From Escherichia coli (lineage in GTDB: Bacteria > Pseudomonadota > Gammaproteobacteria > Enterobacterales > Enterobacteriaceae): a DNA stretch of 64,000 bases. This document shows, one piece after another, positions 1 to 64,000 of this stretch. Positions within the stretch are counted from its first letter, which is position 1, and every line of letters begins with the position of its first letter. Location: assembly GCF_044324875.1 (NCBI RefSeq), contig NZ_CP172185.1. One strand, given 5' to 3'. The notes under the pieces are model-generated. The model was not told the origin of the DNA. It saw only the letters and a program-made list of their open reading frames with translations, and did no database searches. The position numbers and the translations under genes are program-made.

Positions 1-1317
1 CGCCCGCTCCCGCAAGGTGAGTGGCAACAATTTCTCCTTTCTGATTGATGATGGAGGCATCGGTAGAGCCTGCACCTAAGTCCAGAATTGCCAGTGGACG
101 TGTGGTTCCAGGGGTAGTCAAGGCCCCCTGAATGGCGGCTTCTGCTTCTGCGCCTCCGACCTGAACATCAACATGCAGTTTTTGCTTAATTTCACTGGCG
201 ATCATTGCCATTTGCAGACGGTCGGATTTCACCATAGAGGCAATACCCACAGCCTGTTCCAGTGAAAATTCACCTGCCAGGCCGCCGGTTACGCTGACGG
301 GGACAGAGGTATCTATCGCCAGCAAATCCTGAATAAAAATTTCGTTGCTGGGTTTGTTGGTCAGTTCCGCCATGGTCTGGCGAACATGTTCCAGCATTCC
401 GCCGATGTTGGTGCCTGGTTCTCCCGTCACGTTTTCCAGTTTTGGGCACTCACCGACCGCTTTCATAATGGCATCGGCACCAGCAGCTACATCAACGCGC
501 GTTGTGCGCCCGGCAGAAAGCAGTTCGATATTTCCGGCGGGTATCGAACGGGCTTTAACGTCGCCAGAAGGCGTTTTCACTACCACTGCTGAACGGTTGC
601 CGATTAGCGCCCGCGCGACAGGAACAATATTTTTAGTCTCTTCAGCATTGAGGGCGAAAACGGTGGCAATCCCATACGGGTTAGACAGGGTTTCGATAAC
701 TTTCCCGGGAACGGCAACTTCAATTGCAGCCAGCATGCCGAGCGGAATACGATCGATGTAGAGGACTTCATCAACAATAGGTACAGCAATTTCCAGGCGG
801 TTACTGACCAGCACGCCATCGTCGCGTTGCAGAATAACGCCAGTCAGCTGATATCCGGCACGTACGGAGGCGTTTATCATCGTCGCGATATCGGCAAAAT
901 CAAATGCCGATGACACCACCAGGATGTAAGGTGTGTCCGCCGGGCGTGTTAATAACTCTTGCGGAGTGATGGTGAGCCCTACGCCCAGCCCCACTCCGCC
1001 CGGAGTTTTCGGGTTGTGACCGATCATGGTTGATTCGGTGATGATGGTTTCAGTGATGGTTTCCATCGCCACATCACCAATGACCGGAGTTGCTTCGTTG
1101 ATACGAATAAGCGAAATATCGCTAACATTGATGCCGACTTTTTTCGTTGCCTGTGCGAGCGCCTCCTGAATACCATGGACGTTACGCAACGTACCTTTAA
1201 TTCCGGTGGTTTCCGCCAGGGCGCTACTCACGAACGACAACTCTCCAGTTGCACTGAGCGTTGCCAGCGCAATCTCTGTTGATGAGTTGCCGATATCAAT
1301 GCCTGCTATATATCGCA
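1..1317 (-). CDS. pduG: Diol dehydratase reactivase large subunit, partial (C-terminus beyond window start)
   Basis: Reverse complement at 1317 reads MRYIAGIDIGNSSTE..., and the minus frame stays open to the window edge; sits directly downstream of pduCDE as in the Salmonella pdu operon. Confidence 0.75.
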
Positions 1318-1327
1318 TAGTTCGTCC

Positions 1328-1846
1328 TTAATCGTCGCCTTTCAGTTTTTTGCGCTCGACATAAAGCTCCGCAGCTTCACGGACAAATGCAGCACAAATT
1401 TTGGCCTGATAACGCCGTTCAAGATCGTCAGCAATGGCAATAAGTTCTTGCTTAGTCGAACGATAAGGGCGTAACGCATTGTAGATTTCGAGGATGCGAT
1501 CATCCGGTACTGAGGTAAGCTCAGCGGCGCGTTCAAAATTCATCGCCAGGCGATCGCGACCAGCATCTCTGGCAATCGCGGCCTGAATACGCAATGTTTC
1601 AGGGGTTATACGCATATCCTGGGCGGTGACGTTATCGCTGAGTACATTTTCCAGAGTGAAATCGTCGAGCGTTTTATTGGTCGCCGTTTTAACCCATTCC
1701 GGATGTTTATTTGCCAGCGGATAATCCGTCACTTTGGCGCTCTGTATTGATGCGTTGGGGACCGCAGAAACAGAAGCTGCATCCTGTAAACTGTTCATGC
1801 GGTTCAACACGTCCCTGACCATCGACTCAATTGCATCGGTATTCAT
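1328..1846 (-). CDS. pduE: Propanediol dehydratase small subunit
   Basis: 172 aa ORF starting MNTDAIESMVRDVL..., which I recognise as PduE; operon position after pduD. Confidence 0.85.
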   Translation of the reverse strand: MNTDAIESMVRDVLNRMNSLQDAASVSAVPNASIQSAKVTDYPLANKHPEWVKTATNKTLDDFTLENVLSDNVTAQDMRITPETLRIQAAIARDAGRDRLAMNFERAAELTSVPDDRILEIYNALRPYRSTKQELIAIADDLERRYQAKICAAFVREAAELYVERKKLKGDD

Positions 1847-1860
1847 GAAGATTTCCTTTG

Positions 1861-2529
1861 TTAAAACGTCACGCGCAGTTCTTGCGGTTTTTTGCCAGTG
1901 ACCACGTACTTCGTCTCTTTGATATGCAAAATGGCAGATTTAGCCTGGTATTTCGGCCGCGCCATTTGATCGTTGAGGGTCGGCACCGGTTGTGGAGACT
2001 CACGCTTTGCATAACGCGCGGCGTTTTTGCCAATCTGACGATAAGTTTCCAGCGTCAACAAAGGCGCTTGAGGGAATAGTTCCAGGTTAGACAAGGGAGG
2101 AAGACCCTGCTGGTGGATAACCGTTGTGCCTTTCGACTGAATACCGATAGCAATACCTGAACCACTAAGACGATCGCCTTCGACTGCTACGAATGCGACA
2201 TCGGACGATTTAAAGCAGCGAATCACACGGGCTTTAATGCCTTCTTCTTCGATACCAGCAATCACTTCGCGCAAGATGTTTTTATGCGGAATACCGATGA
2301 TATTGACGGTTTGCGCCAGGCCGAACGCCGGGCCTACAGCAATAATGACTTCATCTTGCTGAGTGCCTTGTTGGGCTTCGCCAATTTCGGTCAGAAAAGT
2401 TCCGGTATCTGGCGCGGAAGAGACAGTTGCACAGGCAGGTGCGCGAAATGAAACGGGCTTGTCGCTGGTTTGCATTTCTGCCAGCACGTCTTCGATAATC
2501 TGACGCAGTAATTTTTCGTTAATTTCCAT
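1861..2529 (-). CDS. pduD: Propanediol dehydratase medium subunit
   Basis: 222 aa ORF starting [16 protein letters not shown]..., PduD-like; between pduC and pduE. Confidence 0.85.
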
Positions 2530-2538
2530 TTCTCACCC

Positions 2539-4203
2539 TTAGTCAATTTCGTTGGGATCAAGTGCACCGGGAATATTTTTGATCTCTTCCCAGCGTTCCC
2601 CTTGCAGGCGGTAACCTGTAGCCGGTCCGGCGTAATCATTGATGTCATTGACCGCTGAGAGCACTTGTCCGTCATCGACGATGATGGCTGAGGTATGGAG
2701 ATAATCGCCGGTCAGTTTTGCTTTTTGCATGTTGAGCATGTCCTGGGCGACATCGGTAAAACCGCCTTGCGCCAGGGCTTTCACCACTTCCAGGCTGTTA
2801 CGGTTTTTATTGATAATCTCCTGGGCGAACTTGATGTCTTCCACAATATTGCGCTCAGGCATATCTTTCGAACCGTGGGCATAGGTTGCCGCTTCGACTT
2901 CTTCATCGGTAATAGGCGGTAGTCCCATACCGGCAAAGACAGCCTGTAAAGCGCGAGCGGCTTTATTGCGGATAGCGATAACATCTTCTTCGCGTACTGG
3001 TCGCAGCCCGCCATCAACCTTCAGGTCACGCTGAATGACGTTGTAATCATCGAAGTCTTCAGCATCTTCGTTTGAACCAGCAAACATGTTGTCGTAGTTC
3101 GGCACAGCGGAAAAACCGGAAGAGATAAAGTCGGTACCTGGCAGAAACTGCATCAGGAAACGTGCGGTACGGCGCATATCCGAGTGGGTAAAGGTCTGGT
3201 CATTACTGGAAGCGCATTCCAGATCCAGCGATGAGCAAATTAAGTTTTCCGCTAATACTGCGCGGATGCCTGATGGCACAGCCGATGGGACACCGATGCA
3301 GCTTACCGAACCATTCTGCAGACCCTGAACGCCTGCGGCTTTAGTGATGTAAATGCAACGAGCCTCGAGATAAAGCATTGATTTGCCTTCCGCGTAACCC
3401 ATCTGTACTTCTGAGCCGGAGCCGGAAGTAAAGCGCATTTTTAAGCCGCGAGAAGCATAAGATGACGCGAGAAACCCTTTTGACCACGGGGTATCATCGC
3501 CATCGGTGAAAACAGGTTCTGTACCATAGACAGAAATTGTTTCGGCGTAACAGGTGTGGCCTAACATACCGAGTTTCAGTTCGGTGGCTTCTTCCAGTGA
3601 ACACTGGGTCAAGACGCCCGGACGTCCCACCTGTGAGCCGACCAGCAGGGCGATGGCGTTGAACGGTGCATAGCGAGCAACGGCAACGGTGGTTTCCTGT
3701 TCATCAAACCCGCGCCATGCGCCTTCAGCTGCGTCGGCGGCAATTTGTACCGGGTTATCTTTAACGTTGGTGACGTGAGCCTGTTGTGATGGTGTTCGAC
3801 GGGCGCGCATTTTCTGCATCGCCATCATCATCTCTACCACGTTCATCTGCGAAACCACTTCGACGATTTTTGCAGGCGTCATTGCTGTGGTAAGGGGAAC
3901 GATATCGCTACGTTTGACATTTGGATCGCACAACATATTGGCAAGTTTTACCGAATCCATCGCGATGACTTCTTCGGCGCGAGCGAGATTGATGCCGTAG
4001 CGGGCGATAAAGTGGTCGATCAGGTCAAACTGGCTGGCGGGTTTTCCATCCAGTTCGGTAACGACGCCGTTAACAATTTTGATTGACGGTTTAGGATCGT
4101 TCGGGCTTTCCATCGCAATGAAGCCTTCTTCAATCCACTCTTTAACGAAACCGTCCTGGTTGACCGGGCGTTTTGCCAGTGCTTCAAATCTTTTCGATCT
4201 CAT
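2539..4203 (-). CDS. pduC: B12-dependent propanediol/glycerol dehydratase large subunit
   Basis: 554 aa ORF, the size and sequence of a diol dehydratase large subunit. Confidence 0.9.
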   Translation of the reverse strand: MRSKRFEALAKRPVNQDGFVKEWIEEGFIAMESPNDPKPSIKIVNGVVTELDGKPASQFDLIDHFIARYGINLARAEEVIAMDSVKLANMLCDPNVKRSDIVPLTTAMTPAKIVEVVSQMNVVEMMMAMQKMRARRTPSQQAHVTNVKDNPVQIAADAAEGAWRGFDEQETTVAVARYAPFNAIALLVGSQVGRPGVLTQCSLEEATELKLGMLGHTCYAETISVYGTEPVFTDGDDTPWSKGFLASSYASRGLKMRFTSGSGSEVQMGYAEGKSMLYLEARCIYITKAAGVQGLQNGSVSCIGVPSAVPSGIRAVLAENLICSSLDLECASSNDQTFTHSDMRRTARFLMQFLPGTDFISSGFSAVPNYDNMFAGSNEDAEDFDDYNVIQRDLKVDGGLRPVREEDVIAIRNKAARALQAVFAGMGLPPITDEEVEAATYAHGSKDMPERNIVEDIKFAQEIINKNRNSLEVVKALAQGGFTDVAQDMLNMQKAKLTGDYLHTSAIIVDDGQVLSAVNDINDYAGPATGYRLQGERWEEIKNIPGALDPNEID

Positions 4204-4221
4204 AAATCTGCCTCAGAAAAT

Positions 4222-5034
4222 TCAGATGTAGGAAGGGCGATCGTTTTTCGGTGTATCGCCGAGAGTCGAAAGCACGGTTTTACCGATTTCGCGTGCGGAG
4301 ATGACCGCCTGGCGGACTGCGCCGGAGTCACCCGAGATAATCAGAATGACTTCATTGCTGTAGCTGGTGCCTTGCGCGGGGGAGCTGTATGCCACAACAT
4401 CCACATTGGCGGACTTCAGCGCGGTGTCTGCCATCAGAACACCCACCGCAGCCGGAGCGCCGACAATAACGCCGCAAGCCCGTCCCAGTGGAGCGCCAAA
4501 CGCTTTTTCCAGTGCATAGCTGGCGCGGGCGGTATATTGCAGTTCAAGATGTCCGGCTTCGTTGGCATAGACATCGCCAAAGGTTCGATCGAGTTCTTTC
4601 AGGGCAACTTCAATACCGCGTTTCACGTCGGAAACATCGTTGCCACCTAAGAGGATCAATGAGCCGTGTCCGGCACCGCCTTTAGTATCGCGAGGAAGTT
4701 CAATGCTAATAACTTCAGTATTGGTTGCTTTTACCGCTTCATCAGCGGCCATAATGTGTGGACCTGCGCCAATACGCGCACCCAGAATGCCAATGGAACG
4801 ATAGCGTTTTTCAAGTTTCATTGCGTCCAACAGGGCGCTATCAACGTTCGCAATGACCAGACCTACAGTGTCGCCAATAGCGGTGCCAACAAATTCTGTT
4901 AACGTGCAGCTTTTTTCTGCCATAGCCGTCTCTCGTATTTGATGAGTGGTTTTCGGGAGAACCTCATGCTCTGGCGTCGCTACGCGAGCGATGACCTGCG
5001 CCATGATCTGTTCGACCAGTTCATTGCTGCTCAT
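4222..5034 (-). CDS. pduB: Microcompartment shell protein PduB
   Basis: 270 aa ORF between pduA and pduC; tandem BMC-domain shell protein by sequence and position. Confidence 0.85.
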
Positions 5035-5315
5035 GGGTTAATTCCCTTTGGTAAGATTTTTTCGACATCGGTATGTGGGCGGGGAATAACGTGCACGGCT
5101 TTTACTTCGCCGACGTTACGCGCAGCTGCGGCACCTGCGTCTGTTGCCGCTTTTACCGCCCCGACATCACCACGAACGATGACGGTCACCAGCCCGGAAC
5201 CTATTTTTTCGTAGCCGACCAGCAAAACATTTGCCGACTTCACCATGGCGTCTGCGGCCTCTATGGCGGCAGTTAAGCCTTTGGTTTCTACCATTCCTAA
5301 CGCTTCTTGTTGCAT
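5031..5315 (-). CDS. pduA: Microcompartment shell protein PduA
   Basis: 94 aa [33 protein letters not shown]..., near-identical to the PduA I remember; first gene of the pdu operon. Confidence 0.9.
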
Positions 5316-5826
5316 AAAGACCTCGCCTGGATTTTTTTGACGATATGACTATAAAAAAAAGCGAGGAAAAAGAATGGCTGACTTAATCGGCTAATGAGAA
5401 AAATTAATAGAGAACAAATATTATAAAATTGCTTTTATGAACTATATGTTGTTAATTTATTAGTTGTTTTGTGGATATTTCAATGTGAATTAATTGCGTT
5501 GGCTAGTGAGTTTAATCGCGAGTAATATTTTGTGGGGGGGTGTTCGAGGAAGGAACTGTGATATTTGTTTCAATTTTATTATGTCATGATGGCAATTTTT
5601 TATTATAAAAGTTTGGCGGTAATTATTACTTTCAACACTGATTAACGCTGTGTTGCATGATTCGGTAATGACAATAATTTGTTATGTTAGCACGATTTTT
5701 ACACGAGTCTGTCATGCATGTTAGCAATATTTTCTGCAGAGCAATTTTTTATAGTTGCGCTCGATATATACAACAATCAGCGCATAGTTGGCTGATAAAG
5801 AAAAACTCCGTAAAGAAGGTGTCACT
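5316..5826. promoter_or_regulatory. AT-rich divergent control region between pduA and pduF
   Basis: About 500 bp AT-rich intergenic DNA between divergently oriented pduA and pduF; this is where the pdu and pduF-pocR promoters lie in Salmonella. No individual site was identified. Confidence 0.4.
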
Positions 5827-6636
5827 ATGAATGATTCACTCAAGGCGCAATGCGTTGCCGAGTTTTTGGGCACCGGACTGTTCCTCTTTTTTGGCATTGG
5901 TTGTTTGTGCGCCCTGAAACTTGCCGGGGCAAGTCTGGGACTGTGGGAAATTTGTATCATTTGGGGGTTAGGGATTTCGCTTGCTGTTTACCTTACGGCA
6001 GGTATTTCCGGCGCTCATCTCAACCCGGCAGTTACCATTGCTCTGTGGCTGTTTGCCTCTTTCCCAGCCCGTAAAGTGCTGCCATTTTGTGTGGTGCAAT
6101 TAGCGGGTGCCTTTGGTGGTGCGGTTCTGGCATATTTTCTCTACAGCAGTTTGTTTACCGATTTTGAATCTGCTCACAATATGGTGCGTGGTAGTGCAGA
6201 AAGTTTACAACTCGCCAGTATCTTCAGTACTTATCCGGCAGCGGCGATTAATGTATGGCAAGCTGCGTTGGTCGAAGTGGTCATAACGTCCATGTTAATG
6301 GGGTTGATTATGGCGTTGACCGATGACGGTAATGGCGTACCCAAAGGACCGCTTGCGCCTTTACTTATTGGTATTCTGGTTGCTGTTATTGGTGCTTCTA
6401 CCGGACCATTAACCGGTTTTGCCATGAATCCAGCGCGTGATTTTGGACCTAAAATTTTCACCTGGCTTGCGGGTTGGGGGGAAATTGCGATGACTGGTGG
6501 ACGCAATATTCCTTATTTCATTGTACCCATTATTGCACCGATCATTGGCGCATGTGTTGGTGCGGCGATTTATCGCTATCTCATTGCAAAGAATTTACCT
6601 GTCAATAGTGTTACACCTAAAGAAATCAGCGAATAA
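5827..6636 (+). CDS. pduF: Propanediol diffusion facilitator (MIP/aquaporin family)
   Basis: ORF track frame 5788..6636; likely start at internal MNDSLKAQC... preceded by an AAGGTG ribosome-binding site; multiple transmembrane segments and MIP-type NPA motifs (NPAVT, NPARD). Confidence 0.85.
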   Translation: MNDSLKAQCVAEFLGTGLFLFFGIGCLCALKLAGASLGLWEICIIWGLGISLAVYLTAGISGAHLNPAVTIALWLFASFPARKVLPFCVVQLAGAFGGAVLAYFLYSSLFTDFESAHNMVRGSAESLQLASIFSTYPAAAINVWQAALVEVVITSMLMGLIMALTDDGNGVPKGPLAPLLIGILVAVIGASTGPLTGFAMNPARDFGPKIFTWLAGWGEIAMTGGRNIPYFIVPIIAPIIGACVGAAIYRYLIAKNLPVNSVTPKEISE

Positions 6637-6838
6637 CGAAATAATCTGGCAGCTATAAACGTTTATTTTTTTACTGTTTGTGATCTGCTTTCCGAACTTA
6701 TTAAAAAGTCTCCCGCTTCACGGAGGCTTTTGTTATTGTCCTTTGTGCTTCTCGTCAGTAAATCATCAGGGATGATGTGAAGATTAAATGTAAAACAATT
6801 GTTTTGCTATAACAATAAATTAACTGGGAGGTTTTATC

Positions 6839-7753
6839 ATGATTTCTGCGGCGACACTTAATTCAGAACTCATTAATAAAATCGCGCAGGATTTTGCGCA
6901 GGCGACCAGCCTTGCGGTTGTCGTGGTCAATATTCACGGCGATGAAATTTCCGAGCTGTTTAACTTCACTCCATTTTGTCAGATGATGCGGCAACACTCT
7001 CAGCTTAGCACTCGATGTCGCATGAGCGATCGTTGTGGGGGCCTGGAAGCCTCTAAATCCGATCAGCCTTGTATTTATCGCTGTCATGCCGGATTAACCG
7101 ATTTCTCTATTCCACTGGTAATCGCCGGACATTTAGTTGGTTTTGTATTGTGCGGGCAAGTTCGTCTGCGTAATGATGATGTCGATTTGGTCGATATTCT
7201 GAATGTCGATGATTGCTGGCAGGCAGATCCCGAATTACTTAATGAATTTCGCAAAGTCCCTGAGATGGATTACTCAAGAGTTATGGCCTCTGCTGATTTG
7301 TTGAAGTTGATTGTGGAAAATTGCCTCAAAAAACAACTCAATTTTGTTGTTATTAAAGAGAACAAATTTCAGTCAGATTCGGTGCGCCAGACTCGTGCGC
7401 CTAATCCCCACGACAATAAAATGAAAAAAGCTTTACGCTATATTGATGCGCATTTATCAGACGATTTGCGTCTGGAAGATGTCGCCTCGCACGTTTATCT
7501 AAGCCCTTATTATTTCAGCAAGTTATTTAAGAAATACCATGGGATTGGGTTTAATGCGTGGGTAAACCAACAACGGATGGCCAGCGCTCGTGAGTTACTG
7601 TGCCATAGTGACTGGAGCATCGCCAGCATTGCGCGTAATTTAGGTTTTTCGCAAACCAGTTATTTTTGCAAAGTTTTCCGTCAGACTTATCAGGTTACGC
7701 CGCAGGTGTATCGGCAGCAAGTGAATGAAAATGCGGCGATGGAAACGGTATAG
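6839..7753 (+). CDS. pocR: AraC-family regulator of pdu/cob
   Basis: 304 aa ORF with a C-terminal AraC-type HTH domain (…YLSPYYFSKLFKKYHGIGFNAW…); position between pduF and the cob leader. Confidence 0.85.
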   Translation: MISAATLNSELINKIAQDFAQATSLAVVVVNIHGDEISELFNFTPFCQMMRQHSQLSTRCRMSDRCGGLEASKSDQPCIYRCHAGLTDFSIPLVIAGHLVGFVLCGQVRLRNDDVDLVDILNVDDCWQADPELLNEFRKVPEMDYSRVMASADLLKLIVENCLKKQLNFVVIKENKFQSDSVRQTRAPNPHDNKMKKALRYIDAHLSDDLRLEDVASHVYLSPYYFSKLFKKYHGIGFNAWVNQQRMASARELLCHSDWSIASIARNLGFSQTSYFCKVFRQTYQVTPQVYRQQVNENAAMETV

Positions 7754-7859
7754 AGTAAATGCCAAAAAAAAGGAAGGTTTAAATAAACGCTGGAATGAAT
7801 AATTAACGTTATTTACGTGTTATGGGAAAAGTGAAATCAGCTCATAACATACGCTGACA

Positions 7860-8060
7860 GGTGTGGCACATTTGTGCCAGGGAAGAGGGTGAAAATCCCT
7901 CGCAGCCCCCGCTGCTGTAATGCTGACAAACCCGAAAATGCCACTGATCGCGAGATTGGGAAGGTCGGGTGAGGATGACGCTAAGCCAGAAGACCAGTCT
8001 GTCAGTCAATACCAACAACTTCGGTGGGAAGTGGGTTGCCCGGAAGCGTCCGGTAGAGTA
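7860..8060 (+). ncRNA. Cobalamin (B12) riboswitch-like leader
   Basis: Contains GTGCCAGGGAAGAGGGTGAAAATCCC, GCAGCCCCCGCTGCTGTAA, GCCACTG and a B12-box-like AAGCCAGAAGACCAGTC, all resembling conserved cobalamin-riboswitch segments as in the btuB and cob leaders. Confidence 0.7.
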
Positions 8061-8235
8061 CTGGCGCGTCTTTATACCCCTACCACCCTGAAAGGATCAG
8101 GGTATGGCGGCATCATTTAGTTCTTTCATCGCAGTGCCAACAGGCACCAGAGCTGCACTTAAGGTGTGGCAATCTTGTTTCATGGCTCATCAACCAGACC
8201 GCCATTACAGGAAACTAAGTGGAGGGCGAGGGACA

Positions 8236-8672
8236 TGAAAACGATAAGACCCGAATCGATAGCTCTTTTTTGCCTCTTATCTGGAGATGCGGACCTGGCG
8301 AAACAATTGGCTGAAATATTGCCAATAACTTGTTTTGTTGGTGAGGACTGGCAGCAAGATTTCCAGCCTCTTGACGGTGGGCCTGTGCAATCGTTATCAG
8401 ATGTGTATGGCGATTATTCAGTGCTGCTATTGATAGCAGCTGAAAGCGAGATATCCGTACCAGAATGGCTCGCTCATTCTGAAGGAACGACGGTAATTGT
8501 GATTGCAGAACACAATGCCCGTTTGCTGACTGGTCCGGCTGGTGGGGCTGTAGCATTGATCCATTATCTGAATGAAATCTGTCATTCCAGAGAAACCGCT
8601 GTCAATGACGCATTTTGTCGTACGTTAACACGAGGAAGTCTGGCTATTCCGCAATGCCATCTTCTTTCGTAA
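8236..8672 (+). CDS. Hypothetical protein downstream of the B12 riboswitch (possible remnant of a deleted cbi region)
   Basis: ORF track frame 8166..8672; internal ATG (MKTIRPES...) preceded by GGAGGG; no family recognised. Confidence 0.3.
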
Positions 8673-8805
8673 TGGATTGAGAATGCTGGATTTTTAATTA
8701 TATTACGCGCAGTATTAATCGCGTAAATGTTTTGCGGTCAGCAACGGTGGGGGATCCATTGTTCTGTTCAATGAATACCATCATACAAATGAATCAGGAG
8801 TCGGT

Positions 8806-9351
8806 ATGATGATTTTGGTGACGGGGGGCGCACGGAGCGGGAAGAGTCGCCACGCAGAGGCGCTTATTGGGGACTCTTCACAGGTTCTGTATATCGCCAC
8901 CTCGCAAATCCTTGATGATGAGATGGCTGCACGGATAGAACATCATCGGCAAGGCCGCCCGGCGCACTGGCGCACGGTGGAGCGCTGGCAACATCTTGAT
9001 GAATTAATTCATGCAGACATTAACCCGCATGAAGCTGTGTTGCTGGAATGCGTTACCACAATGGTGACTAATCTGTTGTTTGATTATGGCGGCGATAAAG
9101 ACCCTGATGAATGGGATTATCAGGCGATGGAACAGGCAATTAATGCTGAGATTCAGTTGTTGATTGCTGCCTGCCAACGTTGCCCCGCGAAGATTGTATT
9201 AGTGACTAACGAAGTGGGAATGGGGATTGTGCCGGAGAGTCGTCTGGCACGACATTTTCGTGATATTGCCGGGCGGGTAAATCAGCAGCTGGCCGCTGCG
9301 GCAAATGAAGTGTGGCTGGTGGTTTCGGGTATTGGAGTAAAAATCAAATGA
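8806..9351 (+). CDS. cobU: Adenosylcobinamide kinase / adenosylcobinamide-phosphate guanylyltransferase
   Basis: 181 aa [25 protein letters not shown]... with P-loop; matches E. coli CobU. Confidence 0.95.
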
Positions 9352-10091
9352 GTAAATTATTTTGGGCGATGCTCTCTTTTATTACGCGTCTGCCTGTGCC
9401 GCGTCGCTGGTCCCAGGGACTGGATTTCGAGCATTATTCTCGCGGTATTATTACTTTTCCTTTAATTGGTTTATTGCTTGGCGCGATTAGCGGGCTGGTC
9501 TTCATGGCGTTGCAGGCATGGTTTGGCGTACCACTGGCGGCACTGTTTAGCGTACTTGTGCTGGCGCTTATGACCGGGGGATTCCACCTGGACGGCCTCG
9601 CCGATACTTGTGATGGCGTATTTTCTGCACGTAGCCGCGATCGCATGTTGGAAATCATGCGTGATAGCCGTTTAGGTACCCACGGCGGTCTGGCATTGAT
9701 TTTTGTTGTACTGGCAAAGATTTTGGTGTTAAGCGAGTTGGCTTTGCGTGGCGAACCGATCCTTGCATCGCTGGCGGCAGCATGCGCGGTCAGCCGCGGG
9801 ACTGCCGCATTATTGATGTATCGTCATCGTTATGCCCGGGAAGAAGGGCTTGGCAATGTGTTCATTGGCAAAATTGATGGGCGACAAACCTGCGTCACAC
9901 TCGGTTTAGCCGCTATTTTTGCTGCTGTATTATTGCCAGGTATGCATGGTGTGGCTGCTATGGTGGTGACGATGGTGGCGATTTTCATCCTCGGTCAGCT
10001 TCTCAAACGTACGCTGGGCGGGCAAACCGGCGATACGCTGGGAGCAGCCATAGAGCTTGGTGAACTGGTCTTCCTGCTGGCACTGCTATAA
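9348..10091 (+). CDS. cobS: Cobalamin synthase
   Basis: Start [17 protein letters not shown]... overlapping the cobU stop (ATGA); polytopic membrane protein matching CobS. Confidence 0.95.
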
Positions 10092-10102
10092 AGAGACGTG
10101 AC

Positions 10103-11182
10103 ATGCAAACACTTGCCAATTTACTGAATACGATCCCTGCCATCGATCCTGCCGCTATGTCGCGTGCACAACGGCATATTGACGGGTTACTCAAACCTGT
10201 TGGTAGCCTGGGAAGGCTGGAGGCGCTTGGCGTACAACTGGCGGGAATGCCGGGGTTGAATGGCATACCGCATGTGGGCAAAAAAGCGGTACTGGTTATG
10301 TGTGCCGATCACGGCGTCTGGGAGGAAGGGGTCGCTATTTCCCCAAAAGAAGTCACAGCCATTCAGGCTGAAAATATGACCCGCGGAACAACCGGCGTGT
10401 GTGTGCTGGCAGCACAAGCGGGCGCTAACGTCCACGTAATTGATGTTGGTATTGATACTGCTGAGCCTATCCCCGGGCTTATCAACATGCGTGTCGCACG
10501 AGGTAGCGGCAATATTGCTTCAGCTCCGGCAATGAGTCGCCGTCAGGCTGAAACGTTGCTTTTGGACGTCATATGTTATACGCGGGATCTGGCAAAAAAC
10601 GGTGTCACGCTGTTTGGTGTAGGTGAATTGGGGATGGCAAACACGACACCGGCAGCGGCGATAGTGAGCACAATCACTGGCCGGGCTCCTGAAGAAGTGG
10701 TTGGGATTGGCGCAAACCTGCCGACAGATAAACTGGCTAATAAAATTGATGTTGTGCGACGGGCGATTACGTTGAATCAACCAAATCCGCAGGATGGCGT
10801 TGATGTCCTGGCAAAAGTGGGTGGATTTGATTTGGTCGGAATGGCTGCCGTGATGTTAGGCGCTGCGTCCTGCGGTTTACCGGTGTTGCTGGATGGATTT
10901 CTTTCTTATGCTGCTGCGCTCGCAGCCTGCCAGATGTCTCCTGCAATCAAACCGTATCTCATTCCTTCTCACCTGTCGGCAGAAAAAGGGGCGCGTATAG
11001 CGCTGTCACATTTGGGGCTGGAGCCTTATCTCAATATGGAGATGCGTTTAGGTGAGGGGAGTGGCGCAGCTCTGGCGATGCCCATCATCGAAGCTGCTTG
11101 TTCGATATACAACAACATGGGCGAACTTGCTGCCAGTAATATTGTTCTACCGGGGAATACGACTTCTGATTTGAACAGTTAA
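10103..11182 (+). CDS. cobT: Nicotinate-nucleotide--dimethylbenzimidazole phosphoribosyltransferase
   Basis: 359 aa [35 protein letters not shown]..., matching CobT. Confidence 0.95.
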
Positions 11183-11243
11183 AAACGAAAAGTCTGATAA
11201 AAGCTATACTTAACCGATAGCTTTCGCGACTTAGGAAAGGGAC

Positions 11244-12179
11244 ATGATGCGTCGTGTAAATATTTTTTGCTCATTTGCTCTACTTTTTGCCAGCCATAAT
11301 AGCCTGGCGGTAACTTATCCATTACCTCCAGAGGGTAGCCGTTTAGTGGGACAATCGCTTACTGTAACTGTTCCTGATCACAATACCCAGCCGCTGGAGA
11401 CTTTTGCCGCACAATACGGGCAAGGGTTAAGTAACATGCTGGAAGCGAATCCGGGCGCTGATGTTTTCTTGCCGAAGTCAGGCTCGCAACTCACCATTCC
11501 GCAGCAACTGATTTTGCCCGCCACTGTTCGTAAAGGGATTGTGGTTAACGTCGCTGAGATGCGTCTTTATTACTACCCACCAGACAGTAATACTGTGGAG
11601 GTTTTTCCTATTGGTATCGGCCAGGCTGGGCGAGAAACCCCGCGTAACTGGGTGACTACCGTTGAACGTAAACAAGAAGCACCAACCTGGACGCCAACGC
11701 CGAACACCCGGCGCGAATATGCGAAACGAGGGGAGAGTTTGCCCGCATTTGTTCCTGCGGGGCCCGATAATCCCATGGGGCTGTACGCGATTTATATTGG
11801 CAGGTTGTATGCCATCCACGGTACCAATGCCAATTTTGGTATTGGGCTCCGGGTAAGTCAGGGCTGTATTCGTCTGCGCAATGACGATATCAAATATCTG
11901 TTTGATAATGTTCCTGTAGGTACTCGTGTGCAACTTATTGATCAGCCAGTGAAATACACAACGGAACCGGATGGTTCAAAGTGGCTGGAAGTTCATGAGC
12001 CGCTGTCGCGCAATCGTGCTGAATATGAGTCTGACCGAAAAGTGCCATTGCCGGTAACCCCATCTTTGCGGGCGTTTATCAACGGGCAAGAAGTTGATGT
12101 GAATCGCGCAAATGCTGCGTTGCAACGTCGATCGGGAATGCCTGTGCAAATTAGTTCTGGTTCAAGACAGATGTTTTAA
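11244..12179 (+). CDS. ldtA: L,D-transpeptidase
   Basis: 311 aa ORF with signal peptide and a YkuD-type L,D-transpeptidase region; position after cobT as for erfK/ldtA in E. coli. Confidence 0.9.
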
Positions 12180-12200
12180 GAGCGTTGGTAATTAGAAAGC

Positions 12201-12230
12201 AAAAAGCCTGCTAGAAAGCAGGCTTTTTTG
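12201..12230. terminator. Intrinsic terminator hairpin between ldtA and tRNA-Asn
   Basis: AAAAAGCCTGC-TAGAAA-GCAGGCTTTTTT: perfect stem flanked by an A-run and a T-run, so it could act in both directions. Confidence 0.6.
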
Positions 12231-12234
12231 AATT

Positions 12235-12310
12235 TGGCTCCTCTGACTGGACTCGAACCAGTGACATACGGATTAACAGTCCGCCGTTCTACCGACTGAA
12301 CTACAGAGGA
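12235..12310 (-). tRNA. asnV: tRNA-Asn (anticodon GUU)
   Basis: Reverse complement reads TCCTCTGTAGTTCAGTCGGTAGAACGGCGGACTGTTAATCCG...GGTTCGAGTCCAGTCAGAGGAGCCA, the E. coli tRNA-Asn sequence; gene name assigned by position. Confidence 0.95.
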
Positions 12311-12635
12311 ATCGTGTGAACGGGGCGCATATTAATGGCAGTGCATGGTGATGTCAAAGGGTGAAATGCATTTTTTTGTTTGTTTGCTGTCAATTTCAAC
12401 AAAGTGGTGAGCTTTCAATCTTATTGGTAATGAACCATCGTGGTGCATACCCTCCTTTTATGGGGCAGGGGAACGCGACAGCTGATAAAAAGAGCCAATG
12501 ACGAACCTATCATAATCTCTTATTTGACAGTTGGTTAGCTTGTACATCAACGCCAAAATAAAACTGGCAAGCATCTTGCAATCTGGTTGTAAGTAATGGC
12601 GGCACTTGGGCCGATTCTTATAAACCGGAGGCAAC

Positions 12636-13553
12636 ATGAACTTCAGACGCCTGAAATACTTCGTAAAAATTGTAGATATTGGTAGCCTGACCCAGGCTGC
12701 TGAAGTATTGCATATCGCACAACCAGCGCTCAGTCAGCAGGTTGCCACACTGGAAGGTGAGTTAAATCAACAGCTTTTGATTCGCACAAAACGGGGCGTT
12801 ACGCCAACTGACGCCGGAAAAATTCTCTATACCCATGCGCGGGCCATTTTACGTCAGTGTGAGCAGGCCCAACTGGCGGTGCATAACGTTGGTCAGGCAT
12901 TATCGGGGCAAGTCTCGATTGGCTTTGCGCCAGGAACCGCTGCGTCATCCATCACCATGCCCTTATTACAGGCGGTTCGCGCTGAATTCCCGGAGGTCGT
13001 TATCTATCTTCATGAAAATAGCGGTGCAGTGCTTAACGAAAAACTGATAAATCACCAACTCGATATGGCGGTGATTTATGAGCATTCCCCTGTGGCTGGT
13101 GTATCCAGTCAGGCTTTACTGAAAGAAGATCTTTTTCTGGTAGGAACTCAAGATTGCCCGGGGCAAAGCGTTGATGTTAATGCTATTGCGCAAATGAACC
13201 TCTTTCTCCCCAGTGATTACAGTGCTATTAGACTTCGTGTTGATGAGGCTTTTTCCCTACGGCGACTCACGGCAAAAGTCATTGGTGAAATTGAGTCTAT
13301 TGCCACGCTTACCGCAGCGATTGCCAGCGGCATGGGCGTTGCAGTATTACCCGAATCGGCCGCGCGTTCGTTATGTGGCGCAGTAAATGGGTGGATGTCA
13401 CGCATTACCACTCCTTCCATGAGTCTCTCTTTGTCATTAAATTTACCCGCCAGAGCGAACTTATCGCCACAGGCACAGGCAGTGAAAGAGTTGTTAATGT
13501 CAGTGATGAGTTCTCCAGTGATGGAAAAAAGGCAGTGGCAATTGGTGAGCTAA
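12636..13553 (+). CDS. nac: LysR-family nitrogen assimilation control protein
   Basis: 305 aa ORF with N-terminal LysR HTH (MNFRRLKYFVKIVDIGSLTQAAEVLHIAQPALSQQV...). Confidence 0.9.
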   Translation: MNFRRLKYFVKIVDIGSLTQAAEVLHIAQPALSQQVATLEGELNQQLLIRTKRGVTPTDAGKILYTHARAILRQCEQAQLAVHNVGQALSGQVSIGFAPGTAASSITMPLLQAVRAEFPEVVIYLHENSGAVLNEKLINHQLDMAVIYEHSPVAGVSSQALLKEDLFLVGTQDCPGQSVDVNAIAQMNLFLPSDYSAIRLRVDEAFSLRRLTAKVIGEIESIATLTAAIASGMGVAVLPESAARSLCGAVNGWMSRITTPSMSLSLSLNLPARANLSPQAQAVKELLMSVMSSPVMEKRQWQLVS

Positions 13554-13654
13554 GCGTTATATCGGGATGGAATAAGATGCGGGTTTTTATTATTTGTTAT
13601 GCCGGGCATTAGACTTTAACAATAACGGGATATCTGAACTGCCCGGAGTTTACC

Positions 13655-14605
13655 GTGAATTTCCAACAACTAAAGATAATCCGCGAGGCTGCACGTCAGG
13701 ATTACAACCTGACAGAGGTTGCGAATATGCTTTTTACCTCACAGTCAGGCGTCAGCCGTCACATTCGGGAACTGGAGGATGAACTTGGCATCGAAATATT
13801 TGTTCGACGAGGTAAGCGACTGCTGGGCATGACTGAACCGGGCAAAGCATTACTGGTCATTGCAGAACGCATTCTTAATGAAGCCAGTAATGTTCGTCGG
13901 CTTGCAGACCTGTTTACCAACGATACGTCTGGCGTTCTCACTATTGCAACGACGCATACTCAGGCACGTTATAGCTTGCCTGAGGTCATTAAAGCTTTTC
14001 GCGAACTTTTCCCGGAGGTTCGGCTGGAGCTAATCCAGGGTACGCCACAGGAAATTGCGACGTTGTTGCAAAATGGCGAAGCTGATATTGGTATCGCCAG
14101 CGAGCGTTTGAGTAATGACCCGCAGCTCGTCGCCTTCCCGTGGTTTCGTTGGCACCATAGTTTGCTTGTTCCACTCGATCATCCCTTGACGCAAATTACA
14201 CCGTTGACGCTGGAATCAATAGTGAAGTGGCCGTTAATCACTTACCGACAGGGGATTACGGGGCGCTCACGTATTGATGACGCATTTGCCCGCAAAGGTT
14301 TGCTGGCAGATATTGTATTAAGTGCGCAGGATTCTGATGTCATTAAAACCTATGTTGCTCTTGGGCTGGGGATTGGATTAGTTGCCGAACAATCCAGCGG
14401 CGAACAAGAGGAAGAGAATTTAATCCGTCTGGATACGCGGCATCTTTTCGATGCCAATACTGTATGGTTGGGACTGAAGCGAGGGCAACTTCAACGTAAC
14501 TATGTCTGGCGCTTTCTGGAACTTTGTAATGCAGGACTGTCAGTTGAGGATATCAAGCGCCAGGTGATGGAGAACAGTGAAGAGGAAATTGATTATCAGA
14601 TATAG
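13655..14605 (+). CDS. cbl: LysR-family regulator Cbl
   Basis: 316 aa ORF MNFQQLKIIREAARQDYNLTEVANMLFTSQSGVSRHIRELE...; CysB-like, adjacent to nac as in E. coli. Confidence 0.9.
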   Translation: MNFQQLKIIREAARQDYNLTEVANMLFTSQSGVSRHIRELEDELGIEIFVRRGKRLLGMTEPGKALLVIAERILNEASNVRRLADLFTNDTSGVLTIATTHTQARYSLPEVIKAFRELFPEVRLELIQGTPQEIATLLQNGEADIGIASERLSNDPQLVAFPWFRWHHSLLVPLDHPLTQITPLTLESIVKWPLITYRQGITGRSRIDDAFARKGLLADIVLSAQDSDVIKTYVALGLGIGLVAEQSSGEQEEENLIRLDTRHLFDANTVWLGLKRGQLQRNYVWRFLELCNAGLSVEDIKRQVMENSEEEIDYQI

Positions 14606-14606
14606 C

Positions 14607-14634
14607 AAAAAGCCCGCTATAAAAGCGGGCTTTT
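14607..14634. terminator. Intrinsic terminator hairpin after cbl
   Basis: AAAAAGCCCGC-TATAAA-GCGGGCTTTT immediately after the cbl stop. Confidence 0.6.
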
Positions 14635-14642
14635 CAGAAATT

Positions 14643-14718
14643 TGGCTCCTCTGACTGGACTCGAACCAGTGACATACGGATTAACAGTCCGCCGTTCTAC
14701 CGACTGAACTACAGAGGA
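14643..14718 (-). tRNA. asnU: tRNA-Asn (anticodon GUU)
   Basis: Same 76-nt tRNA-Asn sequence on the minus strand. Confidence 0.95.
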
Positions 14719-14878
14719 ATCGCTGTTGAGGCACATCTTAACGGCGAAAAATCTTTTGTCAAACCCGATTTTTAAATTTCCCAACTGTTTGCCGTTTCTA
14801 TCAACAGTTTGTTGCATTTGCAGACAATTTGTTGGCGAAAATCTTTGCAGCTTTGCTGATTCTCCCTCATTATTTGAA

Positions 14879-16366
14879 ATGTGGTTTCACTTTCTGCAAT
14901 TAAGGTCGGCTTTGAATATCTCCTCTGCTTTACGCCAGGTTGTTCACGGCACTCGCTGGCACGCCAAACGCAAGAGTTACAAAGTGTTGTTCTGGCGCGA
15001 GATAACCCCGCTTGCTGTTCCTATCTTCATGGAGAACGCCTGTGTCCTGTTGATGGGTGTCCTGAGCACTTTTCTGGTCAGCTGGCTGGGAAAAGATGCG
15101 ATGGCCGGCGTGGGATTGGCGGACAGCTTCAATATGGTCATTATGGCATTTTTTGCGGCTATCGATCTTGGTACCACTGTCGTTGTGGCATTTAGTCTCG
15201 GTAAGCGGGATCGACGACGAGCGAGGGTGGCGACGCGGCAGTCATTGGTGATCATGACGTTGTTTGCCGTGCTGTTGGCAACGCTTATTCATCATTTTGG
15301 CGAACAAATTATTGATTTCGTTGCGGGTGATGCCACGACAGAAGTTAAAGCACTGGCGTTGACTTATCTGGAGCTGACGGTACTCAGTTATCCAGCAGCT
15401 GCCATCACTTTGATTGGTAGTGGTGCACTTCGTGGTGCAGGGAATACGAAAATACCGCTACTGATTAACGGTAGCCTGAATATTCTTAATATTATTATTA
15501 GCGGCATATTGATTTACGGCCTTTTCTCCTGGCCGGGACTGGGATTTGTCGGGGCTGGGTTGGGTTTAACCATTTCTCGTTATATTGGCGCAGTGGCAAT
15601 TTTGTGGGTGCTGGCGATTGGTTTTAATCCTGCGCTAAGGATTTCGTTAAAGAGCTATTTTAAACCGCTGAATTTTAGCATTATCTGGGAAGTCATGGGG
15701 ATTGGTATTCCAGCAAGTGTCGAATCAGTATTATTTACCAGTGGTCGGTTATTAACCCAAATGTTCGTTGCCGGGATGGGGACCAGTGTTATTGCCGGAA
15801 ATTTTATCGCGTTTTCAATTGCGGCTCTTATCAACTTACCCGGAAGTGCGCTCGGCTCTGCTTCTACGATCATTACAGGCCGAAGGTTGGGAGTAGGGCA
15901 GATAGCGCAAGCAGAGATTCAGTTGCGGCATGTGTTCTGGCTGTCCACTCTTGGATTAACGGCCATCGCCTGGCTAACGGCTCCCTTTGCCGGGGTTATG
16001 GCATCGTTTTACACCCAGGATCCACAGGTTAAACATGTCGTTGTGATTCTGATTTGGCTAAATGCTTTATTTATGCCTATTTGGTCTGCCTCATGGGTGC
16101 TACCCGCTGGATTTAAGGGTGCTCGCGATGCACGTTACGCCATGTGGGTTTCTATGTTGAGCATGTGGGGTTGCCGGGTTGTAGTCGGTTATGTGCTGGG
16201 AATCATGCTTGGCTGGGGTGTGGTTGGTGTCTGGATGGGAATGTTTGCCGACTGGGCTGTGCGGGCCGTGCTGTTTTACTGGCGAATGGTTACTGGACGT
16301 TGGCTGTGGAAATATCCTCGACCTGAGCCGCAAAAGTGTGAAAAAAAGCCAGTTGTGTCGGAATAA
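14879..16366 (+). CDS. yeeO: MATE-family efflux transporter
   Basis: ORF track frame 14726..16366; start moved to an internal Met to give the roughly 495 aa I recall for YeeO; many transmembrane segments. Confidence 0.85.
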   Translation: MWFHFLQLRSALNISSALRQVVHGTRWHAKRKSYKVLFWREITPLAVPIFMENACVLLMGVLSTFLVSWLGKDAMAGVGLADSFNMVIMAFFAAIDLGTTVVVAFSLGKRDRRRARVATRQSLVIMTLFAVLLATLIHHFGEQIIDFVAGDATTEVKALALTYLELTVLSYPAAAITLIGSGALRGAGNTKIPLLINGSLNILNIIISGILIYGLFSWPGLGFVGAGLGLTISRYIGAVAILWVLAIGFNPALRISLKSYFKPLNFSIIWEVMGIGIPASVESVLFTSGRLLTQMFVAGMGTSVIAGNFIAFSIAALINLPGSALGSASTIITGRRLGVGQIAQAEIQLRHVFWLSTLGLTAIAWLTAPFAGVMASFYTQDPQVKHVVVILIWLNALFMPIWSASWVLPAGFKGARDARYAMWVSMLSMWGCRVVVGYVLGIMLGWGVVGVWMGMFADWAVRAVLFYWRMVTGRWLWKYPRPEPQKCEKKPVVSE

Positions 16367-16466
16367 ACGACAAAGTGCAGATTATTTCAGCAAACGATTT
16401 CAAATTTAAAAAACAGGCTTTGACATTGTGGATGAGCGTCGCTAATATTCGCCTCGTTCTCACGAT

Positions 16467-16542
16467 TCCTCTGTAGTTCAGTCGGTAGAACGGCGGACTG
16501 TTAATCCGTATGTCACTGGTTCGAGTCCAGTCAGAGGAGCCA
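16467..16542 (+). tRNA. asnW: tRNA-Asn (anticodon GUU)
   Basis: Plus-strand TCCTCTGTAGTTCAGTCGGTAGAACGGCGGACTGTTAATCCGTATGTCACTGGTTCGAGTCCAGTCAGAGGAGCCA. Confidence 0.95.
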
Positions 16543-16603
16543 AATTTTAGTTTTGAGACATCTCTATGAGTCTCAAGACAGTTAAAAAATAAAAATTATT
16601 TTT

Positions 16604-16638
16604 ACCCGGTTACCTTGTAAAAAGTGACCGGGTTTTTT
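16604..16638 (+). terminator. Intrinsic terminator after asnW
   Basis: ACCCGGTTACCTTGTAAAAAGTGACCGGGTTTTTT: hairpin plus T-run. Confidence 0.55.
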
Positions 16639-16996
16639 GATTTCTGTGTTTCGTGCGCTTAATCGAGTCTCACGCTTCAGTGAGCAAATTGCCCCTCCCC
16701 AACAGACATCACGATTCGCAAGGTCAAAAACTCTGTTCCATGAAGTACCGTACAAAGACAAAGAGAAAAATGCCTTATGCGGGATGTCGCTATCGCGTCT
16801 TTATCGGGAAACTATGCGTAATTGCCACTTTGCCTTCTGTAATCAGAAAAAGAAGAACTGGAATTTTAATAAATATTATTTCTCTGGGAATGGGGGGTTT
16901 TTATAAGCAATATGACGAGTTGAATATTATATTTTTTATAAGGATTATATGAGATTAAAGAAATCTGCCATAAAGACAGATTTCTTTAAAATATAA

Positions 16997-17713
16997 TTAG
17001 AGATTTGCGACGTTATGATAAACTTTTTGAACATCGTCGTCATCTTCAAGGGCATCAACAAGCCCTTCAAAGATTTCTAAATCTTCTGGGGAAAGCTCAA
17101 CTTCAGATTGAGCAATCATTTCTAATTCTGTTGTTGAGAACTCAGTGATTCCAGCTGCTTTTAGAGCCGCGATTCCTTTATGAAGGTCAGTAGGTTCAGT
17201 ATAAATAACAATATTACCTTCTTCTTCAGTTACATCACGAACATCAACTTCAGCTTCAAGTAAAATTTCAAAAATATGGTCAGGGTCTGTTCCTTTAAAT
17301 ACAATCACACCCGTATTGTCAAACATATAGCTGACAGAGCCTGCCGCTCCGATATTGCCGCCTTTTTTATTGAAAATTGTGCGAACGTTAGCAATCGTAC
17401 GGTTAACATTTGAAGTCAATGTCTCAGCGATAATCATTGAGCCATTAGGACCAAAGCCTTCATAACGGCCCTGCACGAACGTTTCATCTCCGCCGCCTTT
17501 GGCTTTATCAATTGCTTTATCAATAACGTGCTTTGGAACTTGTGCCTGCTTTGCTCGTTCAATAACGAATTTTAAAGATGTGTTTAATTCTGGATCGGGT
17601 TCACCTTGTTTGGCAGCGGCATAGATTTCTACACCGAATTTTGCATAAATTTTAGACGTCGCACCGTCTTTAGCCGTTTTTTTAGCAACAATATTGGCCC
17701 ATTTACGTCCCAC
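16997..17713 (-). CDS. yeeN: YebC/PmpR-family transcriptional regulator
   Basis: 238 aa [30 protein letters not shown]..., the conserved YebC-family N-terminus. Confidence 0.9.
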
Positions 17714-18054
17714 TGGAATGATCTCCTCGAAAATTTATTTACATTACTGGTAAATCGTTAACATGTGTTAATTCGGCATATTATATCATAACAGGAAAAA
17801 TCTCGTCTATTAGAAATAAAAATATTCTAAAGCCATAATATTATATTTAATCTCATAAAAACTAATGTTGTTGGCGGGATTTTTTATAATTGTGTTTTGA
17901 AAGCATACTTGCTTATAATATGTGGAAATCATTAAGGCTATAATAAAACTCGTATCCGCCCCAGGAAGCAAACAGCCTGCTTTATTGCAGGCTATTTGCT
18001 GGATGACTTACTAAATCCTTCACATCTATTCCTGATAAAAAGGAACAGAACTTA

Positions 18055-19509
18055 TTACCGGAACGGCGGCTCATTAAATGTTCGTAATTTACGTGAATGC
18101 AGTCGGTCGCCTTCTGCGCGCAGCAAATCGATCGCCCGAATGCCAATTTGCAGGTGTTCGGAAATAGCGCCTTCATAAAAACGGTTAGCCTGACCGGGAA
18201 GTTTAATCTCACCATGCAACGGTTTATCTGAAACACACAGTAGTGTCCCGTATGGCACGCGGAAACGATATCCTTGCGCGGCAATGGTTGCACTTTCCAT
18301 ATCAATTGCTACGGCCCGGCTTAAGTTAAAACGAAGTGCAGAAGCTGAGTAACGTAATTCCCAGTTCCTGTCATCTGTGGTTACCACAGTGCCAGTACGT
18401 AGCCGCTGTTTAACTTCCTCACCGGGCCTGCCGCTGACTAACTTGGTAGCGTCATAAAGCGCACGTTGCACTTCAGCAATGCTCGGAATAGGAATATCGG
18501 GCGGCAGTACCGCATCAAGAACGTGGTCATCGCGTAAATAAGCGTGTGCAAGTACATAATCTCCAATGGCCTGGCTTTCACGTAAGCCACCACAGTGACC
18601 AATCATCAACCAGACATCCGGGCGTAGCACCGCCAGATGATCGCAGATGGTTTTAGCATTTGACGGTCCCACGCCAATATTCACCAGAGTAATACCCTGA
18701 CCATCGGCGGTAATTAAATGCCATGCTGGCATCTGGTGTTTTTTCCATGCAAGGTCGGAAATGGCTTCTTCTGGCGCTTCGGTTTCGGCGGTGATCCAGT
18801 TCCCGCCAGCACAAGAAAGGGCAATGTAGGGACTATCAGGGTCGAGGATCTGGCTGCATCCCCAACGAACGAATTCATCCACATAACGTGTGTAGTTGGT
18901 AAACAAGACGAACGGCTGAAAATGTTCAACTGGCGTACCGGTATAATGGCGCAACCGCGCGAGGGAAAAATCGACGCGGCGCGCATCAAAATGCGATAGC
19001 GGGGAGAATTCAGTTGGATGATAAATGCCGTCTGCAGTTTCATCGCCAATTTGCGCCAGTTCTGTTGTCGGGAAATAGCGAGTTAACCCAGCGCTCATTG
19101 AGCGATCAAGTGTCAATTCAGAGCCATCGATGACATAAGGATAAGGGATTTCATGCTGCGAGGGTTGCACCGAGATATGCGCACCATAATCCTGATACAG
19201 CAACGTAAGTTGTTCATTGAGATACGAACGAAAGAGAGTAGGGCGAGTAATCGTGGTGGTGTAGCTGCCTGCGTGGGTAAAACGACCAAATGCGCGCGTT
19301 TTGGGGGGATTGGTTGTGCTACCGTCCCAGGTTACGGTCAGTGATGGATAGACAAAAAGACCTTGTTTGCGGGCGTTTTCATCAGGTAATTCGCCACTTG
19401 TAATATATTTGCCAATGGCGTTGCGTAATGCGACTACAGATTGCTCATACAGCGCGTCGAGTTTATCCAGTGCCTGAGCTGGGGTCAGACCGGAGCCCTT
19501 ATTATTCAT
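18055..19509 (-). CDS. amn: AMP nucleosidase
   Basis: ORF track frame 18055..19614; start moved to internal MNNKGSGLTPAQALDKL... giving 484 aa as I recall for Amn. Confidence 0.9.
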   Translation of the reverse strand: MNNKGSGLTPAQALDKLDALYEQSVVALRNAIGKYITSGELPDENARKQGLFVYPSLTVTWDGSTTNPPKTRAFGRFTHAGSYTTTITRPTLFRSYLNEQLTLLYQDYGAHISVQPSQHEIPYPYVIDGSELTLDRSMSAGLTRYFPTTELAQIGDETADGIYHPTEFSPLSHFDARRVDFSLARLRHYTGTPVEHFQPFVLFTNYTRYVDEFVRWGCSQILDPDSPYIALSCAGGNWITAETEAPEEAISDLAWKKHQMPAWHLITADGQGITLVNIGVGPSNAKTICDHLAVLRPDVWLMIGHCGGLRESQAIGDYVLAHAYLRDDHVLDAVLPPDIPIPSIAEVQRALYDATKLVSGRPGEEVKQRLRTGTVVTTDDRNWELRYSASALRFNLSRAVAIDMESATIAAQGYRFRVPYGTLLCVSDKPLHGEIKLPGQANRFYEGAISEHLQIGIRAIDLLRAEGDRLHSRKLRTFNEPPFR

Positions 19510-19610
19510 GTGTGTCTCCTGTTCCATACAATTACCGCACATCCGATAGTATGTCACAGAAATGTGAAACAAAAGTGTAAGGCGAAGATCGGATGATCTT
19601 CGCCAGACTA

Positions 19611-20927
19611 TCAAGCGCGTAGATTATCTTTCATCAACAAAGCGGTCATTGCGGAAATCAGGCATCCAGCCAGCAAATAAATGGCGACGCTATGCCAGTT
19701 CCCGGCAAAGTAAGTGATGAGTGCAGCGGCAATAAAAGGTGTAAATCCACCGCCAACCACACTGGCAACCTGATAACCGACTCCTGCACCACTATAGCGA
19801 TAACTGGCACCAAACATTTCGGTAAACATCGGTTGTTGCACACACACCACCATGTCATGCGCAATGTTTGCCAGCATTATGGAGAAGAAAACTATCCAGA
19901 AAATAGATTGTGTTTCAAGCGCCATAAAGAAAGGAAATGCGCTCAACGTTCCGATTAACGCGCCTGTGATATAAACCCTGCGGCGACCAAAACGATCGGC
20001 AAGCCAGGCAAAACAGGGAATGGTCAGGCAGCTTAATCCACCTACCAGCAAACCAATATTAAGGAAAAGTTCGCGCGGTAACCCCATATTCTGGGTTGAA
20101 TAATTAAGTGCGAAGGCGGTAACGATGTACATCGTCAGCAACTCGCACAGTCGTAGCGCAATAATCTTCAGGAAAGCACCGGGATGTCGTAATAGTGCTT
20201 CGATAACCGGAATGCGTTTTTTCGCGGCCGCTTGATTATGTTGCTGTTGTTCGAATTCCGCGGACTCCTCCATGCCATTACGCACCCACAATGCTCCCAG
20301 TACCAGTACGATGCTAAACAGGAAAGGAATGCGCCAGCCCCAGCTTAAAAACTGTTCGTCAGTCGTCATCATACTGATCAATGAAACCAGTCCAGTTGAA
20401 AGCAGTAAACCTACACCGTAGCCAACTTGTACACCGCTACTGTAAAAGGCTTTTTTATTTTTCGGTGCACTTTCAACGGAAAGTAACGCTGCGCCTCCCC
20501 ATTCGCCGCCGACGGCAAATCCCTGTATGGCACGCAGCGTCACCAGTAAAATGGGGGCCCACCACCCAATGGTCGAGAAGGAAGGAAGAATACCAATCAA
20601 GGCTGTCGCGATGCCCATCATCCAGACGGTCAGCATTAACATGCGCTTACGTCCCAGCCGGTCGCCAAAGTGACCGAAAATGACACCGCCGAGCGGACGG
20701 AAAAGGAATCCGACGCCAAAGGTGGCAAATGCGGCGAGCGTTCCCATAGCCGGGCTTACTTGCGGGAAAAACTCGCGATTAAACACCAGTGCGGCGGTAA
20801 TGCCATAGAGTAAAAAATCATACCAGTCGACGACGGCACCAGCGAAACTGCCTAACGCAGCTCGTCGGGCGCGACTTAACGAAAGCGTCCCTTCATCGGG
20901 ACGAGTGGAGATGAGCGTGGAGTCCAT
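19611..20927 (-). CDS. shiA: Shikimate transporter (MFS)
   Basis: 438 aa ORF with 12 predicted transmembrane segments; size and sequence match ShiA. Confidence 0.9.
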   Translation of the reverse strand: MDSTLISTRPDEGTLSLSRARRAALGSFAGAVVDWYDFLLYGITAALVFNREFFPQVSPAMGTLAAFATFGVGFLFRPLGGVIFGHFGDRLGRKRMLMLTVWMMGIATALIGILPSFSTIGWWAPILLVTLRAIQGFAVGGEWGGAALLSVESAPKNKKAFYSSGVQVGYGVGLLLSTGLVSLISMMTTDEQFLSWGWRIPFLFSIVLVLGALWVRNGMEESAEFEQQQHNQAAAKKRIPVIEALLRHPGAFLKIIALRLCELLTMYIVTAFALNYSTQNMGLPRELFLNIGLLVGGLSCLTIPCFAWLADRFGRRRVYITGALIGTLSAFPFFMALETQSIFWIVFFSIMLANIAHDMVVCVQQPMFTEMFGASYRYSGAGVGYQVASVVGGGFTPFIAAALITYFAGNWHSVAIYLLAGCLISAMTALLMKDNLRA

Positions 20928-21241
20928 AATGATCCTGTTTGTACTGTCTTTTTATAATTAGTATGGAAAAGGTAACTCACATTGCCGTCGATCTATAAAC
21001 GAACCTTATGAGACTACCTCGACAGAGCGCATCTGCAAATGATTTTATGGCTGATTAACGGCAACATGAAAAATTCGCTGGAAGATGAAAGTACAGGAGT
21101 TGCTGGTGTTGTTTAAGGATTAAGCAGAGCACCCACAGGTTCGAGATATGAAACATAAAAGTCCGCATATGCACAAAATGGCACCCTGATGAGTCTGATA
21201 GACTGCATTGCATTATAACCAGTAGGGAGGCGAGGTTAATT

Positions 21242-22294
21242 ATGTTTTTAGCATCATTGTTGAGACGTATTGCATTTAGTTACTACGATTATAAAGCTAA
21301 TAATTTCAATATTGGAAAAACAGAGTTTGTTGTCATCCATATTCCCGATCAAATTGGCGATGCTATGGCCATCTTTCCAGTTATTCGGGCGCTTGAACTG
21401 CATAAAATTAAGCATCTTTTAATTGTTACTTCGACTATTAATTTAGAAGTCTTTAATGCGCTCAAACTTGAACAGACTAAATTAACATTAGTCACAATGA
21501 CTATGCAGGATCACGCAACATTAAAAGAAATAAAAGATTTAGCGAAGAACATAACACAGCAATACGGTACGCCGGATCTTTGTATAGAGGCGATGCGTAA
21601 AAAGAACCTGAAAACAATGTTATTTATCAGTCAGTTGAAAGCAAAAACGAATTTTCAGGTTGTCGGTTTAACCATGAAGTGCTATTCCCCTTTGTGTAAG
21701 ACTGCGTCCCGGATGGATCAGAATCTCCGGGCTCCCGTACCCATGACATGGGCATTTATGATGCGTGAGGCGGGTTTTCCAGCAGTCAGGCCAATATATG
21801 AATTGCCATTAAGCGAGGATGCACTCGATGAGGTGCGCGAGGAAATGCGATCGTTAGGATCTTACATTGCGCTTAATTTAGAAGGTAGCTCGCAGGAGCG
21901 TACATTTTCATTATCGATTGCAGAAAATCTAATAGCAAAAATTCAAAGTGAAACAGATATACCAATAGTGATCGTTCATGGACCCAAAGGGGAAGATAAA
22001 GCCAGGGAACTAGTGAATAGTTATAATAATGTCTACCGTTTATCCTTGTCACCCTCGATTAAACGTTCAGCAGCAATCATAAAAGATGCTTATATCGCAA
22101 TAACACCTGACACCTCAATATTACATATGGCAAGTGCCTATAATACCCCCGTTGTTGCAATTTATGCTGATTACAAAACGCGATGGCCCGCAATGGCCGA
22201 TGTCTCGGAGTCAGTCGTCGTTGGGCAAAAAATTGACAATATAAGTCTGGATGAATTCGCAAAGGCATTAAAAAGTGTTTTGGCGAGAATATGA
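21242..22294 (+). CDS. yeeL: Glycosyltransferase family 9 (heptosyltransferase-like) protein, intact
   Basis: 350 aa uninterrupted ORF between shiA and yeeJ, at the position of the yeeL pseudogene of K-12 (from memory). Confidence 0.7.
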   Translation: MFLASLLRRIAFSYYDYKANNFNIGKTEFVVIHIPDQIGDAMAIFPVIRALELHKIKHLLIVTSTINLEVFNALKLEQTKLTLVTMTMQDHATLKEIKDLAKNITQQYGTPDLCIEAMRKKNLKTMLFISQLKAKTNFQVVGLTMKCYSPLCKTASRMDQNLRAPVPMTWAFMMREAGFPAVRPIYELPLSEDALDEVREEMRSLGSYIALNLEGSSQERTFSLSIAENLIAKIQSETDIPIVIVHGPKGEDKARELVNSYNNVYRLSLSPSIKRSAAIIKDAYIAITPDTSILHMASAYNTPVVAIYADYKTRWPAMADVSESVVVGQKIDNISLDEFAKALKSVLARI

Positions 22295-22873
22295 GGCAGT
22301 ATTTATGCATATTAATGCCGATCTGTTATGAACGGTGGTGTCATCAATACTCTGTGGCTGGTCAATCATTACAGAAAGCCAGTCTTTGGAGCAAAGCTGT
22401 ACTCACCGGATACGATCATAGTCACATCGAACGCGATTCTGGCGGAACCAAAACATTGTAATGTATTTCACCATCATAAATAAGGCAATCTAAACTTTAA
22501 CTCCCGTTAACTGCCATACATTATTATGAGTGGCGCTGATGTAATTTGTAATAGTGAAATATGAATTAATGTTGTTTGTACGTCCTAACATATCTTCCTT
22601 CTTGATGTAATTAGCTAAACATTAACGTGATTTGACTACATAGCAACAATGGTAGCTATCAAAAATAGCTCATGTACTTCGTTTCCTGCTGGCATGGAAC
22701 AGGTGGTTATATCGTGTGTGAAAGCTTTTATAAAAAGTAAGGAGGCTCGACTATCTTTAAACTAACAGGGGGTATGGGAAAATGCAGGTATATTAATGGA
22801 GCGTTTGACAGCAAACGAATATAAAAGCAGAGCGCCCCGAATGGAGCACTCTGTAAGAAAATATAGCGAAAAA

Positions 22874-31489
<8,616 letters not shown>

Positions 31490-31801
31490 GCTTACCTTCC
31501 CTGAACGAGCTAACATAAATGCGCCCTTTCTAGCACAGCGAAAAAAAGTAAATCCTGATAGCAATATGATTGAAAATTAATAACTTTTCGTTAAGCAGTT
31601 TTGGGTGTGAGTTGCAAGGGGGAGACTACTGAATTACTCAAGTTTTATAATCGAGGGGAAAATGGTGATGGCGTCCATAGCAAAACGCCCTCAACCATTA
31701 AGGTCGAGGGCGCTTAAGATGTCAAAAACCCGCTATCCGTTAAAAAGCAATGCTCAACTAAGGTCAGTGACATTGGGCTAAAAAAGCGAATTTTTAGAAT
31801 T

Positions 31802-31877
31802 TGGCTCCTCTGACTGGACTCGAACCAGTGACATACGGATTAACAGTCCGCCGTTCTACCGACTGAACTACAGAGGA
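31802..31877 (-). tRNA. asnT: tRNA-Asn (anticodon GUU)
   Basis: Fourth copy of the identical 76-nt tRNA-Asn sequence, minus strand. Confidence 0.95.
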
Positions 31878-31977
31878 ATCGTGTGAACGGGGCGCATATT
31901 ACTTAGCGGTACCTTGTCTGTCAACACTAAATTTCATAAGTCATTTCAATTGGTTAATTAATCTGCAAAGTTGTTAA

Positions 31978-32775
31978 TTAATGAACATTCGTCGTCGAAA
32001 ACGAGTCTGTATCATTAGCGTGATGCAGTCTCTGCAAAGGATCTTGTTGATAAAATTGGCAGAAACGTTGCCACAATGAAGGGAAACGAGGAGCAAAAAG
32101 TTCTGGGGCGCTAAAGAAATATTCAGAAAGTACGGCAAAACATTCAGCAGGATCACTGGCAGCATAAGCATCAATGCTCGCCGCATTCACGCCAACTAAT
32201 TCGATTTCTTCCTGAATGTTGTTCATTGCAGCATGAAGATCGTGTTCCCAGCCAGCAACCTCACGCAACGGAATAAAGGGAACTCCGCTGGCGCGATCGC
32301 CGTTACGGGTGTCCAGCTTATGAGCGACTTCATGAATAATCAGGTTAAAACCAGAAGCATCAAAAGAATCTTGTATATCCAACCAGTTCAAAACGATAGG
32401 CCCTTGCTGCCAGCTCTGACCTGACTGAACAATACGTTGGTTATGCACCAGACCGATATCGTCTTCCCATTCATCATCGACCACAAATGGCGCAGGATAA
32501 ATTAAGACTTCATGAAAACCATCCAGCCATTCCAGTCCTAACTCCAGAACGGGAAGGCAAAATAGAAGTGCTATCCGGCAGCTTCTTAATGAATCCAGTT
32601 CAAAGCCCTGTAAAGGAACAAGCCGCTTTTGCTGTAAAAAACGTTCGGCAAGAGTGACTAATTTGCTTTGTTCCTGTTCCGTCAGACACGTTAAAAGGGG
32701 GATCGATAGTGCTTCCTGCCAGGGAAGGGCAGTTTGATGTGCTGATTCTTGTACTTTCCAGGGCCACTTAATCAT
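31978..32775 (-). CDS. mtfA: Zinc-dependent peptidase MtfA (Mlc titration factor A)
   Basis: ORF track frame 31978..32814; start at internal MIKWPWK...; HEXXH zinc motif ([10 protein letters not shown]). Confidence 0.9.
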
Positions 32776-32867
32776 CGTTTTGCTCGCAAACTCGTCACTT
32801 GAACAAAATTGCACGGACAGGGACTGTTAAAATGCCAAATTTCCTGGCATCATGGCAACCATCTGAA

Positions 32868-32957
32868 CGGAGAGATGCCGGAGCGGCTGAACGGACCGGT
32901 CTCGAAAACCGGAGTGGGGGCAACTCCACCGGGGGTTCAAATCCCCCTCTCTCCGCC
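32868..32957 (+). tRNA. serU: tRNA-Ser (anticodon CGA)
   Basis: GGAGAGATGCCGGAGCGGCTGAACGGACCGGTCTCGAAAACCGGAGTGGGGGCAACTCCACCGGGGGTTCAAATCCCCCTCTCTCCGCCA: long-variable-arm class II tRNA with anticodon CGA. Confidence 0.9.
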
Positions 32958-33002
32958 AAAATTCAATCACTTATACATCATTAAGTCAGTGACAAAAATC
33001 AC

Positions 33003-33038
33003 ACTTGGAATTACTTGGAATATTTTCTTGGAATATTT
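33003..33038. repeat. Three direct CTTGGAAT repeats next to the attachment site (candidate integrase arm-type sites)
   Basis: CTTGGAAT at about 33003, 33013 and 33026, with GGAATATTTT occurring twice; lies between the tRNA-Ser 3' end and the integrase 3' end. Confidence 0.35.
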
Positions 33039-34036
33039 TCAGGTAACGGGACATCAAGTGTTGGTGAAACTTTAACCTTCCGGTCATAGATTAGCACTTG
33101 CCCTTCGGTTTTGTGACCAGAGAAAAGTTGCTTATCCCGGCTGCTTCCTTCATAGTCTGAAATTCCTTTCGCCTTCAGATCATGAAAGGTGAAGTCGGTT
33201 AAAATACCTGAAACTTTGCCTGCGCGATTTCTTGCTTCTACCCACATTTCGTTAAAGCCTTTGTACATATATCGGTTGCCGTATTGATTGCTGATCACAT
33301 AGGCGGATTTTGGTAACTGTTTTGCTTTTTCGACCGCTGCCTGTAATCGTGGACTCCATGCTTTTATCTGTTTTTTCCCTGTTTTCCCTTGCTGGATAAA
33401 GATCCCGTCGTTTCCAATCTGCTCCCATTTCAGCGATAACACATCGGAAACCCTCGCTGCACACAGATAGGCAATTTCCATTGCGATAAAAACAGGAAGG
33501 GGTGCCACGCTTAATACTGCCTGGTATTCTTTGTCGGTTACATATCGTTCGCGGTTTTTGGCCTTGAATTTACTTACTCCTGCACATGGGTTAGCCTTCA
33601 CGTACCCTCGCTCATACCCCCAACTGTAAACACGGGACATACTGCTTTTTTCATGGTTGGCTTGCGTTTTACTCTGTTCCCCTCTTTTGTCCATGTATCG
33701 ACGGATGTGTTCTGGTTTTATGGAATCCGCTGGTACCTTACCGAATACGGCAAGCAACTTTTTTTGATGTTGCAGATAATCTTTTTGTGTTCTTGGACTA
33801 AGGTCACTGTAACAGGCGCTGGCGAGGAATTTTTCCCACAAGCGACCGAATGTCATTGCACGATCGCGATTATTTACAGTTTCCTCATACTTTTTCCATA
33901 AAGCAGCTAAACCATCCTTGATGGCGGTTAGTGTTACAGATTCTCTGGATGTTGGTTTCCATACATAACTATATTTATTTGGGTATACATTTGGAGGTAA
34001 TTTTTCGTGTTCAGGATTTTTCCTTCGTCTTCCCAT
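33011..34036 (-). CDS. int: Tyrosine recombinase (phage integrase)
   Basis: 341 aa ORF adjacent to the tRNA and reading toward it; C-terminal region has tyrosine-recombinase-like R...HxxR...Y spacing (…FTFHDLKAKGISDYEGS…HKTEGQVLIYDRK…). Confidence 0.85.
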   Translation of the reverse strand: MGRRRKNPEHEKLPPNVYPNKYSYVWKPTSRESVTLTAIKDGLAALWKKYEETVNNRDRAMTFGRLWEKFLASACYSDLSPRTQKDYLQHQKKLLAVFGKVPADSIKPEHIRRYMDKRGEQSKTQANHEKSSMSRVYSWGYERGYVKANPCAGVSKFKAKNRERYVTDKEYQAVLSVAPLPVFIAMEIAYLCAARVSDVLSLKWEQIGNDGIFIQQGKTGKKQIKAWSPRLQAAVEKAKQLPKSAYVISNQYGNRYMYKGFNEMWVEARNRAGKVSGILTDFTFHDLKAKGISDYEGSSRDKQLFSGHKTEGQVLIYDRKVKVSPTLDVPLPENIPRKYSK

Positions 34037-34239
34037 CAGATCGCACCAAAATTCGGCTCTACCTCGCGTGGTGGTAAAGTTTTATTGCAGGTAAATAGAT
34101 CCCGGCTGACAATCGGTTTGCCACTACGATTGGTATAGAACGGAAGCCCGTTTTCCATTAACCATTTTCGCTGGTGGCTTGCATATTTGCAGCCCGTTAA
34201 TATTAGCAATTCATCTTCGGTTAAAAATAAGCTGCTCAT
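34036..34239 (-). CDS. xis: Excisionase-like small DNA-binding protein
   Basis: 67 aa ORF immediately upstream of int with overlapping stop/start; size and position typical of Xis. Confidence 0.6.
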   Translation of the reverse strand: MSSLFLTEDELLILTGCKYASHQRKWLMENGLPFYTNRSGKPIVSRDLFTCNKTLPPREVEPNFGAI

Positions 34240-34297
34240 AGCTATATCTCATAACCGCCGCTAACTATATGCGGTTAGCGGCGATTAGGGTTGAACA

Positions 34298-36751
34298 TTA
34301 AAAATCAGCCTGATTCGGGATCAGTTTTTGTATAGTGGCTGTTACGTATTTTGCCTGGTGAAGAGCGTCATCCAGAGCATTATGGCGCACGCCTTCGAAT
34401 GGAATTACGCTTCTGGCATTGAAGTCTGTGATTTTCCCCATCTCAACGATTGTGCGTACATCACGATCGTTGCTGTAATGCCACGGACAGGGGATGTCCA
34501 GACGTTCGTATGAGGTGCGCAAAATTGCGTTATCGAACGTTGCGCCATTACCCCACACCTGAACGAATTTTTCATCAGAGTGTTCATTGACGAATTGCCG
34601 AAAACGCAAAAGGGCATCTTTCATTTTTACCTGGTCAGTTAAAATGGCAGCTCTGGCTTCGCTGGACTGCTTCAGCCACCATTCGATGGTGCCACCATCA
34701 GGAACAGCCCCTGTATTCATTGCGTCAGTCAGGCTGATAACGATATAAAATACCGGCCCGATTTCCCCTGTTTCCGGGTCGAAGAAAACCGCACCAATAA
34801 CTACTATGGGTGCATTGGTGTTGGCTCCCATTGTTTCAAGGTCGACTGACAGGTGATTCCATACTCTGCTGGTGGATGTGATTTCACGATGACCGTTCAT
34901 CTTAATTAAGGAATTTTCTGTTTCGCCAGTTTTATTATCGCTGGCGTGGCCCTGAGCGCCGCCAGTGTTCTCCTTGTGCGGATGCTCAGTGCCTTCCGTT
35001 TCCTCCGGATTTTTTTCCTGAGATTCAGCCTGATTTTCTCCATTGAATGTTTCCTGGTATGTTGCGTCACCCATTACTGAGCCACAATCAGGGCAGTTGC
35101 CGCCGCTGGTCTGACCGCAGGCGGTGCAGACTTTTTCCGGTTCCTGTTGCGCTACTGGCTCAGGTTGTTTCGTTTCTGGCTCGTTTTGTAACGCATTTTG
35201 GCTGTTTTGTTCCGCTTTCTGGTCGTTCTGTTCCGTTTCTTGCTGGTTCTGGTTCACTGAATCGCGAGTCTGGACTCCCTTAACCCATTTCAGATCATTC
35301 GGGTCGCTAATCCCTTCAACGAACTCACCACGCGAGGCCGCCAGTAATTTGTCTGCATCGACAGGATTTTTGGGCGGAATGTTTTTCCTAGCTTCATGGA
35401 GTTCTGCCCGCAGTTTCTGATATTTCGCATCAACAGAATTCACCTGCGGCTGAGCATCCAGCGGCTGCGTGTCCGGATGATGTTCAGTTGTATCCGGTTC
35501 CACTGTTTCAGTCGTTGGCTGTTCATCTGCCATTGCGCCAGACGGTTGCGGTTTTTCTTCATCATCCTGTTTTCCTTCTTCTGTTACACGCTGCGGCATT
35601 GGGGCAGAGGAACGACCGCAGGCAATATCCACGATTTCCGGATCAGGGTTGGCATGATCGGTTTCGGTCAGCACTTTATTCAAGTATTCGGTGACGCGCT
35701 GGGGCATAGCCTCTATACCAACCGGTGCTTCTTTCACGGAGGCAACCACGATGGCGCGGGAATAATCCATCCCGCCTGGCATGTTCAGAAAAGCCTTAAG
35801 GAAGACGGAGAAACAGGGATCATTTTCTGCGATAATTTCGTTAACACGTCTGGTATGTGAAGGATGCATGTTGTAAATATCCACATCCATCGAACGAGCC
35901 AGTTTTCCTGTAGCAACATCGAATGCCATTGACGCATTATCATGCACAAAACCTTCGCCGCGATCGGTAAGAATACCGCCGCCAGCGTTAGCGCCGGATG
36001 GTGTGCGACTGATGCGAGAAACACGATTTCCTTTCATCCACTCTTTTGTAAGCAGACCACGATCAGTGTAGTCAGCGTCCAGGTATGCTTCGATGAAGGA
36101 GGTCATCAGTCCCAGGTCTGAATTTACGGGGGCGGGAAAAACTTTGTCAGTGTCCCGCACCAGTTTGTACAAATCCCGAATCTCCAGCGGTTCGAGTTGC
36201 GCTGCTTTATTTGAGATGGCCAGCGCGGTAACGGCGGGAAGTTTTTCTTCCTGTGCGTTATGTAATGAGCGCAGTTCATCCCGCGAAACGTGCGTTACTG
36301 GTTTTTCGCCGCCGTGTTGCGCCAGCCAGCGAACAGGCAGAATCTGACCTGAAACCGGCAGAAGCATATTCTCCTCAATCTCAGTCATGTCTTCGCCATT
36401 AACATTGGTGTTGTCAGTGCTGGCTGGTTTGTCCTGCGCGGATGGCGGAGGCGCGATAAATATCATTGTGATGCCATCTTCGCCGCCTTTTTCATACCGG
36501 TTACAGAATTCGGTATCAAACACGCCTTCCGGTGGAAGGTCATCAACAACGGGCAAATGGACGCGAACAGGTTTTTTAAAGTCGTCTTCATCATAATCGT
36601 TATCATCCATTGCGGTAATGCAGCGGGAGATGGCAACAGATAATTTTTTTGCTGTAGTCCAGTAAAAACCACCTTTAATCCCAAGGCGTTTTCTGACTTT
36701 GTCATTTTTAGCTTCGCAATATAGCGCAAAAGTTTCTTTATCAGTGCTCAT
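34298..36751 (-). CDS. Large early protein with internal Cys4 zinc-ribbon and C-terminal DnaQ-like (DEDDh) 3'-5' exonuclease domain
   Basis: 817 aa; CTACGQ...CPDCG motif; C-terminus has DLETMG ... HNALDDA spacing like DEDDh exonucleases; occupies the recE-like position but I do not see a RecE/lambda-Exo type nuclease motif. Confidence 0.55.
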
Positions 36752-36870
36752 TGATAAACCTCATTGCTGTTTTAAGGTTGTGCGAATCCCTGCCATTGCT
36801 GGCATATAAGAATCGACCCTTATGTATTTATTAAGCTGAATGTCGTATTGGGTCAGTTATTTATTACAGC

Positions 36871-37092
36871 TCACCATGCCACCGCCTTTACAGGTAAACC
36901 ATCACGACCGAGGAAGACTTTAATCATGCGGTCAGTAATGCATGTTTTTGTAGTGAAATCACGGATATAAAGTTTTTGCTTTTCGATATTGTTTGCCGAG
37001 GCGATATATGTCCGGCCTTCGTAAATAACGTAATCGCCGGGAGTGACGCACTGGCGTGGTATTTCATCGGTTCCGAAGTGATGAGCAATCAT
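36871..37092 (-). CDS. Hypothetical small early-left protein
   Basis: 73 aa ORF with AAGGAG ribosome-binding site 7 nt upstream of the ATG. Confidence 0.45.
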
Positions 37093-37137
37093 AATAATCT
37101 CCTTAATAATTTGTGATATGAAGGAAATTCCAGAAAA

Positions 37138-37692
37138 CTATTTAATACTCAGCAACTGCTCGACGGTCATATTTTTAATTGCGCCCCGGTTTATGAGAGT
37201 CCATCCCTGCTTTTCCAGATAAAAACGGAAAGTATCCAGAGTACAGACCAGTGCGCCATCAGGAACTGTTTCGGTGAATTTGATGTAGCCGTGTTCGTCG
37301 AAGCGGATAACCAGGGTGCGGCCATCACCCGGGATTATTTTGTCAGCGGGTGTGGTGTTATTCCGGCGCAGTTCTTCCTCCATGCGGTCGAACTCGGCAA
37401 TGTAGGCTTCCTTGAATGCAGCGGCCTTTTTGCCCGTGAAGCCCATCACAAGGAAAACGAAGCCGTTTTTGGTGATTTGGTACATTGGGAGTTTGCGTCC
37501 TGTTGAGTCGGTGTATTCGCTCGCCTTAAAATTAAGGGCAGTGAACTCAGCGGAGCAGTCCAGTAATTTTATTTTTTGGATAACATTGTCGTGACGCTTG
37601 CCAAAGAATTCCGCGATCGCAACAGACGTAGTGACAGCGCGACCATTTTCAATGGTTACGTCAGGGTGAGAAAGGGTAAGGGTAGTAGCCAT
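37138..37692 (-). CDS. Rha-family phage regulatory protein (antirepressor-like)
   Basis: ORF track frame 37138..37989; likely start at internal MATTLTLSHPDV...; Rha-like motif ...VTTSVAIAEFFGKRHDNVIQKIKLL.... Confidence 0.65.
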   Translation of the reverse strand: MATTLTLSHPDVTIENGRAVTTSVAIAEFFGKRHDNVIQKIKLLDCSAEFTALNFKASEYTDSTGRKLPMYQITKNGFVFLVMGFTGKKAAAFKEAYIAEFDRMEEELRRNNTTPADKIIPGDGRTLVIRFDEHGYIKFTETVPDGALVCTLDTFRFYLEKQGWTLINRGAIKNMTVEQLLSIK

Positions 37693-37861
37693 AATGGCAG
37701 CCTCCACGTTGAGTATTGATAACTCACCACCGAGGCTTTCCACGACCATAATGGTGGTGAGACGTACAGGGGTGGAAATACCGGTCAACGTAGAACCCGG
37801 CCAGCCTTGCGGCTGCCCTGCACGCCCCACCATAATCTGAATGTGGCTGTGCTTCACGCAT

Positions 37862-37886
37862 AAAAAAACCGCCTGAGCGCGGTTGT
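37862..37886 (-). terminator. Intrinsic terminator on the minus strand upstream of rha
   Basis: Minus strand reads AACCGCGCTCAGGCGGTT followed by a U-run (plus strand TAAAAAAACCGCCTGAGCGCGGTT). Confidence 0.45.
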
Positions 37887-38501
37887 GCGCTACGTTTGAC
37901 TTCGGGTTTCCACGCCCGGCACCCGGTTTATGAGGTGCAGGTGCACTATAATTCCACCCGTACTGGTTTTCAATAGCTACATTCAACATTTTCTCTTACC
38001 TTTCATCACCGAAGTGAACTTTGTTGATGCGGTGCCAGGTGCCTCCAGGTGACGTTAACCAGTTAACAATTAACGCCGGATACAGAGAATCCACCCATAA
38101 CTCTGTTTTTGGTTTTAACTGTTCCACGTGCGATCAGCCGCATTCACCACATCACAAAATTCACTTTAAAAAGGGCGGCAGAGCAGTCACGGAGTAAAAC
38201 TGATACCGCAAAACGTCACCAGAAAATTGATAACAGATGGCGTTGCAGCGGGGTTGTCACTCAGGCGCATGGTCAACCTGACAACCCGGTGTCCTCAAGG
38301 GGAAGGGAACCCCGCCATGCTTACCGCCGCGCCATTTCGCGGAGTGCCACAACCGGAAGCGGACGGTCGACGAAAATTTAACGACAGGCTATATATGAAC
38401 CAGCTACCTCGCCGTGCGCTTTCGTGTTGTGTGCCTGCTTTTAACCACGTCAGGCGAGGTGGTATCCTCTGAGGGGTCTGTTACCCGAGAGGAAATTGGT
38501 T

Positions 38502-38702
38502 ATGAATACAATCAAGTTTTCTTGCCCAGAATGTGGTGGCGAAGTCTTCGACACATCCTTTAAGCCGCAGGGCTCTGACAGTTTCGCGGGAGCCATCTGC
38601 AAAAATTGTGGTCACCTTGTAACTGAAGATGAGTCCTCGCAATTCGATGAGGAAATCGTTGACAATATCTTCGGTGTAATCACCGGAGCCTTTCTGAAGT
38701 AA
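38502..38702 (+). CDS. Small zinc-ribbon protein (CxxC...CxxC)
   Basis: MNTIKFSCPECGG...CKNCGH...; GAGG 8 nt upstream of the ATG; opposite orientation to neighbouring early genes. Confidence 0.5.
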   Translation: MNTIKFSCPECGGEVFDTSFKPQGSDSFAGAICKNCGHLVTEDESSQFDEEIVDNIFGVITGAFLK

Positions 38703-39068
38703 AGGCACATACCGCTTAGTTACCGCTCTGATAATTCTTACCTGCCCGGCAATGGCGCTGATGTCAATATAAAGCGCCATTGCTGCTTCTTTGCCGATCC
38801 CGGGATGCCTTCCATTCTGATGTTTGACTTCGCCCACTGAGAAATCCTCTGTTTCCCCTTAACGCCGGGGTAGCGGAACAAAAACCTGCTGCATAGTTAA
38901 AGTTAAACCCTGCCGTCATGTTCATACGCCTCGGGCTGGCTACTTAACCCCTGACCACTGCCTGGTAACTCGAAGTATTGCCCTGCGTTCTGTGGGGCGG
39001 GGTGGGTTGGTGAAATTAGTTTATACAAAAATAAACTTAACAGTCAATCTGCAACTTAACTAAACAGT

Positions 39069-39098
39069 AAAAAATAACACTCTCTTTGAGAGTGTTTA
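39069..39098 (-). terminator. Intrinsic terminator downstream of the RelE/ParE-like toxin gene
   Basis: AACACTCTC-TTT-GAGAGTGTT perfect 9-bp stem, followed on the minus strand by a U-run. Confidence 0.5.
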
Positions 39099-39121
39099 AG
39101 GCTGTGTTGATGGGCAGAGGG

Positions 39122-39406
39122 TTATGTTACAGGGAACTGTCGGCGGGTATGGACTACGTTTACTATTTCAATACTTGAGGTTGTCACGCGGTACAGAATT
39201 ATATAATTGGGGTGAGCCACAATCTCACGTAAGCCTGGCACTCTGTCGCTTGGGGGGTATAAATACGGATGTTCGGATAATGGCAGCACACACCCCCTTA
39301 ATCGCTGCCATAAGCGTTCTGCCGCATCTATGTCGAAACGAGCAATGTAACTAGTTATATCATCCAGGTCGGTATCTGCGCTTTCAGGCCATAACACAGG
39401 TAACAT
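39122..39406 (-). CDS. RelE/ParE-family type II toxin
   Basis: 94 aa ORF abutting the stop of an upstream small ORF; typical size and basic C-terminal region for RelE/ParE-family toxins. Confidence 0.7.
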   Translation of the reverse strand: MLPVLWPESADTDLDDITSYIARFDIDAAERLWQRLRGCVLPLSEHPYLYPPSDRVPGLREIVAHPNYIILYRVTTSSIEIVNVVHTRRQFPVT

Positions 39407-39598
39407 TTACTGTTCACTCCGTTCCTTGCGTATTTTAGCAAAGCGTTCTGCCATTCTGCGCTCAACTTCGTCATGGGGAATTGCTGGGCGCGGATCTGCA
39501 AGGCTTGCAGCTACTTTGGCTCGCAGCCATTCGTTGTAACTGTTTTCTTGTTCAATAGTTTCAAACTCAGAAACCATTGGTGAAAGGGCCGTATTCAT
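39407..39598 (-). CDS. Putative antitoxin partner of the RelE/ParE-like toxin
   Basis: Start at internal MNTALSPMVSEF... with GGAGG 7 nt upstream; 63 aa acidic protein directly upstream of and abutting the toxin gene. Confidence 0.55.
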   Translation of the reverse strand: MNTALSPMVSEFETIEQENSYNEWLRAKVAASLADPRPAIPHDEVERRMAERFAKIRKERSEQ

Positions 39599-39627
39599 GG
39601 CACACCTCCGTCTGTGTATGGTGGTCA

Positions 39628-40026
39628 TTATGCCCGATGCCCTTTCCGGGCAGCGAGCCATCTTTCAATTGTGCGATCCATTAACTCTTTTTTGTCTTTC
39701 ATCTCCTGAAGCATTTGCTCTTGATCTTCCTCTGGAAATGCCTCAAATGTTTGAAGTAGCTCCTTTTGCCTAGGAGTTATTTTTATTATATCTTGTATTC
39801 TGTCATTTTTTTCTTCATTTAACGGTAAGAAGAACCAATACTGAGGATATCCTGTTGCTTCAGATAGTTTATCTAGATTAGCTGCTGTAGGGCTTGAGAT
39901 ACCACAAACCCATCTTTGAACGGATTGTTGAGTAATGCCAATTCTGCGCGCAAGTTCTGCCTGGCTCCAGCCTGTTACCAACAAAAGCTTCCTAATTCTA
40001 AGAGCACTAATTTCGAGTACACCCAT
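39628..40026 (-). CDS. XRE-family HTH regulator (repressor-like, paralog A)
   Basis: ORF track frame 39628..40101; HTH segment SQAELARRIGITQQSVQRW; C-terminal 45 aa paralogous to the neighbouring gene; start codon uncertain. Confidence 0.6.
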   Translation of the reverse strand: MGVLEISALRIRKLLLVTGWSQAELARRIGITQQSVQRWVCGISSPTAANLDKLSEATGYPQYWFFLPLNEEKNDRIQDIIKITPRQKELLQTFEAFPEEDQEQMLQEMKDKKELMDRTIERWLAARKGHRA

Positions 40027-40060
40027 CTGATATATCTTGTTTTTAAGAGTATGCTTCCCA

Positions 40061-40432
40061 TCAGGCGCGGCGACCTTGCTGCGCCAACCAACGTGCGACA
40101 AAATCTTCCATTGCTTCTTTTTTGTTTCTTAGTTCTTTTATGATCTCTTGCTGTTCATTATCAGGAAATGCACTAAATATTTGTAGCAATTCCAGCTGGT
40201 TAGGGGTTAATGCTATAGCTCTTGATGATGGAGACTCTGTTATGTCTTCTGGCTCAATATCAAGATAACCCCCTGGCATCCCATATGTTTGTTCAATACG
40301 TCTAGCTGCTTTTTCGCCAAACGTAGCCTTACCGCTCATTAACTGAGATAAGTAACTTTTCTCTTTGGGTGGCAAAGTTCTGTCTTTGAACCACTCTTTG
40401 AGGCGTAAACGCCGAATCTCTCTTGTTTCCAT
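40061..40432 (-). CDS. HTH regulator (CI-like repressor lacking a peptidase domain, paralog B)
   Basis: 123 aa; C-terminal segment LTPNQLELLQIFSAFPDNEQQEIIKELRNKKEAMEDFVARWLAQ resembles that of paralog A; divergent from the Cro-like gene. Confidence 0.65.
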   Translation of the reverse strand: METREIRRLRLKEWFKDRTLPPKEKSYLSQLMSGKATFGEKAARRIEQTYGMPGGYLDIEPEDITESPSSRAIALTPNQLELLQIFSAFPDNEQQEIIKELRNKKEAMEDFVARWLAQQGRRA

Positions 40433-40535
40433 ACATGCATTATCTTTAGTAATTGCGAAATAAGCAAATACTTGACTGGTTTATTTAGTTACGTATAAAC
40501 TTTTGCTTGCACTAAAGTATGTTGAGATCGAAATC

Positions 40536-40823
40536 ATGACTCTAAAGGAATTCATCAAATCATTAAAAACTGGAGAAGCAAAAAAATTTGCTGCCAACCT
40601 TGGTGTGTCTCCGTCCTTCTTGTCTCAAATGGCATCTGGCAGTTCACCAGTGTCTCCTGTTCGTGCGTTAATGATAGAAGCAGAAACTGCAGGGCATGTT
40701 ACAAGAAGAGAGTTGAGGCCGAATGACTGGGATCTTATATGGCCGGAATACACCGGAATTACGCCCCCTTCAAGTCATAAATATGAGCTTAACACCAAAA
40801 AAGTTGATGGGGTTGATTCATGA
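40536..40823 (+). CDS. Cro/YdaS-like small DNA-binding protein
   Basis: Start at internal MTLKEFIKSLKTGEAKKFAANLGVSPSFLSQM...; divergent from the repressor genes. Confidence 0.55.
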   Translation: MTLKEFIKSLKTGEAKKFAANLGVSPSFLSQMASGSSPVSPVRALMIEAETAGHVTRRELRPNDWDLIWPEYTGITPPSSHKYELNTKKVDGVDS

Positions 40824-41245
40824 AAATCAAACATGAGCACATCCGCATGGCGATGAATGCCTGGGCGCATCCGGACGGCGAAAAAGTACCGGCTGCGAAA
40901 ATTACCAAAGCGTATTTCGAACTGGGTATGACGTTCCCGGAACTGTACGACGACAGCCACCCTGAAGCCCTGGCGCGTAATACCCAGAAAATTTTCCGCT
41001 GGGTAGAGAAAGACACCCCTGATGCAGTTGAAAAAATTCAGGCGTTGTTACCAGCGATCGAAAAGGCAATGCCACCTTTGCTGGTGGCCAGAATGCGCAG
41101 CCACAGTTCAGCTTATTTTCGGGAGCTGGTGGAGATGCGGGAACGACTGGTGAGAGACGCTGATGATTTTGTCGCGGTGGCAATAGCTGGCTTCAACCAG
41201 ATCAACCGTGGTGGCCCGGCCGGAAATGCTGTGGCTGTGCATTGA
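40820..41245 (+). CDS. YdaT-like / CII-position early regulator
   Basis: 141 aa ORF overlapping the Cro-like stop; gene order resembles Rac ydaS-ydaT-ydaU-ydaV. Confidence 0.4.
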   Translation: MKIKHEHIRMAMNAWAHPDGEKVPAAKITKAYFELGMTFPELYDDSHPEALARNTQKIFRWVEKDTPDAVEKIQALLPAIEKAMPPLLVARMRSHSSAYFRELVEMRERLVRDADDFVAVAIAGFNQINRGGPAGNAVAVH

Positions 41246-41316
41246 TCGGCAATATTCATACCGGATCTCTTTCGGTAATACGTGATTAAAAAGATTCGGT
41301 ATCTGAAGAGGTTAGT

Positions 41317-42387
41317 ATGGCTAATGCCTGGCTCAGATTATGGCATGACATGCCAAATGACCCCAAGTGGCGAACCATTGCCCGGGTGTCAGGTCAGCCA
41401 ATTGCAACAGTGATGGCTGTGTATATCCACCTCCTGGTGAGCGCGTCACGAAATGTCACGCGAGGTCACATTGATGTCACGACCGAGGATTTGGCAAGTG
41501 CGCTCGATGTGACAGAAGAGATGATTGATTCAATTTTGCAGACGATGCAGGGGCGGGTACTTGATGGTGATTTAATCACTGGATGGGAAAAACGCCAGGT
41601 GCTGAAAGAGGACAACGGCAATATTTCGCAAACCGCAAAATCTCCTGCAGAGCGCAAGAGGGCGCAGCGAGAGAGGGAAAGAAAGCGGGAACAAAATGGC
41701 GATTGTCACGGCGCGTCACGAAATGTCACGCACATGTCACGACGAGTCACGACAGATAAAGATACAGATAAAGATACAGATCAAGAAGATCAAAACACTA
41801 TGGTCCATGGCGTGAAAAACGCCACGAACCAGGCTGGGGATGTTCAGACCGTCAATCCTGATCAGCCCGCAGGCACGACACCGGAAGCCGATTCAGCGTA
41901 TGCGCTGAAAGCCGATTCGGGCGCTGTGCAGCAGGCGATGACCGCAGGGTCGGAGCAATCACACCAACTGCAGCAGCCTGAAGCCGATTCCGCGATTCAG
42001 CGGGAAGCCGATCGGGTAGTCCCGGAAAACACCGGGCAGCCTGTGGGACGAGTGGATTATCCGGATGTGTTCGAACAGGTCTGGCGGGAATACCCGTTGC
42101 GTGCCGGGGCAAACCCGAAGAAATCCGCTTTCAGTGCCTGGAAGGCCAGATTACGCGAGGGGGTGCCACCGCAGGTCATGCTGGATGGTGTGAGGCGTTA
42201 CGCGAGGTACCTGGCGGCGACCGGGAAAGCGGGAACGGAATTTGTTCAGCGGGCGACAACGTTTTTTGGACCTGACCGGAATTTTGAAAACCCCTGGTTG
42301 CTCCCGACTGGCGGGACGAACAACCAGCGTTGTGTGAATCATATTTCCGAACCGGATACCGAAATTCCACCAGGTTTCAGGGGGTGA
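41317..42387 (+). CDS. Replication initiation protein (YdaU-like) with internal origin iterons
   Basis: 356 aa; N-terminal MANAWLRLWHDMPNDPKWRTIARVSGQP...; the gene body contains two clusters of GTCACG repeats. Confidence 0.6.
   Translation: MANAWLRLWHDMPNDPKWRTIARVSGQPIATVMAVYIHLLVSASRNVTRGHIDVTTEDLASALDVTEEMIDSILQTMQGRVLDGDLITGWEKRQVLKEDNGNISQTAKSPAERKRAQRERERKREQNGDCHGASRNVTHMSRRVTTDKDTDKDTDQEDQNTMVHGVKNATNQAGDVQTVNPDQPAGTTPEADSAYALKADSGAVQQAMTAGSEQSHQLQQPEADSAIQREADRVVPENTGQPVGRVDYPDVFEQVWREYPLRAGANPKKSAFSAWKARLREGVPPQVMLDGVRRYARYLAATGKAGTEFVQRATTFFGPDRNFENPWLLPTGGTNNQRCVNHISEPDTEIPPGFRG
41444..41752. repeat. Candidate replication-origin iterons (GTCACG repeats at about 10-bp spacing, two clusters)
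   Basis: Cluster 1 at about 41444..41481 (four GTCAC copies); cluster 2 at about 41705..41752 (five GTCACG copies at 10-11 bp spacing); followed by A-rich GATAAAGATACAGATAAAGATACAGATCAAGAAGATCAAAAC. Confidence 0.5.
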
Positions 42388-42393
42388 AGGATT

Positions 42394-43140
42394 ATGAAAA
42401 ATATAGCGGCAGGAGGTGTTCTTGAACGTATCCGCAAGCTGGCACCACAGCATGTAACCGCGCCGTACCGGACGGCAGAAGAGTGGCGTGAGTGGCAACT
42501 TGCGGAAGGCCAGAAACGTTGCGAGGAGATCAACCGTCAGAATCGTCAGTTACGGGTGGAAAAAATTCTGAATCGCTCCGGTATCCAGCCGTTGCACCGC
42601 AAATGTTCGTTTGCGAATTACTGGGTGCAGAACGACGGCCAGCGATATGCGCTGAGCCAGGCAAAATCCATCGCGGACGTACTGAGAACCGGATGCACAA
42701 ATTTCGTGTTCAGCGGTAAGCCGGGTACCGGAAAAAATCACCTGGCAGCCGCCATCGGTAATCATCTTCTGGCGAAAGGTCGCAGCGTGATTGTGGTCAC
42801 GGTGGCTGATGTGATGCTGGCGCTACACGGCATCTACGATAACAAAAACTCAGGCGAAAAATTTTTGCAGGGTTTGTGTGACGTTGACCTGCTGGTTCTG
42901 GATGAGATTGGCATGCAGCGTGATACGCGCAACGAACAGGTCACACTGAACCAGATCGTCGATCGCAGAACAGCCGCGATGCGCAGTGTCGGGATGCTGA
43001 CGAACCTGAATCATACCGCAATGAGCACCCTGCTTGGCGGGCGCGTGATGGACCGCATGACCATGAACGGTGGGCGCTGGGTGAATTTTAACTGGGAGAG
43101 CTGGCGTGCGAATGTCGGTCAGCCAGGAATTGAAAAGTAA
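42394..43140 (+). CDS. DnaC/IstB-like AAA+ helicase loader
   Basis: 248 aa with Walker A GKPGTGKNHLAAAIG and Walker B LLVLDEIG; follows the initiator gene. Confidence 0.75.
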   Translation: MKNIAAGGVLERIRKLAPQHVTAPYRTAEEWREWQLAEGQKRCEEINRQNRQLRVEKILNRSGIQPLHRKCSFANYWVQNDGQRYALSQAKSIADVLRTGCTNFVFSGKPGTGKNHLAAAIGNHLLAKGRSVIVVTVADVMLALHGIYDNKNSGEKFLQGLCDVDLLVLDEIGMQRDTRNEQVTLNQIVDRRTAAMRSVGMLTNLNHTAMSTLLGGRVMDRMTMNGGRWVNFNWESWRANVGQPGIEK

Positions 43141-43163
43141 TTTTATCGGGGAGAAAAAATTTA

Positions 43164-43934
43164 ATGGAAACCGTTTTAGACGCACTGAAAGCAATGGGAA
43201 AAGCCACGTCGGTAGAATTGGCTACGCGACTTGATATCAGTCGTGAAGAAGTTCTGAACGAGCTGTGGGAACTCAAAAGAAATGGCCTCGTTGATAAAAC
43301 TGGTCACATCTGGTTTCTGGCTGGCGAAGGTGAATCCCGGGTAACCGAAGAGCGACCAGTAAAATCTGAAGCACAGGATATGCTGACCGGGGAGGTTGAA
43401 CAAAAAGTTACCGCAGACATGATGATTGAGTTTATCAGTCAGGAGGGGGCTAAAACGTGTGAGGAACTGGCGGGTAAGTTCGGTGTCAGCACTCGCAAGG
43501 TTGCTTCCACACTGGCGGTAGTAACCGCAACGGGGCGGCTGGCACGCGTTAATCGGAACGGTAAATTTAGTTACTGCATGCCGGGCGATAATTTACCGGC
43601 AGAGCCGAAAGCTGCACCGGTAACGAAAACGGCTGGTAAGGCCTTTCCTCAGCCAGCAGGTGTTGCGTTACCAGTACAGGAAGCTGCAACACAGGAAGAA
43701 ATTACAACAGATACTGTGGCGGACATTGTGCAGTCGCTGCCATCGTTTACTGAAACGCGAGCGGATGACCTGGTTTTACCATCGCTGCATATGGCAAACC
43801 GCGAATTGCGTCGGGCGAAAAATCATGTTCAGAAGTGGGAGCGAGTCTGCGCCGCGCTGCGGGAGCTGAACAAGCACCGGGATATTGTTCGACAGATTAC
43901 TGATTCTTCCCGCCGTGTTGTATCGGAAAAGTGA
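43164..43934 (+). CDS. Hypothetical phage protein (predicted winged-helix domains)
   Basis: 256 aa ORF in operon continuity; no family recognised with confidence. Confidence 0.5.
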   Translation: METVLDALKAMGKATSVELATRLDISREEVLNELWELKRNGLVDKTGHIWFLAGEGESRVTEERPVKSEAQDMLTGEVEQKVTADMMIEFISQEGAKTCEELAGKFGVSTRKVASTLAVVTATGRLARVNRNGKFSYCMPGDNLPAEPKAAPVTKTAGKAFPQPAGVALPVQEAATQEEITTDTVADIVQSLPSFTETRADDLVLPSLHMANRELRRAKNHVQKWERVCAALRELNKHRDIVRQITDSSRRVVSEK

Positions 43935-44344
43935 TTGCCGGAGGCGCTTATGGCAAAAGTATTTACACAAGAAGAGCGGGAAAAATTAAAGGGCAGGTTG
44001 TCGAACTCGTGCGACAGAGCGGGCGCGAGACGTTACGACAACTGGAAGCGAAAACAGGTGCGACAAGATATCTGCTGAGCGTTCTTGCCAGAGAGCTGGT
44101 TGCCAGTGGTGATGTATACAATTCAGGCTACGGATTATTCCCGTCTGAGCAGGCGCGTAAAGACTGGCAAAACGCCCGCAAAAAACTATCAAGGGAAAAG
44201 GTGAAAAAACCGGTTGTGGTTGATCCTGACCTTATCTGGTCATTACCAGACGGAGAAATACGCCGCTACGACAGGCGCCTGAATATAATCTGTCGCGAGT
44301 GCCGGAAGAGCGAAGCTATGCAGCGTGTACTGGCATTTTATTAA
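43931..44344 (+). CDS. Hypothetical phage protein
   Basis: 137 aa ORF with GTG start overlapping the upstream stop. Confidence 0.45.
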   Translation: MIAGGAYGKSIYTRRAGKIKGQVVELVRQSGRETLRQLEAKTGATRYLLSVLARELVASGDVYNSGYGLFPSEQARKDWQNARKKLSREKVKKPVVVDPDLIWSLPDGEIRRYDRRLNIICRECRKSEAMQRVLAFY

Positions 44345-44549
44345 GGAAATGTTAGGTATTTTAGACGTTACTAGATTAAAGAGCATTAGTTCAGATGTGA
44401 ATTGACATTTTCATGGCGCAGGGTAGAGCTAGTGTGGTTGTCCGCTTTGCGTCAAAACCAGATATTACCAGATTTAGACATATATTCCCGATAGCCCTGC
44501 TCTGATGCTACACTCTGTGCTATTTTCATGACCCCCAATAAAAATATTT

Positions 44550-45215
44550 ATGACTATTGCTGATTTCAAACGGCCTAAATTGGAGCTCCCGAACGGGGCA
44601 AACAAACTACTACTGCACTCTTGCTGTGCTCCATGTTCCGGTGAAGTGATGGAGGCGCTTCAGGCCTCGGGAATCGACTACACCATCTTTTTCTACAACC
44701 CGAACATTCATCCTCAGAAAGAGTATTTAATTCGTAAGGATGAAAATATTCGCTTTGCTGAACAACACGGCGTGCCGTTTATCGATGCTGATTACGACAC
44801 CGACAACTGGTTTGAACGTGCCAAAGGAATGGAATGGGAGCCTGAGAGGGGGATCCGTTGTACCATGTGTTTTGACATGCGTTTTGAGCGGACAGCGTTG
44901 TACGCTGCTGAAAATGGTTTCAGTGTGATCAGCAGTTCACTGGGCATTTCACGCTGGAAAAATATGCAGCAGGTTAACGAGTGTGGGCGGCGAGCTGTTG
45001 CGCATTATCCGGGTATGGTGTACTGGGATTATAACTGGCGCAAGCAGGGCGGCTCGTCCCGTATGATTGAAATCAGCAAGCGCGAAAAATTCTATCAGCA
45101 GGAATATTGTGGCTGTGTGTATTCTCTGCGCGATACCAATCTACACCGCAAATCTCAGGGACGCCCTCTTATAAAAATTGGCCAACTCCACTACGGAAAA
45201 GAAGAGAAGGAGTGA
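44550..45215 (+). CDS. DUF208 / QueH-like protein (putative B12-independent epoxyqueuosine reductase)
   Basis: 221 aa with N-terminal [14 protein letters not shown] motif and further conserved Cys (…[10 protein letters not shown]…, …EYCGCVYS…), resembling what I remember of the DUF208/QueH family; own promoter-like region upstream. Confidence 0.55.
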
Positions 45216-45451
45216 TTTTATGGATCACCTTTCTGATTGATTTCATATTGGCGAGGTGACGGGAGTTAAGTAGAATTGCTGCGGGTGCTTGAGGCTATCT
45301 GCCTCGGGCATGAACACCAACGGCAGATAGAGAAAAGCCCCAGTTAACATTATGCGTCCTGCAAGACGCTTAACATTAATCTGAGGCAGAATCTATGTCT
45401 AGCAAATGTAGGTTAGCCTCTTACGTGCCGAAAGGCAAGGAGAAGCAGGCT

Positions 45452-45607
45452 ATGAAGCAGCAAAAGGCGATGTTAGTCGCCCTGATCGTCATCTGTATTA
45501 CCGTCATTGTGACGGCACTGGTAACGAGGAAAGACCTCTGCGAGGTACGAATCCGAACCGGCCAGACGGAGGTCGCTGTCTTCACAGCTTACGAACCTGA
45601 GGAGTAA
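45452..45607 (+). CDS. hok: Hok/Gef-family type I toxin
   Basis: MKQQKAMLVALIVICITVIVTALVTRKDLCEVRIRTGQTEVAVFTAYEPEE, 51 aa, near-identical to chromosomal Hok/Gef peptides; the ORF track frame extends in-frame upstream to 45395. Confidence 0.8.
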   Translation: MKQQKAMLVALIVICITVIVTALVTRKDLCEVRIRTGQTEVAVFTAYEPEE

Positions 45608-45711
45608 GAGACCAGGCGAGGGAGAAATCCCTCGCCACCTCTGATGTGTCAGGCATTCTCAACGCACCCGCACTTAACCCGCTTCGGCTGTTCCTTAGTT
45701 TGTCCTGATTT

Positions 45712-46065
45712 TTATTTATTACTAATACATGATTTAATTCCTTGAATCCTCTTGTTTTTTCCATTGGTAGGATCTAACACACCTCGAAGAGAATAAAAAT
45801 CAATAGTGGTAGAGCCGTCTGCTGACTTATAAATGTCGGCATTATCTGCAACTGCTAATACACTGTAATATTTACCAATTTTTTGAGAAGTGATAGTATA
45901 CAAGAGAGGTACACGTTGCCACTCACTGAGAATGCATTCTTGTATTTCTTGTGGTGGAGAATTTGTTTTAAATGAAATGATAATATCCTGCTCTTCTCTA
46001 TAATTATAAGGGTTTACGCATCCAGAAATTGCGAAAGAAAACAGAAGAATAATGATCCTGTTCAT
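45712..46065 (-). CDS. Small lipoprotein of unknown function
   Basis: ORF track frame 45712..46095; start at internal MNRIIILLFSFAISGC (signal peptide plus lipobox-like ISGC); gene is AT-rich by eye. Confidence 0.55.
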   Translation of the reverse strand: MNRIIILLFSFAISGCVNPYNYREEQDIIISFKTNSPPQEIQECILSEWQRVPLLYTITSQKIGKYYSVLAVADNADIYKSADGSTTIDFYSLRGVLDPTNGKNKRIQGIKSCISNK

Positions 46066-46127
46066 TTTTTTGCCTCTTTTGAAAATATTACTCAATTATT
46101 TTAGTTGCGGTGTGTTATAAGCATTAA

Positions 46128-46427
46128 CTATAAAATATTAGATTCATAATTTTGTCCGCCGTGGTAAACGCCAGCGATAAAGACTTTATTGCCATCAACG
46201 GCAAAAGCAATAATCGTTCTGTGTCGGAAATGAGTTACCCGCATCCCCTGGCGAATATCATCGCGTTTATTGCCCCGATGCGGGAATGTAGAAAACCCAT
46301 CAAGATAATCAAGAAGCGCATTGGCATAATTGTCAGCAATGACGCTTCTTGCTTTCTCCGTTATATATCTGTGCAGGTTTATTATCTGCTGTTCGGCCTC
46401 GGGGGTAATGATGACTTCATATGTCAT
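46128..46427 (-). CDS. parE: ParE/RelE-family type II toxin
   Basis: 99 aa MTYEVIITPEAEQQIINLHRYI...; immediately downstream of a ParD-like gene. Confidence 0.7.
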   Translation of the reverse strand: MTYEVIITPEAEQQIINLHRYITEKARSVIADNYANALLDYLDGFSTFPHRGNKRDDIRQGMRVTHFRHRTIIAFAVDGNKVFIAGVYHGGQNYESNIL

Positions 46428-46432
46428 GCAGA

Positions 46433-46690
46433 TTACTTCCCGGATCGAATCGCGGCGCGAACCTGTGAAATGGAGCGTCCGTTGTTTGGATTTTCGCGGA
46501 TAGAATCAAGAGAGGGGGCGGCTGAATGCGTTAACCACGCTTCGATTGCTTTATCGCGCTCATTCAGTGCACGAAGCCCTTCACGAATGACCTCGCTTTC
46601 TGAAGCATAGGCACCGGAAGCCACACGGGCGCGCACCATGTCAGCCATCTCGTTAGTTAATGTAATGCTGAATTGTTGGGTTGTACGCAT
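46433..46690 (-). CDS. parD: ParD-like antitoxin
   Basis: Start at internal MRTTQQFSITLTNEMADMVRARVASGAYASESEVIREGLRAL... (ParD-like N-terminus); 5 nt upstream of parE. Confidence 0.65.
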   Translation of the reverse strand: MRTTQQFSITLTNEMADMVRARVASGAYASESEVIREGLRALNERDKAIEAWLTHSAAPSLDSIRENPNNGRSISQVRAAIRSGK

Positions 46691-46825
46691 GGTAAACCTC
46701 ACGGAGTAGGATAGAACACTATTCGATGATAGCACGCTGCCTGTTGACGACAACAGAAATCAGAGACAATATTGCCGCACGCCAGCCTGAACAACTGGCA
46801 CCTGCTGCGCCAGCAGAGAAAACAA

Positions 46826-47098
46826 ATGGCGCACAATACCAAAAATCACAATTCTGATGCCGTTCGTGCCAGCAGGCATGGGCGGCGTTCGCGCGTATTT
46901 AAAACCGACTGGTACCAACACCCTCCATGCACTGAAGAACAGGCCGAATGGCTGATTCAGTGTTACCGCAGACACGGATACGAGATTAAGAAAGCCCTCA
47001 GCCTCGATTATCGTCACTGGATAATCTCCGTCAGGCTTCCTTACTCAGAACGCCCACCGCGTCCGTCCCGCACATACCAGCAACGTATCTGGAGGTAA
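46826..47098 (+). CDS. Hypothetical phage protein
   Basis: ORF track frame 46772..47098; probable start at internal MAHNTKNH...; stop followed by the next gene's ribosome-binding site. Confidence 0.4.
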   Translation: MAHNTKNHNSDAVRASRHGRRSRVFKTDWYQHPPCTEEQAEWLIQCYRRHGYEIKKALSLDYRHWIISVRLPYSERPPRPSRTYQQRIWR

Positions 47099-47099
47099 C

Positions 47100-48158
47100 G
47101 TGCGGGTATTACTTCGACCTGTTCTGGTACCGGAACTCGGGCTGGTGGTCCTTAAGCCCGGTCGTGAATCCATGCCGGTATTTCACAATCCTCGAGTGCT
47201 GGTGGAGCCGGAACCGAAAAGTATGTGCGGCCTGCCATCCGGAGTCGTCCCTGCCGTTCGCCAGCCGCTGGCGGAGGATAAATCATTACTGCCATTTTTC
47301 AGCGATGATCGGGTGATTCGTGCTGTTGGCGGCGCTGGGGCACTGTCTGACTGGCTGTTGCGTCATGTCAAATCCTGCCAGTGGCCTCATGGTGACTATC
47401 ATCACAGTGAAATCGTCATACATCGTTACGGTACCGGCGCGATGGTGTTGTGCTGGCACTGCGACAACCAGCTGCGTGACCAGACATCCGAATCACTCGA
47501 GCAACTTGCTCATCAAAACCTGTCAGCATGGATGATTGACGTCATCGGTCACGCAATAAGCGGTACGCAGGAGCGTGAATTATCTCTGGCTGAATTATCC
47601 TGGTGGGCGGTCCGCAATCAGGTGGCGGACGCGCTTCCGGAGGCAGTATTACGTCGTTCTCTGGGGTTACGTGCGGAAAAAATCCGCTCCTTGTACCGCG
47701 AAAGCGACATCGTACCGGGAGAGCAGACCGTCACCAGCATACTGAAGCAGCGCACAAAAAATATTGCGCTACCGCCTCTCGTCCACCAGCAACAGAACCC
47801 ACCACAGGAAGAGACGGTGGTCAGCATTGCCGTTGATCCGGAGTCACCGGCTCAGTATCTCCAGCGCCAGAAACCACAACGGGAAGAGATGCCTGTATAC
47901 ACGCGCTGGGTAAAAACGCAGAAATGCATGACGTGCGGTAATCAGGCAGATGATCCGCATCACATCATTGGTCATGGACTGGGAGGGATGGGAACAAAGG
48001 CTGATGATTTGTTTGTTATTCCGCTGTGCCGTAAATGTCATAACGAACTGCACGCCGGGGTAAAAGATTTTGAAGAAAAACACGGCAGCCAGCTGTTGTT
48101 GCTGATTCGTTTTTTAATGCACGCGAGAAATTCAGGTGTCCTGAAGTGGAAAGCATAA
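47100..48158 (+). CDS. DUF968-like nin-region protein with C-terminal Cys/His HNH-like motif
   Basis: GTG start after GGAGG; C-terminus CMTCGN...DPHHIIGHGLGGMGTKADDLFVIPLCRKCHNELH; sits before rusA. Confidence 0.5.
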   Translation: MRVLLRPVLVPELGLVVLKPGRESMPVFHNPRVLVEPEPKSMCGLPSGVVPAVRQPLAEDKSLLPFFSDDRVIRAVGGAGALSDWLLRHVKSCQWPHGDYHHSEIVIHRYGTGAMVLCWHCDNQLRDQTSESLEQLAHQNLSAWMIDVIGHAISGTQERELSLAELSWWAVRNQVADALPEAVLRRSLGLRAEKIRSLYRESDIVPGEQTVTSILKQRTKNIALPPLVHQQQNPPQEETVVSIAVDPESPAQYLQRQKPQREEMPVYTRWVKTQKCMTCGNQADDPHHIIGHGLGGMGTKADDLFVIPLCRKCHNELHAGVKDFEEKHGSQLLLLIRFLMHARNSGVLKWKA

Positions 48159-48524
48159 ATGACTGAAAGCATAGAATTTGTTTTGCCTTACCCGCCAACG
48201 GTGAACACCTACTGGCGACGTCGTGGCAGCACATATTTTGTATCAAAAGCCGGTGAGCGTTATCGCCGTGATGTGGCGCTCATTGTTCGCCAGCAGCGGC
48301 TGAAGTTAAACCTGTCCGGACGGCTGGCGATAAAGATTATTGCAGAGCCACCGGATAAACGTCGTCGTGACCTGGACAATATCCTGAAAGCACCACTGGA
48401 TGCGCTGACGCATGCCGGACTTCTCATAGACGACGAGCAGTTTGATGAAATCAATATTGTGCGCGGTCAGCGCGTTCCTGGGGGGCGGCTGGGCGTGAAG
48501 ATTTACAAAATTGAGAGTGAGTGA
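48159..48524 (+). CDS. rusA: Holliday junction resolvase RusA
   Basis: 121 aa MTESIEFVLPYPPTVNTYW... with the RusA acidic motif RRRDLDN. Confidence 0.85.
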   Translation: MTESIEFVLPYPPTVNTYWRRRGSTYFVSKAGERYRRDVALIVRQQRLKLNLSGRLAIKIIAEPPDKRRRDLDNILKAPLDALTHAGLLIDDEQFDEINIVRGQRVPGGRLGVKIYKIESE

Positions 48525-49111
48525 TCGTAAATATGATATACCCGGAAATTACAGGCAAAAGCGGCGAGCATTTACGTCTAAAAACGCTGGAAGCCGTCTG
48601 GATCCAGGGGAAATTACGGATGTGGGGGCGTTGGTCGTATATCAGTGGAGGGACTAGCGGTAACATGTTTAACCAACTGCTTGTATCCAGCAAAATTACC
48701 AAAACTGCAATCAACGATGCGCTGCGCCGTATGAAAAAGTCAGGCATTACGAAACCAGAGCTCGAAGCTTATTTGCGCGAAATACTCAACAGTAAAAACA
48801 AAAGTAGTCTGGCGTTTTGCTCGGACGATGAAGGCCTGAAGATTGACGGTGTGATCGCCTCGGTGCTGATGAATAATGATTACCGTTCTCTATACGGTGT
48901 GATTGTTGGCCGGTATCGTCTGCGTAAGAGCAAGTTGCAAATGGCCAATGAGCTTCATATTAAACATCCTGACTGGGCGCTCATTACCTGTCGCCGCCGA
49001 GTTGACACATGGATAAGTTTGGCCGAATCGCTCCTGTACGTTCCACTATGTGATGCGTTTGGCACAAATAGCGACAGATTTAAATTGCAAAGTGAGCAAG
49101 AAAGTGCTTGA
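48521..49111 (+). CDS. Putative late-gene antiterminator (Q-position protein)
   Basis: 196 aa ORF between rusA and the lysis cassette; assignment is positional only. Confidence 0.4.
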   Translation: MIVNMIYPEITGKSGEHLRLKTLEAVWIQGKLRMWGRWSYISGGTSGNMFNQLLVSSKITKTAINDALRRMKKSGITKPELEAYLREILNSKNKSSLAFCSDDEGLKIDGVIASVLMNNDYRSLYGVIVGRYRLRKSKLQMANELHIKHPDWALITCRRRVDTWISLAESLLYVPLCDAFGTNSDRFKLQSEQESA

Positions 49112-49510
49112 ATTGTGATAAGCTCGGGACGAAAAGCGAACTGAGCAACATAATAGTAAGAACCCGCCATTGTGCGGGTTTTTTTGTCTGCACAACAGGT
49201 AAGAGCACTGAACCCGCAGACCTCGCGGAACTGGTGAAAGGTGCCGCGCAGTGCTCTTATCGTTGTGGTGAAGCTCAATGGCGAGCTAGCAGATAGGCGA
49301 CAGTGAAAATACTAGTCATGTATCTGACCGCCGCGCGTACTGCAATCGGCAGCGCACCGATGGAAGCCGGTTCGATTCCGGCCGCCACAACCCAAACTGA
49401 GCCGTAGCCACTGGCTGTCCTGAACTCCTCAGTGATAGTTACGCTGCGGCCTTCTTTTTCCCCTTCCTAATACAAGAACTACGCAATCCGTTACTGGCGG
49501 AGGCGTTGCT

Positions 49511-49726
49511 ATGAAATCCATGGATAAGATAACAACGGGTGTCGCCTATGGCACCTCGGCAGGCAGTGCCGGGTACTGGTTTTTACAGTGGCTTGATCAG
49601 GTTAGTCCGTCACAGTGGGCTGCTATTGGTGTGCTGGGGAGTCTGGCACTGGGCTTTCTGACTTATCTGACGAATCTGTATTTCAAAATTAAAGATGATC
49701 GGCGCAAAGTGGCGCGGGGAGAGTAG
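49511..49726 (+). CDS. Holin (phage 21 S21 pinholin-like, dual-start motif)
   Basis: [71 protein letters not shown], closely matching what I recall of S21 including the Met-Lys-Ser-Met dual start. Confidence 0.85.
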
Positions 49727-49729
49727 GCG

Positions 49730-50041
49730 ATGAATAAAAAATACGAACTGGTTATTAAAGGGATAAGTAGTCACCCGGATAAGGTTGTGGTTACTGTGGC
49801 GCTGGAGAGCGACGGCTATCCGACGCTGTTTTCGCCGCATGTGGTGATTAAGCTTGATCGTGTTGACGGCGCAGCGCTGGAGCTTTATGAAGCAGAGGCG
49901 AAAAAACGAGCGAAGAAGATTTTTATGGATGCTGCTGCCGGGTTATGTGAAGCGTGGTCGTTGCCGGAAAAGCGCCTCCATTCAGAGGCGCGGTATACCA
50001 TAAAAATTAACGGTTCAGATAACTCAATTGCTGGTTTTTAA
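49730..50041 (+). CDS. Hypothetical protein translationally coupled to the holin
   Basis: 103 aa ORF starting 4 nt after the holin stop with GGAGAG upstream; no transmembrane segment or recognised motif. Confidence 0.5.
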   Translation: MNKKYELVIKGISSHPDKVVVTVALESDGYPTLFSPHVVIKLDRVDGAALELYEAEAKKRAKKIFMDAAAGLCEAWSLPEKRLHSEARYTIKINGSDNSIAGF

Positions 50042-50277
50042 CCTTTTGTCTCAGTTGGCTTTCCAATATCTTTCATTGGTAGCAGCATTTCGATATTGCT
50101 TTTGATATATGGATTATCTGCATGTTCTGTTAATTGATAAATGATAGCATTTTTTTCATTCTGGTCTAATACAGAAAACATAACTGCAATCATATATTTA
50201 AGAGCCTCAATTTCTCCTGTTGTTGAGTTGGGGGATGAACAGTCCGCTGTAACATTAATAAAAGTTTCTTTTTTCAT
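50038..50277 (-). CDS. Hypothetical protein, convergent, AT-rich
   Basis: 79 aa ORF with AAGGA ribosome-binding site; 3' end overlaps the 3' end of the upstream plus-strand gene by 4 nt; visibly AT-rich. Confidence 0.45.
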   Translation of the reverse strand: MKKETFINVTADCSSPNSTTGEIEALKYMIAVMFSVLDQNEKNAIIYQLTEHADNPYIKSNIEMLLPMKDIGKPTETKG

Positions 50278-50401
50278 ATCAGATCCTTAGATGGGGTAGC
50301 TCAGCCAACCACCCGAGCCTTAACCGGAACGCCAGTGCCCACTACACTACTGGCGGGCTGAGGCTTTAACATATCCAGGGTTCAGAAAACGATAAATATC
50401 C

Positions 50402-50935
50402 ATGAGCACAAAAATCAGATACGGCCTGTCGGCTGCCGTTCTGGCGTTGATTGCTGCAGGTGCATCCGCTCCCGTCATTCTTGACCAGTTTCTGGACGAA
50501 AAAGAAGGTAATCACACTACGGCATACCGTGATGGCTCCGGTATATGGACCATCTGTCGGGGTGCCACGATGGTGGATGGAAAACCCGTTTTTCCCGGTA
50601 TGAAACTGTCGAAGGAAAAATGCGACCAGGTCAACGCCATCGAACGGGATAAGGCGCTGGCATGGGTGGAGCGCAATATTAAAGTTCCACTGACCGAAGC
50701 ACAGAAAGCGGGTATTGCGTCATTCTGTCCCTATAACATTGGCCCCGGTAAGTGTTTCCCGTCGACGTTTTATAAGCGGCTGAATGCCGGTGATCGTAAG
50801 GGCGCATGCGAGGCGATTCGCTGGTGGATAAAAGATGGTGGGCGCGATTGCCGCATACGTTCAAATAACTGCTATGGACAGGTTATTCGTCGTGACCAGG
50901 AAAGCGCATTAGCCTGTTGGGGAATAGATCAGTGA
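50402..50935 (+). CDS. Phage lysozyme (T4-lysozyme fold) with N-terminal signal-anchor, SAR-endolysin-like
   Basis: N-terminal hydrophobic [21 protein letters not shown] followed by catalytic E-x8-D-x5-T ([16 protein letters not shown]). Confidence 0.8.
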
Positions 50936-51399
50936 GCAGAGTCGCCGCGATTATTTATGCTCTGGTTATCTGCACTATCGTCTGCCTGTCGTGGGCGGTC
51001 AATCATTACCGTGATAACGCCATAGCCTACAAAGAACAGCGTGATAAAAAAGTCAGTGAGCTGAAGCAGGCGATCGCCACCATCGCTGACATGCAGCAGC
51101 GTCAGCGTGATGTTGCTGCGCTCGATGCAAAGTACTCGAGAGAATTAGCCAATGCGAAAGCTGAAAATGAAACTCTGCGCGCTGATGTTGCCGCTGGTCG
51201 TAAGCGCCTGCGGGTCAATGTCAGTTGCTCCGAAGCCGTGCGTGAAGCCACCGGACCCACCAGCGTGGATAATGCAACCAGCCCCCGACTGGCAGACACC
51301 GCTGAACGGGATTATTTCACCCTCAGAGAACGGTTGATGACGATGCAGAAGCAACTGGAAGGGGCACAGGAGTATATCCGCACTCAGTGCATTAAGTAG
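50932..51399 (+). CDS. Spanin, inner-membrane subunit (Rz)
   Basis: GTG start overlapping the endolysin stop; [38 protein letters not shown]... closely matches lambda Rz from memory. Confidence 0.8.
51152..51337 (+). CDS. Spanin, outer-membrane lipoprotein subunit (Rz1), embedded in Rz in the +1 frame
   Basis: [21 protein letters not shown]...[32 protein letters not shown]: lipobox and proline-rich region matching lambda Rz1. Confidence 0.8.
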
Positions 51400-51441
51400 C
51401 CTTTTTATCGTGGTAAACATTTCGCAGGGTATGAGGTATTT

Positions 51442-51792
51442 ATGCCATCACGAATCCCACGCGCCTGCCGTAAGCGTGGATGTGCAGGTACAACCACAGA
51501 CAGTTCTGGTTACTGCGATAAACATCGTGGCGAAGGATGGGTACAGCATCAACGCGGACTGAGCCGCCACCAGCGTGGCTATGGCTCGAAATGGGATGCC
51601 ATACGTGCGCGCATACTGAAGCGTGATAATCATCTGTGTCAGAACTGCCTGTGCAATGGGAGAGCTGTTGAAGCCAGAACTGTGGACCACATCATTCCGA
51701 AAGCTCATGGTGGCACGGATGCAGACAGTAACCTGCAGAGTCTGTGCTGGCCCTGTCATAAAGCAAAAACAGCGCGCGAACGCATCAATTGA
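51442..51792 (+). CDS. HNH endonuclease (terminase-associated)
   Basis: 116 aa with ...CQNC...DHIIPKAHGG...NLQSLCWPCH...; directly upstream of the terminase small subunit. Confidence 0.8.
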   Translation: MPSRIPRACRKRGCAGTTTDSSGYCDKHRGEGWVQHQRGLSRHQRGYGSKWDAIRARILKRDNHLCQNCLCNGRAVEARTVDHIIPKAHGGTDADSNLQSLCWPCHKAKTARERIN

Positions 51793-51939
51793 TAACAGCT
51801 CCCATCTGCAGGGGAGGGGCGGGTCAAATCTCTGCAACCCAGGCTGCTCAGTACCGCCGCCTTGCCTTTCCTCGCATCGCCGCAGGTTCGAAAACTTTTT
51901 TTTGGAAAGTTATTAAATGATTGATAGGTAAAACCGATT

Positions 51940-52422
51940 ATGTCAGGACCCCCGAAAACCCCGCCACGCCTGCATTTGATACGAGGCAACCCCTCAAAGC
52001 GCCCCGTTAAAGACCCAAAAAAAACCGCTAAAAAGGATGAAAAAGGTCTCCCTAAAATTCCGCAACATTTAGGGTCGCAGGGGAAGTACTGGTTCAGGCG
52101 AATGGCGGAAGAACTGAATGCGGAAGGGATCATTTCTCAGCTTGATGCGCGTGCACTCGAGTTACTGGTGGAAGCCTACACCGAATACCGGCATTACTGC
52201 GAAACACTCGATGTTGAGGGGTATACCTACCGCACGGAAACGCAGAACGGTGATGTGCTGATTAAGGCACACCCGGCTGCTGCGATGAAAGCGGATGCCT
52301 GGAAGCGGATCCGGGCGATGCTTGCAGAATTTGGTATGTCACCGGCAAGCCGGGCGAAAGTAAATACCGCCGGACCGGATGATGTTGATCCGCTGGCGGA
52401 GCTTTTAAAAGCGAGAGACTGA
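51940..52422 (+). CDS. Terminase small subunit
   Basis: 160 aa ORF immediately preceding and abutting the terminase large subunit. Confidence 0.7.
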   Translation: MSGPPKTPPRLHLIRGNPSKRPVKDPKKTAKKDEKGLPKIPQHLGSQGKYWFRRMAEELNAEGIISQLDARALELLVEAYTEYRHYCETLDVEGYTYRTETQNGDVLIKAHPAAAMKADAWKRIRAMLAEFGMSPASRAKVNTAGPDDVDPLAELLKARD

Positions 52423-54179
52423 TGGCAAAAGTGGCTGACGGGATCCGCTACGCCGAACGTGTTGTTGCAGGAGAAATTGTTGCTGGCGAATTTGTCCGCC
52501 TAGCCTGCCAGCGTTTTCTTGATGATCTGAAGTACGGCGAAGAGCGGGGGATTTATTTCAGTGAACCCCGTGCGCAGCACATCCTGAATTTCTACAAATT
52601 TGTGCCCCATGTGAAAGGGGCGCTGGCAGGCCAGCCCATTGAGTTGATGGACTGGCATGTATTTATCCTCATTAATATTTTTGGTTTTGTCATTCCGCTG
52701 GTGAATGAAGAGACCGGGGAAGTTGTCATGCGCAGCGATGGCAGCGGACGCCCGGTGATGGTGCGCCGGTTCCGGACGGCGTACAACGAAGTCGCCCGTA
52801 AAAACGCAAAATCAACCCTGTCATCGGGTATCGGCCTGTATATGACGGGGGCAGATGGTGAAGGCGGTGCTGAGGTTTATTCAGCCGCAACCACGCGTGA
52901 TCAGGCCAGAATTGTGTTTGAAGACGCCAAAAATATGGTCAGAAAAGCCCGGTCGACACTCGGGCGGTTGTTTGATTTCAACAAGCTGGCGATTTACCAG
53001 GAGCAGAGCGCATCAAAATTTGAGCCGCTTTCCTCGGATGCAAACAATCTGGACGGTCTGAACATCCACTGCGCCATTATTGATGAGCTGCATGCACATA
53101 AAACCCGTGACGTGTGGGACGTTCTGGAAACGGCAACCGGTGCCCGTCTGCAGTCCCTTTTATTTGGTATCACCACGGCAGGGTTTAACAAGGAAGGGAT
53201 TTGTTACGAGCAGCGTGATTACGCCATCAAGGTATTGCGTGGCTATAACAGCGACGTGGAGGGCGCGGTAAAAGACGACTCCTACTTTGCGATTATTTAC
53301 ACCCTCGATGAGGGAGATGATCCGTTTGATGAAACGGTCTGGCAGAAAGCGAATCCCGGCCTGGGCATCTGTAAACGCTGGGATGATCTGCGTCGCCTGG
53401 CGAAAAAAGCGAAAGAACAGGTCTCTGCGCGGGTGAATTTTTTTACCAAACACATGAATGTGTGGGTCACTGCCGAATCAGCCTGGATGGACATGATTAA
53501 GTGGGAGAAGTGCGAATATATTGCTCCACGACATGAGCTGAAAACATATCCCATGTGGGTCGGCGTTGACCTTGCTCATAAGATTGATATCTGTGCAGCG
53601 GCAAAACTCTGGCGAACGGATAACGGGCATGTTCATGCCGATTTTAAATTCTGGCTTCCGGAAGGACGGCTGGAACGATGCTCGCGGCAGCAGGCAGAAC
53701 TTTACCGGAAGTGGGCGGAGATGGATAAGCTGATTCTGACGGATGGTGATGTTATCGATCATGGCCAGATAAAAAGTGACTTACTGGAATGGACTGGTGG
53801 TGAAAACCTCAGGGAACTGGGATTTGACCCGTGGAGCGCGATGCAGTTCAGCCTGGCACTGGCTGAAGAAGGGATACCGCTGGTGGAGGTTCCGCAGACG
53901 GTTCGCAATCTGTCAGAGGCCATGAAGGAAACGGAATCACTGGTCTATGCCGGGCGTTTCCATCACAGCAATCACCCGGTCATGAACTGGATGATGTCTA
54001 ACGTTACGGTGAAACCGGACAAAAACGACAATATCTTCCCGAATAAATGCACGCCGGAAGCCAAAATCGACGGCCCTGTTGCGCTTTTTACAGCCATGAG
54101 CCGCCTTCTGGTAAATGGCGGGGACGTGAATGACTTTCTGTCCACGCTTGATCCTGATGAGGACCTGTTAATTCTGTGA
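52422..54179 (+). CDS. Terminase large subunit
   Basis: 585 aa; size and position fit a terminase ATPase/nuclease. Confidence 0.85.
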   Translation: MAKVADGIRYAERVVAGEIVAGEFVRLACQRFLDDLKYGEERGIYFSEPRAQHILNFYKFVPHVKGALAGQPIELMDWHVFILINIFGFVIPLVNEETGEVVMRSDGSGRPVMVRRFRTAYNEVARKNAKSTLSSGIGLYMTGADGEGGAEVYSAATTRDQARIVFEDAKNMVRKARSTLGRLFDFNKLAIYQEQSASKFEPLSSDANNLDGLNIHCAIIDELHAHKTRDVWDVLETATGARLQSLLFGITTAGFNKEGICYEQRDYAIKVLRGYNSDVEGAVKDDSYFAIIYTLDEGDDPFDETVWQKANPGLGICKRWDDLRRLAKKAKEQVSARVNFFTKHMNVWVTAESAWMDMIKWEKCEYIAPRHELKTYPMWVGVDLAHKIDICAAAKLWRTDNGHVHADFKFWLPEGRLERCSRQQAELYRKWAEMDKLILTDGDVIDHGQIKSDLLEWTGGENLRELGFDPWSAMQFSLALAEEGIPLVEVPQTVRNLSEAMKETESLVYAGRFHHSNHPVMNWMMSNVTVKPDKNDNIFPNKCTPEAKIDGPVALFTAMSRLLVNGGDVNDFLSTLDPDEDLLIL

Positions 54180-54326
54180 AACAGCTTATTACTGATATGA
54201 CCGGGCTGATCGGTTTCGGTCTGCTCACTGCTGGCGTTTATCTGTATGCAGGTCTGCCAGCGTCTCTGATCCTGTCCGGCTGTTTGTTACTGCTTTATGC
54301 ACTGGTGGTGTCCATGAGGAGAAAAC

Positions 54327-55553
54327 ATGCTTCTTGATGCTCTGTTTCGCAGTGAACCTCTGGAAAATCCCTCGGTTCCGGTAACCGGAGAGACAGCTGA
54401 GACGGATAATATTTTTGCCCGGGATGTGTATGTCAGTCCGGAAACATCCATGAAGCTGGCTGCTGTCTATGCCTGTATTTATGTTATTTCATCCAGTGTG
54501 GCTCAGATGCCCCTGCATGTGATGCGAAAAACGGATGACCAGGTTCATCCGGCACGCGATCACCCGTTGTTCTGGCTCGTTCATGATGAACCGAATGCCT
54601 GGCAGACCAGCTATAAGTGGCGGGAACTGAAGCAGCGTCATGTGCTGGGGTGGGGCAATGGTTATACGTGGGTAAAACGTAATCGTCGTGGCGAGGTTAC
54701 CAGTCTTGAATGCTGTATGCCATGGGAAACCACGTTACTTAACACCGGTGGGCGTCATACCTACGGGGTGTATAACGAAGAGGGCGCATTTGCGGTAAGT
54801 CCGGACGACATGATCCATATCAGGGCACTGGGAAACAATCAGAAAATGGGACTGAGTCCGATCATGCAGCATGCTGAAACCATTGGCATGGGGATGAGCG
54901 GCCAGCAGTATACCAGTGCCTTTTTTAATGGTAACGCGCGTCCTGCCGGTATTATTTCTGTGAAAAATGAACTGAACGAACAGAGCTGGAGCAGGCTTAA
55001 AAATATGTGGCAGCGGGCGGTGACAGGGCTTCGCAGTCAGGAAAATAAAACTATGCTCCTGCCCGCGCAACTGGATTACCGTGCTCTGACAGTTTCACCG
55101 GTGGATGCTCAGATCATTGATATGACCAAACTGAACAGGTCGATGATTGCCGGGATTTTTAATGTCCCGGCGCACATGATTAATGACCTGGAAAAAGCCA
55201 CGTTTTCGAATATTACACAGCAGGCGATTCAGTTTGTTCGCTACACGATGATGCCCTGGGTTGCGAACTGGGAGCAGGAGCTTAACCGCCGCCTGTTTAC
55301 CCGTACAGAACGGGCTGCCGGGTATTACGTTCGTTTCAACCTCACGGGGTTGCTCCGTGGGACCCCACAGGAGCGTGCGCAGTTCTATCACTTTGCCATT
55401 ACAGATGGCTGGATGAGCCGGAATGAAGCCAGGGCATTTGAGGACATGAACCCGGTTGACGGTCTGGATGAAATGCTGGTCAGCGTAAATGCAGCAAATC
55501 CGTTGAATAACTTTAAAGATACGAAAGGCAAAGAGGAAAAGGACGATGAATGA
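54327..55553 (+). CDS. Portal protein (HK97 family)
   Basis: 408 aa following the terminase. Confidence 0.8.
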   Translation: MLLDALFRSEPLENPSVPVTGETAETDNIFARDVYVSPETSMKLAAVYACIYVISSSVAQMPLHVMRKTDDQVHPARDHPLFWLVHDEPNAWQTSYKWRELKQRHVLGWGNGYTWVKRNRRGEVTSLECCMPWETTLLNTGGRHTYGVYNEEGAFAVSPDDMIHIRALGNNQKMGLSPIMQHAETIGMGMSGQQYTSAFFNGNARPAGIISVKNELNEQSWSRLKNMWQRAVTGLRSQENKTMLLPAQLDYRALTVSPVDAQIIDMTKLNRSMIAGIFNVPAHMINDLEKATFSNITQQAIQFVRYTMMPWVANWEQELNRRLFTRTERAAGYYVRFNLTGLLRGTPQERAQFYHFAITDGWMSRNEARAFEDMNPVDGLDEMLVSVNAANPLNNFKDTKGKEEKDDE

Positions 55554-56148
55554 CCGTGAAATCCGTTGTTACAGCGGTGAGGTGCGTGCTGAGAAGCATG
55601 ACGATAACCCGGCGCACATTATCGGTTATGGATCGGTGTTTGACAGTCGTTCTGAGCTGATATTCGGTTCATTCCGCGAAATCATCCGGCCCGGCGCTTT
55701 TGACGATGTGCTTGGTGATGATGTACGCGCACTGTTTAACCACGATCCTAATTTTATTCTTGGGCGTAGTGCAGCAGGCACGCTGAATCTTTCAGTTGAT
55801 GAACGTGGATTGCGCTATGACATCCAGGCTCCGGAGACACAGACCATTCGTGACCTGGTGCTGACCCCGATGCAACGCGGAGATATTAACCAGTCATCTT
55901 TCGCTTTCCGTGTCGCCCGTGACGGCGAGGAGTGGTATCAGGATGAGGACGGGGTTGTTATTCGCGAGATAACCCGCTTTTCCCGCCTGTTTGATGTCAG
56001 CCCGGTGACATATGCGGCCTATCAGGAGGCAGAATCTGGCGTTCGCTCGATGAAAGCCTGGCAGGAAGCGCGGGCGAGTGGTGCGCTGAAGAAAGCTGTT
56101 AATGAACGAATGGCGCGTGAGCGCCTTTTGACCCTTCTTAATGCATAA
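55546..56148 (+). CDS. Prohead protease (HK97 family)
   Basis: 200 aa between portal and major capsid genes. Confidence 0.75.
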   Translation: MNDREIRCYSGEVRAEKHDDNPAHIIGYGSVFDSRSELIFGSFREIIRPGAFDDVLGDDVRALFNHDPNFILGRSAAGTLNLSVDERGLRYDIQAPETQTIRDLVLTPMQRGDINQSSFAFRVARDGEEWYQDEDGVVIREITRFSRLFDVSPVTYAAYQEAESGVRSMKAWQEARASGALKKAVNERMARERLLTLLNA

Positions 56149-56162
56149 GGATACTACTGACG

Positions 56163-57380
56163 ATGAAACTTCATGAGATGAGGCAAAAACGAAACACCAT
56201 TGCAAAGGATATGCGTGCACTGCATGAAAAAATTGGTGATAACGCATGGACTGATGAGCAACGGGCAGAGTGGAACAGGGCGAAAGCTGAGCTGGATGCG
56301 CTGGATGAGCAAATCGCCCGTGAAGAAGAGTTGCGCCGTCAGGATCAGGCATATGTGGATGAGTCCGGGCCGGAAGAGCGCCAGAATAATGAGGCGGAGA
56401 ACGGGAAAAAGGCGGTGGAAGAGAAGCGTGCTGCGGCATTTAACCGTTTTCTGCGTGCCGGATTTGCAGAACTGAATGCTGAAGAGCGTAATCTGATGCG
56501 TGAACTGCGGGCTCAGGGTGTAACAACGGATTCTCAGGGCGGATATACGGTGCCCACGCAGATGCGTAACAAAATCATTGACGCCATGAAGGCTTATGGC
56601 GGGATTGCCGGTGTGGCACAACTTCTGACCACATCAACCGGGCAGGATATCACCTGGTCAACGTCTGACGGCACGACTGAAGAGGGCGAACTGCTGGCGG
56701 AAAATACAGCCGCAACGGAGCAGGATGTGACGTTCGGGACTGCTATTCTGGGGGCTAAAAAGCTGTCATCAAAAATAATTCGTGTGTCCAATGAGCTGCT
56801 CCAGGACAGTGGGGTGGATATTGAATCTTATCTGGCAAACCGTATTGCCCAGCGTATTGGTCGTGGAGAGGCAAAATATCTGGTTCAGGGGACCGGAACG
56901 GGATCACCGTTACAGCCAAAAGGGCTGGCAGCGTCGGTGACGGGAACCATCCAGACTGCAGCTTCTGCCGCTTTCACCTGGAAAGAAATGAATGCCCTGA
57001 AACATGCCATTGATCCGGCATATCGTGGTGGGCCGAAATACCGCTGGGCATTCAATGATGCCACATTGCAGACTATTGAACAGATGGAGGATGGACAGAA
57101 ACGCCCGTTATGGCTTCCGGATATTGCAGGCGGTACGCCAGCTACTGTGCTGGGGATCCCTTATGTTATTGATCAGGCTATTGACGGGATTGGTACCGGG
57201 AAAAAATTCATTTTCCTGGGGGATTTCAACCGCTTTATCATTCGCCGCGTTACTTATATGGAGCTGAAACGTCTGGTTGAGCGTTATGCTGAGTTTGATC
57301 AGGTAGCATTTCTTGCTTTCCATCGTTTTGACTGTGTGCTGGAAGATGTGGCAGCCATCAAGGCGCTCACTGGCAAATAA
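56163..57380 (+). CDS. Major capsid protein (HK97 fold)
   Basis: 405 aa with N-terminal coiled-coil/scaffold-like delta region (MKLHEMRQKRNTIAKDMRALHEKI...). Confidence 0.8.
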   Translation: MKLHEMRQKRNTIAKDMRALHEKIGDNAWTDEQRAEWNRAKAELDALDEQIAREEELRRQDQAYVDESGPEERQNNEAENGKKAVEEKRAAAFNRFLRAGFAELNAEERNLMRELRAQGVTTDSQGGYTVPTQMRNKIIDAMKAYGGIAGVAQLLTTSTGQDITWSTSDGTTEEGELLAENTAATEQDVTFGTAILGAKKLSSKIIRVSNELLQDSGVDIESYLANRIAQRIGRGEAKYLVQGTGTGSPLQPKGLAASVTGTIQTAASAAFTWKEMNALKHAIDPAYRGGPKYRWAFNDATLQTIEQMEDGQKRPLWLPDIAGGTPATVLGIPYVIDQAIDGIGTGKKFIFLGDFNRFIIRRVTYMELKRLVERYAEFDQVAFLAFHRFDCVLEDVAAIKALTGK

Positions 57381-57456
57381 CCACACGTTGTTCAGTTACA
57401 GACCGCGCCGACGCGGTTTTTTTATGCCCGCACAGTGTTGCGGGCAGGAGTTTCTG

Positions 57457-57774
57457 ATGGCAGCAATAGTGGAAAAACTCAGGACGCAGTGCCGTATTGA
57501 TACAGATGATGCAACTGATGATGAGTTACTGATGCTGTATTTCCGGGCTGCCTGTCGTAAGGCAGAAAACTTTATCAACCGTAAGCTCTATGAGGAGACG
57601 GTGCCGGAGGATGATCCTGAAGGGGTGCTTATTGCTGATGATGTTTTGCTGGCGCTCATGTTGCTGGTCGGGCACTGGTACGAAAACCGGGAAAATTCCT
57701 CAGATGTCAGCAAGGCTCCCATACCGTTTGGTTTTTCCTCTCTTCTGGAGCCTTATCGTTTTATTCCTTTGTAG
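57457..57774 (+). CDS. Head-tail connector protein
   Basis: ORF track frame 57313..57774; start at internal MAAIVEKLRTQ... after GCAGGAG; size and position. Confidence 0.6.
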   Translation: MAAIVEKLRTQCRIDTDDATDDELLMLYFRAACRKAENFINRKLYEETVPEDDPEGVLIADDVLLALMLLVGHWYENRENSSDVSKAPIPFGFSSLLEPYRFIPL

Positions 57775-57782
57775 GAGGAGCC

Positions 57783-58121
57783 ATGCAGGCGGGAAGATTA
57801 CGCGATCGTGTGGTTATTCTGAATGCCACCACCGTTCGCTCTCCGTCAGGGCACCCGGTGGAGACGATGACGGAGGGAGCCACCGTATGGGCAGAGGTTA
57901 AAGGGATCAGTGGACGGGAACGTATATCGGGCGGTGCGGAAACCGCTCAGGCTACCGTGAGAGTCTGGATGAGATTCCGGCGCGATGTGACAGCAACTTC
58001 ATGTCTGAAAGTGCTGACTGGTGCATTCAAAGGAGCGATTCTGAGTATAGACGGTCCGCCGATACCGGATGCACGTGCCACCCGGATTGAAATACTCTGC
58101 TCTCAGAAGGGGAATGTGTGA
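57783..58121 (+). CDS. Head closure / head-tail adaptor protein
   Basis: 112 aa, positional. Confidence 0.6.
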   Translation: MQAGRLRDRVVILNATTVRSPSGHPVETMTEGATVWAEVKGISGRERISGGAETAQATVRVWMRFRRDVTATSCLKVLTGAFKGAILSIDGPPIPDARATRIEILCSQKGNV

Positions 58122-58567
58122 TGGATTTCAGTCTTGATTTTTCCGGCCTGGCAGATATTGCACGGGATCTGGAGACGCTCAGCAGGGCAGAAAACAATAA
58201 GGTACTGCGCGATGCCACCCGTGCCGGTGCTGAAATTATGCGGGATGCGGTTGTTGAACGTGCGCCGGAGCAAACCGGGAAACTGAAGAAAAATGTGGTT
58301 GTTCTCACTCAGCGTTCAAAGCGTCGGGGGGAAATTATCTCGGGTGTCCACATTCGCGGACGGAACCTGCGAACCGGAAACAGTGATAACAGCATGAAAG
58401 CCAGCGATCCCCGGAATGCGTTTTACTGGCGCTTTGTCGAACTGGGCACGGTAAATATGCCCGCACATCCGTTCATTCGTCCGGCGTTTGATACGACTGA
58501 GGAACTGGCGGCACGGGTTGCCATACAGAGAATGAATCAGGCTATTGATGAGGTATTAAGTAAATGA
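58118..58567 (+). CDS. Tail completion protein (HK97 gp10-like)
   Basis: 149 aa, overlapping start/stop with neighbours. Confidence 0.6.
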   Translation: MMDFSLDFSGLADIARDLETLSRAENNKVLRDATRAGAEIMRDAVVERAPEQTGKLKKNVVVLTQRSKRRGEIISGVHIRGRNLRTGNSDNSMKASDPRNAFYWRFVELGTVNMPAHPFIRPAFDTTEELAARVAIQRMNQAIDEVLSK

Positions 58568-58908
58568 GGGAGGCCGCACTGTATTCCCGGCTCTCTGAGC
58601 TGGCCGGAGGACAGGTTTACCCTTATGTGGTCCCGCTGACGGAGGGAAAGCCTGCGGTATCTCCGCCGTGGCTGGTGTTTTCTGTGGTGTCTGATACCGC
58701 ATCTGATGTGCTTGATGGTCAGGCTGAATCCAGAATTACCGTGCAGATCGATGTCTGGGCAAGGATACCTGATGACGCAGATAATATCCGTGAGCAGGCG
58801 CTTGATGCGGTAAGGCAACTTGCACCCTCCGTTATTTCTAAAACGCAGGGTTATGATCCTGATTCCCGTCTGAGCAGAGCCACGCTTGAATTTCAGGTAA
58901 TAGCCTGA
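58564..58908 (+). CDS. Tail-component protein
   Basis: 114 aa; positional. Confidence 0.5.
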   Translation: MREAALYSRLSELAGGQVYPYVVPLTEGKPAVSPPWLVFSVVSDTASDVLDGQAESRITVQIDVWARIPDDADNIREQALDAVRQLAPSVISKTQGYDPDSRLSRATLEFQVIA

Positions 58909-58967
58909 GGTCGTTAATGATTTTACCCACCCGCCGCTGGCGGGTTTTTTATTTTCAGGAGACGAGT

Positions 58968-59672
58968 ATGCCCTCGAATTTTGAACGTTCGCAACTGACG
59001 AAAATTATGATTTCGTCCGTACCGGTAAGGAAAGAAACACTGGATTCTGCCAGTTTTCTTGAACTGAGCTGTACGATTAAAGAGGTTCAGTTTACCGCCG
59101 GGCAGAAACAGGACATTGACGTCACCACGCTGTGTTCTGTTGAGCAGGAGAATATCAACGGTCTTGGGGCTGCTTCAGAGATTTCCATGTCAGGAAATTT
59201 TTATGTCAATGCTGCCCAGAACGCGTTGCGCAGTGCCTATGACAATGACGCCACGTATGGCTTTAAAGTTATTTTTCCGTCAGGCAACGGATTTACCTTT
59301 ATGGCAGAGGTGCGTCAGCATACCTGGTCTGCAGGTACTAACGGCGTGGTGGCTGCCACATTTTCCCTTCGCCTGAAAGGTAAGCCTGTGCTGACCACAC
59401 AGTTGCTGAAAGTTAAGCTTGACTTAAAAAGTACGCTGAAAGTCTCTACCGGCAATAAACTGGAAATGGTGGTTGAGGCTGCCGGTGGTGTGCCGCCTTA
59501 TTCTTATGTCTGGAAGAAAGGTGGTTCTCCTGTTGCCGGACAGACGGCGGCAACGTTCAGTAAGGCATCCGCAGTATCCGGTGATGCCGGTGCGTATACC
59601 TGCGAGATTTCTGATTCAGCAAGCCCTGTTAACAAGGTGACCTCCACTTCCTGCACTGTTACCGTCAGTTAA
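58968..59672 (+). CDS. Major tail protein with C-terminal Ig-like domain
   Basis: ORF track frame 58917..59672; start at MPSNFERSQ... after CAGGAGACGAGT; C-terminal segment ...GGVPPYSYVWKKGGSPVAGQTAATFSKASAVSGDAGAYTCEISD... looks Ig-like. Confidence 0.65.
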   Translation: MPSNFERSQLTKIMISSVPVRKETLDSASFLELSCTIKEVQFTAGQKQDIDVTTLCSVEQENINGLGAASEISMSGNFYVNAAQNALRSAYDNDATYGFKVIFPSGNGFTFMAEVRQHTWSAGTNGVVAATFSLRLKGKPVLTTQLLKVKLDLKSTLKVSTGNKLEMVVEAAGGVPPYSYVWKKGGSPVAGQTAATFSKASAVSGDAGAYTCEISDSASPVNKVTSTSCTVTVS

Positions 59673-60058
59673 TGAGGATAGATGTGATGACTAAAAATAT
59701 CCGTAATCTGGCACTGGCAACGATGTCGGGGTTTCGCCATAAAACTGTTGATGTGCCTGAATGGGAAGGGGCAACGGTTGTGTTACGGGAACCTTCTGCA
59801 GAAGCCTGGTTGCGCTGGCAGGAGATCGTTAAAGCAAAAGATGATGAGACACCGTTATCCGTTGCGGAGCGCGCCCGCCGAAATCTGAAAGCGGATGTTG
59901 AACTGTTCATCGATGTTCTGTGTGATACCGGACTGCAACCTGTATTTTCAGAGGATGATCGTGAACAGGTGATTGCCGTGTATGGCCCGGTGCATGCGCG
60001 GCTTCTTCGTCAGTCACTGGAACTGATCAGTGATGCCGGAGAGGTTAAAAAAAAGTAG
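59672..60058 (+). CDS. Tail assembly chaperone (gpG-like)
   Basis: 128 aa between major tail and tape measure genes; ends in a slippery A AAA AAG heptamer. Confidence 0.6.
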   Translation: MRIDVMTKNIRNLALATMSGFRHKTVDVPEWEGATVVLREPSAEAWLRWQEIVKAKDDETPLSVAERARRNLKADVELFIDVLCDTGLQPVFSEDDREQVIAVYGPVHARLLRQSLELISDAGEVKKK

Positions 60059-60360
60059 CGCTTCCGGGGATGCGTTTTCTGATGATGCTGGCGCTCAGGA
60101 TGGGGCGCACATTGTCAGAATTACGCCGGGAAATGTCCGCATCAGAAATCATGATGTGGGCAGAATTTGACAGGTTCAGCCCGCTGGGGGACGAACGGGC
60201 TGATATCCGGGCTGCCCAGATAGTTTCTGCGGTTTACGGTGCGCAGGGTGTCAAAGTACCACTGAATGACGCGCTTCTTCAGTGGGAACAAGAGCTGACA
60301 GAAGGCGCCTCAGATCCATTTGCCGGACTGGAAAACGCGCTTTTAACCGTGTCTCAGTGA
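60055..60360 (+). CDS. Tail assembly chaperone extension (gpT-like), predicted to be reached by -1 frameshift
   Basis: Downstream ORF is in the -1 frame relative to the gpG-like gene and open from the slip site. Confidence 0.5.
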   Translation, partial: VALPGMRFLMMLALRMGRTLSELRREMSASEIMMWAEFDRFSPLGDERADIRAAQIVSAVYGAQGVKVPLNDALLQWEQELTEGASDPFAGLENALLTVSQ

Positions 60361-60400
60361 GTCAACATAACCGCTTCGGCGGTTTTTTTTCGTCCGGAGA

Positions 60401-63400
60401 GTGAGTGTGGCGACATTACGTGAACTGATTATTAAAATCTCGGCAAATTCCCGGTCATTCCAGTCAGAGATCTCCCGGGCTTCGCGTATGGGGCAGGATT
60501 ACTACCGTACCATGCAGAACGGAGGCCGACAGTCCGCTGCTGTATCCCATGAAATGCGGCGTGCACTGGCAGAAGTGACGGATCAGATAAATACAGCTAA
60601 ATCTTCGGCACTGAACATGGCGGGGGCATTTGCCGGGGCTTTTGCTACCGGTCATCTTATTTCTCTCGCCGATGAGTGGAATTCAGTAAATGCCCGTCTG
60701 AAGCAGGCCTCACAGTCCAGTGATGATTTTCAGTCATCACAGCGTGAATTAATGGCGATCAGCCAGAGAACGGGGACGGCTTTTTCTGATAACGCCAGCC
60801 TTTTTGCCCGCTCTGCAGCTTCCATGCGGGAGTATGGTTACAGTTCTGAGGAGGTACTGAAAGTCACCGAGGCGATCTCCACGGGCCTGAAATTATCCGG
60901 TGCCAGTACAGCAGAAGCCAGTTCGGTGATCACGCAGTTCAGTCAGGCTCTGGCGCAGGGAGTGCTGCGCGGTGAAGAGTTTAACTCGGTGAATGAGAGT
61001 GGCGATCGTGTTATTCGTGCTCTGGCTGCGGGAATGGGAGTTGCCCGTAAGGATCTGAAGGCCATGGCGGATAACGGAAAGTTGACCGCCGATAAGGTTG
61101 TTCCTGCACTGATTAGTCAGCTTGGGGCATTACGTGATGAATATGCGGCAATGCCTGATACGGTTTCATCCTCTGCAACCAAAGTTGAAAACGCCTTTAT
61201 GGCCTGGGTTGGTGGTGCGAACGAGGCAAGCGGAGTGACGAAGACGCTCTCCGGTGTGCTGAATGGTATTGCAGGCAATATTGACACCGTGGCAACCGCT
61301 GCCGGTGCTCTGGTTGCCGTCGGGGTAGCCCGATATTTTGGCAATATGGCGTCGTCTGCTGGATCTGCAACTGCCGGATTAATTACTGCAGCCAGAAACG
61401 AAGTGGCTCTTGCTGAAGTGCAACTTCGGGGGACACAGATAGCAACCGCCAGGGCGCGTGCGGCGGTTTATCGTGCGCAACAGGCGGTTGTTGCTGCTCG
61501 CGGTACCGAAAGGCAGGCCGCAGCAGAAGCGAAGCTGACAGCTGCCCAGGCGTCACTTACCCGTAATATTGCGGCCAGAACAGCGGCACAGACAACGCTG
61601 AATAATGTTACGTCAGTGGGGAGTCGTTTATTAAGTGGCGCGCTGGGGCTGGTTGGTGGTGTGCCGGGGCTTGTCATGCTGGGGGCTGCGGCCTGGTACA
61701 CGATGTATCAGAATCAGGAGCAGGCCAGAGAATCTGCACGCCAGTATGCCGCAACAATCGACGAAATTCGCCAGAAAACGTCGGCAATGTCGCTTCCTGA
61801 AGCGTCAGATAATGAGGAAAAGACGCGACAGGCACTGAAGGAGCAAAACAGGTTAATTGACGAGCAGAAAAGTAAGATTAAATCCTTACAGGAAAAAATT
61901 GCTGGCTATCAGTATGTGCTGGCAAATCCGGGTTGGACAACCGATAACGGTTTTATGATTAACCACATGACGTCGGTAAAAACTGTCACAGAAGGGCTTG
62001 CAGAAGCAACAAATCAACTGGCAGTTGAACAGTCTCGCCTCACTCAAATGCAGGGCAAAGCGCAATCCATTCAGGATGTGCTTGCCGGGCTGGAGGAGCG
62101 ACGGGTGGCGTTGATCCGTCAACAGGCAGCGGAACAAAACAAAGCGTATCAGTCCCTGTTGATCATGAATGGGCAGCATACCGAGTTTAATCGCCTTCTC
62201 GGGCTCGGTAATGAATTACTTCAGCAGCGACAGGGGCTGGTGAATGTACCGTTACGGCTACCACAGGCAACCCTGGATGATAAACAGCAGACCGCACTGA
62301 ATAACAGCGAGCGCGAACTGGCTCTGTCCCGCCTGAAGGGGGAAGCCCGTGAGCGTGCCCGCCTGGGTTATGCTGCGGATGATCTCGGCTTTGTGGGAGA
62401 GGCGTATCAGACAGCAAGACTGAATTATATAAATAACTCACTGGATGCATGGCGAAATAACCAGGCAAATAAACCCAAAGCGCATAAAAAGACCGAAGCG
62501 GAAAAAACAGAAGATACTTATAAGCGACTGATTAAACAGCAAAAAGAGCAAATAGCACTGGCAGGGCAGAATACTGAACTGGCTAAGATGAAATATCAGG
62601 TCAGCAAGGGCGAATTATCAACCCTGTCAGAAGCGCAGAAAAAAACGCTTTTGCAGAATGCAGCACTCATCGACCAGAAAAAGATTCGTGAGCAGCTTGC
62701 TGCGTATGAGAGCAGTCTGGCGGACAGTAATGCCAGTGTCAGAGCATCAAATGAGGCTCAGTTACTGGGATATGGTGAAGGCTCACGGATGCGTGAACGA
62801 CTTCAGGAAATGTGGAGCATCCGGCAGGAGTTTGAGCAGAAAAATAACGAGCTACTGAGACAGTATCAGGCCGGAGAAATTGAAGAAGCCCTGTGGAAAC
62901 AGGAAAAATCTCTGAATGAAAAATATCTGGAAGAGCGTCTCAGCGATCAGCAGGATTATTATGCAAAGGCTGATGCTTTACGCAGTAACTGGAATGCCGG
63001 ACTCCAGGAGGGACTGACGAACTGGGCAGACAGTGCCACCGATTATGCTTCGCAGGCGGCAGATGCTGTCGTTTCCACTATGGACGGGCTGGTATCAAAT
63101 ATTTCCGATGCACTGGCCGGAAATGTTGTGGACTGGAGAAACTGGGGGAGTTCAATTCTCCAGGAAGTTTCAAAAATTCTGATGAACGCTGCCATCGTTA
63201 ACGGGCTGAAGTCACTTTCCAAAAGCATGTCCGGTGCCGGAGGATGGCTTGGTACAGTCGGCGACTGGCTTTCCGGTGCAGTGGCAAACGCAAAAGGTGG
63301 TGTTTATACATCGGCAAATCTGAGTGCTTACAGTAACACCATTGTGGATACCCCGACGTATTTTGCTTTTGCGAAAGGTGCCGGGCTGATGGGCGAGGCC

Positions 63401-63646
63401 GGGCCTGAAGCTATCATGCCACTGACTCGGGCAGCGGACGGCTCTCTTGGAGTCAGAGCCATTGGCAATGTGAATGGTGGCGGTGGATTTGTTTATTCTC
63501 CCGTGTATCACATCAGCATTCAGAATCAGGGGAGCAATGGCGAGATAGATGCGCGCTCAGCCAGGGGACTGGTGGATCTGATCGACAGCAGGGTTGTGTC
63601 AGTTATGCAGTCATCGCGTCGGGATGGAGGATTGTTGAGTGGGTGA
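60401..63646 (+). CDS. Tail tape measure protein
   Basis: 1081 aa, Ala/Gln-rich with long coiled-coil-like stretches, located after the chaperone pair. Confidence 0.85.
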   Translation: MSVATLRELIIKISANSRSFQSEISRASRMGQDYYRTMQNGGRQSAAVSHEMRRALAEVTDQINTAKSSALNMAGAFAGAFATGHLISLADEWNSVNARLKQASQSSDDFQSSQRELMAISQRTGTAFSDNASLFARSAASMREYGYSSEEVLKVTEAISTGLKLSGASTAEASSVITQFSQALAQGVLRGEEFNSVNESGDRVIRALAAGMGVARKDLKAMADNGKLTADKVVPALISQLGALRDEYAAMPDTVSSSATKVENAFMAWVGGANEASGVTKTLSGVLNGIAGNIDTVATAAGALVAVGVARYFGNMASSAGSATAGLITAARNEVALAEVQLRGTQIATARARAAVYRAQQAVVAARGTERQAAAEAKLTAAQASLTRNIAARTAAQTTLNNVTSVGSRLLSGALGLVGGVPGLVMLGAAAWYTMYQNQEQARESARQYAATIDEIRQKTSAMSLPEASDNEEKTRQALKEQNRLIDEQKSKIKSLQEKIAGYQYVLANPGWTTDNGFMINHMTSVKTVTEGLAEATNQLAVEQSRLTQMQGKAQSIQDVLAGLEERRVALIRQQAAEQNKAYQSLLIMNGQHTEFNRLLGLGNELLQQRQGLVNVPLRLPQATLDDKQQTALNNSERELALSRLKGEARERARLGYAADDLGFVGEAYQTARLNYINNSLDAWRNNQANKPKAHKKTEAEKTEDTYKRLIKQQKEQIALAGQNTELAKMKYQVSKGELSTLSEAQKKTLLQNAALIDQKKIREQLAAYESSLADSNASVRASNEAQLLGYGEGSRMRERLQEMWSIRQEFEQKNNELLRQYQAGEIEEALWKQEKSLNEKYLEERLSDQQDYYAKADALRSNWNAGLQEGLTNWADSATDYASQAADAVVSTMDGLVSNISDALAGNVVDWRNWGSSILQEVSKILMNAAIVNGLKSLSKSMSGAGGWLGTVGDWLSGAVANAKGGVYTSANLSAYSNTIVDTPTYFAFAKGAGLMGEAGPEAIMPLTRAADGSLGVRAIGNVNGGGGFVYSPVYHISIQNQGSNGEIDARSARGLVDLIDSRVVSVMQSSRRDGGLLSG

Positions 63647-63980
63647 ACTTAAAATTTTTAGGTGGCTCCCCAGGGAGGGGATGGAGACGACACGAAAGCC
63701 ATCTGTTATTACGGTAAAGTTCGGTGACGGATATGAACAGCGAAGGGCGGGTGGTCTGAATGCAGATCTGAAAACGTTTAAACCGGTATTTCGTGTCACA
63801 GATGAATATTCCCGCGCAGCACTGGACAGTTTTTTATCCCGTCATGCCGGGGTTCGTGCTTTTTTATGGCGACCACCAAAATACAACAGAACTGTCCGGG
63901 TTGTCTGCAGGGAGTGGAGTATTTCGGATAATGCCATGTATACCGATTTTAGCTGTACCTTTGAAGAGGTTACTCACTGA
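63639..63980 (+). CDS. Minor tail protein (lambda gpM-like)
   Basis: 113 aa; ...VKFGDGYEQRRAGGLNADLKTF...FLWRPP... closely resembles lambda M from memory. Confidence 0.8.
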   Translation: MGELKIFRWLPREGMETTRKPSVITVKFGDGYEQRRAGGLNADLKTFKPVFRVTDEYSRAALDSFLSRHAGVRAFLWRPPKYNRTVRVVCREWSISDNAMYTDFSCTFEEVTH

Positions 63981-64000
63981 TGCAGGATCTACAGCCGCAA

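What the first reader, a model, noticed from the sequence alone, without database searches (positions are those of the whole stretch)
45380..45700. hok-type type I toxin locus with hairpin-rich leader and 3' region
The 51-aa peptide is near-identical to Hok/Gef toxins and the ORF is extended in-frame upstream in the track. Inverted repeats flank it (CTATCTGCC...GGCAGATAG upstream; GGCGAGGGAGAAATCCCTCGCC downstream), as expected for a hok mRNA with a sok-like antisense partner. It sits immediately after the QueH-like gene.
Basis: partly seen in the sequence, partly recalled or inferred. Interest (0 to 1): 0.4.

Follow-up and report, generated by a model that had tools for sequence, protein, structure and literature searches.

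The report
Prophage hok/sok toxin-antitoxin cassette
This is an ordinary, already catalogued hok/mok/sok type I toxin-antitoxin cassette sitting in a lambda-like prophage: a small membrane toxin gene held in check by the folding of its own mRNA and, as predicted here, by a short antisense RNA.

Summary
Window 45248-45688 is a complete hok/mok/sok cassette. It is larger than the reported 45380-45700, which misses the first ~100 nt of the mRNA and most of the sok gene.

- **Toxin:** the 51-aa peptide (45452-45607) matches Pfam HOK_GEF (E 6e-24). It is 49/51 identical to K-12 HokD/RelF and identical to the RefSeq HokD of strain JNEC-KY177.
- **Leader:** it matches Rfam RF01794 at 114.9 bits (threshold 59).
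- **RNA elements:** every regulatory element of the plasmid R1 model is present. These are tac, ucb/anti-SD, the mok SD/dcb target hairpin, fbi, an in-frame mok, and a Sok-like gene on the minus strand (45403 to 45333) with its promoter at 45410-45438.
- **Structure test:** the pairings hold across 13 diverse hok loci (80.7% of cells paired against about 41% when partners are slid), with compensatory changes.
- **Relatives:** the DNA is 93% identical to hokW-sokW of phages 933W/Sp5, shown experimentally to be a type I toxin-antitoxin pair. The same QueH-hok arrangement covers at least 80% of the query in about 2,600 complete E. coli genomes.

Two local peculiarities: the intrinsic terminator after fbi has been cut by a 1.09-kb lipoprotein+ParDE cassette, and the Sok-recognition loop carries a rare allele within a hypervariable patch.

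Verdict: already known, low interest.

The parts
45248..45276 (+). hok (mok-hok) promoter: -35 TTGGCG, 17-nt spacer, -10 TAGAAT
   Evidence: The consensus scan found it. The -10 and the downstream sequence are invariant in the four close relatives aligned. It puts the transcription start about 7 nt downstream, at 45283, where the Rfam model match begins.
45283..45688 (+). Full-length mok-hok mRNA: 5' end inferred, 3' end undefined because the terminator is truncated
   Evidence: Rfam RF01794 matches 45283-45457. The fold has z = -7.2. It is 93-98% identical to hokW/hokD cassettes. Homology to other cassettes stops at 45688-45692.
45283..45294 (+). tac element (GGGTGCTTGAGG), the 5' end that pairs alternately with fbi, with ucb, or with the adjacent metastable partner
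   Evidence: The MFE fold and duplex prediction support it. The tac/fbi helix is 92% paired in 13 loci, with 4 pairs changed on both sides. It does not vary at all in the 88 IMG/VR-derived cassettes with an intact hok ORF used for pairwise diversity.
45295..45330 (+). 5' hairpin CTATCTGCC ...
   Evidence: It is 99% paired in 13 loci, with 2 pairs changed on both sides.
45335..45341 (+). ucb / anti-SD box (AAGCCCC). It pairs with the mok SD in the closed form and with tac in the open form.
   Evidence: The extended inverted repeat 45284-45303 / 45322-45341 shows the tac partner. The tac/ucb helix is 97% paired. hokB shows a coupled change, U7 to C7, with A to G in both ucb and fbi. GCCCC is invariant in alignment A3.
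45333..45403 (-). Predicted Sok-like antisense RNA, about 71 nt: a 5' single-stranded tail, a long hairpin, then GGGGCUUUU
   Evidence: Coordinates were transferred from the annotated sokW of 933W (L001 1571-1641, minus strand) through an alignment with no gaps in that stretch. The 5' end has the same offset from the mok ATG (+8) as K-12 sokC. The fold is -28.1 kcal/mol, z = -4.9.
45410..45438 (-). Predicted sok promoter: -35 TTGCCT (45438-45433), 17-nt spacer, -10 TAACCT (45415-45410)
   Evidence: Read directly from the sequence. The -10 region TAGGTTAG on the plus strand is identical to the one mutated in the sokW 'pro-less' construct (primers, result). The consensus scan did not flag it, because the -10 matches only 3 of 6 positions.
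45383..45420 (+). Sok-target hairpin: mok SD GAGG(C) at 45383-45387 pairs with dcb GCCTC at 45416-45420. The inner stem holds the mok AUG, and the loop is CUAGCAA (45399-45405).
   Evidence: The hairpin is predicted for this allele and for all 19 alleles found in IMG/VR loci. The outer stem is paired in 10-11 of 13 loci. It is part of the Rfam model structure.
45395..45607 (+). mok reading frame, 70 codons, in frame with hok
   Evidence: ORF list. It is homologous to the annotated mokW of 933W, which shares its stop codon with hokW, and to K-12 mokC.
45452..45607 (+). hok toxin gene, 51 codons, with SD AAGGAG at 45437-45442
   Evidence: PF01848 at E 5.8e-24. PHROG 251 'MokW-like host killing' at E 7e-33. 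The translation is identical to that of the RefSeq-annotated hokD gene of strain JNEC-KY177 (WP_000813267.1).
45615..45636 (+).
   Evidence: Position. It is 96% paired in 13 loci, and 7 of 9 pairs change on both sides.
45657..45669 (+). fbi element (T)CTCAA(C)GCACCC, which pairs with tac to close the full-length mRNA
   Evidence: Supported. The window has a G-U wobble at the twelfth pair (T45657) where its relatives have C.
45677..45688 (+). Remnant (5' arm and loop, plus the first two bases of the 3' arm) of the intrinsic terminator ACCCGCTTCGGC|GGGTTTT found in relatives
   Evidence: Alignments with JNEC, Rac442 and K-12 hokD show the full terminator. No terminator-like site exists on the plus strand in 45100-47300.

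Best explanation
Window 45248-45688 is a structurally intact hok/mok/sok type I toxin-antitoxin cassette of the HokD/HokW branch. It sits in the early-right (nin-like) region of a lambdoid prophage.

**Inferred mechanism, by homology to plasmid R1 hok/sok and phage hokW-sokW:**
1. A weak promoter makes a stable mRNA of about 390 nt or more.
2. The 5' end of that mRNA (tac) pairs with the 3' fbi box. In this closed form the mok Shine-Dalgarno sequence is held by the anti-SD box GCCCC (ucb), so neither mok nor hok is translated and Sok cannot bind.
3. Slow 3' trimming removes fbi.
4. tac then pairs with ucb, and the mok SD moves into the SD/dcb hairpin. This form is translatable, and it is also the target of Sok.
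5. The unstable antisense Sok RNA of about 71 nt (45403 to 45333, minus strand) binds through its 5' tail to the hairpin loop that covers the mok start codon. This blocks mok translation, and therefore hok translation, and leads to cleavage of the duplex.
6. If Sok synthesis stops, for example on prophage induction, transcription shut-off or loss of the element, the pool of processed mRNA is translated. The 51-aa Hok peptide inserts in the inner membrane and kills or lyses the cell.

**Shown here:** the ORFs, family membership, every RNA element and the conservation and covariation of their pairings, and the promoter sequences.

**Inferred:** transcription of both strands, processing, toxicity, and the biological role. 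The most likely role is helping lysis and phage release on induction, as reported for hokW-sokW. Prophage stabilisation or exclusion of other phages are alternatives.
For: - **Toxin:** Pfam HOK_GEF at E 5.8e-24 and PHROG 251 at E 7e-33.
- **Leader model:** Rfam RF01794 at 114.9 bits against a gathering score of 59, full model length. The same model hits the annotated K-12 hokC, hokB and hokE loci and 933W hokW in the same orientation.
- **Functional relative:** 93.1% DNA identity over 417 nt to 933W/Sp5, where mokW, hokW and sokW are annotated. HokW toxicity, sokW antitoxin activity and a role in phage release were shown experimentally (PMC8621323).
- **Prevalence:** places covering at least 80% of the query, 95.7-96.9% identical among the listed top hits, occur in about 2,600 complete E. 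coli genomes (2,606 genomes; 2,610 records). In all 25 listed hits the annotation is QueH followed by hokD. One genome has a 98.2% identical cassette with the same Sok-target allele.
- **Full-length structure** projected on 13 diverse hok loci: 80.7% of cells paired against 39-44% when partners are slid. 40 pairs change on both sides, and 0 of 500 shuffles reach the observed values.
- **Individual helices:** tac/fbi 92% paired, tac/ucb 97%, metastable 5' hairpin 85%. hokB shows a coupled three-way change.
- **Fold energies:** z = -7.2 for the mRNA and -4.9 for the Sok candidate.
- **Sok promoter:** the -10 region is identical to the experimentally mutated sokW -10.
- **R1 model:** the description of tac, fbi, ucb and dcb comes from PMC9841398.
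Against: - No expression data are available, so transcription of either strand is inferred.
- The sok -10 hexamer TAACCT matches the consensus at only 3 of 6 positions and was not flagged by the promoter scan.
- The intrinsic terminator that follows fbi in JNEC, Rac442 and K-12 hokD is cut at 45688 by an inserted cassette. No other plus-strand terminator is predicted up to 47300. The 3' end and the stability of the inert mRNA pool may therefore differ. 933W hokW, which is functional, also lacks that terminator.
- The minimum-free-energy fold of a 3'-truncated RNA did not reproduce the open conformation by itself.
- Three chromosomal hok loci that carried intact elements (hokA of E. coli C, hokB of K-12, hokC of ECOR24) could not mediate post-segregational killing (statement in bioRxiv 10.1101/2025.08.07.668861).
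- The NCBIfam Hok models are matched only below their curated cut-offs (48.6 bits against 73).
Confidence: 0.86

Rival explanations
1. The cassette is an inactive relic. All the sequence elements are there, but the locus does not kill or is not regulated, like the chromosomal hok loci of E. coli K-12. The truncated terminator, or subtle mutations, could be the cause.
For: The terminator after fbi is cut and no replacement is predicted. fbi carries a C-to-T change that turns one tac/fbi pair into a G-U wobble. The literature reports chromosomal hokA, hokB and hokC loci that could not mediate post-segregational killing. In K-12, hokA, hokC and hokE are interrupted by IS elements and hokD has lost its leader.
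Against: No IS element, frameshift or stop codon disrupts any element here. The Hok peptide is identical to a widespread RefSeq protein, and HokD is reported as toxic. 933W hokW-sokW lacks the same terminator and still works. tac, ucb, fbi, both SD sequences and the sok -10 are identical to those of the functional relative.
Confidence: 0.12
2. It is an orphan HokD/RelF-type toxin gene with no antisense antitoxin, as in K-12 Qin, where hokD is the third gene of the relBE operon.
For: PGAP labels the homologous genes 'HokD'. The peptide is 49/51 identical to K-12 HokD.
Against: K-12 hokD has relE sequence upstream and lacks tac, ucb, mok and the sok region. The window has the complete leader, which matches Rfam RF01794 over its full length, and the sokW-homologous gene and promoter.
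Confidence: 0.015
3. A chance small ORF with chance hairpins.
For: None beyond the small size of the ORF.
Against: Pfam, PHROG and Rfam scores lie far above their thresholds. The fold has z = -7.2. Pairings covary across 13 loci. There are thousands of conserved homologues.
Confidence: 0.005

Closest known systems
hokW-mokW-sokW of Stx2 phages 933W and Sp5 (VT2-Sakai)
   Same: 93.1% DNA identity over the whole cassette. The tac, 5' hairpin, ucb, sok terminator hairpin, sok -35 and -10, hok SD and fbi core are identical. mok is in frame with hok, and Hok is 45/51 identical. Both sit in a lambdoid (pro)phage, and both lack the ACCCGC...GCGGGT terminator.
   Different: The Sok-target loop, the mok codons 2-5 and the Sok 5' tail differ (CTATGTCTAGCAAATG here, CCATGCTGAACACATG in 933W). 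The Hok C-terminus differs (TAYEPEE here, VDYESEK in 933W). The genomic position differs too: here it follows the replication genes and QueH, while in 933W it lies near the right end of the genome.
hok/mok/sok of plasmid R1 (parB), the paradigm
   Same: The architecture and the set of alternative RNA pairings are the same: tac/fbi, tac/ucb, SD/anti-SD, SD/dcb and the metastable hairpin. The antisense RNA overlaps the mok start. The Rfam leader model is the same one (model description in PMC9841398).
   Different: An R1-like plasmid Hok is only about 39% identical by tblastn, and IncF-plasmid Hok family toxins 44.9%. In the IncF plasmid (R1-type) sequences aligned here, mok is out of frame with hok (58-nt offset, from my own count); here the offset is 57 nt and in frame. 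tac is GGCGCUU in R1 and GGGUGCUU here, with matching changes in fbi. The replicon is a plasmid rather than a prophage.
hokD (relF) of the K-12 Qin prophage
   Same: The peptide is 49/51 identical. The 3' UTR hairpin, fbi and the 5' arm of the terminator are conserved. Both sit in a lambdoid prophage.
   Different: K-12 hokD has lost the whole 5' leader, including mok and sok, and sits behind relBE. The window has the full leader but has lost the terminator.
hokC (gef)/mokC/sokC of the E. coli chromosome
   Same: mok is in frame, the tac sequence is the same, and the Sok 5' end lies at the same offset from the mok ATG (+8). Hok is about 86% identical.
   Different: It is a chromosomal, non-prophage locus. 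In K-12 its 3' end, including fbi, is removed by IS186. Its Sok hairpin is shorter: the window and hokW have a 16-nt insertion relative to the Rfam consensus.

Membership tests
[quoted passage not shown] | Hok/Gef toxin of about 50 aa (Pfam PF01848) | tested here: met
   83.9 bits, E 5.8e-24, against a cut-off of 22; residues 6-47 cover the full 42-position profile. PHROG 251 matches at E 7e-33.
[quoted passage not shown] | A mok reading frame that starts upstream of hok, has its own SD and overlaps hok | tested here: met
   The ATG is at 45395, with GAGG 8 nt upstream. The frame has 70 codons and is in frame with hok. It is homologous to the annotated mokW and mokC.
[quoted passage not shown] | A conserved structured 5' leader (Rfam RF01794) | tested here: met
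   114.9 bits against a gathering score of 59, model positions 1-157 of 157. The model is sense to hok, as calibrated on annotated loci.
[quoted passage not shown] | Long-range tac/fbi pairing between the 5' and 3' ends of the mRNA | tested here: met
   12 pairs with one bulge appear in the MFE fold. The helix is 92% paired across 13 loci, with 4 pairs changed on both sides.
[quoted passage not shown] | Alternative pairings tac/ucb and mok SD/anti-SD (closed form) versus mok SD/dcb (open form, the Sok target) | tested here: met
   tac/ucb is 97% paired, with a coupled change in hokB. The SD/anti-SD helix is 85% paired. The SD/dcb hairpin is predicted for all 19 alleles.
[quoted passage not shown] | A cis-encoded antisense Sok RNA gene with its own promoter, overlapping the mok translation start | tested here: inconclusive
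   At the sequence level it is present: a homologue of the annotated sokW, a promoter TTGCCT-17-TAACCT identical at the -10 to the one validated for sokW, and a typical fold. Transcription cannot be observed here, and the consensus scan did not flag the promoter.
[quoted passage not shown] | 3' processing of a stable full-length mRNA into an active truncated form | not testable with these tools
   This needs Northern blots or 3' RACE. The terminator that would define the full-length 3' end is truncated here.
[quoted passage not shown] | Toxicity of Hok and its neutralisation by Sok | not testable with these tools
   Shown for the 93%-identical hokW-sokW (PMC8621323). HokD is reported toxic on overexpression.
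NCBIfam NF007279 (Hok family toxin, subfamily model) and NF007290 (HokA equivalog) | Score at or above the curated cut-off | tested here: not met
   48.6 bits against 73, and 39.5 against 89. The peptide belongs to the HokC/D/W branch rather than to these models. This does not affect Pfam family membership.
hokW-sokW subtype (lambdoid phage cassettes) | Near-identical cassette from the -10 of the hok promoter to fbi | tested here: met
   93.1% identity over 417 nt to 933W/Sp5 and 96.0% to phages HannyBb and Evi. 113 cassettes, counting the window itself, were assembled from an IMG/VR scan using anchors flanking the target loop.

The most novel reading that the evidence does not exclude
The 22-nt patch at 45388-45409 covers the loop and upper stem of the Sok-target hairpin, the Sok 5' tail and mok codons 2-5. 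It may be under diversifying selection that creates mutually orthogonal Sok/hok recognition classes among the several prophage-borne copies found in one Escherichia genome, and the window may carry a rare class.

The patch shows 19 alleles in 113 cassettes and a pairwise difference of 0.34-0.41, against 0.04 at hok third codon positions. The window's allele is exact in only 1 of 5,426 complete E. coli genomes.

A less likely addition: replacement of the hok terminator by a convergent lipoprotein+ParDE cassette lets hok read-through transcripts run antisense into a type II toxin-antitoxin operon, coupling the two systems.
Probability: 0.2. Interest if true: 0.4.

Novelty: already known. Interest (0 to 1): 0.1.

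Why it matters
It matters little as a discovery. The hok/sok family has been a textbook case of RNA-controlled cell killing since the 1980s. The phage variant hokW-sokW was annotated in 1999 and tested functionally in 2021, and the same QueH-hok arrangement is annotated in thousands of E. coli genomes.

The practical value is in annotation.
- The locus is a full three-gene cassette, 45248-45688, not an orphan "HokD".
- Automated annotation misses mok, sok and the RNA elements.
- The Rfam "sok" hit is on the hok strand, so the real Sok gene is its reverse complement.

The side observations, a hypervariable Sok-recognition patch and cassette boundaries that fall inside the terminator, could feed a study of how co-resident type I systems avoid cross-talk and how small accessory cassettes (morons) are swapped in lambdoid phages.

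Tried and rejected
- **Promoter/terminator scan.** It found the hok promoter but not the sok promoter, whose -10 matches the consensus at only 3 of 6 positions, and it found no terminators. The sok promoter was therefore placed by homology and from the published mutant primers rather than by the scan.
- **MFE folding of a 3'-truncated mRNA, 45283-45640.** It produced the tac/adjacent "metastable" hairpin and left the mok SD paired, so it did not reproduce the open form. I relied instead on conservation of the named tac/ucb and SD/dcb pairings.
- **The helix tested.** I first took it to be tac/ucb. After reading PMC9841398 and seeing the extended inverted repeat, I reassigned it to the metastable hairpin of the nascent transcript.
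- **NCBIfam.** It gave only sub-threshold Hok hits and nothing for QueH, ParE or the lipoprotein-like ORF.
- **Other hok copies.** tblastn of three Hok types against the window found no second hok gene, and Rfam found no second leader.
- **Other Rfam hits in the region.** The weak E-value hits to ceN48, CRISPR-DR57 and CsrC lie far below their gathering scores and were dismissed as chance.
- **Minus-strand ORFs.** The mechanical ORFs overlapping hok (45421-45585 and 45582-45764) have no support and were not pursued.
- **Loci left out of the covariation set.** E. albertii (L005), Enterobacter (L016) and K. variicola (L018) are truncated or rearranged at the 5' end.
- **Exact source.** No complete E. 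coli genome covers more than 64% of the 20-kb prophage segment.
Full report
**1. What is in the sequence**

The interval holds a 51-codon ORF at 45452-45607 (+). An in-frame ATG at 45395 extends it to 70 codons. The 51-aa product matches Pfam HOK_GEF over the whole profile (E 5.8e-24, 83.9 bits against a cut-off of 22) and PHROG 251 "MokW-like host killing" (E 7e-33).

The gene just upstream, 44550-45215, is a QueH homologue (PF02677, E 1e-65).

The stated start of 45380 is too far downstream. The promoter-like site TTGGCG-17-TAGAAT lies at 45248-45276. The Rfam hok/sok leader model RF01794 matches 45283-45457 end to end at 114.9 bits, against a gathering score of 59.

**2. A caution on the Rfam hit**

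RF01794 is called "sok antitoxin", but it matches the hok strand. In K-12 it hits the strand of hokC, hokB and hokE while the annotated sokC, sokB and sokE lie on the other strand. In phage 933W it hits the hokW strand while sokW is annotated opposite. The model therefore describes the hok mRNA leader, and the real Sok gene is the reverse complement of its middle part.

**3. Relatives**

- **Phages.** The cassette is 96.0% identical to those of phages HannyBb and Evi. It is 93.1% identical over 417 nt to 933W and VT2-Sakai (Sp5), where mokW, hokW and sokW are annotated.
- **E. coli genomes.** Matches occur in 4,727 of 5,426 complete genomes, with a median of 2 and up to 10 copies. About 2,600 genomes (2,606 genomes; 2,610 records) hold a place covering at least 80% of the query, and all 25 listed top hits carry QueH followed by "hokD".
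- **Peptide.** It is identical to the product of the RefSeq-annotated hokD gene of strain JNEC-KY177 (WP_000813267.1). It is 49/51 identical to K-12 HokD/RelF, 45/51 to HokW and about 86% to HokC/Gef; tblastn gave about 39% to an R1-like plasmid Hok and 44.9% to IncF-plasmid Hok family toxins.
- **Experiments on hokW-sokW.** Takada et al. 2021 (PMC8621323) showed that HokW is toxic. They showed that sokW, transcribed from its own promoter, neutralises it, and that a promoter-less sokW unmasks the toxicity. After mitomycin C, sokW RNA disappears and HokW is made. Deleting the locus halves the release of Sp5 phage.
- **Survey.** A 2026 preprint catalogues 44,248 Hok homologues and reports enrichment in prophages (bioRxiv 10.1101/2025.08.07.668861).

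**4. Anatomy of the RNA elements**

The R1 model is summarised in PMC9841398. A closed full-length mRNA is held by a tac/fbi stem, with the mok SD sequestered by the ucb (anti-SD). [quoted passage not shown] That form is translatable and is the Sok target. A metastable 5' hairpin forms in the nascent chain. All of these can be placed in the window:

| Element | Coordinates | Sequence / note |
|---|---|---|
| tac | 45283-45294 | GGGTGCTTGAGG |
| 5' hairpin | 45295-45330 | CTATCTGCC ... GGCAGATAG |
| ucb / anti-SD | 45335-45341 | AAGCCCC |
| mok SD | 45383-45386 | GAGG |
| dcb | 45416-45420 | GCCTC |
| hok SD | 45437-45442 | AAGGAG |
| fbi | 45657-45669 | (T)CTCAA(C)GCACCC |

The MFE fold of 45283-45675 closes the molecule through tac/fbi and pairs GCCCC with the mok SD. 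It scores -159.4 kcal/mol against -118.3 +/- 5.7 for shuffles, z = -7.2.

**5. Conservation test**

I aligned the window with 12 other hok loci (alignment A3):
- 933W, Rac of strain 442/2, and three E. coli prophage copies;
- an IncY P1-like plasmid;
- four R1-type plasmid loci from Klebsiella, Shigella, Salmonella and Kosakonia;
- K-12 hokB;
- a Vibrio plasmid locus.

| Structure tested | Cells paired | Note |
|---|---|---|
| Window's full-length structure | 80.7% (39-44% with partners slid) | 40 pairs change on both sides; 0/500 shuffles reach the values |
| tac/fbi | 92% | UA/CG exchange between hokW-type and R1-type |
| 5' hairpin | 99% | 2 pairs change on both sides |
| 3'-UTR hairpin | 96% | 7 of 9 pairs compensatory |
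| tac/ucb | 97% | |
| Metastable 5' hairpin | 85% | |

In hokB the tac change U7 to C7 is matched by A to G in both its fbi partner and its ucb partner. This is the kind of coupled covariation expected if one segment pairs alternately with two others.

One caveat applies. The structure was derived from the window sequence, so the comparison with slid partners is partly circular. The compensatory changes are not circular.

**6. The antisense gene**

Transferring the 933W sokW annotation (L001 1571-1641, minus strand) through an alignment with no gaps in that stretch places the Sok-like RNA at 45403 to 45333 on the minus strand. Its 5' end lies 8 nt inside mok, as it does for K-12 sokC. It folds into a single-stranded tail of about 16 nt, a long hairpin and GGGGCUUUU (-28.1 kcal/mol, z = -4.9).

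Upstream on the minus strand lie TTGCCT (45438-45433), a 17-nt spacer, and TAACCT (45415-45410). The plus-strand sequence TAGGTTAG here is identical to the one that Takada et al. changed to CCGGCTCG to make their promoter-less sokW (primers YO-421/422; phenotype). Transcription itself remains inferred.

**7. How it most likely works**

The mechanism follows the R1 and hokW paradigm, as set out in the best explanation. The mRNA is made in a closed, inert form, and slow 3' trimming opens it. The short-lived Sok RNA binds the loop that holds the mok start and blocks mok translation, and therefore hok translation. When Sok is no longer made, Hok accumulates and permeabilises the inner membrane.

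Because mok is in frame with hok here (57-nt offset), ribosomes starting at mok would make an N-terminally extended Hok. The same is true of mokW and mokC. In the IncF plasmid (R1-type) sequences and in Rac 442/2 the offset is 58 nt, which is out of frame (my own count).

The biological role in this prophage is not determined. Help with lysis on induction is the only role shown for a close relative.

**8. What is particular to this copy**

- **(a) The terminator is cut.** In JNEC, Rac 442/2 and K-12 hokD, fbi is followed by ACCCGCTTCGGCGGGTTTT(G)TTTT. In the window the sequence is cut after ...CTTCGGC at 45688. The 36 nt of JNEC are replaced by a 1,087-bp cassette (45689-46775) that carries three minus-strand genes: a lipoprotein-like ORF (PHROG 914), ParE and ParD. 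Homology resumes at CGCACGCCAGCC, at 46776. No plus-strand terminator is predicted up to 47300. Six E. coli genomes share the hok-lipoprotein-ParDE order at 88-91% identity. 933W also lacks this terminator and is functional, so this is a variation and not evidence of decay.
- **(b) The cassette is a discrete module.** In strain ESBLEC_MG32 a 98.2% identical cassette lies between entirely different neighbours. Homology starts at about 45255 and ends at 45692.
- **(c) The Sok-recognition patch is hypervariable.** An exact-anchor scan of IMG/VR gave 113 cassettes (including the window itself), 95 of them distinct. Entropy peaks at 45393-45402. There are 19 alleles of the stretch between the anchors, all keeping the hairpin. 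Mean pairwise difference is 0.34-0.41 in the patch, against 0.04 at hok third codon positions, 0.12 in the 3' UTR and 0 in tac. The window's allele is absent from the other 112 cassettes and exact in 1 of 5,426 E. coli genomes. This could reflect selection for non-cross-reacting Sok/hok pairs. It could equally be free drift at the one place where a cis-antisense pair stays complementary whatever mutates. I did not resolve this.

**9. Context**

The window carries four tRNA-Asn genes and a tRNA-Ser(CGA) gene at 32869-32958. A cobalamin riboswitch lies further upstream in the chromosomal part, at 7842-8016. After the tRNA-Ser gene come prophage features: DicF, C4 and IsrK RNA matches at 37750-38224, a replication-region ORF followed by DUF1627- and DUF977-homologous genes, QueH, the hok cassette, ParDE, and a DUF968 homologue (RusA follows in the relatives). 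The hok cassette therefore sits in the early-right region of a lambdoid prophage integrated next to serU. The chromosomal part is only 90-95% identical to most complete E. coli genomes, with a best match of 97.3%. The host is probably a divergent Escherichia lineage.

**10. Verdict**

The locus belongs to a thoroughly characterised family, and the same cassette is annotated, at least for hok, in thousands of genomes. Novelty: already known. Interest: low, about 0.1. The only threads of some interest are the hypervariable recognition patch and the terminator-level cassette exchange.

Noticed in passing
window 45388-45409: There is a hypervariable patch inside an otherwise 93-98% conserved cassette. 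It covers the loop and upper stem of the Sok-target hairpin, the Sok 5' tail and mok codons 2-5. It has 19 alleles in 113 cassettes (112 IMG/VR loci plus the window), and pairwise difference is 0.34-0.41 against 0.04 at hok third codon positions. The window's allele is exact in only 1 of 5,426 complete E. coli genomes. It may mark Sok/hok specificity classes, or it may be unconstrained drift.
   Followed up: partly
window 45677-45688 and 45689-46775: The intrinsic terminator after fbi (ACCCGCTTCGGCGGGTTTT in relatives) is cut after GGC. A 1,087-bp cassette replaces 36 nt of the JNEC-type sequence, and homology resumes at 46776. No plus-strand terminator is predicted up to 47300, so hok transcripts may read into the convergent genes.
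   Followed up: partly
window 45712-46068 (-), 46128-46427 (-), 46433-46690 (-): The inserted cassette encodes three minus-strand genes. The first is a lipoprotein-like ORF of 118 aa (signal peptide ending LFSFAISGC; PHROG 914, function unknown; no Pfam or NCBIfam hit). The other two form a ParE/ParD type II toxin-antitoxin pair (PF05016, PF03693, TIGR02606, PHROG 5232 and 6494). Two different toxin-antitoxin systems therefore sit back to back.
   Followed up: partly
window 45283-45457; L001, L007, L008, L011: Rfam RF01794, 'sok antitoxin', matches the hok (sense) strand in every annotated control locus. A hit therefore marks the hok mRNA leader, and Sok is on the opposite strand.
   Followed up: yes
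window 45590-45593: The Tyr47 codon of hok is TAC followed by G, a UACG motif kept in 12 of the 13 loci (K-12 hokB has a hard-coded TGC there). The literature reports TadA A-to-I editing that recodes Tyr to Cys in hokB and similar events in hokC, hokD and hokE, needed for a disulfide bond (intro of bioRxiv 10.1101/2025.08.07.668861). This copy would need the same editing to gain its second structural cysteine.
   Followed up: no
window 37750-38224 (-): Rfam matches above threshold to C4 antisense RNA (37750-37837), IsrK (37862-37938) and DicF (38173-38224) lie in the prophage early region.
   Followed up: no
window 7842-8016; 12235-31877; 32869-32958: A cobalamin riboswitch (7842-8016), then four identical tRNA-Asn genes, then tRNA-Ser(CGA). 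The prophage genes begin after the tRNA-Ser, which suggests integration at serU.
   Followed up: no
window 17000-31000: The chromosomal backbone is only 90-95% identical to most of the 5,426 complete E. coli genomes, with a best match of 97.3%. The host is probably a divergent Escherichia lineage rather than typical E. coli.
   Followed up: partly
window 44550-45215: A QueH (epoxyqueuosine reductase) homologue is encoded inside the prophage immediately upstream of hok (PF02677; PHROG 3217, 'unknown function'). All 25 listed top E. coli hits annotate QueH next to hokD.
   Followed up: no
phage record PP818812.1 (hit H5): A record named Actinobacillus phage vB_Apl-pPE4 carries a hok cassette 96.5% identical to this Escherichia one. 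That host label is unexpected for such a near-identical enterobacterial module.
   Followed up: no

Follow-up and report, generated by a model that had tools for sequence, protein, structure and literature searches.

Type II toxin-antitoxin modules of the ParDE family have been characterised from Caulobacter (ParDE1, 3KXE), Mesorhizobium (ParDE, 5CEG/6X0A), M. tuberculosis (ParDE1, 8C24) and RK2 (ParDE). Each is an antitoxin-first bicistron, in which ParD is a ribbon-helix-helix protein whose C-terminal tail neutralises the toxin and ParE has about 100 residues; the locus described here follows the same plan. A ParE toxin is also found in the three-gene paaR2-paaA2-parE2 system of the O157 prophage CP-933P (PMC8630535). 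On the side of the cell envelope, Llp and Cor block FhuA, and Rtp45 blocks LptD; all three are small lipoproteins of the outer membrane that face the periplasm, and their genes lie next to receptor-binding genes (PMC9586334, PMC12685063, PMC8594841). Here we describe a minus-strand prophage cassette in which a predicted parDE operon is followed by a lipoprotein gene. It lies in a window of 64,000 nucleotides from Escherichia coli (contig NZ_CP172185.1, assembly GCF_044324875.1), which is the whole stretch of DNA that was analysed.

The cassette extends from the parD start codon (first base at 46690) to the lipoprotein stop codon (final base at 45712), both on the minus strand, in the order parD, parE, lipoprotein gene (Table 1). 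It belongs to a lambdoid E. coli prophage, where it occupies a variable slot between hok and ydfU/DUF968 and opposes the plus-strand early-right operon. A repeat finder detected no direct repeats around the cassette that would mark an insertion. The original prediction had described genes that run against the flow of the surrounding operon, next to an AT-rich lipoprotein gene, and both points hold. The neighbouring genes (QueH, hok, ydfU-like, DUF968, RusA and Q) are all on the plus strand, and the lipoprotein gene has a GC content of 33.3%, where the prophage has 49.7% and the flanks 49-52%. It had also given disrupted remnants as what would refute it, but none of the three ORFs is disrupted and all show purifying selection: each is full length with a plausible ribosome-binding site, dN/dS across the cassette is 0.09-0.15, and ParD has the same protein sequence at every locus compared. 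Together with lysis, head and tail modules that are complete as far as the window extends, this makes it barely credible that the prophage is defective and the cassette a non-functional piece of cargo in decay, even if the cryptic state is common among E. coli prophages and the ParE allele of the window has a divergent C-terminal pentapeptide (its C-terminus is the unusual YESNIL, versus YE[AST]DFL elsewhere).

Table 1. Features of the cassette and of the other toxin systems of the prophage (positions within the window).
Feature	Position	Strand	Description
PaaA2-ParE2 system	39122..40101	-	ParE2 39122-39406, PaaA2 39407-39598, PaaR2-like HTH regulator 39628-40101
hok/sok type I locus	45283..45607	+	hok CDS 45455-45607; Rfam sok match 45283-45457
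9-bp perfect stem-loop	45615..45636		GGCGAGGGA / TCCCTCGCC; between convergent hok and lipoprotein genes
Lipoprotein gene	45712..46065	-	117-aa precursor, ~102 aa mature, phrog_914 family
parE-lipoprotein spacer	46066..46127	-	62 nt; read from sequence
parE	46128..46427	-	99-aa toxin, ParE branch of RelE/ParE superfamily
parD	46433..46690	-	Ribbon-helix-helix antitoxin, 85 aa; Pfam, NCBIfam, PHROG and PDB matches
Promoter-like site for parDE	46726..46753	-	TTGTCG-16 nt-TATCAT, TG extension; consensus match only
Palindrome CTGTTG-ACGA-CAACAG	46741..46756		Overlaps -35 element; read from sequence; 6-bp arms

The proposed ParD/ParE pair stands up to HMM family assignment, as the Pfam scores of both proteins and the TIGR02606 score of ParD exceed the curated cut-offs. 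ParD reaches 32.1 bits with ParD_antitoxin (PF03693, cut-off 21) and 53.8 bits with NCBIfam TIGR02606 (cut-off 46.2), and it matches phrog_6494 “antitoxin” at 1.7e-56. Its sequence matches in the PDB are ParD antitoxins (3kxe_C, 7ycv, 7b22, 6x0a_a, 8c24_C), and they span residues 6-51, the N-terminal ribbon-helix-helix domain. The DNA-binding N-terminus is placed at about these residues, with a predicted toxin-binding tail at the C-terminus. The protein is 100% identical to its counterpart at each related locus tested and is annotated as WP_001260977.1 in three E. coli records. The parE start codon follows 5 nt past the parD stop on the same strand, antitoxin gene first, and a Shine-Dalgarno-like GGGAAG sits within the 3' end of parD. 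ParE itself scores 39.4 bits with ParE_toxin (PF05016, cut-off 23) and matches phrog_5232 “toxin” at 7e-40, with no match in NCBIfam, and a comparison of 12 loci found it full length in each (dN/dS 0.11-0.15). Judged by sequence, parD and parE are a complete type II toxin-antitoxin operon, and the pair is a standard, already annotated module with nothing new about it.

Both PF05016 and the NCBI name “RelE/ParE family toxin” span two activities, and the toxin could in principle be a RelE-type ribosome-dependent mRNA endonuclease and not a gyrase poison. The best single-sequence match for ParE in the PDB is weak (E 0.041). A profile built from 18 ParE homologues matches only ParE chains of ParDE complexes there (6x0a at 1e-6, 7ycs, 5ceg, 8c24 and 3kxe), and it returns no RelE, YoeB or HigB-type chain at E<=1. 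These matches, and the ParD-type partner antitoxin (TIGR02606), make the endonuclease improbable and point to a gyrase poison. By homology with the known modules, ParD would repress its own promoter through the ribbon-helix-helix domain and neutralise ParE through the C-terminal tail. If ParD were lost, free ParE would be expected to poison DNA gyrase, and the most likely role of parDE within the prophage is addiction and stabilisation. Membership of the ParE family is not sufficient as proof of toxicity, since PaParE1, a bona fide ParE, is non-toxic (PMC11925232).

As the original prediction had counted, three toxin systems are present in this one prophage: hok/sok, PaaA2-ParE2 and ParDE. The hok/sok locus is convergent with the parDE-lipoprotein cassette; Hok matches HOK_GEF (PF01848) at 1.5e-23, and sok matches RF01794 over its full length with 114.9 bits (gathering score 59). 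What had been called the first RelE/ParE pair is found at 39122-39598 on the minus strand, and can now be named more precisely as part of a near-identical copy (39122-40101) of the characterised CP-933P system. ParE2 matches the ParE chain 5cw7_B at 2.6e-58 and PaaA2 matches 3zbe_A at 2.2e-34, while the ORF of the PaaR2-like HTH regulator, directly upstream of PaaA2, matches transcriptional-regulator/repressor PHROGs. These genes are located in the immunity region and adjoin what look like ydaS/ydaT-type genes. The second pair had been described as sequence-distinct from the first, and this is confirmed: there is no significant pairwise similarity between the two ParE toxins (BLASTP E 0.16), and ParD and PaaA2 cannot be aligned. 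As neither toxins nor antitoxins align, parDE would work separately from PaaA2-ParE2. The locus is a further example of toxin-antitoxin modules accumulating in E. coli prophages.

The third gene of the cassette encodes a predicted lipoprotein. Its mechanical ORF extends to a TTG at 46095, and the ATG at 46065 was taken as the likely start; an AGAGG ribosome-binding site is found 8 nt ahead of this ATG, and the resulting 117 residues equal the length annotated in related genomes. The protein matches a sole PHROG family, phrog_914 (3.2e-25), and has no match in Pfam (E<=0.01) or NCBIfam. A literature search with RefSeq accessions and “phrog_914” found nothing, and phrog_914 is an uncharacterised family without a Pfam model. 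The signal peptide ends in an I-S-G-C lipobox with the cysteine at position 16 (MNRIIILLFSFAISG followed by C), and G15-C16, C44 and C113 are invariant in the family alignments. The +2 residue is Val in the window protein, V, A, M or T in the aligned members, and K in a paralogue encoded between I and J. The lipoprotein is predicted to be located in the outer membrane, because Asp, the Lol avoidance signal, is never present at +2 in the phrog_914 members examined. An AF2 model (pLDDT 81.7) has a beta-alpha-beta4-alpha fold, which is a generic TBP-like/KA1/helix-grip alpha+beta domain, no less like BamC-N and Flpp3 than like any other protein. Compared with the second E. coli allele, the gene has a dN/dS of 0.09.

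The signals around the cassette suggest how the lipoprotein gene is expressed. The promoter-like site is placed 36 nt upstream of the parD ATG, and the palindrome that overlaps it is a candidate ParD operator. The repeat finder, with a minimum arm of 8 nt, reports no inverted repeat upstream of parD; the arms of the palindrome are 6 bp. A promoter and terminator scan of the spacer between parE and the lipoprotein gene predicts nothing, and the second E. coli allele has the same spacing of about 62 nt. Because the spacer has no predicted promoter or terminator, the lipoprotein gene can be read as a third cistron, which is probably transcribed from the parDE promoter in the lysogen. The stem-loop at the far end has no canonical U-tract and likely ends both the hok and the lipoprotein transcripts. 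In two distant relatives (L004 and L008), promoter-like and terminator-like sites flank the lipoprotein gene.

This arrangement could be taken for a functional three-component system, with the lipoprotein as an effector of the pair or a modulator of it: the E. coli clade keeps the three genes contiguous, co-oriented and about 62 nt apart, with no internal promoter or terminator predicted. The distribution of the genes speaks against it. The parDE module is present in 364 of the 5426 complete E. coli genomes, and also in inducible Stx2a phages such as ArgO145, whereas the lipoprotein is found in 6 of the 5426; some 358 of the 364 parDE-bearing genomes are without it. None of about 35 distant lipoprotein homologues adjoins parDE. 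Loci that run from hok to ydfU without the lipoprotein are also seen, and homology to the parDE-only loci ends at most about 15 nt from the parE stop codon. When the two E. coli alleles are compared, synonymous divergence (dS) climbs along the cassette from 0.016 in parD to 0.17 in parE and 0.76 in the lipoprotein gene, so that the last is about 4-fold from parE and about 50-fold from parD, and these differences indicate separate histories. An exported lipoprotein and a cytoplasmic gyrase poison would, moreover, belong to different compartments. The three-component reading is thus very improbable and was rejected on distribution and the dS gradient. The lipoprotein gene is separate cargo, and the minus-strand cassette is best explained as two independent accessory modules brought together. 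When phage records were searched, megablast of the region found the flanks and parDE and did not find the lipoprotein, and the one relative that tblastn recovered, at 29%, is in Serratia phage OS31. By position and base composition the gene qualifies as a moron in the Hendrix/Juhala sense, being an extra gene of deviant GC content (33% vs ~50%) between genes that adjoin each other in related phages.

Members of phrog_914 normally reside in lambda-like phages, among the clustered genes for the tail tip and tail fibres. A profile search returned 93 clusters at 50% identity, and outside the E. coli clade all the relatives with readable context lie inside a lambda-like tail module, a count that leaves aside that clade and two members on contigs that are too short. 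The gene is found between M and L in Rahnella, Citrobacter and viral contigs, between H and M in one locus (L030), and between K and I in Serratia phage OS31, Serratia prophages and Escherichia phage Fraca. It lies between I and J or upstream of I in E. coli WP_001332187.1 and in a further locus (L054), the former being a paralogue present in 337 of the 5426 complete E. coli genomes (6%). In Pantoea-type prophages, the relative comes directly after or before the side tail fibre. In every locus the GC content of the gene is below that of at least one flank, and in all but one it is below both. In the E. coli clade, the gene would have moved to the 3' end of parE. The E. coli carriers have differing head and tail modules, so the protein does not go with a single receptor-binding protein. 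The J of the clade with the gene between M and L is phi80-type, with C-termini that cannot be aligned with those of the E. coli carriers, and the family as a whole occurs with lambda-type and phi80-type J C-termini that are mutually unalignable. The idea that the lipoprotein blocks the receptor of its own phage's J was dropped, given these different tail modules and unrelated J C-termini.

By analogy with Cor, Llp and Rtp45, the lipoprotein may be a superinfection-exclusion factor, which would act on the envelope and block the adsorption or DNA entry of incoming phages. We hold this as a tentative possibility, falling somewhat short of an even chance. It is favoured by the position of the relatives among tail and host-recognition genes, as for phi80 cor in its J-gp22-gp23-cor-fibre block. 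On the other side, the modelled fold is a generic one, no PADLOC model matches the lipoprotein (nor do any match ParD or ParE), and morons with no part in exclusion can also sit next to tail fibres, as does lom, whose product is a beta-barrel protein and not a lipoprotein. Membership of the described families was considered as well. An hhalign comparison with phi80 Cor aligns only columns 1-47, mostly signal peptide and lipobox, and Pantoea-type prophages carry a true Cor, sited elsewhere, in addition to the phrog_914 lipoprotein. Cor membership was therefore rejected: the protein falls in phrog_914 and not in phrog_1119, its mature domain is without homology, and the family co-occurs with true Cor. 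Llp is absent from the top structural matches of the model, and the protein does not have the fold of about 6-8 kDa, matching solved Llp or Rtp45, by which that type was judged. Lambda Bor (PF06291) was rejected, as there is no Pfam match at E<=0.01.

The lipoprotein could also serve lysogenic conversion or fitness, directed at the surroundings of the host and not at phages, and be expressed from the prophage like lom or bor. It could then confer Bor-like serum resistance, adhesion, protection from envelope stress or a change in outer-membrane permeability. This is a minority view, to which we give some weight: the protein has no Pfam match to Bor or any other family, and the repeated insertion of its relatives into the tail-tip cluster (between H and M, M and L, K and I, or I and J), in many lineages and in the isolated phage Fraca, points to a phage-centred role.

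The cassette can be summarised as a parDE toxin-antitoxin operon with a captured tail-module lipoprotein gene, probably co-transcribed with it and possibly encoding an exclusion factor. We regard this account as reasonably probable when taken whole, with exclusion as its least secure element. A bolder proposal, which we think rather unlikely, is that phrog_914 is a new, structurally distinct class of phage-excluding envelope proteins which differ from Cor, Llp and Rtp45 in that their target is independent of J, and that in the E. coli clade the gene was captured by a parDE operon. Such independence from the phage's own J would explain the coexistence with Cor and with unrelated J types. If the proposal is true, a toxin-antitoxin promoter would drive the exclusion factor in the lysogen and place it under the same regulation. 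The new part, mildly new, is the lead on phrog_914, an unnamed family of predicted outer-membrane lipoproteins of about 115 residues. Should these proteins turn out to block receptors or entry, they would add to the exclusion factors known from Cor, Llp and Rtp45, which would be relevant to predicting phage host range and to choosing therapeutic phages. The E. coli clade offers a convenient natural test case, because its lipoprotein gene is separated from any tail module.

Set beside the known systems, the toxin-antitoxin part is familiar in design and distant in sequence, its best profile match to the characterised ParDE pairs being at E 1e-6. Unlike in the known ParDE modules, a gene for an exported protein follows parE. 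The paaR2-paaA2-parE2 genes of O157:H7 CP-933P are likewise a ParE toxin system inside a lambdoid prophage; they differ from parDE in having three components, with a CI-like regulator in the immunity region, and PaaA2 differs from ParD in being a disordered antitoxin without a DNA-binding domain. The lipoprotein resembles the morons bor and lom of lambda, which are low-GC accessory genes for envelope proteins with a patchy occurrence among related phages. It differs from bor in having no match to the Pfam Lambda_Bor family, and from both in that no promoter of its own is predicted in the window. Like Cor (phi80, N15, T1), Llp (T5) and Rtp45 (Rtp), it is a phage-encoded lipoprotein with a predicted outer-membrane sorting signal, and its phrog_914 relatives are encoded within or beside tail-tip and fibre genes, as is cor in phi80. 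Like the exclusion lipoproteins, it could work from the periplasmic side, on a receptor in the outer membrane (PMC9586334, PMC12685063). Unlike Cor, Llp and Rtp45, which are 6-8 kDa, the mature protein has about 102 residues and a predicted alpha+beta fold, and its gene in the window lies outside the tail module.

The three minus-strand genes parD, parE and the lipoprotein gene occupy exactly 45712-46690, from the lipoprotein stop codon to the parD start codon. The original prediction, of a second, sequence-distinct ParD/ParE pair beside an AT-rich lipoprotein gene that might serve surface exclusion, is confirmed in what it observed and supported overall in its reading. Family assignment by HMM places both parD and parE above curated cut-offs, and the lipoprotein gene has a GC content of 33.3% against 49.7% for the prophage. 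The region is E. coli chromosome (the cobT-cbl-nac stretch reaches 99.1% identity to complete E. coli genomes), and the lambdoid prophage adjoins yeeJ. Its early-right, lysis, HK97-type head and lambda-type tail genes are on the plus strand and reach the end of the window. The cassette opposes this flow in a variable segment flanked by the replication genes and DUF968-RusA-Q, where QueH and hok/sok (+) are followed by the three minus-strand genes, a ydfU-like ORF and DUF968 (+). QueH, an enzyme of tRNA modification, is cargo of the phage. Matches to C4 antisense RNA, isrK and DicF adjoin one another in the early-left region. The four chromosomal tRNA genes share one Rfam score (72.6 bits), and together with the cobalamin riboswitch look like ordinary chromosomal content.

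Features of the window and, where a locus is named, of the compared loci
Feature	Position	Strand	Basis or remark
parD	46433-46690	-	Pfam PF03693 and NCBIfam TIGR02606, both above curated cut-offs
parE	46128-46427	-	Pfam PF05016, above cut-off
ParE C-terminus	46128-46142	-	YESNIL
Lipoprotein gene	45712-46065	-	phrog_914
Palindrome, candidate operator	46741-46756		CTGTTG-ACGA-CAACAG
hok/sok	45283-45607	+	hok with full-length sok match
Epoxyqueuosine reductase QueH	44550-45215	+	Pfam PF02677, 1e-65; just upstream of hok
PaaA2 antitoxin	39407-39598	-	Near-identical to solved E. coli O157 PaaA2, E 2.2e-34
ParE2	39122-39406	-	Near-identical to solved E. coli O157 ParE2, E 2.6e-58
Two ORFs, presumed ydaS/ydaT lookalikes	40503-41245	+	Divergent from PaaR2-like regulator
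Integrase	33011-34036		Lambdoid prophage
C4 antisense RNA, isrK, DicF	37750-38224	-	Rfam
Four tRNA genes	12238-12310, 14646-14718, 16467-16539, 31805-31877		Rfam
Cobalamin riboswitch	7842-8016
TonB-domain protein, L004	14795-15082	+	95 aa, PF03544; Rahnella bonaserana prophage GCA_039672815.1
WP_001332187.1, L050	7488-7826	-	phrog_914 paralogue, 112 aa, between I and J; E. coli 214-4, NZ_CP025840.1
Polymerase or UmuD-like cargo, L017	4797-5915	+	Pantoea-type prophage end
Polymerase or UmuD-like cargo, L041	4357-4921	+	Pantoea-type prophage end

The parD and parE genes are 5 nt apart. A ParE profile built from 18 homologues matches only the ParE chains of solved ParD-ParE complexes, with no RelE-type toxin among its solved-structure matches, and ParD matches solved ParD antitoxins across the ribbon-helix-helix region. 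A promoter-like site (TTGTCG-16 nt-TATCAT) is predicted 36 nt upstream of parD and is overlapped by the palindrome, which was read from the sequence, was unreported by the repeat finder, and is a candidate operator. ParE is 99 aa long in all 12 loci compared; it ends in YESNIL in the window allele and in YE[AST]DFL in all others. The YESNIL ending is common only to loci with a 99-100%-identical lipoprotein allele. The dN/dS of parE is 0.11-0.15, and the ParD protein is invariant. Because the module turns up, always on the chromosome, in 364 of the 5426 complete E. coli genomes, is labeled by PGAP as ParD antitoxin and RelE/ParE toxin, and is found in Stx2a phages such as ArgO145, it is ordinary, already known and annotated. 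By homology ParE should be a gyrase poison; non-toxicity is on record for at least one true ParE (PMC11925232). By analogy with ParE-CopA of CP4So, shown to be an addiction/stabilization module in a prophage (PMC8706911), parDE should play such a role here.

With hok/sok and PaaA2-ParE2, the prophage thus carries the three toxin systems that had been counted. The two plus-strand ORFs divergent from the PaaR2-like regulator we take to be ydaS/ydaT lookalikes, going by position and by the YdaT sequence. Their layout is that of the Cro/CII-like ydaS/ydaT of CP-933P, and the HTH regulator ORF directly upstream of PaaA2-ParE2, followed by divergent genes, agrees with the CI/Cro/CII-like immunity circuit described there (PMC8630535). 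ParE and ParE2 show no significant similarity (E 0.16), and the ParD and PaaA2 antitoxins do not align at all; cross-neutralization would for these reasons be unlikely.

The lipoprotein gene has its own history. Its most likely start is the ATG at 46065, preceded by an AGAGG site, so that the precursor is 117 aa long and has the lipobox ISG|C. Among 5426 complete E. coli genomes just 6 have it (~86% nucleotide identity); one more E. coli assembly and six IMG/VR contigs also carry it. All copies of the E. coli parDE clade are laid out as RusA-DUF968-ydfU, then parD-parE-lipoprotein, with hok beyond wherever the contig extends, and homology to parDE-only loci ends within ~15 nt of the parE stop codon. 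In a comparison of the two E. coli alleles, dS rises from 0.016 (parD) through 0.17 (parE) to 0.76 (lipoprotein gene, whose dN/dS is 0.09), so the cassette is a mosaic and the lipoprotein is independent cargo relative to parDE. The 62 nt separating parE from the lipoprotein gene contain no predicted promoter or terminator, from which we infer read-through from the parDE promoter. That the lipoprotein is a true third component of the toxin-antitoxin system is very improbable.

The protein has no match in Pfam, NCBIfam or PADLOC, and matches phrog_914, annotated "unknown function". A word-indexed profile search returned 68 clusters, every organism-named one from Enterobacterales and almost all unnamed or "hypothetical protein"; the two named LpoB and Lpp look like spurious automatic labels. 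An exhaustive profile search, with clustering at 50% identity, gave 93 representatives, nearly all 110-125 aa long. G15-C16, C44 and C113 are invariant in the alignments; since G15-C16 never varies and Asp never occurs at +2, an outer-membrane lipoprotein is predicted, and C44 and C113 might form a disulfide. The AF2 model (pLDDT 81.7) is a beta-alpha-beta4-alpha domain with generic structural neighbors (KA1, TBP-like, BamC-N, Flpp3).

Outside the E. coli parDE clade, every homologue with a readable context resides in a lambda-like tail module: in the M/L interval (Rahnella, Citrobacter, several viral contigs), the H/M interval (locus L030), the K/I interval (Serratia phage OS31, Serratia prophages, Escherichia phage Fraca), just upstream of I (locus L054), or directly after or before the side tail fiber at the prophage end (Pantoea-type prophages, viral contigs). 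Sequence clades track these contexts. At all loci but one the gene has a lower GC content than both its flanks, and at the exception a lower one than a single flank; promoter-like and terminator-like sites flank it in L004 and in a further locus, L008. The paralogue WP_001332187.1, which matches phrog_914 at 7e-33, is carried by 337 of the 5426 complete E. coli genomes; in the L050 prophage it accompanies the parDE-linked one. In L017 and L041, ImpB/MucB/SamB-type polymerase or UmuD-like cargo abuts the lipoprotein gene. The lipoprotein of the window is a new, relocated member of this uncharacterized family of tail-module lipoproteins.

What it does is read from analogy. Identity with Cor was rejected, as the similarity is confined to the signal peptide. 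In Pantoea-type prophages the phrog_914 lipoprotein coexists with a true Cor homologue (phrog_1119, 53% identical to phi80 Cor), the family accompanies both phi80-type and lambda-type J, whose C-termini cannot be aligned with each other, and morphogenesis modules differ among the E. coli carriers. These four observations disfavor the simplest version of exclusion; a host-directed conversion factor, Bor-like or Lom-like, is rather unlikely. In L004, the TonB-domain protein fills the cor slot of phi80/Pantoea-type prophages (J, ~100 aa, ~220 aa, slot, side tail fiber). This protein may act as a decoy TonB box; if so, TonB-dependent phage receptors would be shut by a different route.

Envelope-level phage exclusion by the lipoprotein is a tentative reading, to which we give somewhat less than an even chance. 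The original idea of a surface-exclusion factor draws its support from position: the place of the phrog_914 relatives mirrors that of phi80 cor (J-gp22-gp23-cor-fiber), and also that of the exclusion lipoproteins that T5-like and T1-like phages encode beside their receptor-binding genes (PMC8594841, PMC9586334, PMC12685063).

What the first reader, a model, noticed from the sequence alone, without database searches (positions are those of the whole stretch)
47100..48158. nin-region protein with a C-terminal Cys/His HNH-like zinc motif
The C-terminus CMTCGN...HHIIGHGLGG...PLCRKCHNELH looks like a degenerate HNH or zinc-finger nuclease motif, and the gene sits immediately before rusA. Function is unclear.
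Basis: inference. Interest (0 to 1): 0.3.

Follow-up and report, generated by a model that had tools for sequence, protein, structure and literature searches.

The report
Prophage YdfU-type HNH nuclease gene
This is an ordinary, very common E. coli prophage gene of the YdfU/DUF968 family, whose C-terminal end is a complete zinc-stabilised HNH nuclease domain sitting next to the junction-cutting enzyme RusA; the family is already catalogued as an HNH nuclease, but nobody has tested what it does.

Summary
ORF 47100-48158 (+, GTG start, 352 aa) carries exactly the quoted Cys/His motif and abuts rusA (48159). It is a full-length YdfU/DUF968 protein: Pfam PF06147 E=1e-62, PHROG 96 'HNH endonuclease' E=8e-163, 78% identical to E. 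coli K-12 YdfU and 95% to a cluster of more than 5000 E. coli sequences.

The literature already places DUF968 with YbcO in His-Me finger group 7, so this is a known family.

Most likely role (inferred): a nuclease that nicks recombination or replication intermediates alongside RusA, in the slot λ gives to Rap. Low interest.

The parts
47100..48158 (+). YdfU/DUF968-family gene, 352 aa, GTG start, TAA stop
   Evidence: ORF list. Pfam DUF968 E=1e-62. PHROG 96 'HNH endonuclease' E=8.4e-163 over residues 1-349. 78% identical to K-12 YdfU. Annotated 'DUF968 domain-containing protein' in E. coli B7A.
47091..47095 (+). Shine-Dalgarno GGAGG. It overlaps the stop (TAA 47096-47098) of the upstream ORF, which suggests translational coupling.
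   Evidence: Read directly from the sequence.
47100..47573 (+). N-terminal domain (residues 1-158): a small beta sheet, helices and a beta-beta-alpha unit. No Pfam family covers it.
   Evidence: AF2 pLDDT 92 for the domain alone. No Pfam hit for 36 homologues. PHROG 11007 'unknown function'.
47376..47477 (+). N-domain Zn beta-beta-alpha core (residues 93-126): C93, H101 (C or H in the family), C118 and C121 (H or C in the family), plus W119 and D122. Candidate degenerate HNH-like module.
47577..47771 (+). Helical middle region (residues 160-224) with the conserved 'ELxWWA' motif. This is where the Pfam DUF968 model begins.
   Evidence: Pfam DUF968 match covers residues 160-344. Helices 163-172, 181-187 and 211-220. 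Alignment A1.
47772..47843 (+). Low-confidence, proline/glutamine-rich linker (residues 225-248)
   Evidence: pLDDT below 50 for residues 230-240. Variable length in A1.
47844..48155 (+). C-terminal HNH / His-Me finger domain with trailing helices (residues 249-352)
47925..48053 (+). HNH core (residues 276-318). Zn ligands C276, C279, C310, C313. Catalytic centre H287, H288, D303, H314, H318.
   Evidence: Sequence. Conservation: C276 33/33, C279 27/33, H287 28/33, H288 29/33, D303 33/33, C310 28/33, position 313 C or H in 27/33, H314 28/33, H318 28/33. In-register alignment with the mutated residues of Gp16: C148, C181, H184, H157, H185, H189.
48159..48524 (+). RusA Holliday-junction resolvase gene. 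It starts on the base after the DUF968 stop.
   Evidence: Pfam RusA E=4.9e-16. NCBIfam PRK09786 82 bits. tblastn with K-12 RusA E=2.8e-24.
48521..49111 (+). Q-like late-gene regulator (DUF1133 / Phage_antitermQ). Its GTG start overlaps the rusA stop (GTGA).
   Evidence: Pfam DUF1133 E=1.6e-90 and Phage_antitermQ E=1.8e-08. Sequence.
46772..47098 (+). Upstream small ORF (108 aa as listed; start uncertain), translationally coupled to the DUF968 gene. Unknown function.
   Evidence: PHROG 1212 E=1e-34 over residues 43-108. PGAP calls a 90-aa homologue in B7A.

Best explanation
The gene encodes a two-module phage DNA enzyme of the YdfU/DUF968 family. The C-terminal ~105 residues form a complete HNH (His-Me finger) nuclease domain. 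A CxxC...CxxC zinc site (C276, C279, C310, C313) holds it together. The catalytic centre comprises H287/H288 at the end of strand 1, invariant D303 in the position of the motif's Asn, and H314/H318 on the helix. This domain belongs to the Ref / YbcO / HNHc_6 branch of HNH enzymes. The N-terminal ~160 residues form a separate folded domain with a second conserved zinc beta-beta-alpha unit. That unit lacks a conserved catalytic histidine, so it probably serves for DNA or partner binding rather than cleavage. The gene is expressed from the early-right (nin) operon and is translationally coupled to rusA and a Q-like regulator. Most likely the protein nicks DNA at recombination or replication intermediates (D-loops, branched DNA), possibly stimulated by RecA or a phage recombinase. 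This would feed or complement Holliday-junction resolution by RusA. It fills the slot that lambda gives to Rap (NinG) and that phage 82/DLP12 gives to YbcO. Shown here: family membership, fold, presence of every catalytic and zinc residue, and synteny. Inferred: that it is an active nuclease, its substrate, any RecA dependence, and the role of the N-domain.
For: Family membership: DUF968 E=1e-62, HNHc_6 above its gathering cut-off; PHROG 96 full length; 78% identity to K-12 YdfU.
Active site: conservation counts. The window residues align in register with the six Gp16 residues whose mutation reduced or abolished Gp16's effect. BLASTP to Gp16 gives E=4e-9, and Gp16 itself scores above the DUF968 cut-off.
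Characterised relatives: Ref is a RecA-dependent D-loop nickase (abstracts). Gp16 is a RecA-stimulated nickase needed for phage DNA replication.
Synteny: RusA lies within two genes in 8 of 12 DUF968 loci and is directly adjacent in 5. ybcO sits directly upstream of rusA in DLP12. The window has no Rap, Orf, YbcN or NinH homologue. Start/stop junctions are tight at 47096-47100, 48156-48159 and 48521-48524.
Literature: DUF968 and DUF1364 form His-Me group 7, with RusA and Q as neighbours and a proposed recombination role (PMC5714182). YbcO was predicted to be a nuclease related to Ref (PMC4999995).
Against: No member of DUF968 has been tested biochemically in the library searched.
The protein matches neither the RecA_dep_nuc nor the YbcO Pfam model at E<=1.
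Its N-terminus is neither Ref's disordered basic tail nor Gp16's NinB-like domain.
The P1 PdcB clade of the family has lost the HH pair and the helix histidines yet is maintained. The family can therefore persist without catalysis.
RusA is absent from 4 of 12 contexts. The 12 loci are not independent lineages.
The one constant neighbour is the late-gene regulator, which would also fit a regulatory role.
Confidence: 0.6

Rival explanations
1. It is mainly a non-catalytic DNA-binding or regulatory protein, for example an accessory to late-gene activation. The HNH fold would be used only as a zinc-finger DNA-binding module, as in Smad MH1.
For: In every complete context examined, the gene lies at the end of the early operon. 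It sits directly upstream of, or one gene (RusA or a small unannotated ORF) before, the late regulator where one is recognised: Q, DUF1133, Antiterm, or Lpa in P1. The PdcB clade lacks the catalytic histidines but is conserved. Inactive His-Me fingers that still bind DNA are documented (PMC5714182). One group-7 member is annotated as a transcriptional regulator.
Against: In this protein and in 28-29 of 33 diverse homologues every catalytic residue is kept. That is not expected if only binding mattered. The 'antitermination protein Q' label on the mEp460 homologues is carried by DUF968-family genes that lie in the same early-operon region, and no evidence supports it. Position at the end of the nin region is shared by many unrelated genes.
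Confidence: 0.15
2. It is a host-directed nuclease (host takeover or inter-phage conflict) rather than a recombination helper. It would damage or nick host DNA to block host replication, as reported for Gp16.
For: Gp16 of ΦNM1, with a homologous HNH domain, inhibits host growth and replication and condenses the nucleoid. P1 Ref increases ciprofloxacin lethality. Toxin-antitoxin cassettes lie just upstream of the gene here, in Qin and in P1.
Against: No PADLOC match. The gene is carried intact in thousands of E. coli lysogens and cryptic prophages. The recurrent pairing with RusA points to phage DNA metabolism. This reading overlaps with the best explanation rather than excluding it.
Confidence: 0.15
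3. It is the terminase-associated HNH that helps cut cos/pac DNA (HK97 gp74 type), or a selfish homing endonuclease.
For: HNH proteins in phages often have these roles (introduction of PMC12817073).
Against: A separate canonical HNH (Pfam HNH E=2.4e-15) sits at 51442-51792 directly before the small terminase gene at 51940 and already fills the gp74 slot. The DUF968 gene is about 3.3 kb upstream in the early operon. Its position and large N-domain are conserved across Escherichia, Klebsiella, Vibrio and P1, unlike sporadic homing-endonuclease insertions.
Confidence: 0.04

Closest known systems
E. coli K-12 YdfU (Qin prophage), Pfam DUF968 PF06147, PHROG 96, His-Me finger group 7 of Jablonska et al. 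2017
   Same: Same family and same architecture over the full length. 78% identity. Pfam E=1e-62. PHROG match over 1-349. Same place in the prophage, just before the Q-type gene.
   Different: Nothing essential. K-12 YdfU has His instead of Cys at position 313, a substitution common in the family. Qin has lost rusA. YdfU itself is uncharacterised.
YbcO (DUF1364, PDB 3g27) of prophage DLP12 / phage 82
   Different: YbcO is 96 aa and consists of the HNH domain only. It has no N-terminal domain or middle region. The window protein does not match the YbcO Pfam model. YbcO's nuclease activity is also only predicted.
Bacteriophage P1 Ref (PDB 3plw), a RecA-dependent HNH nickase
   Different: Ref has a disordered, basic 76-residue N-terminus instead of a folded Zn domain. 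There is no Pfam RecA_dep_nuc match here. RecA dependence is untested for DUF968. P1 carries both Ref and a DUF968 homologue, PdcB.
Gp16 of S. aureus phage ΦNM1 (Pfam HNHc_6), a RecA-stimulated nickase (NAR 2026, PMC12817073)
   Same: Homologous HNH domain: 39% identity over 59 aa, E=4e-9. Each protein scores above the other family's Pfam cut-off. All six functionally tested Zn and catalytic residues are conserved. It is an early phage gene, and that genome also carries RusA.
   Different: Gp16's N-domain resembles NinB/Orf. The window's N-domain gave no NinB match and instead looks HNH-like. Different host phylum; 223 versus 352 aa.
Lambda Rap (NinG), a branch-specific HNH-type endonuclease
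   Same: Same region of the nin operon shortly before Q. A His-Me finger nuclease acting on D-loops and junctions. The window prophage lacks any Rap homologue.
   Different: No detectable sequence similarity. It belongs to a different His-Me group, 24 rather than 7. The analogy rests on position only.

Membership tests
DUF968 / YdfU (Pfam PF06147; PHROG 96) | Score above the curated Pfam gathering cut-off | tested here: met
   211.6 bits against a cut-off of 27.8, residues 160-344 matching profile positions 1-169 of 171.
DUF968 / YdfU (Pfam PF06147; PHROG 96) | Full-length collinearity with known members, N-terminal domain included | tested here: met
   PHROG 96 covers residues 1-349 against profile 1-334 of 334. 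78% identity over 347 aa to K-12 YdfU. Aligns end to end with 32 diverse homologues.
HNH / His-Me finger nuclease superfamily | Beta-beta-alpha-metal fold | tested here: met
HNH / His-Me finger nuclease superfamily | Catalytic His at the end of strand 1, plus metal-binding residues on the helix and an Asn/Asp between them | tested here: met
   H287/H288, D303 (Asp in place of Asn, 33/33), H314 and H318 are present and conserved in 28-33 of 33 homologues. They align with Gp16 H157, H185 and H189.
HNH / His-Me finger nuclease superfamily | Metal-dependent DNA cleavage | not testable with these tools
   Needs purified protein. No published assay for any DUF968 member was found.
RecA-dependent nucleases (P1 Ref, Pfam RecA_dep_nuc; ΦNM1 Gp16) | Sequence membership in the Ref family model | tested here: not met
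   No RecA_dep_nuc hit at E<=1. The similarity to Ref is structural only.
RecA-dependent nucleases (P1 Ref, Pfam RecA_dep_nuc; ΦNM1 Gp16) | Ref-type disordered basic N-terminus or Gp16-type NinB-like N-domain | tested here: not met
RecA-dependent nucleases (P1 Ref, Pfam RecA_dep_nuc; ΦNM1 Gp16) | Cleavage requires or is stimulated by RecA filaments | not testable with these tools
   Biochemical property. It is only suggested by the two closest characterised relatives.
HNHc_6 (Pfam PF16784) | Score above the gathering cut-off over the whole model, including the Orf-like N-terminal part | tested here: inconclusive
   31.8 bits against a 26.6 cut-off, but only profile positions 119-184 of 204 (the HNH part) are matched. 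The Orf-like part is absent. So it is a relative of the domain, not a member of the architecture.
YbcO / DUF1364 (Pfam PF07102) | Match to the family model | tested here: not met
   No hit at E<=1. PDB sequence search finds 3g27 only at E=0.35 to 1.4. The structure matches well, so it is a sister family, as in the literature.
Terminase-associated HNH (HK97 gp74 type) | Gene adjacent to the terminase genes | tested here: not met
   The gene lies about 3.8 kb upstream of terS. A different HNH gene (51442-51792) occupies that position.
Tandem / duplicated HNH (proposed here for the N-domain) | The N-domain core is a second HNH-like beta-beta-alpha zinc module | tested here: inconclusive

The most novel reading that the evidence does not exclude
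DUF968 proteins are intramolecular 'pseudo-dimers' of two HNH modules. An ancient duplication would have left a dead N-terminal zinc beta-beta-alpha copy that positions a single live C-terminal active site. The result would be a structure-directed nickase, possibly guided by RecA or a recombinase, that forms a two-enzyme unit with RusA and replaces lambda Rap. The PdcB clade, with both modules dead, would then be a purely DNA-binding derivative.
Probability: 0.15. Interest if true: 0.45.

Novelty: already known. Interest (0 to 1): 0.2.

Why it matters
It matters little as a discovery. The gene is one of thousands of near-identical E. coli prophage copies of a family already classed as an HNH/His-Me finger nuclease. 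What it offers is a better annotation: 'HNH nuclease of the YdfU family, complete active site', not 'degenerate motif'. It also gives a concrete, testable hypothesis for a y-gene family that has no experimental data. The two closest characterised relatives (P1 Ref and ΦNM1 Gp16) are both RecA-linked nickases, and the gene repeatedly pairs with RusA. If the N-terminal second zinc module is confirmed as a dead HNH copy, it would be a small addition to how HNH enzymes are built.

Tried and rejected
1. Direct BLASTP of the N-terminal against the C-terminal half found nothing (E>2).
2. Profile-profile hhalign of the N-core against the C-core aligned the Cys/His positions in register, but with probability 1.7% and P=0.03. 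Internal duplication is therefore not demonstrated by sequence.
4. Profiles of the full protein and of the N-domain against PDB sequences gave only a weak YbcO hit (E=1.4) and noise.
5. NCBIfam had no meaningful model. PADLOC found no defence-system match.
Context was therefore sampled through 12 loci instead.
7. The search for homologous proteins returned only homologues at least 87% identical among the 120 listed, nearly all labelled E. coli. That was no use for diversity, so the 50%-cluster search was used.
8. tblastn of lambda NinB, C, E, F, G, H, I and K-12 YbcN against the window found no homologues.
9. Homologues with the DUF968 N-terminus fused to tail-fibre domains (P0146, P0174, P0175, P0227) were considered as a clue to function. 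They were set aside as probable deletion chimeras of decayed prophages.
10. The terminase-helper and homing-endonuclease readings were rejected on position and on the presence of a separate HNH gene at 51442.

Full report
**Observation**

The window is an E. coli chromosome segment: its pdu operon is 99% identical to many E. coli genomes. It carries a lambdoid prophage whose right half is about 94% identical to several induced E. coli phages.

ORF 47100..48158 on the + strand is real, 352 aa with a GTG start.

The GTG start is credible for four reasons:
- A GGAGG sits at 47091-47095.
- The upstream ORF's TAA stop (47096-47098) ends one base before the GTG.
- PGAP and GenBank annotators call the same length in E. 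coli B7A and in phage vB_EcoM-606R7.
- The PHROG 96 profile matches from residue 1.

The stop codon is followed on the next base by the ATG of a RusA gene (48159-48524; Pfam RusA E=4.9e-16; 38.7% identical to K-12 RusA). The rusA stop in turn overlaps the GTG of a Q-like DUF1133 gene (48521-49111). The three genes therefore form one tightly coupled unit at the end of the early-right (nin) operon, just before the lysis cassette.

**What it is**

The protein is a full-length member of the YdfU/DUF968 family:
- Pfam PF06147 gives E=1e-62 for residues 160-344.
- PHROG 96, labelled 'HNH endonuclease', gives E=8.4e-163 over residues 1-349.
- It is 78% identical to K-12 YdfU of the Qin prophage.
- It is 95% identical to a 90%-identity cluster with 5135 member sequences, and 4555 of 5426 complete E. 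coli genomes have similar DNA.
- 175 phage records encode a homologue. They span Escherichia, Klebsiella, Salmonella, Shigella, Providencia and Vibrio phages, and include PdcB of phage P1.
- An exhaustive search of 50%-identity cluster representatives found 2168 relatives at E<=1e-3.

**The C-terminal motif**

It is a complete HNH (His-Me finger) domain, not a degenerate one.

- Pfam HNHc_6 is matched above its gathering cut-off, at 31.8 against 26.6 bits.
- An AlphaFold2 model built on 33 diverse homologues has mean pLDDT 85.4. It shows the beta-beta-alpha unit at 285-288 / 306-309 / 311-319.

Across the 33-sequence alignment the key residues are conserved as follows:

| Role | Residue | Count of 33 |
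|---|---|---|
| Zn ligand | C276 | 33 |
| Zn ligand | C279 | 27 |
| Zn ligand | C310 | 28 |
| Zn ligand | position 313 (Cys or His) | 27 |
| Catalytic centre | H287 | 28 |
| Catalytic centre | H288 | 29 |
| Catalytic centre | D303 | 33 |
| Catalytic centre | H314 | 28 |
| Catalytic centre | H318 | 28 |

Aligned with Gp16 of S. aureus phage ΦNM1, the window's C279/C310/C313 correspond to Gp16's zinc-finger residues C148/C181/H184. H288/H314/H318 correspond to Gp16's nuclease-centre residues H157/H185/H189. According to PMC12817073, these are the residues whose mutation reduced or abolished Gp16's effects.

Gp16 and the window's C-domain are 39% identical over 59 residues (E=4e-9 for the single comparison). 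Gp16 scores above the DUF968 cut-off, and the window protein scores above the HNHc_6 cut-off.

**The rest of the protein**

Pfam covers nothing in residues 1-160, for this protein or for any of 36 homologues. The region is nevertheless well conserved and confidently folded (pLDDT 92 on its own).

It contains a beta hairpin (105-110, 113-118) followed by a helix (119-125). It also carries a conserved four-ligand set: C93 (33/33), C or H at 101 (30/33), C118 (33/33) and H or C at 121 (33/33). W119 (32/33) and D122 (31/33) are conserved too. This is the signature of a structural zinc site on a beta-beta-alpha scaffold.

Evidence that this module is HNH-like:
- MAFFT and hhalign both place the N-core in register with the C-terminal HNH core.

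Evidence that the support is limited:
- hhalign gives only P=0.03 and probability 1.7%.
- Foldseek finds nothing significant.
- The N-domain profile finds no PDB sequence.

The histidine that would be catalytic is poorly conserved: position 102 is His in 17 of 33, and position 108 in 4 of 33. The helix positions equivalent to H314 and H318 are Asp and a variable residue.

My reading, at moderate confidence, is that this is a second, degenerate and probably non-catalytic HNH-like zinc module. I found no mention of it in the His-Me finger classification paper.

Between the two domains lie a helical segment with the 'ELxWWA' motif (160-224) and a low-confidence Pro/Gln-rich linker (225-248). The pTM of 0.54 means the relative placement of the domains is not defined.

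**Context**

I examined the window plus 11 other DUF968 loci. In all complete cases the gene lies at the end of the early operon. It sits directly upstream of, or one gene (RusA or a small unannotated ORF) before, the late regulator where one is recognised: Q, DUF1133, Antiterm, or Lpa in P1.

RusA is present within the sampled flanks in 8 of 12 loci. It is directly adjacent in 5 and one gene away in 3. One of these is an unannotated RusA in phage SfIV. These loci are not independent; about 5 of 9 lineages show the pairing.

In K-12 DLP12, the stand-alone HNH protein YbcO sits in the same slot, overlapping the start of rusA. The window prophage has no homologue of lambda Rap (NinG), Orf (NinB), NinH or YbcN. 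In lambda, Rap occupies the corresponding stretch before Q.

A separate canonical HNH gene (51442-51792, Pfam HNH E=2.4e-15) lies directly before the small terminase gene (51940). It already fills the HK97 gp74-type packaging role.

**How it most likely works**

*Shown here:*
- Family membership.
- The HNH fold, with all zinc and catalytic residues present.
- Operon coupling to rusA and the Q-like gene.
- Recurrent synteny with RusA.

*From the literature:*
[quoted passage not shown] Their neighbours include RusA and Q, fusions to Erf and Rad52 have been reported, and a role in recombination has been proposed (PMC5714182; PMC4118853).
- YbcO was linked to Ref by profile comparison and predicted to be a nuclease (PMC4999995).
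- Ref is a RecA-dependent nickase that cuts D-loops (abstracts).
- Gp16 is a RecA-stimulated nickase needed for efficient phage DNA replication.

*Inferred:* this protein is an active metal-dependent nickase. It acts on branched recombination or replication intermediates, perhaps directed by RecA or a phage recombinase. Its N-domain would provide DNA or partner binding. It would work upstream of, or alongside, Holliday-junction resolution by RusA. Together the pair would do what Rap does in lambda.

I put about 0.95 on 'HNH-fold domain with an intact active site'. I put about 0.6 on 'active nuclease in phage DNA recombination or replication'. I put about 0.3 on RecA dependence specifically.

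**Rivals**

- A non-catalytic regulatory or DNA-binding role is kept alive by two facts: the constant position before the late regulator, and the PdcB clade (P1 PdcB, P0203, P0208, P0224). That clade has lost the HH pair, the GGMG loop and the helix histidines, yet is conserved.
- A host-directed role like that of Gp16 overlaps with the main explanation.
- Packaging-helper and homing-endonuclease roles are disfavoured by gene position and by the second HNH gene.

**Novelty and score**

The gene, its family and the HNH assignment are all already in databases and in the literature. PHROGs and some GenBank records even call it 'HNH endonuclease'. No experiment on any DUF968 protein was found.

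This analysis adds four points:
- The motif is complete rather than degenerate.
- The residues map one to one onto a recently characterised nickase.
- The best structural relative is Ref.
- The N-terminal domain may hold a second, dead HNH-like zinc module.

This is an ordinary finding, correctly read by the first stage. Interest is 0.2.

Noticed in passing
window 44550-45215 (+): A 221-aa ORF in the prophage nin region is a strong match to epoxyqueuosine reductase QueH (Pfam PF02677, E=9.6e-66). A queuosine-pathway enzyme is an unusual cargo for a lambdoid prophage.
   Followed up: no
window 46128-46753 (-); L009 (K-12 Qin); L003 (P1): A ParE/ParD toxin-antitoxin cassette lies on the opposite strand just upstream of the DUF968 operon. 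Toxin-antitoxin modules also sit just upstream of DUF968 homologues in Qin (relBE, hokD) and P1 (phd-doc). This could be a shared moron insertion site or coincidence.
   Followed up: partly
L003:3405-4448 (P1 pdcB); proteins P0203, P0208, P0224: The P1 PdcB branch of DUF968 has lost the HH pair, the GGMG loop and the helix histidines but keeps the Cys pairs and D303. It is probably a catalytically dead variant. P1 also encodes Ref, the best structural match of the live domain.
   Followed up: partly
proteins P0169, P0183, P0213, P0214, P0239, P0246 (alignment A1): A sub-branch has replaced C279 (with C310 and C313 also replaced in five of the six, P0213 keeping C310), so the zinc tetrad is gone, while keeping HH, D303 and the helix histidines. 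In the family the zinc site is dispensable but the catalytic centre is not.
   Followed up: no
proteins P0146, P0174, P0175, P0227: The first 115-220 residues of DUF968 are fused to phage tail-fibre or tip-attachment (J) domains. These are most likely deletion chimeras in decayed prophages rather than real architectures.
   Followed up: partly
L007:1066-1440 (Shigella phage SfIV): An unannotated RusA gene, 97.6% identical to that of Stx2a_WGPS2, lies in a gap of the SfIV annotation two genes upstream of its DUF968 gene.
   Followed up: yes
phage records LR597641.1 and LR595868.1 (mEp460 variants): The DUF968 homologue in these records is annotated 'Phage antitermination protein Q'. This is very likely an annotation error carried over from the neighbouring gene.
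   Followed up: no
window 51442-51792 (+): A second, canonical HNH endonuclease gene (Pfam HNH E=2.4e-15) lies directly before the small terminase subunit gene at 51940 (Terminase_4). This is the HK97 gp74-type arrangement.
   Followed up: partly
window 46772-47098 (+): A small ORF of unknown function (PHROG 1212, E=1e-34 over residues 43-108) is translationally coupled to the DUF968 gene. Its start is uncertain: the ORF list gives 108 aa from a TTG, PGAP aa in E. coli B7A.
   Followed up: no
window 49511-51399: A standard lysis cassette follows the Q-like gene: holin (49511-49726), DUF1327 (49730-50041), lysozyme (50402-50935), and Rz (50917-51399) with an embedded Rz1-like ORF (51152-51337). 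An 79-aa ORF on the opposite strand (50038-50277) has no Pfam match.
   Followed up: no

Follow-up and report, generated by a model that had tools for sequence, protein, structure and literature searches.

A candidate family of tRNA-shaped RNAs in the leaders of lambdoid phages and in lytic phages of Enterobacterales

The tRNA cluster of phage T4 encodes two stable RNAs known as 'species 1' (rnaC, 139 nt) and 'species 2' (rnaD), which are absent from Rfam; to our knowledge, no function has been assigned to species 1. Lambdoid phages carry tRNA genes in their late leaders, from Q to the lysis genes (Asn/Thr or Ile/Arg/Thr arrays), all of which are canonical and called by every tool. The N leader of lambda contains a hairpin that is reportedly cut by RNase III, according to work of the Court laboratory, and that is known to regulate N translation in cis but is not known to give rise to a trans-acting RNA. 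The C4 RNA of P1 and P7, the CI RNA of P4 and the Y RNA YrlA are small RNAs that borrow tRNA features for maturation or recognition by tRNA enzymes. C4 and CI, which are processed by RNase P and released from operon leaders, work as antisense RNAs by pairing with the operon they come from. The ends of YrlA lie in its Ro-binding stem.

The element described here, of about 130 nt, lies on the + strand of a lambdoid prophage carried by the window (the whole stretch of 64,000 nt of Escherichia coli DNA that was analysed), and it shares slot, strand and downstream flank with the late-leader tRNA genes, with which it probably shares a processing route as well. In contrast to those tRNAs, it has a 56-nt arm and an odd anticodon-like loop, and it receives no tRNA call. 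Its closest analogue is the T4 species 1 RNA: both are phage RNAs of about 130-140 nt in or next to a tRNA array, with a canonical T-arm and an acceptor-like strand, several arms and apparently no decoding role, and both are missing from Rfam. The resemblance is of kind and not of family, given that there is no sequence homology, the internal arms differ and T4 represents a different phage lineage; rnaC was the best match of our family covariance model in the T4 tRNA region, but with only 16.4 bits versus 160-176 bits for true members (176 bits for the window copy). Like C4, CI and YrlA the element borrows tRNA features, although it ends in an acceptor-like stem, unlike YrlA, and shows no sign of the antisense pairing by which C4 and CI act. 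The interior of lambda's own N-leader hairpin is unrelated to it and not tRNA-like, while the basal stem of that hairpin is common to the copies of the element found in N leaders; the window copy differs from the lambda hairpin in lying in a late leader and in having a stem of only 9 bp.

The window is chromosomal Escherichia DNA, with a cobU region 95-99% identical to E. coli. In the window, the gene order on the + strand around the element is a DUF968/HNH gene, RusA, the Q-type antiterminator, holin S, a DUF1327 gene and lysozyme, and the element sits in a non-coding stretch of about 320 nt located 3' of a terminator, between Q and the holin. The features of the surrounding leader are the following:

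48521-49111, + strand: gene for the Q-type antiterminator, matching DUF1133 and Phage_antitermQ.
49059..49086, + strand: late-promoter-like site at the pR' position, within the 3' end of the Q-type gene (TTGGCA-16-TAAATT, 9/12 matches).
49161..49187, + strand: intrinsic terminator at the tR' position, predicted to end a short leader RNA (AACCCGCCATTGTGCGGGTTTTTTT).
49198..49261, + strand: hairpin-1, with a 13-bp stem (49198-49210 with 49249-49261) and a variable interior, identified as an inverted repeat and in the MFE fold.
49395..49455, + strand: conserved 3' flank of lambdoid late leaders, with homology reaching window position 49455 in HK75 and others.
49511..49726, + strand: phage-21-type holin S, the first downstream lysis gene (Pfam Phage_holin_2_1, E = 2e-35).

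Phage HK75 has an annotated pR' at the place equivalent to 49059..49086, and its annotated Tr' is homologous to the window terminator; the terminator-type matches of Rfam over 49108-49187 were weak. The stem of hairpin-1 is conserved with compensatory changes around at least 10 different interiors among homologous loci, including lambda, and hairpin-1 precedes the element in every case outside the N-leader contexts. The 3' flank is common to lambda and to prophages with true tRNAs in this slot; in some other E. coli prophages, true tRNAs (e.g. tRNA-Thr) replace the element before the same flank. That lambdoid phages keep tRNA genes at this position, as the original prediction had noted, was borne out in the E. 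coli LH50-c prophage, in which three true tRNAs (tRNA-Ile, tRNA-Arg and tRNA-Thr) lie immediately 5' of the element. Elsewhere in the window prophage, a C4-family RNA was detected by the Rfam scan (37750-37837).

The original prediction consisted of a T-arm fragment for which no full cloverleaf could be built upstream. The T-arm has the letters described, namely the stem GCCGG (49366-70), the loop TTCGATT (49371-77) and the return strand CCGGC (49378-82), and it is followed by the acceptor-like strand CGCCACAAC (49383-91) and by CCA (49392-94). The T-loop signature GGTTCGANTCC was present five times in the 64-kb window, four times in tRNA-Asn genes and once in the element, compared with 0.15 copies expected by shuffling (33-fold above chance, with none of 100 shuffles reaching five), so this T-arm is not a chance match. 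The description as a fragment did not hold, since the strand GTTGTGGTG (49262-70) pairs with 49383-91 over 9 bp and completes a structure of about 130 nt. The cloverleaf had been overlooked because an extra arm of 56 nt (49289-49343) splits the D-arm from the anticodon-arm-like hairpin (49345-61). The element occupies window positions 49262-49391 (49394 with the CCA) on the + strand, and its 9-bp stem closes a five-way junction made up as follows:

49262..49270, + strand: P1, 5' strand of the acceptor-like closing stem, pairing with 49383-91.
49272..49287, + strand: P2, D-like arm (AGCUC-AAUGGC-GAGCU), with an invariant GG.
49289..49343, + strand: inserted arm of 56 nt, comprising P3, an internal loop (AUA / GCGCGUA), P4 and the loop L4.
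49289-92 with 49340-43, + strand: P3, a 4-bp helix of the inserted arm.
49296-49303 with 49324-32, + strand: P4, capped by the 20-nt loop L4.
49311..49316, + strand: self-complementary hexamer ACUAGU in L4, proposed from its sequence as a kissing-loop dimerisation site.
49345..49361, + strand: P5, anticodon-arm-like hairpin of 5 bp with a 7-nt loop (AUCGG-CAGCGCA-CCGAU).
Between P5 and the T-arm, + strand: 4-nt linker GGAA.
49366..49382, + strand: P6, the T-arm (GCCGG-UUCGAUU-CCGGC).
49383..49391, + strand: P1, 3' strand, pairing with 49262-70.
49392..49394, + strand: CCA straight after P1, a lineage-specific trait and not a feature of the family.

P5, the 4-nt linker, the T-arm and the 3' strand are arranged exactly like the 3' half of a class I tRNA, and P3-P4 is a 56-nt insertion at the place of tRNA nucleotide 26. 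The element looks like a degenerate tRNA that gained this arm after the D-arm and before the anticodon-like arm. Compared with a tRNA cloverleaf, a T-arm and a D-loop GG are present and interact by covariation, but the closing stem has 9 bp instead of 7, an A stands in place of U8 and the extra arm turns the cloverleaf into a five-way junction. The P5 loop CAGCGCA (variants UAGCGCA and CAUCGCA) has A at position 33 instead of U33 and C at position 37 instead of a purine. The CCA is missing from many variants, including those of the Skatevirus and Klebsiella types, and it forms part of an extended base-paired stem in the N-leader variants.

A 211-nt stretch folded better than all of 200 shuffles (z = -3.9). 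The pairing of the P3/P4 region in the MFE fold of the single sequence is not the conserved one and was superseded by the pairing supported by covariation. Three further candidates were rejected: a CUGC/GCAG mini-hairpin inside P5, also from the MFE fold, is broken by variants; pairing of the L4 palindrome with a CUAG at the junction of the D-arm and P3 is contradicted by the invariance of this CUAG while the loop changes; and a coding role for the 34-aa ORF at 49303-49407 is ruled out by 1-nt indels among variants, which exclude a conserved reading frame. For a pseudoknot between GCGCG (49333-37) and the GCGC of the P5 loop, both sequences were found to be nearly invariant, and their few changes do not co-occur.

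Scans for tRNAs were negative at the site. ARAGORN with default settings placed none of its five window tRNAs at the element, nor did it call the element in any of 60 homologous loci; Rfam 15 at gathering thresholds returned nothing at the element, and the Rfam tRNA and tRNA-Sec models had no match at E <= 10 within 49100-49520. The original prediction was to fall if such scans gave no tRNA or tRNA-like call, which is a formally accurate description of the default and Rfam results; for this element, that demand sets the bar too high, since standard scanners have no room for such an arm, and the lack of a call is not evidence of absence. When ARAGORN was run at 80% stringency with introns allowed, a 94-nt 'tRNA-Ala(GGC)' with a 38-nt intron was called over 49263-49394. 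Deletion of P4 in silico yielded a default tRNA call for 2/5 variants, and deletion of the whole P3-P4 arm yielded a call for 5/5 variants at the 90% threshold. The family covariance model, in turn, matched true tRNAs weakly (28 bits for a tRNA-Ile).

Other RNA families were considered as well. At E <= 10, the sole + strand Rfam match within 49262-49394 was that of tmRNA to the 17-nt T-arm (10.2 bits, E = 0.042, gathering threshold 47), and the other overlapping matches were sub-threshold chance matches on the opposite strand. A tmRNA (RF00023) was rejected, as this match is confined to the T-arm, the tmRNA mode of ARAGORN finds nothing and the 1-nt indels exclude a conserved tag frame. An antisense RNA of the C4 / P4 CI type (RF01695 clan) was also rejected, as the C4 model matches 37750-37837 and not the element, and the loop hexamer is not consistently repeated nearby. 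A literature search found no description of the element.

Selection on the fold was assessed with an alignment of 86 distinct variants, obtained from two IMG/VR pattern scans and other fetched loci. Over the six helices, 90.5% of the cells were paired, versus 78.4 +/- 0.3% after shuffling and 30-44% with partners slid; changes on both sides were found in 29 pairs, and none of 500 shuffles reached any of the observed measures, although these shuffle statistics are inflated because the variants share descent in part, within a narrow family (at least 73% identity, phages of Enterobacterales only). P1 was paired in 97.8% of the cells, with double changes in 6/9 pairs; P3 in 88.4% (both sides changed in 3/4 pairs); P4 in 89.1% (8/9 pairs); and the T-arm in 99.5% (double changes in 3/5 pairs). 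P2, the D-arm, was paired in 99.1% and P5 in 99.8%, the D-loop GG was invariant and so was the T-loop UUCGAYU among the 86 variants; how invariant P2, P5 and the T-loop look is partly due to the way the variants were collected, because both search patterns fall inside the element. P5 variants with the compensatory versions AUCAG/CUGAU, AUAGG/CCUAU and AUUGG/CCAAU were recovered by the second search pattern. RNAalifold recovered the same six helices de novo. G-U pairs were frequent (five of the pairs, for example, had them in 35, 25, 19, 15 and 12 sequences); read from the opposite strand they turn into A-C mismatches, indicating that the selected molecule is the + strand RNA. Very probably, the family represents a tRNA-shaped RNA fold that is under selection on the + strand and had not been filed before. 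Of the three options left by the original prediction (a tRNA, a remnant or a tRNA-like structure), the last is the one that stands: default scans do not call a tRNA, and the compensatory substitutions among the 86 variants speak against a remnant.

A further trace of tRNA shape comes from the two loops that meet at the elbow of a tRNA. D-loop position 49279 (the base before the GG; alignment column 30) and T-loop position 49376 (column 129) were either U:U (47 variants) or C:C (39 variants), without exception (86/86), and this pair had the third-highest corrected mutual information among all column pairs. The P3 and P4 types that lie between the two columns combine with them in every way, and the covariation is therefore more than an effect of linkage. 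By counting, the two positions would correspond to tRNA positions 17 and 59, and a U:U/C:C alternation is what a D-loop/T-loop elbow of the tRNA type would predict.

The hexamer in L4 was self-complementary in all 86 variants, in seven versions (ACUAGU, UCUAGA, UCGCGA, UCCGGA, ACCGGU, GCUAGC and UCUGGA, the latter with a G-U), and passing from one version to another takes several double substitutions; UCUGGA looks like a wobble intermediate between them. No second copy of the hexamer was found consistently within 600 nt. Since a palindrome cannot pair with itself in one loop, intermolecular loop-loop pairing, i.e. a homodimer, would be the simplest reading. Whether the RNA dimerises through this hexamer as a kissing dimer is, judged from the alignment, a proposition that we regard as evenly balanced.

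The element was found in three phage contexts. As part of late leaders, it lies between Q and the lysis genes in the window, in HK75 and in a Klebsiella-type lineage. In N leaders, it is carried by lambda-like phages that have the pL, nutL and N of lambda itself; there it takes the place of the interior in the large hairpin that separates nutL from N; in these copies (e.g. L114), P1 runs on into the stem GGCUUUGGGGUGUG.../...CACACCACCAAAGCU, of about 16 bp with a bulged A, which is the stem of lambda itself at that place. A long basal stem of this type was rejected for the window copy, in which the seven flanking column pairs are mostly unpaired; helix 1 was paired in 60.6% of the cells overall and unpaired in the window-type rows. 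In the lytic Skatevirus/Akiravirus phages, the element is antisense to the surrounding tail genes, and the Skatevirus unit opens with a strong promoter-like site (TTGACA-17-TAGATT), which is followed by hairpin-1, then by the element and a third long hairpin, and lastly by a tRNA and an intrinsic terminator; as read from its sequence, the Skatevirus/Akiravirus unit is an RNA-only operon. Among the 60 scanned loci, true tRNAs on the same strand followed the element in five, in one of them (L140) 4 nt after P1.

Altogether, 92 isolated phage genomes carried the element, at 73-99% identity, including HK75, two vB_EcoP phages, Skatevirus/Akiravirus phages (Skate, seszw and Akira), the Pantoea phage PdC23 and the P22-like BIS08P22. 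It was present in 163 of 5426 complete E. coli genomes (~3%), annotated over its length with nothing or with a 'hypothetical protein', and in one GenBank record only a 58-nt partial 'tRNA-Ser' was annotated over it. A bacterial scan with one genome per species gave true matches in Enterobacterales (Superficieibacter and Klebsiella pneumoniae), with the sole exception of a MAG contig labelled Cellvibrionaceae that has an E. coli-type sequence; the other pattern matches of the genome-collection scan were not recovered by the covariance model. The covariance model detected no second copy in the window. Clustering of the flanking ORFs revealed no constant neighbour or partner protein, only the genes of the respective contexts (Q, holins, N, CI and RusA). 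An HNH/homing endonuclease gene was located within 3 kb in 19/127 loci (15%), and HNH or other homing endonuclease genes within about 1 kb in several loci, and such genes may contribute to the spread of the element. In seszw, a genome-reduction study targeted annotated genes (PMC9825161), so the retention of the element in its mutants is uninformative on essentiality; a single C-to-U change in two of the seszw mutants (PMC9825161) equals a natural P5-loop variant.

We lean, with little more than even confidence, towards the element being a tRNA-derived, non-decoding stable RNA that is excised by host tRNA/rRNA-processing enzymes and acts in trans as a tRNA mimic. The RNA would be excised from longer phage transcripts by these maturation enzymes, and in the window it would come from the Q-antiterminated late leader. 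The tRNA-like body would be the site of RNase P cleavage, an assumption made from shape alone, and long closing stems would be cut by RNase III, which would release the element in N leaders; excision by RNase III is plausible in the N-leader copies because the element fills the lambda-type hairpin on a shared basal stem, and it is unlikely in the window copy because P1 has only 9 bp. Once excised, the RNA would accumulate as a stable RNA, pair with a second copy via the loop hexamer and act on a tRNA-binding factor, with no decoding of codons. Maturation from longer transcripts by tRNA/rRNA-processing RNases followed by accumulation as a stable RNA is, on this model, fairly likely. That the mimic addresses a tRNA-binding factor of the host, for example a defence enzyme that targets tRNAs, is proposed much more tentatively, and the mimicry may be imperfect, since P1 and the T-stem would stack over 14 bp versus 12 bp in tRNA, A replaces U8 and a 4-nt spacer separates P5 from the T-stem. 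Unlikely, but worth stating, is the idea of an RNA 'moron' that spreads among enterobacterial phages as a self-dimerising tRNA mimic of a new class, its two tRNA-shaped bodies held together by a kissing loop that has diversified into at least seven specificity types, and that serves as a decoy/inhibitor or as a sensor: as a decoy or inhibitor, the dimer would be directed at a host tRNA-binding factor, e.g. a tRNA-targeting anti-phage nuclease or a tRNA-modifying toxin; as a sensor, in N or late leaders, it would read the transcript concentration, and with it the genome copy number.

These proposals have to be weighed against a leader structure that acts in cis, a module for processing, stability or translation control of the downstream gene (the holin here, N elsewhere), with the excised RNA idle. 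The 5' leaders of regulated operons (N and the lysis genes) make up two of the three contexts, which is why a cis role is a serious rival, albeit a rather unlikely one. It would fit the N-leader copies, which lie exactly inside the lambda-type hairpin stem, and the late leaders of lambda, HK629 and CUS-3, which share the closing stem and the flanks around unrelated interiors, suggesting that the stem-bounded slot matters more than its cargo; CACAAC (49191-96) could also pair alternatively with the 5' strand of P1. The interior is nevertheless under strong selection, with an elbow contact and a maintained palindrome that a stem-filler would not need, and unrelated genes follow the same core. 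In the Skatevirus, Akiravirus and seszw phages, moreover, the element has its own promoter and terminator, no downstream ORF on the same strand, and only tRNAs as co-transcribed neighbours, and it is mainly because of the Skatevirus/Akiravirus context that an independent, processed, trans-acting RNA is preferred over a purely cis-acting leader.

The remaining explanations appear far less probable. A feature selected at the DNA level, with an incidental fold, such as a recombination 'boundary sequence', a target or cargo of homing endonucleases or an att-like tRNA fragment, would account for near-identical sequences across unrelated phages, for flanks that are annotated as the boundary sequences bsq3 and bsq4 in CUS-3, and for the nearby homing endonuclease genes, but the association with the latter is weak, the element is internal to phage genomes and not at prophage ends, and compensatory changes, G-U pairs on one strand and the non-Watson-Crick covariation of the D- and T-loops are signatures of RNA, making this very unlikely. 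A decaying tRNA pseudogene or remnant, as might be suspected from the failure of standard tRNA finders, from the anticodon-like loop without U33 and purine 37 and from the partial 'tRNA-Ser' annotation, is highly improbable, given that every helix is kept by double substitutions, the loops are invariant or covary, and the inserted arm itself is conserved, whereas decay would bring helix-breaking changes. That the element works as a tRNA in decoding, by way of an intron or an odd architecture (e.g. class II, Sec-like or suppressor), is hardly credible at all: the relaxed ARAGORN cloverleaf over 49263-49394, a long P1 as in tRNA-Sec and the CCA after P1 in the window are in its favour, but the 'anticodon' changes with every relaxed call, the CCA is not conserved, and default ARAGORN and the tRNA and tRNA-Sec models are silent. 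We know of no small tRNA introns of this kind in bacteria, nor of an endonuclease that would excise them.

In practical terms, the element is a candidate for a new RNA family, and its recognition explains the spurious annotations placed over it ('hypothetical protein', 'polyubiquitin-A' and the partial 'tRNA-Ser'). Few genomes have been studied as well as those of lambdoid phages, yet a strongly conserved structured RNA in their late and N leaders is recognised in no annotation and in no Rfam family. To the tRNA-like stable RNAs of phages, a class known for decades through examples such as T4 species 1, the element adds a second, comparatively tractable case; as it occurs in easily manipulated phages (HK75 and seszw/Skate), the function of such RNAs is directly testable. 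If the dimer is real, the maintained self-complementary loop would represent a small natural RNA homodimer. Finally, the placement of the element inside the lambda-type RNase III hairpin suggests a way in which phages load extra RNAs into existing processing sites.

Upstream of the tRNA-shaped element, a hairpin with a 13-bp stem (hairpin-1) was found at window 49198-49261, in the lambda locus (L131, 995-1057) and in many other loci. The stem was kept and covaried across these loci (for instance GGUAAAUCAAUUUAC/GUGAGUUGGUUUAUC in L140), and at least ten unrelated kinds of interior were found within it, that of L138 including the T-arm-like GAGTTCGATTCTC; hairpin-1 is a stem-bounded slot. Immediately ahead of it, CACAAC (49191-49196) is complementary to GUUGUG (49262-49267) in the 5' strand of P1, the closing stem of the element; a further copy of CACAAC, in direct orientation, lies at the 3' end of P1. 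If formed, this pairing could lengthen hairpin-1 to about 19 bp; the extended hairpin might then serve as a substrate for RNase III and form co-transcriptionally in place of P1.

Different interiors were likewise found behind the closing stem of the element, which, together with its flanks, is common to the window, lambda, HK629/E212 and CUS-3:

lambda, L131 1058-1150: interior of 66 nt
HK629/E212, L007 (HK629) 1580-1715 and L008 (E212): interior of about 118 nt
CUS-3, L003 2079-2312: interior of about 216 nt

The loops of the first hairpin (GGCUGA) and the last (UCAGC) are complementary to each other in HK629 and CUS-3, and their pairing could be a Watson-Crick stand-in for the D-loop/T-loop contact of the element.

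The short RNA expected from the interval bounded by the upstream promoter-like site and terminator (49108-49187) matched several Rfam models weakly and below threshold, both leader and terminator models and those of isrJ and isrK, which are prophage Hfq-binding RNAs; it may be a pR'-tR' small RNA as described for other lambdoid prophages. Over 11 nt, the terminator arm (49165-49175) and the D-like arm of the element (49273-49283) show 91% complementarity, and a perfect 8-nt complementarity links the 3' arm of the terminator (49173-49180) with the beginning of the hairpin-1 interior (49211-49218). Both complementarities are probably due to chance, because the upstream terminators vary among loci with an identical hairpin-1 interior.

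Other RNA features were located in the window, the first four of them in the same prophage and above the Rfam gathering score:

37750-37837: C4-type antisense RNA
37862-37938: isrK
38173-38224: DicF
45283-45457: sok antitoxin RNA
32869-32958: tRNA-Ser(CGA)
7842-8016: cobalamin riboswitch, in the cobU region

Since this tRNA-Ser gene and four tRNA-Asn genes with identical scores adjoin the window's prophage side (12235-16542, 31802-32958), tRNA-Ser(CGA) may mark the integration site.

Spurious annotations cover the element in GenBank records ON470589/ON470594, PQ186186, PV340546 and NC_054639, namely a "polyubiquitin-A" CDS, a CDS and ribosome-binding site for a "hypothetical protein", and a "tRNA-Ser" of 58 nt that spans only the T-arm and P5, the anticodon-arm-like hairpin. 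An E. coli-type element (176 bits) was also found on contig JAUVQU010000080.1 (L169, 4308-4462) of a "Cellvibrionaceae MAG", suggesting a mis-binned enterobacterial phage contig.

The element was kept in all mutant genomes of the lytic phage seszw found by the search, one of them cut to about 36 kb. Compared with the wild type (L192), two genome-reduced, laboratory-evolved mutants, seszw_220L (L190) and 290L (L191), had a P5 loop that begins with U instead of C (UAGCGCA for CAGCGCA, position 395), a change also seen as a natural variant in other phages.

A third long hairpin of 13 bp, CTTAACATCCAGC ... GCTGGATGTTAAG, lies 3' of the element in Skatevirus phages (L001, 2626-2712, with an equivalent in seszw, L192), and an analogous stem, GCCGUAGC ... 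GCUGCGGC, is possible in the lambdoid 3' flank (window about 49401-49452). The entire leader may be a chain of stem-bounded domains.

Follow-up and report, generated by a model that had tools for sequence, protein, structure and literature searches.

In phage 21 and the DLP12 prophage (essD-rrrD-rzpD), lysis relies on a pinholin, an endolysin of the signal-anchor type and spanins, with the holin gene adjacent to that for a 165-aa lysozyme and no DUF1327 gene. A second arrangement is found in the Qin prophage of Escherichia coli K-12 (essQ-ydfR-rrrQ-rzpQ), in which an S21-type holin gene is followed, after a gap of 4 nt, by a 103-aa DUF1327 gene encoding YdfR (P76160); ydfR overlaps the start of the gene for a 177-aa rrrQ-type lysozyme, spanin genes are present, and there is no antisense gene. 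Lambdoid phages also carry morons, which, in the definition of Juhala and Hendrix, are small insertions within the late operon having their own promoter and terminator, as exemplified by bor and lom of lambda. Additionally, phages encode proteins that target RNase E, among them T7 gp0.7, T4 Srd and phiKZ Dip. Residues 1-72 of K-12 YdfR interact with residues 1-597 of RNase E in a two-hybrid assay, and RNase E 1-598 co-elutes with Strep-tagged YdfR (PMC13232886). The YdfR eluates also contain DNase-resistant nucleic acid, but the authors allow that this RNA may stem from a contaminant, and over-production of YdfR in K-12 changes few transcripts, so that the binding of RNase E may be without regulatory consequence (PMC13232886). 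A literature search covering DUF1327/ydfR, the lysis cassette, morons and the leader sequence yielded this RNase E paper as its only relevant find. Lastly, prophages encode anti-sRNAs, Hfq-bound sRNAs of 51-60 nt located in the interval that separates the PR' morons from the ORF that follows (Tree et al. 2014, PMC4104026).

The locus considered here (Table 1) lies within a window of 64,000 nt, the whole stretch of E. coli DNA that was analysed (contig NZ_CP172185.1). Like Qin, it contains an S21-type holin gene, a 103-aa DUF1327 gene (ORF103), a 177-aa rrrQ-type lysozyme gene and spanin genes; unlike Qin, it has a 360-nt segment containing an antisense gene (ORF79) between the DUF1327 gene and the lysozyme gene, and the C-terminal tails of ORF103 and YdfR are of different types. 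With phage 21 and DLP12 it shares the holin family as well as the overall lysis logic, but its endolysin and the rrrD/R21-type lysozyme share only 34% identity. Homologues of the holin carry the annotation essD/essQ or class II holin, and the endolysin, whose homologues are annotated rrrQ/lysozyme, begins with a hydrophobic, SAR-like segment. The ATG of ORF103 starts at the fourth base past the holin stop (three intervening bases), with a GGAG 8 nt upstream, inside the last holin codons. ORF79 is convergent to ORF103, the two stops overlapping by 4 nt (50038-50041), and its GC content is 0.30-0.32, as against approximately 0.52 in the flanks. This layout (coordinates, holin-to-ATG spacing, convergent overlap and AT-richness) had been read directly off the letters in an earlier, sequence-only reading, and all of it holds. 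The same reading expected the holin to be followed directly by the endolysin, which is true of the class with the 165-aa rrrD/R21-type lysozyme, as in DLP12, and untrue of the rrrQ-type class with DUF1327. Judged from its sequence features, each ORF is a real gene rather than a chance ORF. In our preferred reading, to which we assign a probability of roughly 0.6, ORF103 is a standard late gene and ORF79 an acquired moron, the two being neighbours by insertion and not a functional pair.

Table 1. Features of the lysis cassette and of the antisense unit, in window coordinates
Feature	Position	Strand	Basis
S21-type class II holin (pinholin), 71 aa	49511-49726	+	PHROG phrog_9876 (E 1e-33), phrog_20
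Holin/ORF103 junction	49718-49732	+	GGAG 49718-49721, TAG 49724-49726, 3-nt spacer, ATG 49730-49732
ORF103, YdfR-family/DUF1327	49730-50041	+	Pfam PF07041
Terminator-like hairpin of ORF79 transcript	49968-49991	-	Minimum-free-energy fold
ORF79, 79 aa, family phrog_21218	50038-50277	-	PHROG profile
Structured 5' leader of ORF79, 84 nt	50278-50361	-	RNAalifold, covariation
Promoter-like element for ORF79	50368-50396	-	Hexamer match, conserved position
Endolysin, rrrQ type, 177 aa	50402-50935	+	phrog_7 endolysin, E 3e-63
Rz-type i-spanin	50917-51399	+	ORF list; homologues annotated rzpD, lysis protein or Rz
Rz1 o-spanin ORF, embedded in Rz	51152-51337	+	ORF list

ORF103 matches Pfam DUF1327 with an E-value of 2.2e-27 (residues 1-94 aligning to model positions 1-89 of 93) as well as PHROGs 2091, 2735, 1085 and 406, and it is 44% identical to K-12 YdfR over 78 aa that cover the conserved N-terminal domain. 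The earlier statement that neither gene belongs to a recognized family is therefore wrong for ORF103, a member of DUF1327/YdfR; for ORF79, searches of Pfam, NCBIfam and PADLOC gave no match. Of 5426 complete E. coli genomes, at least 3153 have DUF1327 genes, which stand at no fewer than 6694 places and reach eight copies per genome; for comparison, there are 16376 places with an S21 holin and 11112 with an rrrQ-type lysozyme. In Qin, and in 76 of the 77 IMG/VR loci surveyed, 3-4 nt separate the holin stop from the DUF1327 ATG, and the order holin-DUF1327-lysozyme recurs in BP-4795, mEp460 and PhiR12_2. One large class of S21-holin cassettes, that of K-12 Qin, BP-4795, mEp460, Stx1a phages and others, regularly includes the gene, and in the cassettes surveyed it was seen solely with the 177-aa rrrQ-type lysozyme. 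Cassettes with an rrrD-type lysozyme have holin and lysozyme adjacent, without DUF1327, and typical Stx2a phages mostly do not carry it. In the AlphaFold2 (AF2) model of ORF103, residues 1-72 form a confident beta-beta-beta-alpha domain, and the tail (residues 75-103) is of low confidence. The gene is a mosaic of a BP-4795-like N-terminal part and a Perceval-type tail. Within the family the C-terminus varies, giving proteins of 103 to 385 aa; for the 385-aa variant, the longest, searches revealed neither a further Pfam domain nor a sequence relative in the PDB. The idea that ORF103 is acquired cargo must be given up, since it is a standard YdfR/DUF1327 cassette gene that follows the holin stop at 3-4 nt almost without exception. 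By its sequence and placement, ORF103 is a regular late gene of cassettes that combine an S21 pinholin with an rrrQ endolysin.

ORF79 is matched from end to end by the profile phrog_21218 (E 5.7e-47; residues 1-79 cover all 79 profile positions), which two distant members of the family (P0008 and P0012) match as well. Long HMMER matches (P0009-P0011, P0013 and P0015) consisted of multiple short stretches and were taken as low-complexity noise. In a comparison aimed at a wider superfamily of cargo proteins, the family gave a weak match to a member of phrog_2572 (E 0.019 over 39 columns) and no signal with phrog_1853 or phrog_18136. The product, of 8.9 kDa, is acidic (pI 5.0) and soluble, with an invariant D12-C13, three predicted helices and an AF2 pLDDT of 84.8, and a structure search with the model returned no specific fold match. 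Its dN/dS is 0.26-0.29 in its own frame versus 0.5-1.5 in most other frames, and the single antisense frame with a value as low holds three stops. Protein homologues of 41-51% identity, encoded by genes with a GC content of 0.33-0.38, are found in Salmonella, Klebsiella and Serratia. All told, ORF79 is a real gene under purifying selection, whose product would be a small, acidic, three-helix cytoplasmic protein that acts by binding a partner; superinfection exclusion, anti-defence and regulation are the likeliest classes of role.

When related prophages were compared, as the sequence-only reading had proposed, ORF103 proved to be the conserved, regular member of the cassette, and ORF79 was present in some closely related cassettes and missing from others. 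ORF79 occurs in only 102 E. coli genomes (113 places); phage Perceval has it together with ORF103, and mEp460 retains a remnant of approximately 45 nt of its 3' end. In other cassettes, at least five different families of antisense ORFs occupy the slot that here holds ORF79, and in Salmonella, Klebsiella and Serratia the homologues of ORF79 are antisense at different positions of the late operon. Across these lineages, they are accompanied by a promoter-like element, a leader and a terminator-like hairpin. In the window, the promoter-like element consists of TTTATC (50396-50391), a 17-nt spacer and TATGTT (50373-50368), which places it across the sequence that immediately precedes the endolysin ATG. 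As a copy it is weak (7/12 matches), and a scan for consensus promoters and terminators called nothing relevant around ORF79. A TAnnnT hexamer, however, stands exactly 6 nt upstream of the first conserved box of the leader (box1; UCAGCC, 50361-50356) in five of five lineages and in most of the IMG/VR loci that could be scored, and the element may function as a promoter. Ahead of the ORF79 ATG, at a distance of 6 nt, is the Shine-Dalgarno (SD) sequence AAGGA (50288-50284). The hairpin, a putative terminator with the sequence GCGCCUC-UGAAUG-GAGGCGC followed by UUUU, lies 47 nt past the ORF79 stop, inside the region coding for the ORF103 tail, and was missed by the consensus scan because it has only four U; comparable hairpins that run into T-rich stretches stand downstream of ORF79 homologues at three other loci (L010, L095 and L013). 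ORF79 thus would form a unit running from a sigma-70-like promoter through the 84-nt structured leader, SD sequence and ORF to the terminator-like hairpin in the ORF103 tail, and its expression would not depend on late transcription, the lysogen being the most plausible setting.

The earlier suggestion of acquired cargo consequently holds for ORF79, which is AT-rich, patchy among close cassettes and antisense, with promoter-like and terminator-like signals of its own. Of the properties by which morons are recognized, it displays presence or absence among close operons and an atypical base composition, and it behaves as an autonomous, horizontally acquired antisense moron within a hypervariable slot between DUF1327 and the endolysin. 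It resembles bor and lom in being small, patchy, atypical in composition and reverse-facing, and it may likewise have its own promoter and terminator (cf. PMC2629481). It differs from them in its location inside the lysis cassette, in encoding a soluble cytoplasmic protein rather than a lipoprotein, and in having a leader common to unrelated ORFs. In related cassettes, bor/iss lies antisense just after Rz, and a search upstream of iss in one such locus (L001) with the covariance model of the leader found no copy.

The leader of ORF79 begins with box1 and contains a complementary second box (box2; GGCUGA, 50306-50301), both of which are nearly invariant, as well as a hairpin of 8 bp, P2 (50355-50348 paired with 50337-50330). 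RNAalifold recovers both stems. P2 displays compensatory changes in five of its eight pairs, with 95% of cells paired, a result reached by none of 500 shuffles; a U.G pair in 49 of 66 distinct leaders favours an RNA of the minus strand, in the sense of ORF79. A third stem, with a 4-bp core, has modest support, its observed double changes being reached by 19 of 500 shuffles. The inverted repeat at 50330-50355, which may resemble a half-site of lambda OL1, was considered as an operator and rejected, as it is unique in the window and its arms covary instead of being constant; therefore, it is read as an RNA stem. As a terminator it was also rejected, since its copy in the window lacks a U-run. 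With the covariance model of the leader, the window yields a single copy, at 50275-50364 (78.6 bits), and Rfam gave no match within 50278-50361 at E-values up to 1, nor in the leaders of four other loci at E-values up to 0.1. One 28-nt core of the leader precedes at least 21 clusters of unrelated small ORFs at 120 or more loci in enterobacterial prophages, and the leader and promoter-like element are seen together in prophages of Escherichia, Salmonella, Klebsiella, Serratia, Citrobacter and Enterobacter. A tentative reading, which we hold at somewhat less than even odds, is that enterobacterial lambdoid prophages share a widespread, hitherto undescribed platform for expression, made up of a conserved sigma-70-type promoter and a structured leader of ~80 nt, with ORF79 as one of its cargoes. 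Such a leader would comprise the invariant UCAGCC box, the covarying 8-bp hairpin, a second hairpin with a GGCUGA loop and an SD sequence at a fixed distance; a pseudoknot between box1 and box2 is possible. The platform would drive the expression of over 20 small ORFs that are unrelated to one another and in every case antisense to the late operon, and its conserved flanks would let prophages exchange small accessory genes by recombination. The leader itself might be a new cis-regulatory RNA, e.g. a 5' stabilizer against RNase E or a switch that restricts expression to lysogeny or stress. Like the PR' anti-sRNAs, it is a conserved RNA element at a fixed position of the lambdoid late region and is associated with a moron (PMC4104026); unlike them, it is an mRNA leader of ~84 nt fused to an ORF, it occupies another position, and it has no Rfam family.

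As to what ORF103 does, its ATG lies 3-4 nt past the holin stop behind a GGAG, and it would therefore be made from the Q-dependent late transcript; translational coupling to the holin is probable from this spacing, and its output would probably be in fixed proportion to that of the holin. Its invariant placement behind the holin, like its confinement to rrrQ-type cassettes, would be just as compatible with a direct part in lysis. By analogy with its K-12 orthologue, the most likely activity is the binding of RNase E and RNA: ORF103 would be a small soluble protein, with a conserved beta3-alpha domain of approximately 72 residues and a variable C-terminus, whose targets late in infection are RNA and the N-terminal, catalytic half of membrane-bound RNase E. 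Provided that the K-12 finding applies here too, ORF103 would join T7 gp0.7, T4 Srd and phiKZ Dip as a small phage-encoded protein that contacts RNase E. The host adaptor RapZ likewise contacts the catalytic N-terminal half of the enzyme, as ORF103 would (PMC13232886). Nonetheless, ORF103 has no kinship in sequence or fold with any of these four, it is a late gene of a lysis cassette, and any effect on RNase E activity is putative. A role as a membrane component of the lysis machinery is less likely than RNase E/RNA binding. ORF103 could instead be a cytoplasmic regulator of lysis that sets its timing, and not an RNase E/RNA factor, perhaps by binding the pinholin at its charged C-terminal tail, or by controlling the release of the rrrQ-type SAR endolysin from the membrane. 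The near-constant spacing to the holin in the IMG/VR loci, the additional start/stop overlap of K-12 ydfR with the endolysin gene and the confinement to rrrQ-type cassettes, to the exclusion of the rrrD type, speak for such a regulator, as does the flagging of ydfR in a K-12 envelope-integrity screen (Paradis-Bleau 2014, to the extent that PMC13232886 cites it). However, ORF103 has no transmembrane or amphipathic segment (maximum KD19 = 1.08), family and fold searches found no similarity to a known holin, antiholin or releasin, and the only direct biochemistry indicates RNase E (PMC13232886). Moreover, rrrQ-type cassettes probably work without DUF1327, because typical Stx2a phages mostly lack it. 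We consider a lysis regulator unlikely, though it is the strongest of the alternatives to our reading of the locus.

The two remaining alternatives concern the antisense unit, and both are less probable. One is that ORF103 and ORF79 form a functional pair, whereby ORF79 made in the lysogen neutralizes leaky ORF103, as toxin/immunity or modulator/anti-modulator partners would, or its antisense transcript damps late expression at the S-R junction. The 4-nt convergent overlap is kept in every E. coli copy examined, the E. coli copies of ORF79 all adjoin a YdfR gene among the matches listed, and the terminator-like hairpin lies within ORF103 coding sequence. Furthermore, homologues of ~50% identity in Salmonella and at locus L010 again converge on a neighbour, here a 97-aa ORF at a distance of 3 nt, in which DUF1327 signals are faint (E 0.06 with phrog_2735, E 0.011 by hhalign, and nothing in Pfam). 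Since homologues of ORF79 thus stand beside DUF1327 in E. coli, and beside this faintly similar ORF in Salmonella and at L010, there may be some functional link. Yet more than 98% of E. coli DUF1327 genes are without ORF79 (113 places as against at least 6694), the homologues in Klebsiella and Serratia are beside unrelated ORFs and far from any DUF1327 gene, and unrelated ORFs occupy the same slot and leader; the 150-aa partner ORF of one distant homologue gave no DUF1327 signal. The earlier proposal that the two genes are a pair is not supported by these distributions, and its more specific form, a toxin/immunity pair, finds no obligate co-occurrence, no co-transcription of what are convergent genes, and no match of that kind in PADLOC, NCBIfam or Pfam, neither gene matching the PADLOC defence and toxin models. 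Growth arrest has been reported for YegJ only, and not for YdfR (PMC13232886). It is just as improbable that the antisense unit works through its RNA and not its protein, the conserved leader acting as a small RNA or as an antisense regulator of the late transcript and ORF79 being an incidental, swappable passenger. The leader is far more conserved than what lies downstream, as shown by the many unrelated ORF clusters behind its 28-nt core; its structure is backed by covariation and G.U pairs, and box1 and box2 hardly vary. On the other side, ORF79 is under purifying selection and its protein is conserved between genera, the SD sequence and ATG of every cargo keep a constant spacing to the leader, and the window contains no terminator between leader and ORF79.

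On the preferred reading of a standard late gene beside an inserted moron, ORF103 is a familiar, if uncharacterized, gene of the ydfR type, and ORF79 is a rare orphan moron. DUF1327 genes are present in more than half of complete E. coli genomes and are tied to the pinholin stop, and the RNase E interaction lends itself to direct testing in an inducible prophage. The stretch from the DUF1327 core to the endolysin is an exchange hot spot, and hence a place to seek accessory or anti-phage functions expressed in the lysogen. The shared promoter and leader, a candidate new regulatory RNA, may also offer a handle for the systematic discovery of such cargo.

The layout that the sequence-only reading had described, with a 103-aa gene (ORF103) directly 3′ of the holin and an AT-rich 79-aa gene (ORF79) convergent to it, was confirmed by the ORF list, the sequence and the GC content. 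The holin TAG is followed by three bases and then by the ORF103 ATG, with a GGAG situated 8 nt 5′ of that ATG within the final holin codons. The stop codons of ORF79 and ORF103 overlap by 4 nt, and GC is 0.30-0.32 across ORF79 vs approximately 0.52 in its surroundings.

Features of the lysis cassette and of the predicted ORF79 transcription unit, in window coordinates
Feature	Position	Strand	Basis or remark
S21-type holin, 71 aa	49511-49726	+	ORF list, sequence, PHROG holin families
ORF103, 103 aa	49730-50041	+	ORF list, sequence
Terminator-like hairpin GCGCCUC-UGAAUG-GAGGCGC-UUUU	49968-49991	-	within ORF103 tail
ORF79, 79 aa	50038-50277	-	ORF list, sequence
SD, then ATG	50288-50284	-	aligned upstream regions
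GGCTGA box, complementary to TCAGCC	50306-50301	-	aligned upstream regions
8-bp leader hairpin	50355-50348 with 50337-50330	-	aligned upstream regions
Promoter-like element TATGTT, with TTTATC 17 nt upstream	50373-50368	-	conserved hexamer position
Endolysin, 177 aa	50402-50935	+	ORF list; Rz, then Rz1 downstream

ORF103 is an already catalogued and very common lysis-cassette gene, i.e. an ordinary member of its cassette type. It matches Pfam DUF1327 (E 2.2e-27) as well as four PHROG families, all of unknown function, and its RefSeq homologues are named ‘DUF1327 domain-containing’ or ‘YdfR family’ protein. The earlier statement that neither gene matches a recognized family is wrong for ORF103; for ORF79, no informative family or structural relative was found. 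In the K-12 Qin prophage, essQ is followed after 4 nt by ydfR and then by rrrQ, which overlaps the ydfR stop, with YdfR being 44 % identical to ORF103 across the first 78 residues; the order holin-DUF1327-lysozyme is also annotated in BP-4795, mEp460, PhiR12_2, phage 86, and many Stx1a and Stx2c phages. Across 5426 complete E. coli genomes, the S21-type holin occurs at 16376 places (5162 genomes), the 177-aa rrrQ-type lysozyme at 11112 (4427 genomes) and the 165-aa rrrD-type lysozyme, just 34 % identical to the former, at 6257 (3995 genomes). DUF1327 N-terminal DNA, as counted by blastn and hence as a lower bound, is present at at least 6694 places in at least 3153 genomes, with up to eight per genome. 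Among the matches listed, those of the rrrD type run into essD, so that lysozyme and holin lie side by side, an arrangement also seen in DLP12. A DUF1327 profile yielded 80 IMG/VR loci, 77 of which include the holin; the spacing from holin stop to DUF1327 ATG is 3 or 4 nt in 76 of these. The premise that an endolysin directly follows the holin is thus correct for the rrrD/R21 class but not for the other large class, that of the window, in which DUF1327 recurs 3-4 nt past the holin and is the norm.

Past the DUF1327 core, the sequence is hypervariable. When ten cassettes were aligned, ORF103 proved to be a mosaic, with its N-terminal part resembling BP-4795 and PhiR12_2 and, from ‘AAGLCE’ on, the ORF103 tail, ORF79 and the intergenic region being of the Perceval/MLI105 type; in that alignment, K-12 and BP-4795 have no insert after DUF1327. 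In phage mEp460 (locus L004, 2316-2370), approximately 45 nt of the ORF79 3′ end are left between the DUF1327 stop and the endolysin; that lineage thus lost the gene by deletion, as opposed to the others having gained it. Since the exact cassette variant (49400-51000) is carried by one of the 5426 genomes only (AR_0085, 97.7 % identity), and the remaining E. coli matches are at approximately 84 % identity or below, the window cassette is a rare recombinant, in which a DUF1327 head like that of BP-4795 is joined to a Perceval-like tail plus ORF79. Within the IMG/VR survey (L014-L093), DUF1327 ORFs are 103-385 aa long, because a constant N-domain of approximately 75 residues is joined to C-terminal modules of different kinds, including coiled-coil-like ones (PHROGs 2091, 1085, 36381 and 26186; window 49950-50041); several of these loci have frameshifted, decaying versions. 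The lysozyme gene follows after a gap of 36-50 nt or one of 233-881 nt, and the long gaps hold at least five kinds of antisense ORF, namely ORF79 (phrog_21218) and ORFs of 86 aa (phrog_2572), 104-106 aa (phrog_1853), 87 aa (phrog_18136) and 233 aa (without a PHROG match). No PADLOC or NCBIfam matches were found for any of these kinds.

Upstream of the holin, a GC-rich hairpin (AACCCGCCATTGTGCGGGTT) with a T-run on the plus strand (49161-49190), just 3′ of a 196-aa Q-like ORF (48521-49111), resembles tR′, the terminator in the late promoter region, and was reported by the scan tool solely on the minus strand. The stretch from the Q-like gene to the holin also contains a tRNA/tmRNA-like 3′ fragment (49335-49393, plus strand), scored by the Rfam tmRNA model at 20 bits, below threshold, and not called as a tRNA by ARAGORN; in the related cassette L007, an intact tRNA-Ile occupies the corresponding position. 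The prophage is preceded by four tRNA-Asn genes and a tRNA-Ser(CGA) (12235-16542, 31802-32958). The tRNA-Ser (32869-32958) is the likely prophage attachment site, because the 341-aa minus-strand ORF directly following it (33011-34036) may be an integrase.

ORF79 is a real and mobile coding gene, with an own-frame dN/dS of 0.26-0.29 (vs 82 %-identical variants); equally low values occur solely in the codon-phase-matched antisense frame, which is interrupted by stops. ORF79 DNA is found in 102 of the 5426 E. coli genomes and, among the matches listed, adjoins a YdfR gene, bar a few neighbours annotated merely as hypothetical proteins. Among deposited phages, Perceval alone carries the gene, unannotated. 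While a word-indexed search gave relatives in E. coli only, full HMMER and profile searches recovered relatives (41-51 % identity) in a metagenome, Salmonella, Klebsiella and Serratia. The Salmonella and metagenome (L010) homologues occupy the interval from the Q-like antiterminator to the holin, where they converge with a 97-aa ORF; those of Klebsiella and Serratia occupy the interval from the Rz region to the HNH/terminase genes. ORF79 and all these homologues run antisense to the late operon. ORF79 encodes a soluble, acidic protein (pI 5.0), with D12-C13 among the invariant residues, and its structure model (pLDDT 84.8) consists of an extended N-terminus and three helices. ORF79 is a moron-class gene, and a member not described before; the proposal of acquired cargo accordingly holds for this AT-rich, rare gene of varying context, but not for ORF103.

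That ORF103 and ORF79 form a pair is not supported by their distribution, as fewer than 2 % of DUF1327 genes occur with ORF79, ORF79 homologues adjoin unrelated genes, and the slot accepts other cargo. Also against a pair are the convergent orientation and the lack of a match to toxin or defence models. There is residual evidence for a link, in that the tight convergent arrangement of ORF79 with its neighbour is conserved, and the 97-aa partner ORF (L010 428-721; Salmonella locus L095 3726-4019), convergent across a 3-nt gap to 50 %-identical ORF79 homologues, is faintly similar to DUF1327 (phrog_2735 E 0.06; hhalign E 0.011). This similarity is collinear (VEGKSLEQY vs VEGAALEFY); the partner ORF has no Pfam match. 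The Salmonella 97-aa ORF is upstream of a holin of a different type, and hicAB-like genes are near the L010 copy.

As to what ORF103 may do, K-12 YdfR was the subject of one study (PMC13232886, RNA Biol 2026), in which a two-hybrid screen recovered YdfR residues 1-72, RNase E 1-597 interacted with the full-length protein, Strep-YdfR co-eluted RNase E 1-598, DNase-resistant nucleic acid was present in YdfR eluates, and YdfR over-production altered few transcripts. As cited there, ydfR had been flagged in an earlier envelope screen. The literature searched held no other experimental information on DUF1327/YdfR. In the AlphaFold model of ORF103, residues 1-72 are a confident beta-beta-beta-alpha domain and the tail is of low confidence; no hydrophobic segment was found. 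Because of the YdfR data, our best guess is that ORF103 would be a soluble, late-expressed, holin-coupled protein contacting membrane-bound RNase E and/or RNA, with a direct action in lysis control being a serious rival.

ORF79 also appears to travel with a predicted transcription unit, made up of a putative promoter, an approximately 84-nt structured leader and a terminator-like hairpin; promoter-like element and leader fall within 50275-50396 on the minus strand. Approximately 100 nt upstream of the E. coli, metagenome, Salmonella, Serratia and Klebsiella homologues can be aligned, although the proteins are just 41-51 % identical, and a TAnnnT hexamer is located exactly 6 nt 5′ of an invariant TCAGCC. 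The stop codons of family members are followed by terminator-like hairpins. The window’s promoter-like element is a weak match, missed by a consensus scan. RNAalifold predicts both leader stems, and the 8-bp hairpin is 95 % paired in 13 sequences, with compensatory changes in five of eight pairs; none of 500 shuffles matched its pairing and covariation, and slid controls were 16-45 % paired. At one pair, the 66 distinct leaders have mostly U.G (49, vs eight C-G and eight U-A), which favours an RNA on the cargo-sense strand. A third short stem, at the GGCUGA box, has modest support. At L068 and L088 (IMG/VR), just 5′ of a phrog_1853 ORF, the hairpin is followed by TTTTT on the cargo-sense strand; since it resembles an intrinsic terminator between the putative promoter and the ORF, attenuation-type control might operate at these leaders.

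A covariance model trained solely on ORF79-family leaders found a single copy in the window (78.6 bits; runner-up, 10 bits) and none in cassettes without cargo, and also detected leaders not used in training, i.e. those of the phrog_1853, phrog_18136 and 233-aa cargo genes. A degenerate 28-nt core pattern was matched by at least 120 IMG/VR loci (L100-L224); the small ORFs behind it (42-178 aa) fall into at least 21 unrelated clusters. In all 42 loci with recognizable late genes nearby, those genes are on the strand opposite to the motif. The exact pattern is present in Citrobacter and Enterobacter representative genomes. In the window, an HNH-endonuclease-like ORF (51442-51792, plus strand, 116 aa) lies in the slot from Rz to the small terminase subunit (51940-52422); elsewhere, this slot accommodates many leader-plus-cargo units, among them the ORF79 homologues of Klebsiella and Serratia. 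The leader had no Rfam match and was not found in the literature searched. The interrupted cassette is a real finding but one that is largely explained, and the functions proposed for the ORF103 and ORF79 proteins are what we infer. Of greatest interest, as a by-product, are the conserved promoter-like element and leader common to ORF79 and many unrelated, antisense small genes of enterobacterial prophages.
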